A DNA stretch of 61,040 nucleotides, counting the filler, from Streblomastix strix (lineage: Eukaryota): the NCBI GenBank assembly GCA_008636045.1. It is 3 parts of 3 records of this genome, joined end to end, with 100 filler letters (N's around TTAATTAATTAA, not from the genome) between each part and the next. Parts side by side here need not be neighbours in the genome. Positions count along the whole stretch, not along the records: positions 40,766 to 61,040 come from SNRW01000444.1; 2 more parts are not named here. One strand, 5' to 3'. The position numbers were made by a program, and so were the translations under genes. The notes under the pieces were generated by a model. That model was given only the letters and a program-made list of their open reading frames with translations. It searched no databases and was not told the origin of the DNA. Below, piece after piece: positions 1-61,040 of the stretch (its first letter is position 1; the number at the start of each line of letters is the position of its first letter).

Positions 1-93
<93 letters not shown>

Positions 94-104
94 TATATAT
101 ATAT
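1..104. repeat. (AT)n microsatellite, inside a formin intron
   Basis: Near-perfect AT dinucleotide run upstream of the AG acceptor at 139-140. Confidence 0.95.
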
Positions 105-140
105 TCTTTTCTTTTTAATAAATATATCTAACATATTTAG

Positions 141-3100
141 TAAAGATCTTGAGGACATGAATATTGTCATAGAATGTCTGCATTGCATATAAGAACTTTT
201 CCGATATCCAGTTTGAATTACAATTTCATTATTTAAAGAATATAACAATTAATTTTATTATCATTTAACCACATCTATCAATAATAATTATCCATTATTA
301 TATATAGGACAACATCAAAGAGTTTCTTGAGTATCCAGGATCATTCAGATAGTTTGTCATGCCTCTGATGATCTAAGATTCAGTAGAGCACCTTCTTCCA
401 AAGTTTATTGAGATCGCCTCGATCACAATGGAGCTAATGGGTGCTATATGTCTAATAGACGAGAAGATATTCAACAATGGGGTCAGATACGTGTAAGATG
501 GGCTTGATTTCCTGAGGAAGAACATGAGGTAGAGCAGTTAGTATGAACAAGTGATGATAATGTTCAACATGGATCATTAATCTGAGGAGAAGAAGAAGTT
601 CCAATAAAGCCACAGTGCTAATGTTAATACTAACTAAGTAGATAGTTTTGGAGGAGCAGCTGCTGGAAGTGCAATACAAGAGAAGGATGAACAAGCTTTG
701 CTGATGATTGGCCTGAAATGTAACATAATGAAGTTATTGAATGCAATTATTGTGAAGATTGATTCTGGTTATAACAGAATGAGGTTGAGAGCTGAATTAG
801 AACAGATGGGATTGAAGATTGTGTTGAAGGTTTTGATATATTGCTATTATCTATTATTTATTTATTACTAAATTATATTACAAACTTTAATTCTCATATT
901 ATAAATAGTAACTAATCAATAAATCTCCCCCACAAGACCTCAAAATGCAGATAATGACATATTTGGATGAAGAAAGACTTGATCTGCAGGAAATGGGGAT
1001 GTTATTACCTGAAGAAGAATCACCTCAAACTCCAACATCAACATTGAAGAAGGACCAGAATATTGGAAGTGGATCATTGAAGAAGACTAAAGGAAAAGAA
1101 ACAGACAAATTATCATCATCAGGAGATTAGACAAAGACACTTGAAAGAGGACAAATTAGTCCGCATGATAAGCAGATATTGGCGATGCTGGATAAATCAT
1201 CATATGCAGCCTTGTATGGTGGTATGTCTATTGCTCTCAGGCAGGATATTGGCGAGATTGGATTTGACATAATTGATGGGAATGATAATAACTAAGGTCC
1301 AAAAGGGACTAAATAACAACATCTGAGTAAGAGTGAAACGGAATCAAGTAAAGATCTGGATACAGAAATGGATAAACTCACAATAATGCTTAAGAAGCAG
1401 CCATTAGAGATGACTTTTGGACAAATCCTTAAGAGAATCGAAGGATTCCGCAACACAGAATCCTTCATGGAAGCCATAATACAGCACATCGCCCACTTCA
1501 GGATAGATTCATCAGTGTGGAAAGTAGCAGAATCACTTATGAACCAGATGTCCAGAGAAAGAGACGAAGAGAAACTGAGCTCAAGTCAGTTTGTTGCTGT
1601 CCCAAGGAATCAAGCTGATCTGAATGCGATTGAACTGAAGAAGCTTAGAAGAGATGCAGACAACAGAACAGCAACTGTGAATAATGTGAAGATTGTTCTG
1701 AAGAAGATGCTGAAGAAAGGCGAGAAGTCTTTGGGGAAGAAGTTGAAAGCTCACAAAGACGATGGATAAGATAAAGATGCTGATGTTGATAGCGATGATC
1801 AGAAAGTGGATGTATCAACTAATAATAAGAAAGGTGGGTCTAGAATTGATAATCTGAATATAACTGCATTGGCTAATAACCTTCAGAGAGTTTAGAGGTA
1901 GATGATCAAGGAGATTAAGAAGTATGATAAGTTGCAGGACGATATGAAGAAGCTGTAAAAAGAATTGGAAGCTGAGCAACTAATAAGAAGAAAGACATAA
2001 GATGAATTGAGGCAGAGTTATGCGAATATAAATATATCAAGTGCATAAATACCATAGGATACAACATCTACAGCATCTACAACTACTACTAAATCACTTT
2101 CATAACAAATACAAATAACAAAGAAACTTAGGAATAACATATTCTCCAAATCAGACTCAAGCAATAAAACCAAACAAAAGAATCAGGACCTGATGAAATC
2201 ATCTGAATTTGCGAATATAGACAATGAAGATCAGTCGTAATCTGAATCTGAATCTACAGATATGGATGATAGTAATTCAGATAGCAATAAAGAGAAGGGG
2301 AAATAGGAGAAGAAATAAGATAAGGATTTGAATGAAGGTTAATAGGCTAATGAATAAGCTAATTAATAATAGACTACTGTATCTACTACAGGATAAGAAA
2401 CAATAACTGATTAATCACTTCCTGAAGCTCCATAACTCCAATAACCAACATCCGATCAACAAATAGATGACTCAATTCCATCCACTATTCCATCATCATA
2501 ACCCAATACAGACACCAATTAATAAATATAAGATATTAGTATATAATAATAAGATGGAAACATTCCACCTCCACCACCATTAATGAGCTTCAATGGTGAT
2601 TCAATACCACCTCCACCACCAATGGGCATAATAAGTTCATCTGGAGTTCCTCCACCCCCATTACTTGGGAATATTAAACCAGCTGGTATGATATCACAGA
2701 GGAAAGTAAGGAAGCCTAAGTAACCTCTGAAAGCTCTTCATTGGGCCAAGATTGGTGAAAGAGATGCAGGGACTTCTGAGATATGGAAGAATTGTAAGGA
2801 TGAGGATCTAGTTCTGGATGAAGAAGAGATTGAAGCTCTTTTTGGAAGGGTTATTGTGAAGAAGAAAGTTGTAGTATTATAATAGGATAGCACAAATGAT
2901 GATGAACAAGGTGGACAGAAGATCAATTAAGCTCTTCCTCCATTCTTGACATAAGGTAGATCTATGTAAGTAGGTGTTGTATTAGGATAGTTCAAAGGAC
3001 ATGGATCCGGTAATGATCTATAGGATGATTATCAGTATCAGTAAGGTGGTAGTGCAATGGATGCAGTAGATGATGCATTCCAATCAGTTGTATCTCTAGA

Positions 3101-4979
3101 TTAAAGTATCCTAACATCTGAGATGGTCAAGACTCTTCTCTCATGCGCTGTTCCTAATGAAGCTGATCGAGATGCTGTTTAAGACATTGTCAATTCTCCC
3201 AATGTATAAACTGAGCTTCAAAGATTACCCAGACCTGATAGATTAGTAGCAATGCTTACTCTTATTCCCAGAGTTGAGGAGAGGTTGAAGTGTATACTAT
3301 TCAAACATAGAGTTATGGATATTACTGAATACTTACAACCTAATCTGTAGTGTATAAGTCAAGCTGCATATGAATTGAAGCATTCATCGAAGTTCAAGTC
3401 TGTTCTAGAACTTATATTGGCTGTTGGTAACTTGCTTAATGGAACAACGCAACAAGGAGGTGCAAGTGGATTTCATTTGGATACACTCACTAAATTAAGT
3501 GAACTCAGATAGAATGTTGGTACAGGCACACTTCTAGAGTATTTAGTCAAACTTATGAGAATACATACAAGTTCATCACTGAAGAATAAGAATAAACAAA
3601 GAAGATAAATAGAAAGTGGAACTGATAATAATAATAATACTAATAAACAAGAAGGACAGAATGCATAAGGAGCAAAAGTAGATGAAAATGATTATAATTC
3701 AATCGCTAATAACACAGACCTCCTTATTCACTTCCCAGATGAACTCCCACATCTGAGAACAGCATCAACACTCTCATTGTCAGCATTGGATCAGGATATC
3801 AAAGATATGGAGAATGGTATGGCTTTATTATAGATTGAGATTGAAGCTGGAAGGAAGGTGCTTAATTCAGAGTAGAACAGATTGAATTAAGGAAGTTAAT
3901 CTACTCAGTAAAGTGGGATTATTCTGAAGAAGGAATAATTGTCTCTGAAGAATGCGAGATCCTTCTTGAGTCAGATGCAAGGGATACATTAATCTTTCTA
4001 AGAATAACTAAATGAGATAAATAAAACAAGGAAGAAAGTTGCAGTTGATGTGGAGAATATATTGGTAGCATTTGGAGAGGCTGAATTTGCAGATGAAGTG
4101 ACAACAACAAATACAACAAATTAAACACCATCAATATTAACTGGAGAAAATTAAGCGCAAATCCCAGAAAATGAAACCAAACCCATCAAACAAGAAGTCA
4201 AATCCAGATTAAAAGGGAAACCAAAGATCCAAATTGATGAGCTCTTTGGTATAGTGAATAGATTTGTGGATAATGTACAGAAGATTTCATAAGGACTGGA
4301 TGAAACAGCCAGGAAATTGGACGAGGAGAAAAGAAGAGAAGAAAAGAAGAAGGAAAATGTGAAGTAGAAAATTGGAGGATCTTTATAAGGCAATCCGAAG
4401 TAGAATATGTTGATGCAGGATCTGTCATCTGTTCTGAAAGGTAGGATGTTATAAAAAGGTGGTAATTAGGTAAAAATTAATGAATAAACTAATGATCAAA
4501 ACAAGGATAATGCAGCAAATGATAATAAACCACCTGGATCTTTAATAGCTCCAGATTATAACACGTCTCTTTCAGCTGCATAACAGATAAAGAATCAAAA
4601 CATCAGATCCACATCTCCAAGTCAATTAGCAGGAACCAACAGATTTTAGCCCAGTTTCTAAGGGACATCACCTTAAACACTTCTTAAACACACCAATTAA
4701 ACTACAACTTAACCATCTACTCTTAATGCATAATAATTACCTCCTCCTCCCCCACCAGTAATTGAGACTTCTACAACTGAATTAAAAGAGACATAAGAAA
4801 CATAATAAGAGGAAGTCCTGAGTCAGTAATAATAATAATAACAGCAATTGAGTGTTCAGCCTCCAAAAGGAGCTGTCCCTTCAGCTACAGCTGTTATATT
4901 TGCATAACAATCTGAACTGGAGAAATTAAAGAAGGGTTTGAATGATGGGAATATGCTCAGAAGAAAAAGAAAATAATGA
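141..4979 (+). CDS. Diaphanous-related formin (GBD/FH3-FH1-FH2), 5' partial; exons ~141-210, 308-829, 909-4979
   Basis: With TAR=Gln: FH3-like MELMGAICL...KLLNAII...RMRLRAELEQMGLKIVL; poly-Pro FH1 at ~2560-2665; FH2 LKALHWAKI and LELILAVGNLLNG...GASGFHLDTLTKL; GT-AG introns; TGA at 4977-4979. Confidence 0.93.
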
Positions 4980-5099
4980 GGTCGAATATTTTGTGTTGTT
5001 TCATTTCGCTCATTGTTGTATTAGTTCTTTTAATATTTTCAAAAAATAATAAATATGTGAAATACAAATAACATAAATATTTATTAAATGAAATTATGA

Positions 5100-6146
5100 T
5101 CATTTTCCTTATTCTTCTTCATCATTATTTGCATCTGTATTATTATCATTTTATTCTTAATTATTGTTATCTTATCCATTTTATTCTTCATTTTAATTAT
5201 TTTCTTCATCAGCATCTTCTTCATCATCATCTTCTTCATCAGCATCAATATCATCTTCATCTTCTTCTCCTTCATTGTTTCCTTATCCAAAAAGTCCACG
5301 AATTCTCTCTAAAGCTTATTAAATTAATCCTCCTCCTTCTTCTTCTTCATTTCCTTCTTCTTCATCTTCTTCACCTTCTTTCTTCTCCTTCTTTTTAACA
5401 TCATATAAGGGTTCCTAACAAACAGGGCATCTATATATCATATTCTTCCACATCTCTTCATAACAACTTACATGAATAAAATGACCACATTTCATTGGCA
5501 TGGATGATTCTCTTGATGTATACATATTCTCAAAACAAACTGGACAATTTCTTTGTGTTGCTTCTTACAAACATTTATGATTCCCTTATTATGTAATAGA
5601 CAAGCAACATCCGCATGTGTCACAGTGGAAGTAGTTCTATCTCAAACCCATTCGACATAATTTACCTGTTATAATAAAATATATTATTAATTATATTCCA
5701 ATAATTAAATCTATCACACATTTTTCACAGTGAAACTTTGGTGTAAATGGACGACTATCAAAAAATCTGCAGATTTCACAGAAATATTCTGAAAATTTGT
5801 TATTGCAATGCTCACAAATATCATCAAATTTCCCAATCTTATTGCAACGATAACAAAAAACCTTTGCTATCTTTTGACGCACTAATTAATGGTCAGATAT
5901 TTCGTCATGGCAAACTCGGCATGGGAAAAATCGTTCACAATCTGGACATTGGACTGAACATTCCCGGAGATAGTGAGCGCATCCATAGAAATAAACGCTT
6001 TCAAGAGGAAGAAAATCTTTTGGTATAATTTTTTCTTCCTAATCTTAATCATCTTCGGTTTTTATTTTTTCAGCAGCTGTCTTGATTAAATCTTCAGCGT
6101 TCTACCAATTCATAGCTATAATCTCTGGCTATGACTCAACTTGCAT
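5100..6146 (-). CDS. RCHY1: CHY zinc finger/RING E3 ligase (Pirh2/RCHY1-like) with acidic tail; one short intron near 5670-5715
   Basis: YGCAHYLRECSVQCPDCERFFPCRVCHDE...YFCEICRFFD...FHCDTCG...NCPVCFENMYTSRE...CGHFIHVSC...CPVC. Confidence 0.9.
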
Positions 6147-6975
6147 TAATTTAATACTTATATTCTCACCCGATTTTTTCCAATGAACTAAAATTCAAAA
6201 AACTGTAAAAAAATTATCAAAGCAAAAAACAAACGTTGGGTATAAGAAGGTGTAAATTCCACATCTTCAGGAAGGTCAAAAGAGCATTTTATTCTCCCGT
6301 TTGGATATATTTAAAGTAAATTTTCTGCCATCTAAATAGAAAAACAGAAATTAAGATAAAAATTCGAAAACTAATTTATATAAATTAGTATTATGCATTT
6401 AGCACTATAAACGAACATATAAATAATTATAACATATAAATTATCAACTATTTTACATTTATGCAATTTGGGAGTCGAAAAATTTGAGAGTGTAATTTTT
6501 ACATTTCTTTTTGCGCTTGTTTGTAAAAGCTTATTATTTATTAACATAAAAGCCATTCTGAATGCAATTTTTATTTTGTATTTGTTTTTAAACATAAAGT
6601 TGATAATTACTCGAAAAGGGATGAATAAAATAAAATAAAATAAAGATACAGATTATCTATTAACATAAAGAAAAAATCTAATAATTTCAAATATATGCAT
6701 ACAAAATAAGGTAATAATTAAATGGTTAGCCAATTAAATTGAAATTCTAGATAACCCTATATAAGTGAAAAATATCAATTCAATTAAATGAAACTATTTC
6801 ATAAAAAAATTAAAAATTAAATTAAATATGATTGAAGAGAAAGAATGAATAAATAAGAAGTAAATGTTGAGTTCTATTAATCAAAGCCGCCTATTTATCT
6901 ATATTGAATATGGCTGTTAATAATGTCAATAGAATTATTATAATCATATATTCTTCTATAGTATAAATATATATG

Positions 6976-9392
6976 TCATATAGTCCATGGAACAAATGAA
7001 ATGTTTTAATCTGGTTTTTTCACTTAATTTTTCACTTTATAAGCTTTGTATAAACCTTGTGATAGAATCTAAGAAATTTAATATTTATTCGTTTGATTAT
7101 TTAAAAGAAAAAATAAAAATGAATTAATATTAACATAAATATAATGAATTAATATTAACATAAATATAATGAATTAATATTAACATAAATATAATGAATT
7201 AATATTAACATAAATATAATGAATTAATAAACCTTATATTTTATTAAATAATTATTAATATAATAACATGTTTTTCATACCACTATTTTTATATCTTCTT
7301 ATATTCCTTTAACACCAATATTTATTTACTAAGTCATATTTGCATTAGTGAAGAATTTAGCAGTTATTTAACTAGCCTAATAAATATATTTAAAAAAACC
7401 ATTTGATTAAATATAAATAAATTAAATAATAAATGAAAAAATGATAAATATACTGTCATGTCAAGTTGAAGGCATAAAGTTGTCCATTTCTGAAGCTTAG
7501 ATGTAGAAGATGATGATTATTATACAGATTATGAAGATTAAGATTAAATTGATGTGGAAGATGTTTATTATGAAGTGGGTTATTATATATCTTATTATTA
7601 TGTTGGTATTTTGTGTTAAGATGATATAGCTTATGATTATGAAGATATAATAGAAGATGATTATTATTATTAATTGTCTGTGGAATTCCTCTTGTATAAT
7701 TGAGTACCATTCATATAGAGCGCAAATCTGGTTCAGTATATAAAAAAATAAGGATAAAATATATTTGCAAATTATATTGTGATTTGATTATTCATTTCTT
7801 ATAATAAAATTATTATCACAAACTCTGGAAGTACAAAAACTACTCCTTTCAAATTTATCATATCTCTATATGACATTAAATTTGGTATTTCTTCATCAAT
7901 CTTTACAACTGCAATACCTGTGTTATAATAAATAATTATAAAAAGTATAAAATATTTATATTAATGAATAAATTATTGTATAATAATAATAAATCTTATA
8001 TTTATTATTAATCAAATAATCTACTAATATATATAATATATATACCTCCATATAATACTGTTTTCAGGACTACAAGAACTGCTTATACCATATCAGGGGT
8101 TATTTCAACTTTCTAATCAGTCTTTATTTTAGGAACCAGAGTTTCATCTATTTAAATCTTTTCTTTTTATTTCTGATCTTATATTGTTTGTTTTTACTTT
8201 AATTATGTTTATTCTTTAGTTTATTATTTTTCTTTCTCTTTTTTATTCTCCTTCAATTTCTGATTTTCTTTTTCTTTATCTTTTTGTACCTACAATTCAT
8301 TGAATACAACTTTTACTTTAACCTTATCTCTCTTAACTAATTCACTTTCTGTATTTGAACTCATTTAATCTTTCTCTTCTTATTCTTCTTATTCTTATAT
8401 TTACTACTATTATATATCATATGTAGATCTTAGTATATCCACCACCTACTCATACAACTTCGCTTTCTATTTAAGATTCTTCTTCTCATGCTTCATCAGT
8501 TATCTCTGATTGTCTGCTTACTATATTCTATCATCAATATCAACCAATCTTTCATCCAATATATCTCCAGAATGACAATCAATCTCTGTTGCATTCCAGG
8601 CTATGGCAAGTTCTGGCTGTGATTCATACAGCCAACTTTCATTGACTCTTTCTTGCCAGTTGATTTCTTACTGTAATTCTGCTATTTGAATTAGTTTAGT
8701 GGATTTTTCTTTCATTTATTTCTATCTTTGTTTATTTGTCTGTTGTTTTTAAGCTATTTCTTATTATTCAGATTATTCTCTGTGTTATATTCGCATCTCA
8801 GATATTAATTATTCTCTCTTGGACATCACAAGTTATTTCATTCTTTCTTCTTCATCTTCATCTTTCTCTCCAAAGATTAAGAAAGTTCCTCCAAATGATT
8901 TGCCTTCCTTATTTGCAGATCTTGCTTTATCTAGCAAAATGTGCATCTTTCCTGTTACTGATAGAATTGATGTGCATAATAACTACGCATATAAGTTAAA
9001 TATAGATAATAATTATTTAAATCGAATAAATGAAATATTTATAAATGTTATTTATGCCTTAATATGATCATTCTGAGTTTATTCTAATCGCGTAATTAAT
9101 ATGTCATCTAATTTAAGATCTATAACCAATTTCTAAACCCGCTATTTCCATTCATTATTAGCAGCTAGATAAATATAAAATAAAATAAAGAAAAAAAAAT
9201 TTTTAATAAATATTTAAAAAAAAATGATATTTGCATACTAGTAAGTAAGCGCAAAATTAGCTATAGCAGTTATTCTTGAGATTTTCCCTTTGTTGTTGCA
9301 ATATTTGCAATAGAATCTCTAAATATTCGTTCGTTCTCATCACTAATATTCGTTTTCTCTTTTTTGATGTCTGTGGTCGTGGCTACAGGCAT
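6976..9392 (-). CDS. Multi-exon hypothetical protein: coiled-coil middle, possible divergent SPRY/B30.2-like C-terminus
   Basis: Open exons with TAR=Gln separated by AT-rich introns; C-terminal beta-rich segments (GIAVVK...NGTQL...LCLQLDM...AKFFTN...VKGIQEDIKIV...FVPW); exon boundaries approximate. Confidence 0.6.
7118..7229. repeat. 25-bp intronic minisatellite, ~4.5 copies
   Basis: Unit AATGAATTAATATTAACATAAATAT at 7118, 7143, 7168, 7193 and a partial copy at 7218. Confidence 0.95.
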
Positions 9393-10192
9393 TTTAATCT
9401 TTTGTTATGAAACAGTTTTTTTCATATTAGTCTTAATAAACAATAAAATAGGAAAATTATAAAATTAAAAAGAACTTTAATATGGAATTTGCAAAAAAAA
9501 GTGTTTTATATTATTAATTCATTTTATCAACTATAGAGCTAATAATAAAAATATATAATAAAAAAATAATCAAAAATTTAAATATTAAAATTGAATAGAG
9601 TTGATACAAATAAATTAATATTGATTTAAGGAGCAAAAAGTAAAGCTAAAAAACCTATTCCTGTGGGTTAGAAATAGCTAATAAGTAAATTAATATTCGT
9701 ACATTATTTTTTAAAATATATATGATTTGTTTAATTTTGCAGATTTTTACAAGAATAGCGCTGTATTTATCCGCCAAAACAGTAAAATTATATTTCACCT
9801 TTTTTTTACTACAATAATCAGCCTTAGTTTAACTTTTATTGCTTGATTGCAATTAGCTCTATTTCTAATTTGTATTTATGTGGATCAAACAAAAGATTTA
9901 GCTAAATCATGCTAACTTTGCTAAACTTTTTTTCACTAACTTTGCTTCTTGAATAGCACAAGAACCAATAGCAATTTTTTGATGTTTTTGATATCTTTGA
10001 CATGATTATATATTATATATTTATATTTTACTCGTATACATATTTTATTTAATGAAATTCTTTTGATTTTACCATTTTTTAATTCAAATTTATTTTTCTT
10101 ACCAACTTTTTAACTTTTGAAATTATCAAATCACTATAAATGATATTAATAAATATTTTTTTCTTGTTTATATAATTTCATTTATTATAGAC

Positions 10193-12412
10193 ATGCAGAT
10201 TTTCATACACACTTACAGCTAGCATACAATTGCAATTGAAGTTGAAGAGACCTATACAATTTTTCAAGTGAAACAGATAATAGAAGAAAAAATCTCAATT
10301 ATTTATGAATCACAGAACCTCATTTATAATGGGAAGATACTTGATGATGATTTAACTCTGAAATACTATGACATTCATATGTTATCCGATCTTCACTTGT
10401 TGGTTCGAAAAATATCTGGATATATTCTCAATGTACAAACACCTTCTGGATTGATTTAATTGACTAAATGCAGTAGTTCTTTTCTCATTGAAGATGTAAA
10501 GAATCATATTGAATCCAAGAGTGGAATACCAATGGAATTACAACGGCTGATAAACAAAGGAGAACTTCTTTCAGATTGGATTTCACTTGATGAATATGGT
10601 TTTAAATCTAGAAGTGAAATAGTGTTGAGTATTCTTACATTTGAAGAGATACATTTCTTTGTGAAATCAACAACTGGTTTATTAATACCTTTGAATATGA
10701 ATTAATTAAGCTCAATTATGAGAGTGAAATAGGTAATTTAAGAAGTTGAATTAATACCAGTTGAATAACAAGTATTATCTTTTGCAGATAAACAATTGGA
10801 AGATTTAAATACATTAAAGAATTATTCAATAGAAAATGAATCAACACTTATTCTTGCTCTGAATTCAGACATTCAACCATCTTCTCGAATGAATATCCTT
10901 AGTTTATTGCAATCAATATCATCTACTCATTCAGAAAATGAACAGTTAAGAAGAGCAAAATAACTTCATAATTAGATTTTATTGGATTCAGATAAGATTA
11001 ACTTTGAATCCAGCAATGGTTATTAATTTTGCTCTGAATTAGCAATCCAGATTGGAGGAGGAACAACACAAACACAAATTGAACTGTTGAATATTGTTGG
11101 AATAATTGCAAAACAAGGAGTTGATACATCAAATAAAGATGCGAAGAACAAATTCCATGAAACATTCATCAGAACAAGAATGAGATAAAGAATTGGTGTT
11201 ATTATAAGGAGAGAGATGAAAGAAGAAGAAAATTAAGCTAAAGATGGGATTGTCAAATATTCTGAGTTGGTTATAAACCTTTTTGAAATCTTCTCATATA
11301 TCAATAAGAGTTAAAATATTGGGTATTAAAGCAATAATTCATGTGGAAAATTCTTAGTTAACTTTATCAACAATCTAATGAACATCTTATAAAATCAAAA
11401 AGATGATGAAGAATAAGTTAAGTAAGGAATTGATATAAATAAGGAATTGATTAATGCAGCACGAGTGTTTAGATCAATGGGATTAATAACTTAAAATGAA
11501 CTAAATTTCGAAATGCTTCTTTCTTAATATAAGATTTTGGATTTGATTGCTCCTTTAATTCATCTGAACTGCGCTAATGAAAAGAATTGTCCAAATCGAC
11601 TCACATTTCCTAAAACACTATCATTTGATAATCTGCGTGAAGCTATTTTCATCGTACTGGAATAATTCTTTTACTTCGGACATAACACAACCTAAGATTT
11701 TTTTGAACAAAATCTTTGTATTCTCCCAAATATTTTATAATTTATATTAAATTTCATTTAATATTCAATGACATAAACTGGCTTCAGCATCAAATATAAT
11801 AAACTCAGTGATGAATAAATAAACAAAAATCAAGAATCAATAATATATCATCTCAATTTCCTTTATTTTCTCATCAATAAATACACTATAAGATATAATA
11901 ATGAATAATTCATTCCAATTATTATTCCTGCTCTCTTATAACTATCAACATATAAAGCTGGTCTCCATTAATATTAACAATTTGAATATTAGACAGACAG
12001 CATACGATCAGTTAGTTTTCAATGTCTTAATCATTTTGTTTTTGATAATGATGAACAAATTCAACTTAAACTCTTCCAAGATGGTCGTTACGTCCAATCA
12101 CTGACTAACCAAATTGCAACGTGTGGTGGAAGCTGTGAATAGAATCGCAGAAACATCAATTCAGCTATGAAATACTTTGACAACATCTTTTACACATTAT
12201 TCAAAAAACCTAAATTTGCTAATAGTCCAATAGTGAAAGAAATTAAGGATTAAATAATAGAAGAAGGAGCATTAGATGAGATTGAAGCAAATTTATTTAA
12301 TATTGAAACAGTATACAATAATAGGTACTATTCAGATCCAGAGCTTTACAATTCAAATCCTGAGTTAGCTAAACTGGATATAATGAATACTTATCTTTAA
12401 AGACCAGATTGA
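10193..12412 (+). CDS. Three tandem ubiquitin-like domains fused to an ARM-like helical region
   Basis: MQIFIHTY...NLIYNGKILDDDLTLKYYDI; GIPMELQRLINKGELL; IPVEQQVLSFADKQLEDLNTLKNYSIENESTL; followed by a helical region with ATCGGSCE and EEGALDEIEANL. Confidence 0.85.
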
Positions 12413-12699
12413 GAGGGTATATTAAGATTTGATCAAGATAAGAATGGCAATATAAGTTTGAATTATAATTGAAATAAGACGTACTTGGAGTTGCTTACGT
12501 CAAAATCTGTGGGATTTTAATAAAATAAAATATTTATACACTTAAACTATTTATTATCCTTTTTTTTGTTGTATGTATAACAAGTAAGTACTATTCACTT
12601 ACACAAGTAATTTAATAATTATATATTTATTTTAATTGGCCCTTCGACTAAAAGAAAACTGTAGTAGTAAACATTTTTATTCTTGTTCAGATTCGTTAA

Positions 12700-14450
12700 C
12701 AATTTTAGTCTGATTATTTTTGTTTTATTCATTCTTCTTTCTTTTCCTCTTCCGCATAGAATATCCGCATAATTAATATTCACTCACATCATCGTCTTCT
12801 TCTTATTCTTCATTATCAATGTGCAACTATCATCCCTCTTGTTATCATTCATCTATATATATCTAACATGAAACTCTTTGAATTCCTCACAATGTTGAAC
12901 CAAACACATTCTTATATTTTCTTCCAAATCGATGATCACATCTATATAATGGAACATGAAATAATATAGCAGTTTATTCTCTTTTTTAATCTGGTTCTTT
13001 TTTAAGCTTTACAAATTTAACTGCAATATCTATTACACGAACTATTTCAATCTCAAATTCTTATTCTTACAGAGACTAATTATCTATACTTTCTTAAGCT
13101 CTATAAGCACACTTCAATGTTATAATATATTTATAAACACTCAATTTTTCTAAATGTTGTGATAGCAATGGTTTTTCTTCAGCAATTATACAATTATTCT
13201 AAATGTATTCAAAAATGAAAATCCTTCAATAAAAAATTTTTGCCAATTTTATTTATCGAATACTTTTTTTATAATGTTTCTGGTGCAATAGTAGTTATTT
13301 GAATATGACGAGTGTCCCACATCAAAGAAATTAAGTTAATAAAGCAAATAAATTATGTTGAATAAATAAAGATGACTATTTATAGTAAAAAAAGTCTATA
13401 CTTGGTTAATGTAAGATAAAATACTCATATGTGTTTGATTAAAGAATGATATGATTGATAATATTTAAAAATGCAATTGAATAAGAAAAGAACAATTAAT
13501 GGAAAATGAGTGGAAAAGAAAAAAATATTTGTTATATACTAGTGATTAGTATATGTTCCGCTGCTTGAAGATAATTAAATATTGTTCAAACGTTAATAGA
13601 ATCATTTGCATCTTTATTAATTTCAAGGTCTTCTTCTCTTAATCTATCATACAATTTTATTAAATCTTCATTCAATTTATATATCAATGTTCGTTTTTTA
13701 TTGATTTATTTCCTATATCTTTAACATTTATTATTGAGTTATAATTTGAATGATTTTTCTTTAACATCGAATGGTTAAAATTATAGTGCAAAAGTACAAG
13801 GTACGTTTTCTTTAAACTCTTGGTAATTTTATATGATTACATCATCAAGCTATGAACGTGATACTCTAATTATATCTTTTTCGCCTATGTGAATAGAATG
13901 ATTCTTTAGTTCCAATTATTTATATTTGTTTGTTTTATTTTTTTAATTTCTTTGATATTGAGTATTCGTCATATTCACATAACTACTCGTGATTTATTAA
14001 TAGTTCAATTCCTTTTGAAGACATTGAACTTTCACTTTCATATTGTATAAATTTTTATTCAATTTATGAAGGAGTAGAATTTAATTCATTTAAATATTAT
14101 ATATAAAATAAATTAATAAATTATTAGTAAGTTTCCTTACCCATTCAGTTCTTTCATGAGAATGAATAAATCCTAATCATATGAACAAATCAAGAAATCC
14201 TTTCTTTAGAGCTGATTAGCAGAATCAATTTGTAAATCTTTGAATGAATTTAAATTTAAAATCACTTTGACCACAACAAATATATAATATTTATCTTTCA
14301 TATTAATTTAGTTTTGGAACTGGAGATGTGAAATGTGTTAAATAAGAATATATTTAAGATTTACTACGTATAACATCTTTCATTTTGATGCAGCATATGG
14401 AAAGTTAACTTGGTTGCTTTTCATTTAAAAATTTGCTATATCAATAAGAT
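12700..14450 (-). pseudogene. Degraded coding relics of unknown family
   Basis: Coding-like composition, an open stretch at ~13586-14095, in-frame TGAs and a splice donor lacking a clear acceptor. Confidence 0.35.
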
Positions 14451-17074
14451 GATAAAATAAATGAATTATATCATCAAAATGGGTATTATTAAATAAAAAT
14501 TCATTTCATTATGAAATAGATTATTTTAACATTATTTACATTTTGTAAACAAAAAAAAATTTGTTTCTAATATTTCGTTGAATTTACTTTATTTAGTACA
14601 TTAAATATATTCTTCCCACCGGGACACACCGTTTTTTATTGGAATATCGCTTAAACTGTACGGATATTACGCATTTTAATGGGTATTTACACTATTTATA
14701 CGTGATGGTAGTTTCAAAATTTGAAATCTTTTATAATAATTGTTTTGAGATGAATATTCAATAAAGTTAATGGTTCATAACAAATCGAATGCAGTTTCAT
14801 TAGAGTCTAAAGGAATTGTGTCTCTGATAATAAAAATAATCTGAGTTAACAAATAAATCTAGTGGGTAAAAATCTGAGTTTTCTACAAAGTCCAATTAAA
14901 TATGTACGATGAGTCATTTTTGAGCTATTAATAAATTATTGATCTATGACCCAGGTCTTATAAGATTTTGAACTCTTTGATATATGTTAATTTGAAAGTT
15001 ATCCAGAAACAGAAGGATTCCTATTTTTTGAAAAAATTTAGGATTAAAGAATTATTTTTTAATTGATAGTAAATTGAATTATTCTCAATGATAAATGTAA
15101 AATTATTAAATTTGTGTGATTAAAATGACACTTATGGCCAAAAATTAAAATAACTTCCATAGAATCGATTTTCATGAAAAATTTCATAAATATCTAAATA
15201 TTTTTTTGCATAATTAACATTTTTTCTTCAATTTTTCAGCAATCTTAATGCAAATAAAATAACAATGATATCATTTACTGCTTCATGCTTCGGAATCATT
15301 TTAAGAAATTTCAGAAATAAAATGTCTTTGTTGAATGCAGTACTCAACTATAAATTATTTAAATCTTGTTAATTTGTTAAATTTATATTTTTATTGAATT
15401 TAATTATACAGTTATATATTTTTTAATTATTTTTAATCAGCAGATTTAACTTACAAAAATATATTGCTCGCTGACCGATCTAAATTAATAAAATAATTCA
15501 TTTATGCTTTTCTACAAATTATTTTGGCAGGACCAACAAATAAACATGAAAATATCAAATAATTTATATGTTTAAAAATCGGGCTGTTTTTTTCAAATTT
15601 TCAGTTCCAACTTTACTAATTACGACAATTAAATTTATTATCTTTTTAAGTTTTTCTGCTGAATTTATATTTTTTATTTTTTTATTTTTATTTCAATTTT
15701 ATTAAATTTTAAATTTAACCTTTGAACTTAATATATTTTTAACCCAAAATTTTTGAAATTGCCCACCCACTCAAATTACCCATGGGTTATTATGGAATTG
15801 TCTATTTGAGGGCGGAACACATATTTTTTGAACCATTTTCCTTATCTCAGTCTCATAATGTATATGGCGTCTTTCTAAAAATGATCCATCGTACATTTTT
15901 GCTGTTTGCTCAGATTTTTACCCAATTCAATTATCAAAATGAAATAAATGGCATAATTACTTTGTAATGAGTAGAAAGTGCATTATTATTTTATATATGT
16001 ATTAATGTTTGATAAAAAATGTGATGTTATTTTTTACATAAAATAACGAGAAAAATCAAATAAATTAGTTTAAATTTTGAAAAATAAAACGTTGTGATTA
16101 TTGAAGACAGTGTAAACATATTTCAATTAATGATTTTTAAATTTGATGGAGAAGTTGAAGGTTAGAAAAAGTAATATGAATTAATCTAATTATTGATTTA
16201 GAGAATTGAAAAATTGCACCTTCATACAATTTCTCATATTTTGTACCTGTTGAATATAAAACACAAATTGAAAAATTATCTTCTGATTACCTGGAGAAGA
16301 AATATGAGACTGTTTAGGAAGATTCTGTTTTAGATTCAACTCAAAATCTTCTCTAAAACTTTAAAGAATACCGTTATAGATTTACTACTTGATGAGCATT
16401 AAAATTAAAAGATATACCTTTCTTATTATTTATATTTGAACAGACTGAAAATATTTATTTTAAACTTTCAATTTAAATAGTCTATAGAATCCAACTGAGG
16501 TTAAGAAATGAAAGAGTAAAATGAAGTATGTTTGATTGTTTTGTAAATTTAATTATTGCGATGAAATATTGAAAGATTATAGATTATTTATAAAATTACA
16601 TTGGTTATTTTATCAGTCTGACTGTATCTTGCGAGAAATACATTGATGCGATTTAAACAATTTGAAAGAATATAGGTTTCCAAACATTGTATCAACTTTT
16701 TATCATAATAATTTTTAAATATTATTTTTTAAATGGTTGTTTTTATAACATATAACATTTGAAAACTCACATAAACCATTATTCAATTATTTTAAAAATA
16801 AATCAGTTTTTCGCATTATTTAAATCATTTTTTTATTATATTTAGCATTATTTGAAAAATCAAATATTCTTTCATATATTAATTTTAATATATTTAGATT
16901 TTATAATTCATTCCAACATTTTTGAAAGATTTTAAATTTTCTAAATTAATTGTTGAATTTCTTTTGAACAATTAAAGAAAAATTCAAGATTTTCATTTTT
17001 TATTTTTATTATTTTAATAATTTGAAAATATATTTAATATTATTTCTGATTTATTTCTTTATTCTTATAAGATA

Positions 17075-20000
17075 ATGAAAATGCTTTCCATAATTTTGTG
17101 TATATTAATTGTAAATCTCTCTGTTGCAAATTGTGAGTTTAATGATAGTTTTCAGAATTACACATCCGAAGTTTTGCAATGTCTTCGAAGCATTCCGGTA
17201 TGATTAAAATATGATAATATTGTACAATTATCAATTATTTATTTATTATTTTTCATACTTATCCATAAAAGATTTCTGATAAGGAAAAGGTTATTACAAT
17301 TTCACAAATAAAGTATTATTTATCTGGATATTCATACCGTGATATTTATTTGAACTTGTCTGGACCTCCAATTGGCTACGGTGGTAAATCAATCAACATT
17401 TTCAAAGAACTGGATAGAATTAAAGATCTACATCATGAAAATACATTTGATTTTTACTAAAATATTACACAATTGTTTAACTCAATGCATTATGATTATA
17501 CGTATTTTAGAACTCCTTGTTTCGAATCTTTTGCAATTATAACACCATATTTATTCTGATTTGAGATTGATCCAGTTTCTGGTAGACATATAGCATATGG
17601 ATAAAAATATGTAACATTGGAAGATTTCGATGAAATATATGATGCTAATGTTGATGGATCTGAGATTAAGTATATAAATATTCTTGGATTAGATATATAT
17701 AATGATAAAACCGGCGAATTAAACGAAGGTTCTTATACACCAGAAGAAGCAATTGTGAATTGGGCAAATGAATATGAGAGTAATTATCGAAATCCATATG
17801 CAAAAGAGGAAAATGCACGGACTTATTCATTCTATATTCGTCCAATTATGCATTATGTTGTTTCATAGTCATTTAATATAACTTACGGATACATTGATCA
17901 TACAAGCAATGAAATTAGATAATTAAATATTCCATATTTATTCAAATCTTTTGATAATATTTCAAATATTGAAGATTTTTGTCCAGTTGATGAATACTAC
18001 CATTAAACAAAGGATAATTCATTATAAGTCGAAATGAATAATTATAAATCAGGAAAAATGAAGAAAATGACGGAAACTGTATCAAAAGATAAAAAAGAAA
18101 TATTGAACATTCGCACAAATTTTAAAAACCTTGAAAAGGAAATTAAAATAAAAATAAGAGAAAGAATAGAACCATTTTAGAGATAAAAAAGGTAAATGAT
18201 GAAGAATAAGAACATAAATACTGACATTGATATCAAATCATCATATAAGCACAATTTAGAATATAATCAATAAAGTATTAATAAAAGAACCAAAAATATG
18301 GATGATTACGTTAAAGTATATGAATCTAAAGATTCTTCGCTAATTGGATACTATATTCCATCTCTGAAATTGGGAATTATACGCATTAAATCATTCTGGT
18401 CTGAAGAGTAGGATGACTTTTAATATTCACTCTACATGATTGTTCGCTAATTAGCAGACAAAAACAGTCCTTTCCATTCTTAGAAGATTCTGATTGATCT
18501 TCGCTACAGTAGTGGAGGGTATATTCGACTTCCTTATATTACATTCAGATTCCTTTTCCCATAAGCAGATTCCCCTATTTGGCCGCAATCAGATTATGTC
18601 AAATCTGATGTAAACTCGATTTATGGTGTATTTTAAGATTTATTCACAAAATTAGAAATTGAAGATTCTGATATATTTCTGGATGATTAGACAGGTGAAG
18701 TTATTTATAACCACTACAACTTAGAAGGATCTTAGAGAACTACAAGTGTTAACTTAGCTGATGGAGTATAAGATTCCATCACTGTTAACCTGACCAAACG
18801 AGCAACTTACTATGCCGGACATCTGGATTAGATCAAGAATTACTCACTTGATTGGCCTTCATTCAGAAGCGTTCATTGGTAACCAAAGGATGTTATTACT
18901 CTTGTCAATGGACAGTGTTTTGGTTCTTGTTCATTGTTTGCAAAGTAGATACATTAGAAGAAAGTAGGAAGAGTATGCAACCATATATTAATATATATTA
19001 TAAGTAGAATTATTAGCTTTTATTAATAATAACTTATTTCTTAATTACAATATTAATTAATAATAATTTAATATATATTAATAATTGTCAGACTGTTGCA
19101 TTGGGAAATTTTGGTGGTGTTCACAATAACACTCGATATGACATTGGATCTGCAGCTGGTGGTACTTCAATGAATAATCAATATATAAAAGAATATCAAG
19201 ACTTTTATTTGGAAGATCCAGATCTTTTTAAGGACTATAATATTAGTCTGGATGTATTCCCAAAACCATTTTTCAGGAAAGATTCCATTATATAATATGA
19301 ACATATAGAATTTTATGGAACTACACCAAAGACAGCTGATAATTTGTACGAGGTTCACATATATGATGCTGACTTTCATATTAATTATGCTGAATAGTAT
19401 TTGGACTACATTCAGGAAGACGAAGATAAAGATTATTAATTATATAACAGAGTAATTAATGAGTTGAATGAGAAGTTGGGAAATGTTAAATAAGAAGATT
19501 CAGGAGCAAAACAAATGAATGTTGATTCAGATATTGTAGATAATGAAATTGGATGCGCTGCTGGGGAAGTTCTTATAAATACTAATGGCGTTATTGAAGA
19601 ATGCAAGTCATTATAAGATGCAGATATTCATTCGGTTTATGGATATAAATGCAACATTGAAGATAGTAGTATTAGAAACGAGGCTACTGATGAAATTTAA
19701 GTTGGATAATTCATTAAAAATGCAGATGGATGCAAATTCTCACATTGTACAGCAGGATACATGAGATTAGGGAATAAATGTGAGAAAGAAATGATTTTAT
19801 TTGGAGATACAGAAGAATATATCAGACCTTAATACCTTGAACCTGAAATAGACCTTTAAACTGATGTTGATCAATAAAAGGAAAGTAATTGGAAATTGAC
19901 ATTGATAATTATATTTGCAGTTATTATTGCCATTCTCATAGTAGCATTGATTATTGTGAGTGTGTGTTGCTCATTAAGGAAAGTTCGTGTTGCAACATAG

Positions 20001-20219
20001 GAAAAGGAGATTTAACATCAACCATAAGATAAAAAATAATAAAATGTTTCAAATATTACAAATGAATAAGACTAACTCGAATCGTAGACTTCTGATGAAC
20101 AAAAATCCCTAGATGAAAAAGATCAACAGATGCAGTAATTGGATCAATCAAAGGAAAGCCCAGTGATTGATTAACCTATAAATGAGGATGAGGATGATGA
20201 TAATGAAGATAGAGTTTGA
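17075..20219 (+). CDS. Secreted, type-I membrane-anchored peptidase S41 (CPAF-like) family protein; introns ~17198-17271 and ~18973-19092
   Basis: Signal peptide MKMLSIILCILIVNLSVA; CLRSIP; LGIIRIKSF; ILIDLRYSSGG; DVITLVNGQCFGSCSLFA; Cys-rich stalk; TM helix LTLIIIFAVIIAILIVALIIVSVCC; acidic cytoplasmic tail. Confidence 0.8.
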
Positions 20220-20283
20220 TTTTTTTTTTTTTTTTATGAAATTTAACACAAATTTTATTTGAAATATCAACTTTATAATTATT

Positions 20284-20383
20284 NNNNNNNNNNNNNNNNN
20301 NNNNNNNNNNNNNNNNNNNNNNNNNNNTTAATTAATTAANNNNNNNNNNNNNNNNNNNNNNNNNNNNNNNNNNNNNNNNNNNN
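20284..20383. other. Artificial contig-joining linker (N44-TTAATTAATTAA-N44)
   Basis: Six-frame-stop 12-mer embedded in N runs. Confidence 0.95.
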
Positions 20384-20661
20384 GTTAGATAAGGTTACGA
20401 AGAGCTAGCAGAGGTATGTGCTATGCGGACTATATGACTGAACGTGAATTCATCCGACTTTGCGAAGGAACAAAAGAAAAAAAGAAATCTAATAAAAAAT
20501 ATATCAGCTCTAAAAAAGAGGATTAGAGTATGTCAAATAGCGAATCAGAGAAAGAATAAATTGAAGAGGGTGATGGAAAATTGAGCTTTTAAAGACTATC
20601 TGCTGAATTAGCAACATTAAATATACCAAAGAAAAGAACACGAGATGAGTTGGAAGAATGA
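20384..20661 (+). CDS. 3' end of a gene; weak resemblance to the Snf2/Brahma post-helicase Y-x-D-x-x-T-E motif
   Basis: RLRRASRGMCYADYMTEREFIRLCEG followed by a charged tail and TGA. Confidence 0.35.
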
Positions 20662-20999
20662 TCGAAATGCGTAAAAAAGTGAATGATGTTGAGAAGTGAA
20701 CATATGCCCTCATAGCCTTTTTTAGGATGAGAAGCACTATTATCTTGTAGATTTTCCACTTCAGCGATTAACATGGTAATAAATATAATTGTTAAAAAAT
20801 CACAAACAAACCAAACATGATTCATAAAACATTTATTTAATGAAGAATAATTTAAAGAACTTAAAAAATAACAGGTTAAAAATGTAAAGATTTCATGATA
20901 ATCTTTTTATTCTACAGATAAATTGTTCTTATTCACAGTCATATATAAGAAATTTGCACATTTACACTAGTTAAATTATCAACCAATTAAGTTAGTTGC

Positions 21000-21728
21000 T
21001 CAGCTTGCTGTCTATACCATCTCACCACTAGCTATAAATTCTTCTACATCAGCCAAAGGAAGAAAATAATGACCGTCACGTACAGGAATTAATGTCCCGC
21101 TCTCTGGTAGTATTATATTTTTTCCAATTAACTCATCACCAACAACTCTCACTTGGACTTATGCTTCAAGAGGTGGATTCAAGTTGCGAGTGATTTAAAT
21201 ACCATAGACTGTATCCAATTCGTTGCAATAATCTTAGACACAATTAGTATAATCGAAAAAATATTATTTCTCATGTTCATTAAGTTTTTTATTCATGCTA
21301 GAAGAAAGAACTCCAACTTCCCAGAAAGCTTCTCGGATTCTTTACAAGCGATATTCACTATATGAATTTAAATTGAAAAAGATATGATGTTAATGCAATT
21401 AAACGGTAAAAGAGCAAACAAATATGCTAATAAAATACGTCTATTTCGAGCTATTCCACAAAAATCAGCATTAATTTTCTAGACGAACTCTAATGCTATC
21501 TCTGGCGTTTTCCCCTCAATGTGCTCATGAAACCAACTGATAGCTTCGTTGTTTAGACCTATTATTTCCTGCCTGACATGGCTCACACCTTCTTCCTACA
21601 GTTTATATTAAAATGTTAATACATGATCATGTAAAAATAAAAATAAGGCAAACATCAAATGGTGGAAGCCAAGCTGACTATTTAAGGGTTCTTAATAAGG
21701 CAATTCCTCTTTCTCCTGGTTGTGCCAT
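21000..21728 (-). CDS. GINS1: DNA replication complex GINS subunit Psf1 (two introns)
   Basis: MAQPGERGIALLRTLKQSAWLPPFD/EEGVSHV...ARNRRILLAY/EYRLQRIREAFWEVG...EHEKQYFFDY...NPPLEAQVQVRVVGD...HYFLPLADVEEFIASG. Confidence 0.9.
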
Positions 21729-21971
21729 ACTCAGAGCAATTAAAATAAAAAACAACAAAAAAACTAAATTGAATTTAAACTTAATTGAAATATGATTTAT
21801 CATAACTGGGAAGATACAGAATGTGTTAGTAATCAGTTTTTTTTTTAAAAAAAACATCAAATAGCGAATTATAGATAAATTATTATTTAAATAGTACAAT
21901 TATAATTCAAAAAAATATAATCAAATAAATGAACTATTTTTGAAGAAAAAATTAAAGTTAAAATGTTAAGG

Positions 21972-24900
21972 ATGGATCTGCACGCTGTCGTTTTTTAGTA
22001 TGCATAAAATAATTGGACAGGAATCATATAAAAGTAAATTTGATTAATTTTTTTTATAAAGTATAACTATATATAAGAATATATTATACAAATATTCAAA
22101 ATTATTTTAGTTGAAGAACCAGAAATTGTATTTTTCAAAGTCTTAATATAATCTCAGTTTTATTATATATATATGCTCTTCTCTTTAAATGGATCAATAT
22201 TTTAAAATGATAGTTATTAAATAGAATATTTTCATTTCCAAAAAATTAATTTATATATTTTTATTCTAAGTATTTAATTTTGTATCTAATATATTAATAC
22301 AGAAAATCCCTGTAAGCAACACAAACTCATGATGTTAGAACTTACTCTTCAGTCTGTTGGATCTGAATATGCTCGTTTCTTAGGAATAATCAGTAAGNNN
22401 NNNNNNNNNNNNNNNNNNNNNNNNNNNNNNNNNNNNNNNNNNNNNNNNNNNNNNNNNNNNNNNNNNNNNNNNNNNNNNNNNNNNNNNNNNNNNNNNNTAT
22501 TTAATTTTGTATCTAATATATTAATACAGAAAATCCCTGTAAGCAACACAAACTCATGATGTTAGAACTTACTCTTCAGTCTGTTGGATCTGAATATGCT
22601 CGTTTCTTAGGAATAATCAGTAAGAACATATAAAATACTTCAACTTTAGCGAGTCTACTTGAAAAATATTTATAAGGTGCCTTTTCCTACTCTTACTTAG
22701 AACATATGTGTAGAATTACACACCAACCTACAAGTGAGCTCGCAAATTCAGTTTTACCATCACTTTTTTCAGAAGCAGAGGACAAAGTGTTGCTTGCCAT
22801 GCACGAATTAGAGAATCAATTTACTTCTTTTGATTAAAAGCATGAATTATAATACAATAATGGGGATCAAAATTCTTAAGCATCTCGTGAACGTGGAAAT
22901 GAAGACTCTGTTTTTGACAACAAATAAAAGAAAACGCGCCTGTTAAGAAGCTCAGATAAAATCAATTAAAACTTAAAAATTTAAAAATAATGGAATGAAC
23001 AGAATGCAAAATCAGACTCAATATAGAATACCAACTTTTCTGCCTGTTAATTCTGTTCTGAAAATCTTTACGATGAACAAGCTAGTAAATCTTTTGCTGA
23101 ATTTACGAACTGCACAAACGATATTGCTATCCGAATTATATGTCTTGGAAGGATGATTTTTTATAGGAAGATAGCAGTTCGTCTTTTTACGATGCGTTTA
23201 GCACCTTACTAATTGGATTAGAGTAGGGCAATTTTAGATACACTTTAGCTAAGTTGGCTTAATTGTATGCATATTCAGGGAAGACATTAGAAAGACTTTC
23301 CAACCCAGATTTTAAATTATATGCAAACTATATATATTCCTCCTGCGGTAGCAAAGGTTCGTCGTCTTGCTCGAGGATCAACTAGATTAGTAAGACCACC
23401 ACCGATGGATCTTGATCCAGATGAAGAAATGAGAGCAACACCTTCATATAAACTATTGGATGTTGATCAATTACTCAAATTGGAGTTTAATCCTGCTGGA
23501 CTATTCTATTCGACCCCGAAAATATAACATTTTTCCTTTGGGAATGTAGAAGAATAAGCGTTTCTTGACCAAGCAAGTTTTCGAATTAATCCTATGAGTT
23601 CAGTTTTGAACTATGTATGTGTTGCTGATTAAAATCCAGATATAGGACCATTCAAACCTATTCCTTGGTCACAATTAGATCGCGCAGTATTTCATTATGA
23701 AGATTATCTTGAGCCAATTGAAGTAACAATATTTTTGATGGAAAAAACCTAAAAGAAACTCCAATCATATTTAAAAGCCATTGTACAATTTATGAATGAA
23801 GATATTAATGCAAACTTAAAATCTATTTGTTCCAATAACACATTATTTCAGTTGGATGATTCAGAAATATTTATATTAAATTTGATTTATGGAGTTGATC
23901 GTTTCAAATTCAATCATATAATAGAAAACAATAAATAGGAATAAAATAAATAATAATAAATAGAAGTTTAGGATTAACAATAAGAAATTGTTATAAATAA
24001 CGAAGAAAATGATGACTATAATCAATCATTAATTGATAAAGATAAATAGAATAATACTGAATAAAATAAAGATGAAATTCTTTCAGATACAAAATAAATG
24101 GAAAAAGAGGAAGAATAAAAAGAAATTAATAAGAAACCAACAGCAAAAAGAAAATGGCGTGAAACTATGATGTTAATTGAGAATACAGAAAAGATAATGA
24201 GAGATGAACAAGAAGCTGATGAGAGAAGGAAATAAAATAAATTGGATAATGAAGCTGCCATATCATAACGTAAGAATGAGGAAGAACAAAGAAAGAAGAT
24301 AGAATAAGAAACAGAAGAATTTTTATAACCATTGAGAGATACTGAAAATTCTCTTATGGATTTATTCTGCCCATCAATGATGTTGAGGGGAGAGCAGAAG
24401 ATTATTACTACAATTTTAGTTATAAATCGCATTGCACAAACTATTAAGCGTCTTAAAACAAAATTTGAGGAAACATAATAAGAATTTGGACATTAGTTTG
24501 AAACTGCAAATCTGAAACATGAAAGATCTATTCGTGGAGAAGTGTAAGCACTTATTGATCGAGTTGAAGAACACCAATGGCAACTCGAGAATATAATTCC
24601 ATATGCAATCAATGAGAAAAAAACACGTACTCATTCAGAGATATGGGGGAATTCGTAGCTTAACACAGGATATGAAGAGAAGTAATACTTCAAATAGCAG
24701 GTAATAGTTGATTTAAATCCATATGATTCTGAAAGTGATAGTGATACAAAGTATCCTCTACAAATAAGCACTCGTGAAGAAAGAAGAAAAAATAGAGAGG
24801 AAAGATAGATGTAGATGATGTCGAATATCTAAAAAGTGGAAAAAATATCTAGAAAATAAAAAAGAGAAAAAACAGAAACTGAAAATATAAATAGTTAAGA

Positions 24901-27900
24901 ATAGAAGGATTAAACTTTACGAAATGTTCTAATTGCGACATCAGCCGAATTGGATCAGATTGTGATGCGAGATCCATAACTATTCGTTTCTGATTTGATA
25001 CAACATCCTTCACGATTTGAGTGGATTTTTCCGTCATCAATTTCAACATCTTAAAATTAATAGCTTTTATCACTGTTAAGTGCTCACACTTGGCATCTTG
25101 CATTTAATTGCGTATTACGTAGAGAACTGACAAATAAGAAGGATATTATTGATGAAAATAAAGAATTAGCAAACCGTACATTAATTATGAAAGATGGACT
25201 TATATATATTAGTGAATGGATTATGACTTGTATTTGCAATGGAATCAATTGGGAACATTGGAGAAAAGAAAATGAAAGCTAAATTGGAATTAATTATGCA
25301 TAATTAAATAATTTAAATTAAAATTTGTCAAACTTATAACCGTAATGTAATCATTAACAGCCAGTAACCCATTCTTATTTGAATATGCTATTATTTTAGT
25401 TATTGAGAAATCATTTTCTTATTATTCAACGTCTTATGAAAGGGATTTCACTCTGCTGCACCATAGAAAATAAAACTACATTAAATCAATAATCTTTAGA
25501 TATACAAATATATACTAATACTGAAAAATATAATAATATTGATAGTGATGTTATCATGTAAAAAGTGAAGAGAAAAAGAAACGATAATGAAGAAATATAA
25601 AGTATAGAAAATAATAATTAAGATGATAATAGTGTGGTTTTTAATTAATACAATGAATTATACATATCTGGGGAGAAGAGACATAGAATTGATTTAGATG
25701 AAGAAGAAGAAGAGTAAAATTCTTAAAATAAAGTTAATTTTATTTCTAATTTAGGAACAGATTTAGACAATTTCAACAAAATAATTAATTATCATCTTCC
25801 TCTTCCAACCCATTCAATAGATTCTTCTATTAATCTACATTCATAATCTAAAATAATGTGGATGTTTCACATAATAGAATAAGGATGCAATGGATTCTTT
25901 GATTCTTAATTGCAATCACAAAACAAATCTTAATTATAGAATAAAGAAATGGAGAAGAAATAATTGAATTGGAAGAGAGGTGGAAATTAGAAGAGAAAAA
26001 GAGGGTCATTTAGGAAAGAAAATAGAATGAAAGAAAATGAAAATATAAATATTAATGAATTATCAATTGAAAAGTTTGAATAAGAAACAGTTTCTAAATC
26101 TCAATTAATGCCAACTGATTCTTCATTAATTTAACTAAACAATGAAATTAAAATTGAAGAAACAAACAATGATTCGTTATTCAATAATTCAGGAAGCATT
26201 TGTTCTAAAATGGAAGAAGAATTGATAAAAAGATTTAGAGGAAGTTTTGAGTCAACTATAGCTTTTGTAGGATTGGAATAACTATTTGAAAATTTAATTG
26301 ATTCAGCTCTTGATGTTATTAATGATCCTGCTTCAATGAAAATTATTGAATAATCTTGGAAATGGAATTCAATTGAAAGATAAAACAATAATAATAATCA
26401 TGTAATAATTGATAATAAAGATAACTTAATAAAACAATAGAAAAGAAATGACATTAATGAATATAAAGAAATAGAATAAAATCATATTCGTACATTAAAA
26501 ACTCCAGTTTTTAAGTCATCTGCGCTAAAAGCTATTGACAGGGCAAATAGTCTGAGTTAAGAAATTATATATAAATAACAAAATTAATCTTTAAATAATG
26601 CATATAATACATATAATAAGGATTAATTATTTTAAAATAATATTATTAATTTATCTCATCTTGATGAGTTTGTTGATATTGCATAGATTATGGGATGGAA
26701 TATCAAAAGAATAATTGCAAATCCATCCTCATATATAGTAAAACACCACAAATTACAAACATCATCATCATNNNNNNNNNNNNNNNNNNNNNNNNNNNNN
26801 NNNNNNNNNNNNNNNNNNNNNNNNNNNNNNNNNNNNNNNNNNNNNNNNNNNNNNNNNNNNNNNNNNNNNNNTAAAGCCTTATTTTAGAGCTTGTGAAAGA
26901 GATGCAATATAGATTACCTCTAAGTAATTCTTTGAAATTAAAAAGAGACGATTGCAAATCTAGATTGTATAAAGCTGAAAAATGGAGATAGTTCCTTGCA
27001 GAGTATAAAACACGACTGTTAAGATATTCCTGGGAAATAAAGAAAATTGCGAAGAGCAAACGTGTTGCAACTCGAATAATTAATCTCATTTCTCCACCAC
27101 AACGTAATTTAGTTTCATCCCAATTAACTTCAATATCATAATAATCACCCACACCTCTTCCTACTGTTTTTGAAGTTTAATAATCTTCTCCATCTTTTGA
27201 TGTTGTTCAATATGTTAATTCAGATATTGATGTAAATACTTCAGATTAAATGCATAATATTTTAACATCAAATGATGATACTAAAATCAAACAAGAATTT
27301 GAAGAGAATTTAAATGATAATTAACATGATTTTAACTCAATTACTAATCAAACTTTGAATAATAATGATCAATAAGAACAAAAAAATGGAATACAAATAT
27401 CATTCCTTCCTTTTGAACCACCTCCTCTTCCATTAGAAAAACAAATTAAGTATATCTAATCATCTCCAATTGTTAATAGATAAACTATTTTGAAACTTGA
27501 CTCATAATCTCCTCATCAAATTGTTTTTACACCAAAAACACACAGAAATAACATAGTTGATAATAATCAATATTAAAGTCCGTCTCTTGTTTGTACTCCT
27601 CCTCTTCCTAATTCAATTAATTAATCAATGAAGGAGAATAATTAATCGAAAATGGAAAAGGACTAAAATAATAAGAATGAAACTTAACCCAGAAATTAAA
27701 GACCTTAAAGATTATCTGCTAAAATAAAGTAAAGATATTAAGATGAGATTAGATTAGAAGAAGAAAAAAGAAAAGTAAGAAAAAAGAAGTAAATAATTAA
27801 TATTGATGATGATGAAGAAGCAAAAAATGAACCTAAGAAACCAACATTAAAAAAATCAAATGTAAAGATCTCTCAAGCACTGAAAAAAGAAGTCATAGAT

Positions 27901-30033
27901 ATATTAATTCAATATTCAAAAAAAGAACGAACTTTATAATAAGCAGAATATAAGGTTGAATTGGCCCAAGAACATGCAGAGGAAGCTAAATCTGCCGCTG
28001 ATGAAGCAGAGAAAAATGCTATAAGAGCAGAAAATGCTCTTGCACAACCCCAATCAAAACAAAAGAAATTATCAATACGATAATAATAATTATAATAGGA
28101 TAGCAAGAATGATAATGATGAAGCTTAATCTAATTCAAAACCAGAATTTATATCTTCTGGGGCTAGAACAGCAGCTGCAAATAGATCAAGAGCAATCGCT
28201 GAATCCAGGATGGCTAATTATTAGAAGTTGGATGAACAACTCAAATATGCATAAGAAGTAGCAGATAATGTGTAGAGCCAATTAGATATACTGATAGAAA
28301 GAGAGAAAAATATTGCTGAAAGACTTGGTTTAACAGAAGAAGAATTGGAGAATTTAATAATTGGTGAGTAAAAACGTGATTTAGAAAAGAAAAAAGAAGA
28401 TTAACTAAAAGCTGAACAAGTGAATCACAAACATAAAAAAGGAATTAATGACTTAATTTCTTCTGGGTCTTCAGAATAAGATCCTTAGAATAATAAAATT
28501 CATCATAATTCCAAATACAAATCTGAATAATAAAATATCTTCGACTTTGATGAAGACTAATATACAAAGAAAAAGATGGATTCAACCAAGAATCATAATT
28601 CATCTTAATCAACAAATATAAATAATTCAGTATATGAAACAAAAGAAATATAAAAGAAAAGAACCCCAAATATAAAAGGAACATACACATATTTAAGAGG
28701 TGAAGATGGTAAAATGAGGCGAGTTTACACACAAAACAGTCCTTAATTTGAAAGTGGAGAAGAAATAGATATCAATGAGAATACTAATATTAATAGAGAT
28801 ATCGAAGTTTCTGGGAACAGATTGGGCTAAGAAGGAATGGATGTAATCAAAGCAGCTGGGAAAGATCGAACTTTAAAATATGGAACAATATTCATGTCTA
28901 ATATCCATCGTTAATAAGCTTTAAATATTATTGGTTTAGGCGATATTGATGCTAGAAATAACAATGAATAAATACAATATCAGATGGGAAATGGTTATCT
29001 AACACGTACTCAGAATCCCAGTGAATAAAGAGTTGAATGTCGAGTAGGTCTTTGGCCCTACGAGCGATTTCTTATTCACAATTCTATTTATAAAGAATTT
29101 ACACAAGAACCTTTTTAGAATTAATCTGAGGGAGAAGAAACAAAGATATTGAAAAGTAAACTCTTTAATGTGTAAATTATACCTGATGGCAATACTTAAA
29201 ATAAATAAGATTTAATATTTAATAAGCAGAGAAATTATAATTAAATTGAAAATGAGGATTAAAAATTAGAATAAAAAGATATTGATAGGAAAATTTATCG
29301 TAAAATTATAAAGAAGATGGATCCATTGGAACGAATCAAACTTTAACATTAACTTTCTTTGGTTCATATTTATGATGACGATACCTGGGATGCATATTAA
29401 TTAATAAAAATTCAATATGATGAGCTTTAAAATGTGAAGAGAATGTAAAAAGAAAATCAAATTATTAAAAAGGCCCAAATGCAGAAACTTCGAACTCGGA
29501 TACTGTTTGATATTAAAATTGTACTAAATAGGAGATAATTACAGTATAACAATCAAAATAATTATTTCACATTAGCAGGATAATCATATATATTTGGCCG
29601 TATTCCATTAAAAGATGGAGAAATCCTATTATCCCAGCCATTTCTTTAAAATCTGATACATTAAAACGAAGGAAGAAGAATTTTTATTCCAGAACCGCAT
29701 TTAAAAACTCGGTCTGTTTTACCTATAGATTAAAATGAAGAATATATCACAAAAAATGAATAATAAGAGGTTGGACAAGATGGGACAGGTTGGGGAAAGC
29801 GTTGGGGTTGGAAGACTGAGATTAACTTGGAAGATTTTATTAAGAAGAGGCTTTATTAGAAAATGAAACATCGAGCTAAACAATTATCTTCTCCAAAATC
29901 AGACATTATAGAGAATAGATAGTTTTATTCTTCAAGTTCTCTTATTCTCCGATTTGTTCCTCCACAGTTCTAACCTGCATACTGCTCTGGAGGAACAGAT
30001 ACATTTTTAGTATTTTGCAGACCTTAATAATGA
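21972..30033 (+). CDS. Very large hypothetical protein (roughly 2,500 aa; Gln/Asn/Glu-rich, coiled-coil), interrupted by two N gaps
   Basis: Kilobase-long frames free of TGA with TAR=Gln on both sides of the 26772-26871 gap; 5' introns; TGA at 30031-30033; no family recognised; could be two genes. Confidence 0.65.
22271..22624. other. 127-bp sequence duplicated on both sides of an N gap (unmerged contig overlap)
   Basis: 22271-22397 is identical to 22498-22624. Confidence 0.9.
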
Positions 30034-30174
30034 TCATTATTTTTTAATAATAAATATATATGTTTGTTTTACTTGAATTTATATAATTTATATTCAAATA
30101 TTATATAATCAATTAACCAAAAGACTTTTTGAAATCAATTCAAAAGAAAAGTTAATTTTAAAAGATAATAAATT

Positions 30175-33100
30175 TCATATTTCTTAGTTAACTTTAGCAT
30201 CTGATAAAAAATTCTCAGCTGCTTCGATTAAAGAATCATTTTCAAAATTGTTTTCTTCCCAGTTCTTGCTAGATGATATTATATGAACATTCGATGGTAA
30301 ACCAAGTGAATGAGGATTAATTTCTGGGTTCATCAGAACAAGTGCCTCAACAGGGAGGTGCATTATTGTTTTAGGAGTTTTTACAACTATCTCATCTCTT
30401 ATGTGAATTAATTATCCATCTCCGTTATTTCCTCCATCAATATTTACTTCTTCAGCAAAAGGAAAAGGGGGAAGATTTTCTTTAGACACGTTTGCTGAAC
30501 GAGCTAAATAATCTTTTAGCATGGCATCCACTCTATTTCCAATGCATGTGACTTAGAGCGTAATTTCAATTCCAGGTGCAATCAATCGAGATGGAGAAGT
30601 GCAATAAAAACAAGATGGGTGTGCTTGTGGACTTACAACGAATCTTTCGCTATCCACCCCGCAATTCTTAAGCACAAATGGTGCAGAATATACACAACTT
30701 ATTGAGATAGTCCCAAACTTAAGAATTTCTGGTGTGATGAAAAATCGTGGAACTTGCATGGAATGGTTTTTTGCACCAAGAACACTAGTTGTCTAAAGAT
30801 CTCTCATATAAAATCCATCTCTGAGAAGATATTCTGAGTTTGGTTCTGATGGGGCTTCGCGTCTGTATGCTTCTTTATAATATGGTCTTGTTAACCTAGG
30901 TTGATTTATTACATTAAGGTGTGTCGATGCAGGATGTGGAGGATCCCACTGCTATTAATTATTTATTTCATATAACACACGTTGAACTGCTTTTTCAGGT
31001 AAAACCAAATTTTTTTATAATTCTGATATTAGCTTATCATCAGATGTTTAACGAGATATTTTTGAATTAGAAGTTGTAGGGCGTGAAGAAAGTCCAATAT
31101 CTTATATTGAATTTGGTCTTTATTACTATACAAGATATTATTAAGAACTTCTTGCTGTGCTTGTTATCGATGAAGGAGAATGTTATTTCTATATTTCTGG
31201 AGTTAAACGATATCTCGACGAATCTGTTGTTTCTACTGTCGATAAATTACGATGTGTATTGGATTGATTCTGTTAATCTTTTTCAATATCTTTTTAAGGA
31301 CGAAATGGTTCAAAAAGTTGTTTTGTAGGAGAAATTGTTCTAGGTCTTTATTTCTATTAACTACTTTTAGATTTTTATATACTGCTTGAAAAACTTCCAT
31401 TATGTGATTCTTATTCTTATCTTGAAGTAATATTTACAGCTTCTATTAAAGTAATAGGTTAATAATTTGACTTACTTGTCTTTTATTATTTCTAATCATG
31501 TTTTTCTGAGATCTATTAATCAACATCTTATTCACTGTTAGAGTTTTACATAAATGATGAGAATTTTGCAATATAATCAGCAAATTATCCTTTGAAATGA
31601 AGCCCTTCATTGAGTATATCTTCTCCAGCTTCTTTAATGCCATCTTCTAATTGCCAATAAGAAAGAATTTCTCCATTTATTGGTTTCATATAGAGAAGAT
31701 GTTCATATGTTTTAAATTTTTCATCTCTTTCTTTATCTTCCTAAATTTATTATTATTTTTTATCAAATTAAGGTATACGGGAAGATCTTTTTTCTACTAG
31801 TTTTCTCAATGATTCTATTCTTTCTTAAGAGAGAGCTTAAGGTGATTATTGTAATGAAGTTAATTTTGTGAGATTAAGATTTTATTGTTATGCAGAGCCT
31901 TATATTTCAGGTTCTGAAATTGTATTTTGTTAAGGTTAGTCAATACCAAGAAAGGCATAAAAAGCTCCATATCCATCGACAGCGATGAGACTATCTGATA
32001 CTGAGGCAGAAAATGTGCTTTCAGTNNNNNNNNNNNNNNNNNNNNNNNNNNNNNNNNNNNNNNNNNNNNNNNNNNNNNNNNNNNNNNNNNNNNNNNNNNN
32101 NNNNNNNNNNNNNNNNNNNNNNNNNACCTATTTTTACACTACAGATTGAGTACGTGCATGAAGTGATGCACCCAAAATCCATTCAAAAGTCTCGGCTAAT
32201 TGTGTCCATGCTGTTTCTAACGCTTTGGACATTATAGCATTCATCTTGCTAAGAGCTTTAAGAGTCCTTACAATCTGCAAATAGTTTCCCAATATTGCAA
32301 ATTCAAACAATGTAAGTTGAAGAAGGGGAGATGGCGCTGCATATTCAACAAATTGTCTCACAAATGCAACGCCTTTTGTTTATGGGTGTTATGTACACGA
32401 TGGATCTAAATAACTAAATATTTAATCTTTCTAATATTATTATTATTGCTATTCTGGTGTTGGATGTTAATTATATTTTTCTTATCTTTCTCCTTATGCA
32501 GAACCTTGGGATTGATTTTAGGATTCAGAAGATGCATGAGATGATGAAGAAGAAGGAACTGAAACTGCAGAATGTCGGGCACGAGGTATTTAAACTTTGC
32601 CATCGAGTATATCAGCAAGTTATTAGTGAGTAAGTCCCATATTTTTAACATAAGCTGGAAGAAACTATTCTCGTGCACTACGCTGTTCATATTTCAGAAG
32701 TTCTGGGTGATATGCGCACCATTATTATCGAAGAGACTCTGAATTTTATTTATCATTTCTTCCAGTTATCCGATAATCACAGATCAATTTATTTGAATCT
32801 CCAGTGCATGGAATAATAGCTGTGTGCATTACTGATGTATTTGAAGGAAGAATTGAATTAGGGGGCACTCTTGAAGTGAATTAATACTGATTTCCTGAAG
32901 TTTAACTCTCATAATCGAGTACTTTTGCATTTATTAAAGGAGTACAGATTACTAATGCTTCATTTGGTGGTCTTGAAGGTTGAATTGTGAAAGCTTCTGA
33001 ATTAAATGATGATGGACCTTCACTTCCCCAAATTGGATAAATTTACTGTGTTAATGTCAATTTCTCGCTCTTTTATGCATCTGAAAGATTTTAACTGATT

Positions 33101-36100
33101 AATTATTTTGGAGGAGTACTATACATTTCTCTGTCTGATTATATTAAAGTGTTACTTTATGGTTGAGAAGATTTTTTAATACCAGCTTTCTCAAGAACCA
33201 TATTTGTTTCATGTATTGCATGAATTATTGTTTATCCATAGTATCCCATTTATAGTTTATTAGTTTTGCCTATTAAATTTAATTTTGGAGTTCCTTACTC
33301 TTATTGTGAAATAATCTTAACTCTTGATGAAAATATCTCTGGAATGGCAGCTTATCGAGTGACTTTTATTTTGTTTATAGCTAATTATGGAATGAAGTGA
33401 GTGAATGGATTACGAAATGGATCAGGAGTGATCAGAACTTCCTATGGTATGCGGGCTGGAGAAATGATTGACCCTTAAGGAAAATCTGATGAAGGTGGGA
33501 AGAAATTGATAATTCTTGTAATGTATGTTGCTTCTACTCCTGAATAGTCAAATGGAGAAACAATATCAGCAGAGTTTACTGAATTTAAATCTAATTATCC
33601 CATTTGTAAAGTCGTGTCTTAAGTCAGTTTTTAATTACTTAGTTCTAAAATTTTATTGGTTTCTATAGCTTCTGTTTCAAATTATTGAAGAGCAACTGGA
33701 AAACCAACTGATGCATTTGTAGCAAAAGTCGGAATTACATCTGCACAATGGAAAAGAATATTTTTTATTTATGACTCTCTAACTCCTCCAGCTGCTTTAT
33801 TATATATTTTTCTTTGTGTTTATCCTGAAGGTTGTTTTGCATCAGAATTGCTATTCTATAATTAAGCCCTAGATTATCTCGCGGAAAATTCATTTATTTA
33901 ATATTCTTCTTATTAATCTTGATTTTGTGAATTAATCTAAGAAATAATATCAAAACAATCTACAACTTTCCCAGTATTATTATCATTTATTGGCATATCT
34001 GGGAATGGACCACAAGATAACTAACAACTATTTTAAATTGAATTAGAATCCTATCTTGAAACTTGAGATATTTAACTATAAGATTAAGAGGATTAATTTT
34101 CAAGCGATGCAATATTCTTTGGCGTTGCATGTCTTGAAGCGGATTGATTTATTCGTATATGTTTAGGAAATATTGATGTAGAAGAAGTGAATACACGAAG
34201 ACCTAACTAATCCATTTCTGCGGATGGAAGATACAACTTATGAACAGCACGACGTGTAAGAAGCTCATATCCACTTCTGTCAGATCGAATAACAAACAGT
34301 CTTGGAAGGATTGGTTAAGTAGAAAGAATCTCTGATTAATTATTACTTCTGAACCCATCTTATGGCTTCTGGGATCTGATCATGGATTTTAATGTGCATT
34401 CAACTTGATATTTGTGTAATGCAGCCAGTCTGGCAATCCATCGTTGTCTAGAGAATGAAATGTATGGATCTTAATTTTAATTTCCCAATAATCCAAGTTA
34501 ATCAGGTTAGAAAATACTTGGAGCAGAATCTTGCATATCAATTTTATTAAAATCTTATTGAGTTTTATTTCCACTTTAACCCAATCTTCTTTTAGCTCTT
34601 CTTGCTTCATCTGCAGCTTCAATCTCAAGTTTCTCTTTATACTTCTTCATCTCTTTTATTCTCTTATCCATGTATTCAGGTAAATCTCTATCTTCTAAAC
34701 CTGATACTTAAAGAATTGATTCAACTAATGAACATCCAGATAGACACGGTTTGCCTGATACTGCTTCCATTTATGAATTTTGAGAGATATTTTATTATTG
34801 TAATAATTTTGTTTCTTTATTTATCCAGGTTCCACTTAAAATATCGAAACTTTATCCAAATAATTATGGTTAGAATTATCCTTATTTAAGAGATTATAAT
34901 TTTGCAGTAGTCGGACCCTTAGCAGATACCCATGAAATTATTCCTTCTAAAGATGTTAAGAATGTTTATTTCTCTTATTACTAATCATTATTTTCTTATT
35001 TAAACCCACTTTATAAATTCTCATTTGCATTTTAAGAGAGAGGAGGAGGAACAATTGAAGGTCTCTCAACTATTTAACCAGGTATATCTTAAAGTGGGGC
35101 TTATTTTTTAATTTCCTTAAAATATTTAGAAGAAGGAGCTTTTCTAGAAGGTCTTACTGCGAGTGTTCCTTGAAATGTATTGAAGTGAAGAAGAGGTTCA
35201 ATATTATTAACACTTACATCAGGAGACATAAATGATTGTGGAGCACGTCGACTACTTTCGAGAAAAATAGAAACTCCTCCAGTTGGTGAATAATGAATGT
35301 GAGTATTATCTGGTTTAGAAAGAATAATATTTCCTCCTTTTGCAAACCATTCAAGTGATGATCCATCAGGCATTAGAGTTAGTACTCTTTCTCTAATCCA
35401 TTTTTGTTCATAATTTGAGTTTTAGTTTAATCTCTATATTTAAGAAGAATCAACATGATCAGTAAAAACGATTCCTTCATTTAATTATGGTTAAGAAGAC
35501 TTTTCATATGAAACAGAATTAATATCATTTAATTATTCGTATCCACTCAGTACAAGGTATATTATTACTCGAGGAGCATTTGGATGCTCAATACAAATCA
35601 TTGAACGAATTGGAGGTTGAATTCCGGTAATGTCTTTATAAAACTGTAATCCTTTTTCATCTCCATAAAGAGCAAACGAGTGAAATATTCGAGTTCCATC
35701 AGCAAAATGAACAATTCTTTCACCAGTGCAATGCTAAACAATACTCACATGATCTGATCGTGTTGTTACTTCTGCTCCCAAAGCTGGATCAGTTGATTTC
35801 ACAGTTGCTAAATAAGGAAGATTTTCAGGAATGGGAAATGATGGTGGTATCTTAAGCATGTCTAAAGAATGAGGAGGAATTTTTGTAAAATATATATTCT
35901 TTCTTATGTAAGATGGCGTATCTAATATTTGTTCATTTTATTCTAATAAAAGTGTTTCATTTTCAATTCCTGAAGAAGCTGATTGTGGCCTTTATTACTA
36001 CAATTATTAACTCTTATCAATTATTTTCTTTTCAAAATCATCATCAAAAGAAACAGGAACATCCAATGGAAGACTAACTTAGTCAAAACAAGCAGCTGCA

Positions 36101-39100
36101 ACTGGATCATAATTCTTGTCTACTAAAGGCACTGTGAAAAGAGGTCTTGTATTCCTCTTCCCTTCTTCACCAACTGATACCCATTCATCTCCATTACAAA
36201 CTGACATATCTCCATTGTTCATTAATATAGCTACATGACCAGATGACATACGAACAAGAGTTGTTCCTAATCCTCTAATTGTTCTTTCTATTTCAAAGGG
36301 TTACTAGTTCTAAATTGGATCAAATGGAAGTTAGGGCATATTTAATGAAGGCTTTTTTGATTCAAATACGGGTAAATCTTCCAAAACTTTATTTTATAAA
36401 TCTTTATTAACATTAGTTTTTTATCCTTACTTCATTGGTTATTATGCAGCCTTTGGTGTTTATAGCGCAGATTTTAATATTTTCTCGATTCCTTATGAAT
36501 AACCTTATTAATATTATTCTCCTTCTTATGCTTCTTTTGTAGTTTGTATGTCAGCTTCTGCATCTTATAATATCTTATCTAAGTCAATATCAGCAATTTC
36601 ATTTGGAATATCCCATTCTCTTGTTGCTGATAATCCTCCCCAAAGCTAAGTTCCTTAATCTGTTTCTAATCCAAAATAAGAATCTTAATATAATTAATAT
36701 TATGAATTGAGATCTTAATTTGGTGTATAATTCATTTGAGATATTTTTTCACTTGAAGATTTAAGTGTAGCTCCAAATTAATATGGTGAAGGTGTGGAAG
36801 ATTGACTCATTGGATACTTTAAATCTGGTGGTTGAACAGAAGAATTAAATGGAGAATTGCGTTCACTATTACAAGATAATATATCAACAAGTGCTTTCAC
36901 ATAACATCTTCTGAAGACTTCTTTCTCTTCATCTGTCATTGTTTATGCATCAATAATCCTTCTCAAACGATCTTTCTATTACTCTGCAATGTGAGATTCA
37001 TGGTCATCAAGGTCTACTTAATCTAATCTCTTTTTTCCTTTTTTCTAAACTAATGAATCTTATTATTTAATATTCTTTTTTTCTTATTGATCTTATTTTT
37101 TAACAGGAGATTATATGGCTTACATTACTCCTTTTATTTCTTCTTTTTCTTATTTCTTTTCTTATTTCTTTTCTATTAATTTTACTTTTTAAGCAGGATC
37201 TTCTTTAATTGGAGAATTTGGTCTTGATTATGTTTTCTTTTTAGATGTACTCTCTCTTAAATCTTTATTTTTTGTATTATCTGGACTCTTACTTTTCTTC
37301 CTTTTCCCATGATTTTTACTTTTTCGTGTTTCCTATTGTGAAATTCTGTTATTTTCATTTGTTTGAGATTTATTGATGTTATCAATGATTCGAGGAGATC
37401 TTTAGAATGATGAATACAACATTGAGGAAGAAGATTCATCTTCAGTTGTATTTTATTCTTCATTTTGAGCTTCTTTCTCCTTCTCTTATTATTCAAGTTC
37501 TAATCGTTTAGCCTCTTCTTCTGCTTGTTTTTCCAATTCGATTTGTTTTTCCATTTCTATTTCTTCCTGAGAAATGAATCTAATTCCATGAACCCAATAT
37601 CCTTTCCTATAGGCTACAATACCTTTTCTTGCTTATATTGATGCATATCCACGAGCTTTTGTCACAAATCTTAAGCATTAATTACGACGCTTCTCAATAA
37701 GTGTATTTGTTGAAACTTCATTTCTTTCAGGCATAAGCATCTGTCCAATTCCTCTTCCAAACAAATCATTTCCTTCTCCTGCCTAAGGAACCCTTGTTAT
37801 TCTTATATTTCCATCTTGACTATTGATTACAACAACATCCCCACTTCTCGTAGAATATGTTACTTCAATTGGTTAATGTGCATTCTAATTATTATTATCT
37901 CCTTAAACATCTGAATTAACACATCTCATTGATGCAGATGTTTTATCTGAGAAAGTTGCAGTGTGAGTTGGTTGAGATGTGTAATCAAGTGTTACTGGAA
38001 GAGCTCCTGCAGCAAATGGATCTTTTGGTAATTAAAATTATTGAGAGTCATTTAAGGATTTATTAATAGATGATTATTTTAGTGCAGGTGAATTTTGTAC
38101 TGAATTATCCTTTGATTATTTATTTTATTATTATTAATTATTATTTTAATTAACTTTAGATGGATCTTAACTAAAAGTTGCATTAATCAGAGATGCATTT
38201 GTACTACCAGTTCCAAATGGAGGAAGAAATCTATGAAGTATTTTAAGTGATAATGTTTGAAGTGGAGATCTTGTAAATCTTCTTATTGATTAAATAAAGT
38301 CAGAAATGTCCATCTTAGTCATAATTGTACCAGGAGATAGTTAATTAGTTGCAAATCCATTCTTCATTATATCATCCATATTACTCTTCTCAGCTCCTCC
38401 ACCAGCTGGTACAATATTATTACTTGACATTCCTGCAATTAAAGCTGCCAATATCATCACTGGTGGAACTTTGTTAGAATTTTATTATTCTGACTCTTGA
38501 GTTGAAACTAGTTGCCCTATTGAAGAATTAATGAGAAAATCATTTTAATTCTTTAATTCAATTTCTTTTAATTTCTCCAATTGATTCTCATCAGCAATTC
38601 CAGTTTATATTGCAATTCCCTCAAGTACATTTCCTACAACAGAACATATTTTCAATGCTCTTTCAACAGCTGGACCTCTTTGAAATTCATTTACAAGAGT
38701 TTGAAGCAAAGGTGGAAGTAATTTGATTGGAGAAAATATTGTTGCAGTTTTAATTGGAGATGGTAGCCAGGATGGATTTGGTGATTTATTTAATCTTTAA
38801 TTCTTTAAATATTTGGAAATTGCCACACTTTATCCAAGTAAAGCAGAATCAATTGGAATATTGTTTGATCCATAATTTGATAATTCACTTAATCGTCCAT
38901 TATTATTCTTCTTTCCTTGTTTTCTAGATTAAATCTTTTACTCATTCTCTTTTAGAAGCATTGCAAAAGATGAATTGAATGCTCCTATTGGCATTGCAGC
39001 TAACATTTCATCAAGAGCAATTTAGAATGAAGCAGAGAATTGAGAATTATTCTATTTTTATTATTAATTTATATATCTATCTGGAGATTTTAGAGAGGAA

Positions 39101-40665
39101 TTACATAAATCATCTACTTTCCTTGCAAGCTAGAACACAGCTCTTCTAGACATTGAGAATACATGTCCACGTTTATGAATAGCTGTCAATCTAACTTCAA
39201 CTGATGATCCATTTCTTTCAAGAACTGATCGAACTGAAACAGCTCTACGAGGTGCAGCATGAGTAGCGAATTACTCCATAAGAAGAGGATGACCAACATC
39301 AGTCAATGCTGGATACTGTGGAAGATCTTATTTCTATAGAGGAATTGGAAATGGTCGACACGCAATTCCAGATTAAAATGCCTATTCTGTTAATGGAGCC
39401 ATAGTTTATTCTTGTTGACTTTGATCTATAGAAGATTATAAAATTAATTATTAACTTGGTTCTATCTCATTAAGAGTTTTATTTAATTATTATGAAACTC
39501 CTACTACAATATTTGGCATTTAACTTTGAAGTGAGACTGGAGAATTAGATTATTATCTAATTATTCTTGGAGTTGGACTAAAAGTAGGAGAAGACTCTGA
39601 AGAAACTGATCTTTCATCATCTGATATAAAATCCATACCATCATTAGTTTCAGATACATTAAATGAATCATTTATCTTTATTGATGCAGATGTAACAGTT
39701 GTTTATGGTTAATATTTATTTGATATAGCTTACTTGAATAATGAATCCCATTCTTCAAATGATGGAAGCTTTGCAAATTCATGTCTCCAATATTATCTGT
39801 CAGGATTACCTTCTCCTTCTTCTCCTTATGAACTACCAATTGCAACTAATAACACATCTTCTGGAAGTAAGTATCTGGTCCTAATTGGAGGATCAAAGAG
39901 CATTAAACGAGAAAGAAGTTAAGAGAGTAGAAAAGCTTAATGTTCTTCAATTACTGCATATTAGACTGGATCTACAAGAGGAGGAGAATATAATGCTTTT
40001 AATACTGATGTAATGTTTTGCTTTTATTAAGTATTTTTTCCTTATTATTAAATAGGCAATCCTTAAAGACCCTATTTTTAAGTAGAAGCAACATTGGAAT
40101 CATCTTTTTATATATCATTGTCAATCCAATCTAATGCGCTTTATAATTCACCAGTATCAGCTAATCTTCTAAGAGTTCCCATATCTTTTATATCTCCTTT
40201 TCTTTCATTTTATTGTCCTTTTTTTTCATTTCCTTTTTGTTAGCTTCCTTATTTCTATTTCTTTTTATCTTCTAATAATGATTCAGTATTTTATGATCCA
40301 TCCCATCTCTCTCCAGATCCAAATACAACTGATTAATGATATTTAATTAATTAATCCTATATATTAATTGGAGGAAGACTTTAGTGATTATTTTATACTG
40401 CAAAGAAAAATCCACCAAGAGAAGCTCTAATAGTTTATTCAGTGAGAGATGGAGCTCTAAGAAGCAAGTTATCATTTGAAGATGAACTTTAATTACTCTA
40501 TGAAGTGGAAATAAATGATTAGTTAGTGTAGGCAAGTACTCCCCCAGTTGGTGCATTAGATGAAATGTATAGAAACCCAGAAGAATCTGGTTCTGATCCC
40601 AACATTTCAGAGAATTAAGCGCATACAAGTATTCTACATAGTGAATCATCATCAGACATAACATC
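30175..40665 (-). CDS. SPAG17: Flagellar central-pair protein PF6/SPAG17-like, 5' partial, gap at 32026-32125
   Basis: GTTLVRMSSGHVAILMNNGDMS; DPAFGAEVTTRSDHVSIVQHCTGERIVHFADGTRI; RLFVIRSDRSGYELL; C-terminal Ig/ASH-like PEILKFG...LKNCGVDSERFVV...IAPGIE. Confidence 0.8.
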
Positions 40666-40765
40666 NNNNNNNNNNNNNNNNNNNNNNNNNNNNNNNNNNN
40701 NNNNNNNNNTTAATTAATTAANNNNNNNNNNNNNNNNNNNNNNNNNNNNNNNNNNNNNNNNNNNN
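40666..40765. other. Artificial contig-joining linker (N44-TTAATTAATTAA-N44)
   Basis: Same 12-mer in N runs as at 20328. Confidence 0.95.
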
Positions 40766-41106
40766 ATATGCTGGCATGGAAAATGGCAACTGATGACTCA
40801 TTTATGCGTGGCTATAACTCTTCAAAAATTGGTGCCAGAACTAATATATAAGTGATTTTTAACGGAAATTTGACTAAAGGAATTGTAGATACTATGCAAC
40901 TAAATCCATCATAGAATTAGAATGATTTTAAGCAATTTATTGGTATGCGTAGCTATCCGGATCCTCATCAGGTAGCACTGACACCTATCATGCACTATTT
41001 ATGTGTTGCATTTATTCGCATAACTTTTGATGATAACCCAGACCCATAAGTATTAAGCATGAACGTTATTGGAGAAATAGGCGGTTCATCTATTAGGAGC
41101 GGGTGA
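40766..41106 (+). CDS. Putative major capsid protein (double jelly-roll), C-terminal fragment
   Basis: MLAWKMATDDSFMRGYNSSKIGARTNIQVIFNG...TPIMHYLCVAFIRITFDD...VLSMNVIGE; beta-strand pattern typical of PLV MCP C-termini; viral context. Confidence 0.65.
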
Positions 41107-41216
41107 GCAAGGACACCGTAAGGGGTCCGCAATGATTAATGGGTAAAAATAATTGCAATAATTAGCTTATCATTATTTTTGTTTATTAATCATGGCGGTC
41201 TGCCTTGCAGCCTGAT

Positions 41217-41508
41217 TCATCCATATATTGAATTCCTAACCTCCTCGCTAATTTCTTCGCTATCCATTTTTATTTATGCTATTACTAATATACAACTAAG
41301 CAAATTATTACAAGCTATAACCATTAATGATATACTAGTGATTATTTCCTAAATCATTTATATAAAAATAAAATAAAATTTTTCACCGGCAAATTTTCGA
41401 TTCGCAAGCATATTTGATTGCTACTTCCCAAATTGCCTTAAAGATTGCATGCCAATTTATATTTAATTATTAAAGGGAATAAATGATGGTTTCATTAAAT
41501 CCATCCAT
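41217..41508 (-). CDS. Two small viral ORFs (41383-41508; 41217-41357, the latter hydrophobic/TM-like)
   Basis: Each runs ATG to TGA and is preceded by ATAAATG. Confidence 0.5.
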
Positions 41509-41526
41509 TTATTTATTTTTAAAATG

Positions 41527-42573
41527 TCAAGCTGATTAATTATAAATAGCATATGAATCACATACTTATACACAAAAATCATTTGGCAAATTAATTTAGC
41601 ACTATGTATTTATTATAACATTACCGTTAGGATTAATATAACAATCCATAGCGATTGCACCGGTCCAATCTATTGGATAGCCATATACTTTTTACGCAAA
41701 CAAAACAGCATTAAGGGGTATATTATGCGTTGTGCCAGAAAATTTTGGTTTTATGTCGTTATTGATGATTGAAAAAAATGTATAACCACTTTAACATGTC
41801 GTGTTTGGATTTGAATGAGTTATTTACAGAGATATATATACGCGATCTTTTTATGATTTTACAGTGCCCCAAATTTATTATTCATACATACCATAAGCAA
41901 TAGACTAATATATTGCATATTCGATAGGGACAGGAGGAAGAGGTGATATAATTTAATTGTTAAATTTTAATGTCATACATTCGAAATCGATAATTATACC
42001 CTTATAATCATATGCTTAATCTTCTTATTTTTATATTCTAAATTATGATGAAGTTGATCCCATTTTCCATACCCCATCAGTATCTGTGGGGTCGGTGTTG
42101 CAACCAGTGAGTACGAAACTATCCCAATTTGCTTTATTTTTCATTATCCGTATGCCTTAATTCCGTATGTCATTATTTGGTTCTATAGTCAATTAACCCA
42201 TCGCGTGAGGAAAATATTTAGGCAAAAAATTCCCTGTGTCTGTAGTATCACCATTAGCGAGTAAAATTTCGTTGCTTGTACCTTTATTTTTAATGAATTT
42301 TTAAGCAATAACAGGCTATAAAAATGTTTTCACTCCATCTATTATTTAACTAGTTCGTAAATTTACGTAATCAATTGAATTTCTGAAAAATTGACTTAAA
42401 TAGTTAAAGTATTTAATAATTTCGTTATCCACTATTTATAAAAGAGTATTTTTTTATCTAGTTTAATTTTGCTGTTCTTCCTATATTTTTTATAATCGTT
42501 TTTACTCTTCTTTTTGATTTATCAAATCATCCTCATCTAACAATGTTAAATCACTAATTGGTTAATCATTCAT
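41527..42573 (-). CDS. Fibre protein 1, phage tail-fibre-like (frameshifted)
   Basis: YVNLRTSQIIDGVKTF...KFIKNKGTSNEILLANG; GIRIMKNKANWDSFVLTG; beta-rich head IKPKFSG...DCYINPNGNVII. Confidence 0.7.
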
Positions 42574-42598
42574 TTTATATATCCAAAAATAAATCATA

Positions 42599-43015
42599 TC
42601 ATTCATTCACATAGTAATCAATGCAATTAACTAAACATTTGACACCACACTAGCCATATTTATTATATTTTGTTTAAAATTGCATTTATTCTACAGCTTC
42701 TTTTAATTCTCGGTATTTTACCCCGAAATCCCTGTTATCACATAAGACCTTCATTTGTTCGGTATATTCTTTAATTATATCGTCGATGTGCTCATTGTTT
42801 CTTTTTTCAATCATTATATAAACTGTTTATGGATATTTATCAGGTTATTTATCATATCGTTTTAACAACTTATAATATGGTTTATTATTTTTACTTAAAG
42901 ATCGTTGGTAAAAATCATCACCACATTGATAAATAGGTTCTACGTATATTTCTTTTGGAATATTTTAAGGATGAACCAACAATTTGCCTTTTAAAACAAT
43001 TTCAAGCTAATCCAT
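42599..43015 (-). CDS. Viral hypothetical protein
   Basis: Intact ATG-TGA frame with TAR=Gln; TAAAAATG start. Confidence 0.7.
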
Positions 43016-43065
43016 TTTTATAGATAATAAAAATAATAAAAAAATAAATAAGGATAAAATAATTT

Positions 43066-43746
43066 TCAAAAATCATTTTCTGTTATTTCCATCTCTGGTG
43101 CTTCGCTTAATCGAATGAAGTCGCAATTTACTCGATAAAGTTTTTCAATAGAATTATATAGCACATTATCCAACACTTTTACAGACACATTTTTTATTAA
43201 AATATCTTAAACTCTAATAAGGTCCTTTTTCTTAAATTTTTTAGGTATGCAAGTATGGGGTTATATAATTGCTTCTTCCAAAACTATTTCAACATCATTT
43301 TCATCATTCTAAGTGATAAGAGCCCAGAATTTTATAAAATTATCAGATGAAAAAACAAAATCATCTCCTCGTTATCTGTGGGTAATGGTGCGCCAGCACG
43401 TATCAATTACAAACTTTTATACTATGAGATTAGGATGTGATAGGTATATACTTTTTGGTTATTCTTCTGCTAGCTATTAAATTGCCTCTTCTGGTAATAC
43501 TTATGCGGTTGTTCTATCAACCTCTTTATACTTATTTATGTTATACTTTTTATGTGGTATGTTTTTATTCTAATTTTATTGTGCTGTTTCTTAGTCTGTT
43601 GGCATTGTTTTTATACGATTAATAGCCTCATCGATTAGTTATATTCTAATTTTATCCTCATCTGTAAGCTCTTTTTTCTTGATATCCGACATTTATTTTT
43701 TACTCTTCGACATTCTTACTTGATTTGTTTCAATGCCCTTTATCAT
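43066..43746 (-). CDS. Viral hypothetical protein
   Basis: Intact ATG-TGA frame with TAR=Gln; TAAAATG start. Confidence 0.7.
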
Positions 43747-43770
43747 TTTATTAATTTTTAAAATATTAAA

Positions 43771-44435
43771 ATGGAATTATCGCATGTCTTAAGAATTTGA
43801 TAGAAAATGGAACAAATATTGAATACTTTGATAAGGGTTATGTTGTATAGATTAACAAATAAATAAAGGTATATGAAGACGGCAAAAAGCAACTGCGAAA
43901 ATTGACATAAGCATAATAAAATAAGCTATTGCTATAAGCTCGTGGAGGGGGATAAATAAATAAAAAACCATCAAAATAAATAGTTTAAAAATAAGCTGAG
44001 GATGAAGAAGAAGATTTTATAAACTATGAATAATAGGAGGAAAGGCACCGAGATATACAATAAGATATGAATGAAAGCGAAGATGAAACAGTTAGCCAAA
44101 GCGAAAGACCCGAAAGGCCAATAAAACATTTCCGTGAGGCTAAACAACCACATAAAAAAGTTATAAAAGCATCAAAATAGCCATAAATCAACTATACTAA
44201 TCCATAACTAGATTTGGAAGAATTAATACGTTTAAGAACTGAAAATAATTTTATAAAGTAATAGCATTAAGACGCTATAAAACAAATAGAGAAATACAAG
44301 TAAAAAGTAAAACGTTATAAGCAACCAAAATAAGATATTGAAAAATAAGAAGCCTCGGAAATTTAACAGGAATAACCGCAACAGATTATTTAACACGAAC
44401 AACCACAATTTAGTGAATATGATTTATATAATTGA
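43771..44435 (+). pseudogene. Viral charged coiled-coil protein, frameshifted
   Basis: Coding-like segments in different frames, ending ...SEYDLYN*. Confidence 0.5.
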
Positions 44436-44462
44436 TAATTTTATTTTTTACTAATTATAAAA

Positions 44463-44750
44463 ATGAATATTAATATTATCGATATAGATGAATAGGGTAA
44501 AATATGTGCTATTGGTAATATTCCATGGAATAATCTACATAAATTTTAGTTATCAAATAATTAACTACTTTTAACAATGAACCAAATAAATGATTACTAA
44601 GAAAAAATAAAAACAATTAACGGCGATGAACTTTTTAATTATATTAGTGAAATGCGGGTGCTTAGTGAAAAGTAAAATAAATTACGTAATGAATATGTAA
44701 AACAAGAAAAATAACGCTATCGTTAATAGCTAAAAGAAATGGATGATTGA
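44463..44750 (+). CDS. Viral hypothetical protein (95 aa)
   Basis: Intact frame MNINIIDIDEQGKICAIGNIPW... Confidence 0.65.
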
Positions 44751-45061
44751 CTTTTTGGCGGATTGTCGGCTCGACTGGCTTTTTTTATGACAATTTTTTA
44801 CTCGGAACAGACCAAGACATTTTTGATAAAAAACCTGGAACACCTGGAACGGTCCGTGGCTATGGCATTTTTTGTTAAATCTCCATGCTAAAATTATTAT
44901 ATAAATTATGTGTATCCATTATTTGCTATTATATATTATTATAAATTCATGTGGGGGTTTATTGGAGATATTTTTTTAAAAAGCTTTTTTTAACCGTTAT
45001 TTATTTATTTTAATTATTTTATATAAGGGTGTTTATATAGGTTATTTATTTTGCACATTAA

Positions 45062-45310
45062 AGTAGTATATGATGGTTATTTATGCAATAACTTCAAAAG
45101 GTATTAGAATTTATAAAAAACCACGCAAGTTCTTTTTTTTGATTGATGGACTAACAAATACAATAATATTTTTGAACAAAGGCGTTAGCCAGCTGTGAGA
45201 AAATTTTATAAATTTGAAGGCCAAAAATCTTAAAAAATGAAGGAGTGGAGATTTTTTATAAAACTGATGCTTTTTTGAAGTTGGGGCATAAATCACCATT
45301 ATATACTACT
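45062..45310. repeat. Inverted-repeat unit A with Polinton-type AGTAGT...ACTACT ends, flanked by an ATTAA direct repeat
   Basis: Arms match at 33 of the first 38 nt; ATTAA at 45057-45061 and 45311-45315. Confidence 0.85.
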
Positions 45311-45316
45311 ATTAAG

Positions 45317-45524
45317 AGTTGTATATAGGAGTGAAGTTCGCCCCAACCCAAAATACATTTTATTTATCTTAATAGCCCCCAATGAAATAAGCTCGTTTCA
45401 TAAATCACGAATTCGGTTTGCTTTCGCATCCTCATTCGTATTTATTCACTCCCTATTTTATTGCGAGATTATAAAAAATCAAATGTATTTTAAGTTGGTG
45501 CAAACTTCACTCCTATATACTACT
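45317..45524. repeat. Inverted-repeat unit B with AGTTGT/AGTAGT ends, homologous to unit A arms
   Basis: Arms match at 35 of the first 40 nt (AGTWGTATATAGGAGTGAAGTT...). Confidence 0.85.
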
Positions 45525-45981
45525 ACAACATTACTGGCTCCTTATATATTGAAATTAAAAAAATAAAAAAATAAAAAAAATTTTAGTGTTATTTATAAAT
45601 GTATAACATTTGAGTTTCAAATTAAATCAAATCATAAATAAATGTAAATTAAATAAAATAAAATGAGATTAAAGTTTCAACCAAACGAAAATCAAAAAAA
45701 TAAAATGCAAAAAATTTATATTCTTGTTGGGACGAACTAGTTAAAAAATTGTTTTGAATTTATTTTAATTTGATGAATAATAATATTATTAAATGTAATT
45801 TGTATTTTGGCCCAAAAATAACATACGTACAAATTTTAAAAACCAAAAGCAACAAAAAGCCTCGCAAGCCAATTGTGACTTGCAGCACCTAACACCTTCT
45901 TTTTTGGCTGCCGGGCGGACTTTGCCACTGTTTTTTTAAATTTTTGCAAGAACAGTCGTCCCCTTGCTCGTAAAAAAAATT

Positions 45982-46087
45982 AAAACAAACAGTTAATTTT
46001 TACGGACGAAAGGACGTGAGCGGGGGAAGACGAACCTAGACACTCGACTGGGACAGTGGGGGAGCCAAACCCACTGAGCCGCTACGG
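45982..46087 (-). ncRNA. Candidate Pol III-type structured small RNA
   Basis: GC-rich island with A-box-like GGCTCAGTGG, B-box-like GGTTCGTCTTCC, internal stems and downstream T-runs. Confidence 0.3.
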
Positions 46088-46139
46088 ACAATATTAATAT
46101 TTATTCATTTAATATTAAAATAATTTATGGAAATATAAA

Positions 46140-47332
46140 ATGAGTAATAAAAATAAACCAATTAACGAGGTAATCGATAATTTAAGTTTTAAACCAGATA
46201 AAATAAAACTGAAGGATTTTATTAGAAATATCAATAATTATTTTAATTAATAATTTACATTAAATAATTTAGAATAGATATTTTAAAATAAAAACAATTT
46301 CGCAGTGGTATAAAATTTATTTAGATAATTATTTAACATATCGCGCGGAAAGAATTAAATAAAACGTTAAACCAAAAATAATAAAATAACCGCAGGCGGA
46401 GGTCGGAAGACCGACTTAAATAGAGTAACCAAAAATATAAAATCCATTTCGTAGCAACGCAAAAGATAACCCTGAAATATTCCAAGATATTAAATTAAAA
46501 CCACTAAAGAAATACCAACGGCCTAATTATTCGCCTCTGTTGGGCAGCTGGGAGATTGATATAATATTTATAATGCACCCCACCATATATAAAGTAATGT
46601 AGCACTATTTTTTTGCCATAAATATAAAAACAAAATTTTTAATTGTTTATCCAATCAAGGATAAATCCACAAATGAATTATTAAAATGTTTAAAATAATT
46701 AATAAATAATTAATCGATTTAAAACATCCGTTCTGATGGTGAAGCCGCACTTGGCAGCAAATAAATAAAGGAACATTTGAAAGATTAAAATATTACATAT
46801 TATTACCTCATCATAATTTATCAATAAAAATCGAGTTGTGGATTCCGTTGTTCGGACTATCAGAAATGCATTCGAAAATGATGACCCACTGATGGCTAAT
46901 AATAAATAAATGCAGTAAGTCGTTGATGAATACAATAACACCAAGCACTCAGCATTTAAGAATAAATTTACGCCTGCATAAGTAAATGAATCAGAAGATT
47001 TAAAAGGCATATATATCCGTTAGAAAATAAACCAAGCTGCCAACATAAAAGAGTTATAAAATATGGATAATATATTATACTTAGTGAAAGGAAATATAAT
47101 AATGATTCATTTAGACCTATCAAAAACGGCTCATAATTTCGAAAAGAAACGAAGGCAATTTAACGAAATAGCAATATTTATAAAATATAGTTATGGAAAC
47201 GTCATTTGTGAATTATTGAAGCCCTACAAAGACATTAAAACGGTTGAGGTTCCAATTTATTATACTAGGAAAATTGCCCCGTCAATTGATAAGCTATAAT
47301 AGAAATACAAACGAACTTTTAAGTTAGTTTGA
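46140..47332 (+). pseudogene. Polinton-type retroviral-like (rve) integrase with at least 2 frameshifts
   Basis: SWEIDIIF...YFFAINIKTKFL...NIRSDGEAAL...NKNRVVDSVVRTIRN...YNNTKHSAFKNKFTPAQV; frame changes near 46480 and 46803. Confidence 0.85.
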
Positions 47333-47362
47333 TTTGTTTTTAATATTTTTATTTATTAATAA

Positions 47363-47786
47363 ATGGAAAATAAAGAAATTAAAGAATAAAAAAAAGCCGC
47401 GCAAAAAGTATATTATAAAAGTGAAGCCATAAGTGGAGCCATAAGTGGAGCCATGAATGGAGCCATAAGTGGAGCCAGAAATAGAGCCAGTCCCATAGGG
47501 ACCGTCTAAAGACTAAGTGGAGCCTAAAATTGAAGCTCCAAAATAAGGAAGGCCTCGAAAATATCAAACAGAAGAAGAGGCTAAAGAAAAGGCAAGAGTT
47601 TAAAGGAAAAAATTTAAATAGAGGCTGAGAGAAAAATAGAAAGTATTTAAATCAGACATTTCTGAGTTATAATTAACGGCCTAAAAGTTATTAAATAAGG
47701 CTGTTTTATCAAAGGAGGGTTTAATTAAAATACTTGAAATAATCGAAGGGGGCCCAAAGGAACAGACTGACGATATTTCTAATTGA
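47363..47786 (+). pseudogene. AT-hook DNA-binding protein with (VEPQ)n repeat, disrupted
   Basis: GRPRKYQTEEEAKEKARVQRKKFK; 12-bp repeats at 47421-47490; slip in the A-run near 47390; TGA at 47454. Confidence 0.65.
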
Positions 47787-47787
47787 T

Positions 47788-48630
47788 TTCATTTCTTCTT
47801 ATTTTTCTTACCATATTTTTTTAATTTATCTTATGCAGTTACTGTTTACATTAATTTACTTGTTTTAATTTAATTCTTTCTTTATTTTGGTCGGTTATAT
47901 CTGAATTCCTTATCTAAATTTTATTTTTGAACTCTTAACGAGGGTATCCCGCCATCGTTAATATAATATGCGGCTTTCATTTCTGGATAATTATTATTAT
48001 TATATAATGCATTAACTTAACCCTTTCCCCAGTCAGTTGCTCCTGTTTGATATCCTAAATTAGTCACTGCGTCGGCATTAACCAATTTTAAAATTTGACC
48101 TTAACGTTATTTATTTTGTTCTGTTTGCATTAAGTTTTATACTAAAGTTCCTTAAGGCTAGGCATCACTAAATTAATCTACTGGGATGGAGAAAGCGTCA
48201 GATTATAGGCCTCATTAATAAATATTATCTTTTTCTTTTATTTTTTCCTTTTCTCTTAGGCTTTCTTTTATTTATAAAGGCTAAGGTAGGCACATATTTG
48301 CTAAGTTATTTAAAGGTTCATTTATACGTGCATTAATATTATCAGCATAAGTTACGCGGTTGTCAGGGGCTCCTTCTTATATAACTCTATTAGACTCACG
48401 AACTGATTATAATAACATTTAAGCCATGGGGTTCATTTATTGATCTGTTTATGTAGATACGGGCTGCGGAGTATTATTATTTATAATCCCTCAACTTCTA
48501 CCCCATTTGGTGTTCTAATTAATCCGCTACGATTTTCATGGTATCTGATATTTTGCGAACCTTACGACCTTCCTCTTTTAGACATGTTAGATATTTTAAT
48601 AGATTTTAAAAATTTTTTAATCATTTCCAT
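47788..48630 (-). pseudogene. Viral hypothetical protein, frameshifted
   Basis: Coding-like segments in several frames (MSKRGRSQGSQNIRY...; GATDWGKG...MAGYPR). Confidence 0.5.
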
Positions 48631-48673
48631 AAATGGAATGAATAAACTTTTTTTTATTTTTATCTTTAATTAA

Positions 48674-48988
48674 ATGATTAAAATATCATGTGAGGAATTA
48701 ATGGTATATAGTTCATTCTTAAGTTCTCTGGTTTCTTTGGCTATGAAATCAGACCCATAAATTGAACTGCGTTTTTTATTGAGATAATTTAATAAGCGCC
48801 TGAAGATGGAAGAAATAAAATATATCATATCGATAGCCTAAGAAAATAGCTAAGATATAATTTTAAAATTAATGGAATTATTTAATGAAAGAAGTAAAAG
48901 AGAAATGGGCTTCGTAACCGAAGAGTTGAGCGAAGCGAAAGACGACCGTCATAAATTAATGAAATACATTAATAGAAAACAATAATGA
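48674..48988 (+). CDS. Viral hypothetical protein (104 aa)
   Basis: Intact ATG-TGA frame; TAAATG start. Confidence 0.7.
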
Positions 48989-49012
48989 TTTTATTAATTT
49001 ATTTTTATATAA

Positions 49013-50497
49013 ATGTCGAACATTGGCTTATAAATTACTAGCTCTGATTCAGATGAGGACTTCGTATCATGGAAGACCACCATACCCTCGGGCTACAATT
49101 CCTTTTAAGTGAATAGCATAACTAATATACCTATAAATTTAACCTATTATTTGAACAGTGAATATATAGAAATATAGCATAATATTATTTCGACTCCCAA
49201 TAGAAAAATATACTATTAAAAAGATAACGGAAATAATATTTTTACATTATAAGCATTAACAGAGTTGCCACCTATCAGAGTGAATTTAAATACGGCAATA
49301 AATAACTAATATGTTGATAACTAAGATAATTGAGGATATAAATTTGTTCCGTAATTGCTTGCTCTTTAAGTTCCAAGTTTTACTAATTTCATTGATTGAT
49401 AAGAAAAAGATTTTAAAGTATAATCAACAATTAATAGGGGCGCTATCTGCATCAATAATTCCCAGAATGAGCATACATAAAATTTATAAAATAACCAATT
49501 TTTATTAAATACAAATTACGGGTAGGATATAGTAAGTTCAGCGATAAATTATATAAATTTAAGAATTGACGCGTTCCTTTATCATTATTGGATAATGGAT
49601 TATAGTACTGGCATCGTTTATAGAGCTATTGGTTTAATTCGTTTATATTGCCCAACTTCAAATAATTTTATAACTTCAGTTGAAACCCGAGCACCAAATG
49701 CATTATCAGTTCGTTATTTATTCGGCAAGCGCATAAATATTAGTTCAGCAGGGGTAATTACAACGTCAGGCGATTAACTAATTGATGTTTAATAATAGAC
49801 CATGCAGCAAATAATCAATAATATAAATACTTTTCCCGTGAGAGTAATATGCTCTTTGCCAGCACTCACTACCTATGAATGGACGGGTATTTATGCAGCG
49901 GTTGGAAGAGCTGGCTTTTAAGGTTAATTCATTGTTGAAGTTATTGGTGAGTATGCCGCAGTTGAGCATATTAAGCCCACACAAGGTGGGGACTCCGCGT
50001 GGTATACTAAAAAAGTTATTTTATCTCCAAATATATAGTATTAATTAGCAGGAAGTTTAGATTTATACGATGGCTTAAATGAGAATGGATTAAATTAATT
50101 ATCAAATTTTTCATCAGCTATAAAATAGATTGATTTAGAGACATGGTTTTATAAGACTAAATTTACATCTAATAGTTTGATTCCTGATTTACCGATATTT
50201 TGCCCATTCATTGGTAATTTTATCGAATATCCGCAGATATTTATTATATGCGTAAATAATTAATTAAAGGGTATAATGATGGAGACAGTCGGAGGCAATG
50301 GGTTTAGTAATGTATGCTTCAAATAGAATTTGATTGATGCGTCTGTTTTATGGGGTTAGAACATGATGTATTAAGAATGTTTAATCGGTTAAAATAAAGC
50401 AATTATATCTACTTTATATGATAACTTTGGTCGTAAGGTACCGACATAATTCGGCGAAATGTATAATAATTTACTTTTAGAAATTTAAAATTAGTGA
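49013..50497 (+). pseudogene. Putative minor capsid (penton-like) protein with large insertion, disrupted
   Basis: Beta-rich; N-terminal ITSSDS...IPSGYNSFQVNSI; C-terminal YPQIFIIC...LYDNFGRKVP...LLLEI; TGAs at 49331 and 49397; frameshift near 49920. Confidence 0.6.
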
Positions 50498-50914
50498 AAT
50501 AAATTATTTTTATCTATCATAAATGGACAAATTAAATAAAAAAAATCGATTACTATTAAACAAAAGCAATAGAATACGCATTTTGTATCAAAAGGATAAA
50601 CTAATATAAAGATTAAATAATTCATCCCCAAAAATATTCAAAATAAACTAAAGGCTGTTGGTTTAATAATTATACGGTAGAGATTCCCATTAATGAAATT
50701 ATTGATGAGGCATGAAATTAAATATAATTATATAAAAACGACTAGACAAAAATAAAGAAATTATTGATATTTTATATGATGCTTATCCCGAATTGAAAAA
50801 TGAATTTGATATAATTAACTAAGAATTTGAAATAAATAATTGATTTAATTTATATTTATTTTATCCTAACTAAATTTATTTATATATTTTTTATTTTTTT
50901 AATTTATAATAAAT

Positions 50915-53900
50915 ATGCCATACTTAAAGAAAAGTGAAATCATCAAATTATTAGGTTCAAATGAAAAAAGCAAATTAAAAAGAAATGAACTAAAAAAATA
51001 ACTTGATTAAAAACTAAACGAATTAAATTTCCCCAAACGTGGAAGGAATAATTTTAATGCACTAAATAAATTCATTGATGCCCAAAATAAACGAATTGAA
51101 CAGGAGCAAGAAATTCAAAGGTATTTTTTAAATGAGACTAAATAATTTACTATGCCCCCCGATTTTTAAGATACAAAAAATGCTTTCAAATTACCTCAGC
51201 ATTATATTGACATGATATAAAATGAAGAGATTAACGATAAAATTAATAAATATGGTAGTGAATAAGTCAATGAAATACAAAATGATTACTCTGATACTTT
51301 GCTTTATTTTCAACCTGCAGATATGGATAAATTTATTGAAACAACTGATAGAGCACGACATGGGTATCAGTTTAAGAAAGACATACAGGGAGAGATAAGC
51401 AGCACATACTATAATAATTTGATTTATTCATTAGACGAGATAAGTAAATTTATTGACTCGGTATATTAAAAACAGAATCATAAACCATTTAAAACTACAT
51501 TTGATTTTGGCGTTGTTTATGAGGAGCAAAACACAGACAAGCATGGCCATCTTTCAACGTCATACGATTATATTTTACCCTGAGAAGCCAGAACTTAGAA
51601 GCAAATCCCCAAATCGATAGTCACTGAGTAAGACATCGAAGAATATAAAGAGTATGTTAAATCAGAAATAATAGAGATGCAGAACTTTAATTTGGATAAC
51701 ACAAAATAGCGGTTCATAGCCATTTATTCGATGATGGTTAAAACGTTTGCCCTTTCTTAGTTTCGCGTCGGCAGCAGCAGGATGAACTGATAGACTTTCA
51801 TCTTCTGGTTCATAGGAATTGTTTGAGAACAACAAAATACAAATATAATTTATGCTGGTTCTATGCTTATAATTTATTTAAATATCATGATGCTCCAGAG
51901 AAAAAAACCAGTGAACACTCACGCGAGCACATGGAAAAGGAGCACAAGATGAAATATTATGAGGTGCATGAAAAATAATTTTAATCATGGATACAAGAAT
52001 ATAAAGGATTCAATATTGATTCAGAGATTGACATGTTCATTTAAGACGAGAAAATTAATATAAATATTTATGATTATGATACAGAGCAAAAAATATATTA
52101 TTAATCAAAAGCATATAAATTTAACGAAGAAGCCACGGATGAATCCAGTGATGAATCAATAAACGAACCCGTCAGCGCTCCCGAATTTAACGTATTAATA
52201 TGTTCCACAGAAAATAATGAAACACATGCCTTTTATATCTAGAATAAAGAAACATTAACAGGATTAAGATTTTGCCCTTTCTGTAAATCAAAAGCATTCA
52301 ACCCTAAAGAGCCTCATTTCGTAGATCAAAATGAGAAGCACATTAAGAAATGCGAAATTAACGAAGGAAAAATAATAAAGGAGGTTAAAATGGAGGCTGT
52401 TTAAAGGCCTTTTATCCCTCGTGTAAATCAGAACAAAACATACTAATTCCTTTTGGCGACTGGTAGAGAAAATGAATTTAAACCCACGAACTACTATATT
52501 ACTTATGATTTTGAAACTGTTGAGAAAGTAATCAATAAAGATTTTGGTAAATCAAGCAAATAGATTTCATAATAGGTTCTTCTTTCTGTAGCCTCGACAA
52601 TTAAAAGTAAATAAGATATAAAAACAGTTTATTTTGACTTACGAATTGGAGACGATTTTATAAATTAATAACTCTAATAAATATTCAAAAAAGCGGAATA
52701 AATATAGGAAGATAATAAATATATAGACGAATTCATCAATGATTTAGCCAACAATGAAGTTCAAATCGTTGGATTCAATAGCACAAAGTTCGATTTTGCA
52801 TTAATATTTAAAAATCTATAATCGTTAGCCTGGGAAATTAAAAGCAATATTGGCAGTTCATCATAAGCCAAATCCATCATTGTTTAACATAAGCATTCAT
52901 AAATCAAGTTGAAATTCTGTGATATTATGAGCTATGTTCAAGCGATGACTTTAAAGGATTTTACAAAAAATTTTGGAGAGGAAGCCATGAAATAAATGCA
53001 GGATATTACGAAAGAATGTTTAAAGCTACACGAAAAGGGTGTATTTCCATATGAATATATTAACACTGATAATTTAATAATGTTTTTGATAATATTGAGC
53101 CATTCCCTCAAGAGGCTTTCAATTCAACACTAAAGAACTCATCAATGAATGACGACGAATATAAAAATTATTTAGAGGACGCAAAAGAATTTAAAAATCG
53201 TTGGGAATATTTGCAGTATTATAATGAACAGGATACAAAAATAATGATAGCCCAAATAGACAATTTAATTTGAATGAATTTCAAATATAAAATTGATATA
53301 TTTAGTTTTATTTCCATGGCTGCATGTGCAAACGCCACCAAATAGGCATTTTGAAATAAGGATTTTGTGCTTGGCTTCGCTGTAAATGCAAATTATCCCC
53401 TCACTATTGATAACTCCTATAAGTTCGTTTTATATCCTTCAAATTGGAAATATTAAGTAGATGGTTACAGATTCCAAGATTTGAATAAACGTAGAGACCA
53501 AACAAGTGACATATCAGTTAATGACTATGAATATTTTAGGCATTTATTCGATTCCTCTGTTTGTGCCATTTTCGGTGATAAATTTACAATGATGAACCGC
53601 CCAACACTCGATCGAATAAATAATGATTTAACGCATACAAAAGATAATGTATAACCCTGCTGCTTATATTGCAATAAATACTGTTCAAATAAAGATAAAA
53701 ATATTAGTCGATTATTTATTTAACTTCGCAGGTTTTGCATGATGCATTGTCTCCCTACAAATATAACCAATATCGACGATTATAAACTGATTCGTAATGG
53801 AATAACTGGCGGCTTATCTAATGTAATGCATAGGGAAAATATAGCGGGTAAAGATTTTATAAAAAAATTCAAGTATGATCCAGTGAATAAGAAAGTTCAT

Positions 53901-55315
53901 GTTCAAACATCAAGTAATATAATTTCTCATATCATCTGCGTTGATTTCAATTCCTTATATCCAAGCATTATGTCAACAAAGCCGCATAAATTTATTCCTT
54001 ACACCAATGACAAAATGTATATGGTAGGAAGCATATTGGGAAAAACGGATGATAAACAAAAGATAATGAATATAATTAATAATAAAAATAGATTCACTCC
54101 ACAGGATCAATTATTTATAGCTGAGTTAAAGGGACACATCGACGAAAAATATATTAATGATTTTATTAATTTCCTACTTATTTTATGAAACTATACATTT
54201 ACCATTAATGAGGATACCATTGGATGCTACATGTATAATCATATGAAAAATATCAATATTAAAACAGACAAAAAATAAAGAAAATTAACAAATCTTTTAT
54301 CAACGATGGGTGAGTTCATGTCCTTAAACTCATACTATTTATGATTCTTGATTGATGACTGCCATTTTATTATTGATGATGTAAAACAATTAATTTTACT
54401 TAATAAACATGATGAATTTAATCCGTTCGTCAAGGAATTTATAGGCAAGAGAATATAAACTAAAATAGAAGGAAATAAAGGATTTGAATAATTCTGTAAA
54501 AATATCATGAATTCATCATATAGATCCGATGGAATGAACGCCGAGAAATTTACAGAAATAAAAGTCATGGATAAGAAGGGAGCATTAAAGGCCCATTTAT
54601 CAAATACTTTTATGGATGAACAATAATTATCTGATAATGCATACGCGGTATAATTAAACCCTGAGACCTGCACATGTAAGACATCTATTTAAGAAGCCTA
54701 TTTTGTGTTTGATAATGCCAAATATTGGTATCTTAATTTTATATATAATTTTATGCATAAAGCTCTTGACATGGAAAAAATGTACCTCGTAGAAGGCGAT
54801 ACTGATTCGACTTATTGGGCTGTATCAGGAAACGCTGACGCAGGCCATTTATAATAATTTAACTACGTAATTAAAGATAAATAATTTATGATGATAATGC
54901 AAAATATTTCTTTCCAACAATTGAAGGGGAGCCGAAGGCAGACCACATCGCGGCCATGTTAGACGAGAAAAAAATACTTGGTTTAGCTCCTGAAAATTAA
55001 GGAACAGAAATAGTAACATTAGCCCCTAAAAATTATTATATAAAAGTTGGTGAAAAGGAAAAGATAAAATTATAGGGCGTCAATTAGAAGACAACAAAAA
55101 TAAACAAATAAAACATTGTGGATAATATCAGAGATAGAACGATAACAAAAGCTACTAATATGAGACTAGGGCAGAAGAATTATATTACGTCAAAAATAGC
55201 TACAGAAAAAAATGGAATTACTGGCATACATACAAAAATGGTAGTATTAAAAGATTAGAGCTGTTGCCCATACATCCACGGGTTGAAAGCTAATGATTAC
55301 GTTATTGATTGTTGA
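50915..55315 (+). pseudogene. Protein-primed family B DNA polymerase with N-terminal extension, Zn finger and HNH/EndoVII-like insert
   Basis: ExoI YITYDFET, ExoII GFNSTKFD, KGVFPYEY, ExoIII YNEQDT, motif A VDFNSLYPSIM, motif B KNIMNSSY, motif C EGDTDS, LAPKNY; several TGAs and frameshifts. Confidence 0.93.
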
Positions 55316-55337
55316 ATAAAAATAAATTTATTATTTT

Positions 55338-56179
55338 TCATTTATTCTCCATTTTGCCCTTTATAAAATTAATGAGTTCATCCATTAATTCAGGCTTAAG
55401 AATGTATCTACATTAATTGAATTTTATTTTATCTCCAAACATTTACGATAACTATTTTTTTATCTCATAATTTTTTGATTTACTTGTAGTTATTTTATCA
55501 TAGAATAATAGACTATCATTTAATTCATTAATTTATTACTAGTGCAATATCTATTTCTTCTTCAGATATTAAGAACAATATTATCATCTTCTTCATCATC
55601 ATCTACTTGAACAGCAAATACATAATCGGTTTAATAGCCTTCTGGAACTGCTCGATGTTTTAATTGTTTTATTTCATAATTTTATTCGTTTATCTTTTAT
55701 TATTATTCTTCAATAACCAAATCAATCATATCCTCAGCGAAGACTTATATACTTGCTACATCATAATAAGACGATTATATACGTTCATTAATTGAATCCA
55801 TTATTTGATTGACTATATATAAATATTTTATTTATGTCTTCATACATATTATATTGATTAAATCTTTATGTATATATGTTCCCCTTACATCGTTAATATA
55901 TTCATTTACTAATTGATACTCAAGAAGGGGCTGGGCTGTTTTGGGCCCAGCTGATTGTTCGAGCAAAAATTGCTTGTAATCCCTATACGTTGCGGTTGAT
56001 GTAATTTTCTTTAATTGTTTATTTATATGCTCGCGTTCATTAATTTATGTCACTAATTTAGTTGTATTAGTGAATCTATCTTTATCGTGTATGATTATCT
56101 CGAACATCATAAAGGAGCCAATGGTGAAAGTCTCATTAATTGAAGTAATTGATTTAGTGGTTGCTGTTGTTGATTACAT
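55338..56179 (-). pseudogene. KilA-N domain protein
   Basis: INETFTIG...EIIIHDKDRFTNTTKL...VRGTYIHKDLINIICM, coiled coil, RAVP; TGA at 55562. Confidence 0.8.
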
Positions 56180-56226
56180 TTTATATAAAATAAAATTTCA
56201 AAAAATAAAAAAAACGTTATTAATTT

Positions 56227-57265
56227 TCAATTTCTTAATATTTCAAATTTTCCGAGCCACTTGTTTAAAATCGTAAACTCATATTTATTTAATGTGCCAT
56301 ATAATAATAACATCTATTCAAAATCCAACCCTTAAATTGAATTTTCCTCGTAAATTTATTTTAAATCACTCTCTCCTATTTTAACTCCTATTACTATAAC
56401 ATGAGAAAGAATGGGCGCAGTCTTAAATAAATAACTGGGTCGTTAAGCTATAAAGAATATGGTATTTTTACTATGGTGTGAATCGCAAACGAGATGCGTT
56501 ATTGTTTTCGATAATGAAGATGAAAATCGTTGTATATCAGCATTGGATCCTATATCATCAAACAGCATCATAGTATTCAATAGCTGAGCATCTTTTAATT
56601 TAGAAATTTTTAATACTTTTCGTCTGCTGTTTATTTATCATCAATTACTTTCAATTTCTTTTGATAGGTAACATTTTAAATAATGGGGGGAACTTTGAAC
56701 CGCAGGATTTCAAAAGATTGTGAGTATTTATTTATGGTCCCTATTATTGTAGATTAAAATAATTCATTAATTCTTTCTACATATTTATCTGGTTTCTCGG
56801 CCACTGCGTAGCAGTCTGCCGACTCCCTTTTTATCGCGTTATTATCTATTATTTTCTCTTTCATTCGCTTAATAAAATCGTTATTGTAATCAAAATTTTA
56901 TTCCCGCAGCTTATAATAAGTACAAACTTATTTAGTGCTATATTTTACCTCGTCAAACACTGGCAAAAAAACATAGCCTCGCCATAGGTTATATTCACTA
57001 TTTATATTCCTTTGCTATTTAAATTTAAGGCCATTGTTTCATTCGCTCCAAAATTAGAGAAATTAATTATATAGGGGTCAATTATTTTTTTATATATAAC
57101 AATCAGCTTGGACATAAGCGTTGTTTTACCTGAGCCAACAGCTCCAACTATATAATGGTTGCCATTGACGAGGAACAACAAATTTTTCGTTAGTAATAGC
57201 GTTTTATATTCGTTCAATAAATCTTAGTTCGCAAATTATATATTTTATAAATCCGCTAATGTCAT
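56227..57265 (-). CDS. A32-like (FtsK-HerA) genome-packaging ATPase
   Basis: Walker A IVGAVGSGKTT; Walker B MMLFDD; downstream DSHHSKNTIFFIAQ, matching the R-H...hhhhQ motif with the Arg apparently replaced. Confidence 0.85.
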
Positions 57266-57677
57266 TTTTATTTGGATAAACTGAATAATTTGAATTTAAT
57301 AATGGCCACCATGAACTATATGATTTATGGCTTCAATTTTATTATATCTATTTTATCTATATTTATACCTGATAAATTAACCGAAACAGTTAATTTAATC
57401 AAATAATTATGGGACTATTTAGACCTAATATTAGTTCCACTTTACATTTCAGTTTATATAATATAATTTTTTTATAGAAGGAAAATGGATAAGAAATAAT
57501 AATTAATTCATTGGAATAAATTAACAGTATAATAAATTGAGTCATTTCTGAATGAAGCAATAGCAAATAAAGATTTTGAATTAGCCCAGCACTGGCGATA
57601 TATTTTATATTTGAAGATGATAAATGATAAATAATAAGTTTGAAATTAATTATTTTTATTTTTTTATCTGTTATAAA

Positions 57678-58040
57678 ATGACTCTCGCTTCGCTCAACCC
57701 TTCGGTTAATCAATTTGAAAAACTGGAATTCTATTTAAGCCAAGACTAAGTAAAGATAGATGGGCAACTAATCAAATAAATCAACGGCATGCAATTTAAT
57801 GAGCTCCGTTTATGGAACCTGTAATTCTATCAATTAACCAAAGCCAAAAACAGCGATTATACATATTAAAGGAAGTTAAAATAATATGGGAAATATAACG
57901 AAAAATATATATTCGTTAATGATACAAATAATATTGAATAGAAAATAGGCATAAAACAAATCATTTAATCGAATCATAAAAGGAAACCTAAAAGAGAATC
58001 CTTAAATGAAAACACCGAAGAATAATAATGTGGGATATGA
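57678..58040 (+). CDS. Viral hypothetical protein (120 aa)
   Basis: Intact frame; TATAAAATG start. Confidence 0.6.
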
Positions 58041-58309
58041 AAAATATTTATTATTATTATTAATTAAATGAATCATCCTGATGGATTGCAATAAATATAT
58101 TAATTGGCAACAAACATCGGCCTATAATATAACGCGACGGATTACGTAATATTTAAAATATTCGAGGCATTAATTGAACCAAATAATTTATCTGATGATG
58201 AAAAATAAACGCTGCGCTAATTCAAAGACCATTGTACATTTGCGGAACCGCTAACAGATAAAACAATTGAACTCATTAAATATATCCAATTTCTCAAATT
58301 TGCTTATGA

Positions 58310-58741
58310 AATTAAATTTATCTGGTAATAATTGACCAAGCTACTATTTTATGCATCATTTACAAAGTCAGTGTATATTTATTTCTCTGTTTCATTAGCT
58401 TCGGAAATTATATATTTTTTGATTTACATGGGCTACACATTTTAGTCCAATTGCTTTTTAATTTAATTGTATTTATTTTTAAAATATTTCTCCTGTTCAT
58501 TAAATAGTTTATTTTTATATTCTTCTTCATCGACATATTATTTTATACTTTACAATTTATTATATAAATTTAGAAATTATTTATTTATTCTCTGCAATTC
58601 TTTCAAAAATGGATGCATTGGCTGTTTATTTTCTTTGATAAGCAAATTATTTAGTGCATCGATGGCTACCCTTATTGTATCCTCATTTTCAAAGTGGCAT
58701 TTGACAAGTTCATTAAATAATTATTTTATAGGTTTCTCCAT
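58310..58741 (-). CDS. Viral coiled-coil hypothetical protein (3' end uncertain)
   Basis: TATATAAATG start; MEKPIKQLFNELVKCHF...; long open frame. Confidence 0.5.
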
Positions 58742-58788
58742 TTATATAAAAATAAAATTAGAAAAGATATGCGGAGTATTTCGCAATA

Positions 58789-58876
58789 CAGCCGCAAGTG
58801 GTGGCAAAACTTCGTTTTGCATAATAAACCCCAGCCGCAAGAGGTGGTAAAACTTCGTTTTGCATAATAAAACCCC
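58789..58876. repeat. 43-44 bp tandem duplication containing a GCAAAAC-TTC-GTTTTGC hairpin
   Basis: CAGCCGCAAGWGGTGGYAAAACTTCGTTTTGCATAATAAA(A)CCC, two copies, directly 3' of fibre 2. Confidence 0.9.
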
Positions 58877-58888
58877 ATTTATGGAATC

Positions 58889-60859
58889 TCACCGAGGAAC
58901 TGACCCTAATGTAATTTGTTTAACACGCCAATATACTTTTGGCCCATCGCTATAAAATCCTCCTTCTGTACCGGTACTATTTACACCCCATAAAATCGGA
59001 TTACCAGCTGAATAATTAACTGACCCATTAGTTGCTCCATTCGTTGCTCCTGATCCAGCGATAACTGACCCATTGAAACTTAATGAGTTTCCATCAACTG
59101 AAATAGATAATCCTCCATTTGCAACGTTTTAATCAGCTGTACGCTCTATATTTAACGTTCCATTACCTTTTTTGAATATTGACCATTAGCCATCAATCGA
59201 ACCAGCTGTATTGATAGAAGAAGTTCCAATATATATAGCACTAATATTATTGTTATTATTAGCAATTCGCAAACCTTCGCTATAATTTCCTGTTGATGAA
59301 TTAATTTACGTGTTGCCTTTAATTATACCGCCTTGATTTTTGAATTGAGTTTATATTGCAGTACCAGTAAATAATGAACCAGTGGGTAATGTATCAGTAA
59401 TTATATTAAATTGATTTATATTATCTTATAGTATAAAATTATCACGAACATTAGATCCAGAGAGTTATGATAAATTAATGTTAAAAAGTATATAAGTACT
59501 GTCTGAAAATACTTTCATATAGAATCTTAAAATAAGAGATGTTTCATGGGTATCAGCACAAATCATAAAATCAGTTTATACTTATCCAAATTGTGTAACT
59601 TCAAATTTTCTATTATAGTCGTTCTGAATTCTAAGATTACACATAATCTGATAAAATAAATCAACAACATAAGTAGTATTAATATCCATAGTATAACCAT
59701 ATGAACCGTTAGATGTATAATTAGGTATAGTTAATACAGCAAAACACAACCAATATATACCATCAGCAGGATCAATTTAATAAGCTCTTGGTGCAACACT
59801 TGTATTAAAATCTGTTAATGATTCATTTATTCCATCAGCCAGTAGTATTTATTGATTTGTTCCACCTGTTTTAATAAATTTAGTCGCTGTAATGTTTCCG
59901 TCATATGTTAATTATTAAAGATGAACATGGTCATTTCTACAGTAATAATCACTAGTATCATTAACAGCAGCGGCAGCATTTACCAGTGGCACATTTGCCA
60001 CAGTTTGATCAACATTAAGGGGGTGTTAATGTTGGGAACAGGCATATATATTTGATGTGCAAGCTGTTCCTGTTCCTGAATCTTTTAGATATATATCATA
60101 ACTTAGATTTACATGATGGGTATGGTCAGATCTAGCATAAGTGGCAGCAGTGCCAGCCTATCCCTCAGCAGTATTAGCGGAAGGCAAGACAGACGAAATT
60201 TGAAAGCGGTGCTAATGGTCCCCACGGCTATATTCATTTGAAATGCCAGCAAAACCTGCGCCACTATCAACCAATGGCACCGCATCACTCGCGGGCGTTA
60301 CCTAGTCTGCGACAATATCGCCGCTATTATACCATTCATCAGAATACATCCATACTGTCCCAGACTCCGCATTAAATGCAAAATCTCCATCAGCGGAATT
60401 TAGCAAATTTTAAATATGCGTGTTCAATAAATAATATCCCCTAAAATGCTGCTATCGTGCAAGCTCTTGCTGTATGGTTATTATTTCATTTTTTACCCCA
60501 ACAATATCAGAGTCAATAGATCCGACAGTTGATTGTAATTAATTTACTTCATTAATTAATTGGTTAATTTATGCGACGAAATCAAAATTTAAGACCTTTA
60601 AATTCTTTTCCGTCAATAAGCCATCAGCGGCAATGTTTAACGCAAAATCTGAAGCTTAGCTATCAATGATTTAATTATTGGCAACATAAACTAAAGCGTT
60701 ATCATTATTTATAAATAATTAATAATCTTCATTTTGCAATTATCCACCCGCAGAGTTGCCGCCACTTTTCGAGTATTGGATATAATAAGCTATATCATTA
60801 GTGATTAATTACCTGACGGTTCGAATTTATTACTATGAAAGCGAATTATTTCTTTGCAT
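58889..60859 (-). CDS. Fibre protein 2, phage tail-fibre-like with HxH repeats (at least one frameshift)
   Basis: YSRGDHQH, YARSDHTH, YACSQHQH, YCRNDHVH; ITATKFIKTGGTNQQILLADG; YSEGLRIA...GQWSIF; ...GFYSDGPKVYWR. Confidence 0.8.
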
Positions 60860-60929
60860 TTGTAATTTATATAACACAAAAATAAAAATAATAAACGAAA
60901 TACATAAACGAAATACACAAATGGATCTG

Positions 60930-61040
60930 TCAGCTCTTTTTATTGACTAGTCGATCCACTGCTACTTGCCAGTCCTGCACCAGCACCAAGTGCGCCACCA
61001 ATGCCCGGATGGATCATTCCTACGGGGCCCGCTACCGTTG
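60930..61040 (-). CDS. 3' end of a Gly/Ala-rich amphipathic viral protein (possible core/membrane-active protein)
   Basis: TVAGPVGMIHPGIGGALGAGAGLA...; a 1-nt shift continues it as AVDRLVNKKS*. Confidence 0.5.

Follow-up and report, generated by a model that had tools for sequence, protein, structure and literature searches.

A partial, decayed Polinton-like virus copy written in the TAA/TAG = glutamine code, probably integrated in the genome of Streblomastix strix

The window analysed here, a stretch of 61,040 nucleotides, comprises three contigs joined by N-spacers. The last of them, as the first-pass annotation had proposed, reads only when TAA and TAG (TAR) are translated as glutamine (table 6), and the following features were recognised in it.

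40766..61040, no strand: whole contig, delimited by the N-spacers; a Polinton-like element that is partial and decayed and breaks off within a gene at either end
40766..41106, +: C-terminus (last 112 aa) of the capsid protein, with 161 homologues; gene cut by the contig start
41527..42606, -: putative fibre-like protein 1, open 359-aa ORF, no Pfam or PHROG match
42599..44750, both strands: four orphan ORFs (42599-43015 -, 43066-43746 -, 43683-44435 +, 44463-44750 +), no convincing family match
45062..45310, no strand: small inverted-repeat unit with AGTAGT ends (unit 1), its 60-bp arms being 75% alike; the 5 bp ATTAA at either flank
45317..45524, no strand: small inverted-repeat unit 2, arms related to those of unit 1 and, along 60 bp, 82% alike; its flanks do not match
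46140..47332, +: rve-type integrase with at least one frameshift; PF00665 at E 3.5e-5, below cut-off
47457..47786, +: small basic protein, AT-hook-like motif GRPRK
47789..48988, both strands: orphan ORF pieces
49013..50497, +: conserved gene of ~490 aa, penton (minor capsid) candidate, two in-frame TGA
50915..55315, +: protein-primed family B polymerase (pPolB) with an EndoVII/HNH insertion and a likely vOTU Cys/His; three frameshifts, five TGA
55562..56179, -: KilA-N protein, PF04383 at E 1.9e-8, above cut-off; 27% to the KilA of locus L024
56227..57265, -: A32-type packaging ATPase, split over three frames, with Walker A and B
57300..58822, both strands: region of orphan ORFs (ORF calls at 57134-57643 +, 57624-58040 +, 58073-58822 -)
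58889..60859, -: putative fibre-like protein 2, open 656-aa ORF, coiled coil and His-x-His repeats, motif common to fibre 1

The Polinton core gene set claimed at first pass was largely recovered, since pPolB, the rve integrase, the A32-like ATPase, KilA-N and the capsid C-terminus were all present, but the minor jelly-roll capsid was left without family or fold support. The polymerase is of the Polinton type and broken in this copy; it matched PF03175 (E 3e-4), the PF00136 motif and phrog_1035 (E 2e-10), was 22-47% alike to intact relatives by tblastn and was collinear with relatives of 1,356-1,581 aa, and the alignment supported the vOTU Cys/His as likely. The frameshifted integrase matched L024 in two frames at 33-37% (E 1e-35 and 1e-11) and shares with it an Asp at the third catalytic position. 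Searched with a profile of six Pox_A32-positive relatives, the ATPase pieces ranked as the top two of 364 six-frame pieces (E 1e-4 and 1e-3), with a His replacing the relatives' Arg. Intact standard-code versions of pPolB, integrase and KilA were found in L009, L010 and L024. The PDB sequence searches with pPolB and with the capsid returned nothing useful. No adenain/Ulp1-type maturation protease was matched by Pfam on 58 ORFs or pieces of this incomplete contig, nor in G001 and G002.

The remaining structural genes are candidates. The penton candidate occupies a single frame with stops at 49331 and 49397, and its 12 homologues are all from S. strix. It had no PDB sequence match and Atlas scores under 0.9, and its model failed (pLDDT 28), so that the fold search with it, also without a match, is meaningless. 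An identity as an aspartic protease was discarded (Atlas rows at 0.76, below the lead threshold). The two fibres fared no better, finding no family or fold support; fibre 2 had no informative Pfam or PHROG match, a 42-aa segment of fibre 1 is 38% like it (E 2e-4), and fibre 1 adjoins the capsid gene in the sister gene model P0012. Queries with the capsid, the penton candidate and fibre 2 found no match in G001/G002, in searches run without a positive control. For the proposed AT-hook protein the GRPRK motif was seen by eye, but no Pfam match accompanied it.

The capsid was characterized mainly through its sisters, the window itself holding 112 aa only. Among the 120 listed of its 161 homologues, all from S. 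strix, identities ranged from 56 to 97%, and 18 were full-length (624-658 aa). In VIA, the 50 best rows for a sister model of low confidence (pLDDT 49) included 49 capsid or scaffold proteins of the double jelly-roll type, at Z 2.9-6.0 and rmsd 3.6-7.5, one match reaching Z 6.0 with rmsd 5.9 over 282 aligned positions. Atlas feature scores for a full-length sister were 0.95-0.97, NCLDV and virophage capsid clusters included, but Foldseek with the same model gave no match at E 0.001 or better. The full-length sisters are thus predicted, from a low-confidence model, to have the double jelly-roll fold expected of a Polinton, which argues against a capsid-less transposon. Moreover, the locus tags of a capsid (P0110) and a pPolB (P0123) are four apart and their contigs are equal in length (16,319), in keeping with linkage of the two genes.

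The core idea is known, as S. strix viral elements in the TAA/TAG = glutamine code were reported by Bellas et al. 2023 (PMC10120064), and the published viral share of this genome is 11%. What may be new, judging from sequence comparison, is the ~650-aa capsid family, which appears only remotely related to the Metamonada capsids of that study; the capsid of this element is likely a member of a second family that has so far gone uncounted. It is nevertheless a possibility to be taken seriously, though a doubtful one, that this family is already among the 820 capsid hits of Bellas et al. and that everything is known. According to the available part of that paper (PMC10120064), S. strix was searched by iterative PSI-BLAST, which could have reached a remote homologue collinear with the Metamonada capsids over 196 columns; in addition, the Atlas clusters nearest to the family are those of Preaxostyla and Parabasalia, and the S. 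strix rows of Tables S5 and S6 lay outside the part compared. Yet, in that same part, all 820 hits fall in one cluster column, the S. strix reference capsids have ~550-560 aa and are ~32% like T. vaginalis over ~527 aa, six S. strix ids were found in the tables, not one of them among the 120 listed homologues, and none of six family ids occurred as an S. strix id. Four stand-in capsids, matched by eye to the Bellas sequences, were linked to each other at an HH probability of 95% but to the family at 8% and 0.1%, with a best BLASTP of E 0.001. Against these stand-ins, the family lies far below the cluster thresholds given in that part of the study (E 1e-12, 23% over 100 aa; MMPC_40/41).

The ends of the element and any host flank are absent from the contig. 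By the definition used here, a Polinton has terminal inverted repeats 100-1,500 bp long, together with a target duplication of 5-8 bp. The window, being three contigs joined by N-spacers, contains no host junction, no pair of matching terminal repeats and no target duplication at the level of the element. The two AGT-ended units, 6 bp apart, were the top two inverted matches when the contig was scanned every 50 bp, and unit 1 is likely a MITE-like relic of the element ends. They were rejected as matched terminal repeats of one element, being only 60% alike across the junction; eight viral loci matching the terminus-like pattern were judged chance, since they share the pattern only, without a protein match. 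These units also bear on the reading of the contig as a fusion of two neighbouring elements, or as a chimaera made during assembly or amplification, joined between 45310 and 45317. The terminus-like AGT motifs do face each other just before the integrase, there are two fibre-like genes, and even the 4.1 kb of pPolB that was mapped is not covered from end to end by any listed contig. However, the arms pair better within units (75% and 82%) than across them (50-63%), unit 1 is flanked by a 5-bp repeat of its own, and no host-like, CpG-poor spacer lies at the units (CpG observed/expected is 1.07 in 40766..61040 versus 0.46 and 0.49 in the two host contigs). Such a joint is unlikely, and it is compatible with a Polinton-like copy but would alter its gene order.

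The element belongs to a multi-copy family, whose other copies were followed as proteins and as run contigs. Run contigs were mapped to 51200-55300 (4.1 kb of pPolB) only: 2,118 came from run X1, which may be the source sample of the window and therefore is not independent, and 766 from run X2 of another study. Just 213 of the X1 contigs (10%) were at least 99% alike, and this copy is likely one of hundreds that have diverged. Neither viral_contigs nor metagenome_contigs yielded related loci. The replication, integration and packaging genes are broken in this copy, and the lesions are many, of mixed kinds and spread across four genes. It is rather improbable that they are mostly assembly or amplification errors hiding an intact copy, possibly active or a free virus in the sampled cells. 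Such errors do occur: the available part of Bellas et al. 2023 (PMC10120064) shows that short-read assembly of repeats like these can create false stops, which were corrected there in another protist. Here, two TGA sites have a different letter in all of the listed X1 depth, sister contigs have an indel at one pPolB frameshift, and full-length capsids account for 18 of the 120 listed. Against this, one 292-nt raw-run contig (depth 6.8) spans the TGA at 53352 and matches the window there without a difference, and the number and variety of the lesions and the low share of near-identical contigs do not favour an intact source. This copy is thus likely a dead member of a large family, and "virion-forming", as the element had been described, can hold for the family only.

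The code itself was confirmed. Over 38000-61040, table 6 gave 107 ORFs of at least 80 aa and table 1 gave three. Ten viral gene sets (3,779 codons) contained 187 TAR and 89 CAR, a TAR share of 68%, close to the 70% of five host genes (8,001 codons, 543 TAR, 238 CAR). Glutamine in standard-code relatives stood opposite 24 of 79 TAR, 12 of 51 CAR and 108 of 1,858 other codons (p 6e-11), and in invariant columns opposite 5 of 17 TAR versus 4 of 415 other codons (p 6e-6). The numbers in those columns are small, however, and it counts against the assignment that glutamine faced none of seven CAR and no more than the 5 of 17 TAR; Trp faced two of the 17 TAR. The same test on S. strix proteins (24/57) is circular because they were annotated in table 6, and it was not relied upon. 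The 187 TAR codons set against seven internal TGA (five in pPolB, two in the penton candidate) are far from the random decay of a standard-code gene, and the long open ORFs of the element carry 28 TAR apiece. The readability of its ORFs had been overstated, as even in table 6 pPolB, the integrase, the ATPase and the penton candidate each carry interruptions. A last reading, in which the TAR codons are damage that a standard-code virus took after integration, or in which the element is a capsid-less self-synthesizing transposon, could call upon the unproven penton and the TAR codons opposite Trp, but it is largely refuted by the codon counts, the host-like TAR share, the TAR-rich open ORFs and the predicted double jelly-roll of the sisters, and is very improbable. 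A host range restricted to TAR = glutamine hosts would be a logical consequence of the recoding.

Taken together, the contig is, with high probability, a partial, mutation-damaged copy of a Maverick/Polinton-like virus in the TAA/TAG = glutamine code, likely integrated in the genome of the termite-gut oxymonad flagellate Streblomastix strix. Its endogenous state is deduced from copy number, divergence, lesions and Bellas et al. 2023 rather than from a junction. By analogy with Polinton biology, an intact member of the family would replicate its linear genome with a protein-primed pPolB, whose vOTU domain would cleave off the terminal protein. Insertion into host chromosomes would be the task of the rve integrase, and packaging of the DNA into a double jelly-roll capsid, with the putative penton and fibres, that of the A32 ATPase. 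The lineage likely descended from standard-code metamonad elements and would have adopted the host code while still replicating, because its TAR use matches that of the host and far exceeds the TGA damage; this copy would have decayed afterwards and be movable, at most, in trans. In a bolder form, whose merits we hold to be evenly balanced, it would represent a second, uncounted Streblomastix lineage of Polinton-like elements, with a 650-aa double jelly-roll capsid without detectable close relative outside oxymonads, and a module for replication and integration that is of parabasalid type and comes with KilA. That lineage would have crossed from standard-code hosts into the TAA/TAG = glutamine code, reached hundreds of copies, raised the viral share above 11% and spawned AGT-ended mini-elements. 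The view that such elements are hidden from standard annotation holds in part only: sister proteins stand in NCBI/UniRef, some named "Major capsid protein", though Bellas et al. were obliged to treat S. strix separately.

The closest known systems are the Metamonada (MMN) Maverick-Polintons or EVEs of S. strix, which, in the available part of their description (PMC10120064), are alike in likely host, code, multiple copies, double jelly-roll capsid and fragmented genes, whereas their capsids have ~560 aa and are ~32% like T. vaginalis, against ~650 aa and an HH probability of at most 8% to the stand-ins here. If the capsid family is uncounted, it would add a divergent capsid lineage to the metamonad elements, left ungrouped in a 2026 framework for lack of genomes (bioRxiv 10.64898/2026.06.19.733378), and would suggest that the viral load of the S. 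strix genome is underestimated. Animal Maverick-Polintons and adintoviruses (Polintoviricetes) share the plan of pPolB, rve, ATPase and capsid, but here no maturation protease was found and the capsid is unrecognisable by sequence. Tlr elements of Tetrahymena also use the TAR = glutamine code, with replication modules and hosts that differ from those of this element. The same holds for a code-6 Imitervirales genome (PMC13524828), likewise a eukaryotic DNA virus in this code, while nematode and oomycete pPolB2 Polintons with HNH (bioRxiv 10.1101/2023.08.22.554363) share an endonuclease inserted in pPolB. Trichomonas and parabasalid Mavericks, together with the loci L009, L010, L019-L025 and L030, resemble the element in a pPolB with HNH-type insertion (22-47%), KilA-N, the A32 ATPase and an integrase 33-37% alike with the same Asp, but these relatives have MMN-type capsids and no match to its penton candidate or fibre 2. 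KilA, described in the available literature as apparently restricted to parabasalid polintons, is thereby extended to an oxymonad element. In the standard-code loci, 20 of 26 long ORFs end in TAA or TAG (two loci overlap, so that one may be counted twice), codons that would be read through in this host; comparing the recoded element with its standard-code relatives is thus a natural way to test how viruses get past a genetic-code barrier.

Over 38000-61040, 107 ORFs of at least 80 aa were found with table 6, in which TAA and TAG (TAR) are read as Gln, versus 3 with the standard table 1, and TAR made up 187/276 Gln codons (68%) in ten viral gene sets and 543/781 (70%) in five host genes, bearing out the TAR=Gln code proposed in the first-pass annotation. 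As an independent test of the code, pPolB, integrase and KilA were aligned with standard-code relatives, in which Gln faced 24/79 TAR, 12/51 CAR (the standard Gln codons) and 108/1,858 other codons (p 6e-11), and at invariant columns 5/17 TAR, 0/7 CAR and 4/415 other codons. The anticipated alignment of TAR with Gln in homologues was seen overall and at some of the invariant columns; two TAR codons at such columns faced Trp, which looks like damage to the genes. TAR use is inferred not to stem from post-integration decay of a standard-code gene, since the viral genes hold 7 internal TGA stops versus 187 TAR codons.

The N-spacers split the window into contigs 1-20283, 20384-40665 and 40766-61040, the last being entirely the element, and since both ends of 40766-61040 fall within genes, no host junction is visible there. 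Host genes, read in table 6, lie on the first two contigs and include a formin and a ubiquitin-like protein:

945-4979, formin FH2, host contig, table 6
10193-12412, triple ubiquitin-like protein, host contig, table 6
17848-19173, S41 peptidase (weak match), host contig, table 6

Two very long orphan ORFs also lie on the host contigs (1-40665). These contigs are CpG-poor (o/e 0.46 and 0.49) versus 1.07 for the viral contig, a contrast possibly due to methylation in the host or to a virus that arrived recently. An identical 127-nt stretch flanking an N gap (22271-22397 and 22498-22624) is likely a scaffolding artefact. In the viral contig, a 43-nt tandem duplication (58789-58874) lies where ORF 58073-58822 begins, and 12-nt repeats (x5, 47410-47489) open an AT-hook-like ORF. 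The contig end (60900-61040, minus strand) is a small Gly/Ala-rich ORF piece that resembles the Gly-rich genes lying between the ATPase and capsid genes of the standard-code loci L019-L021; tblastn detected no similarity between them.

Among the genes claimed earlier, pPolB, an rve integrase and KilA-N (above the Pfam cut-off) are present, and the first two are not readable as continuous ORFs:

50915-55315, pPolB, collinear with intact relatives of 1,356-1,581 aa (22-47% identity)

The pPolB gene changes frame near 51780, 53073 and 54890, has five TGA codons and contains an EndoVII/HNH insertion (E 2e-10). It retains Cys and His where Krupovic et al. (PMC11161782) place a vOTU protease, a putative assignment made by position only. 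The integrase, also frameshifted, shows 33-37% identity to a standard-code relative. Catalytic Glu is usual in rve integrases; Asp at this site (46790-46830) is a lineage trait rather than damage, because the standard-code relative L024 (3021-4409) shares it. The A32-like ATPase was also recovered, split over three frames, and a profile built from Pox_A32-positive relatives ranked its pieces first and second among 364. For the claimed minor capsid and two fibres, candidate ORFs exist; the penton candidate (12 homologues, all from S. strix; 2 TGA; failed model, pLDDT 28) gained no support for its identity from any search, and the fibre candidates share one 42-aa segment and matched no family. 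As first noted, no maturation protease was recognised, here among 58 ORFs or pieces of an incomplete contig.

The reality of the lesions was assessed over 51200-55300 (pPolB) with contigs from two sequencing runs of different studies. X1 gave 2,118 matching contigs (213 at >=99% identity, 466 at 95-99, 888 at 90-95 and 551 at <90) and X2 gave 766. The TGA at 53352 was crossed by one 292-nt contig identical to the window, two other TGA sites had another letter in all X1 depth listed, and one frameshift showed an indel in about half of the depth; therefore, sense codons predominate in the family, and the reads contain at least one of the lesions. Some lesions may be artefacts, because X1 is possibly the source sample itself and false stops can arise when repeats of this kind are assembled (Bellas et al., PMC10120064). 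This copy of the element is likely dead.

Of 189 candidate proteins, 161 matched the 112 C-terminal capsid residues encoded at the start of the viral contig; the 120 listed were all from S. strix, 56-97% identical, and 18 of these were collinear and full length (624-658 aa). The jelly-roll fold expected of the capsid was recovered on a weak model of the sister P0004 (pLDDT 49): double jelly-roll capsid or scaffold proteins filled 49/50 best rows of the VIA fold comparison, nearly all across both rolls (best match Z 6.0, rmsd 5.9, 282 aligned), and Foldseek gave no match at E 0.001. In the Atlas comparison, another sister, P0006, fell next to capsid clusters of NCLDV and virophages (0.95-0.97). 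One sister capsid gene and one sister pPolB gene, whose locus tags differ by four, probably sit on the same contig of 16,319 bp, which would tie the two modules together. In S. strix, gene model P0096 (1,057 aa) combines a member of this capsid family with an HNH domain (PF13392, E 3e-8), which could reflect either insertion of a homing endonuclease or a fused gene model.

Two small units were the best two inverted matches in the contig scan:

45062-45310, inverted-repeat unit 1, ATTAA at both flanks
45317-45524, inverted-repeat unit 2, arms related to unit 1

Their related ~60-bp inverted arms start AGT(A/T)GT, AGT ends being a Polinton trait. The two arms of unit 1 are 75% alike and those of unit 2 82%, whereas arms of different units are 50-63% alike. 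The units probably represent MITE-like relics of element ends; alternatively, they could mark a joint between two elements.

The finding is real, and its headline is already published: Bellas et al. (2023, PMC10120064) report that viral elements of S. strix follow the host TAA/TAG=Gln table and assign 820 capsid hits, amounting to about 11% of the genome, to a single Metamonada cluster; the S. strix references, about 550-560 aa long, are ~32% identical to T. vaginalis over ~527 aa. Standard-code capsids from G001, a metagenome-assembled genome, served as stand-ins, matched by eye on motifs with the published references. Two Metamonada subtypes so represented link to each other at an HH probability of 95%, versus 8% and 0.1% for the element's family against these by-eye matches (best BLASTP E 0.001). 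None of six S. strix ids taken from the tables of Bellas et al. was among the 120 listed homologues, and 0/6 ids of the element's family occurred in the portion of those tables that precedes the S. strix rows and Table S6. The openly available literature on Streblomastix viruses yielded no account of another capsid family in S. strix. The new part is likely a capsid lineage not counted before. In a 2026 preprint, metamonad elements remain ungrouped, and KilA is reported to be apparently restricted to parabasalid polintons.

Polinton-like genes also occur on contigs of two bacterial metagenome-assembled genomes, G001 (L009, L010, L019-L025, L030; five A32 ATPases, two pPolB, KilA and several capsids of the Metamonada type) and G002 (L011, L013), likely mis-binned protist virus DNA. 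An intact family member would probably work like a Polinton, with protein-primed replication, insertion by the rve integrase and ATPase-driven packaging of DNA into a jelly-roll capsid. The element's pPolB, integrase and KilA resemble those of standard-code elements, in which 20/26 long ORFs end in TAA/TAG; entry into the S. strix code would therefore have required new stops, and return to a standard-code host would truncate every protein.
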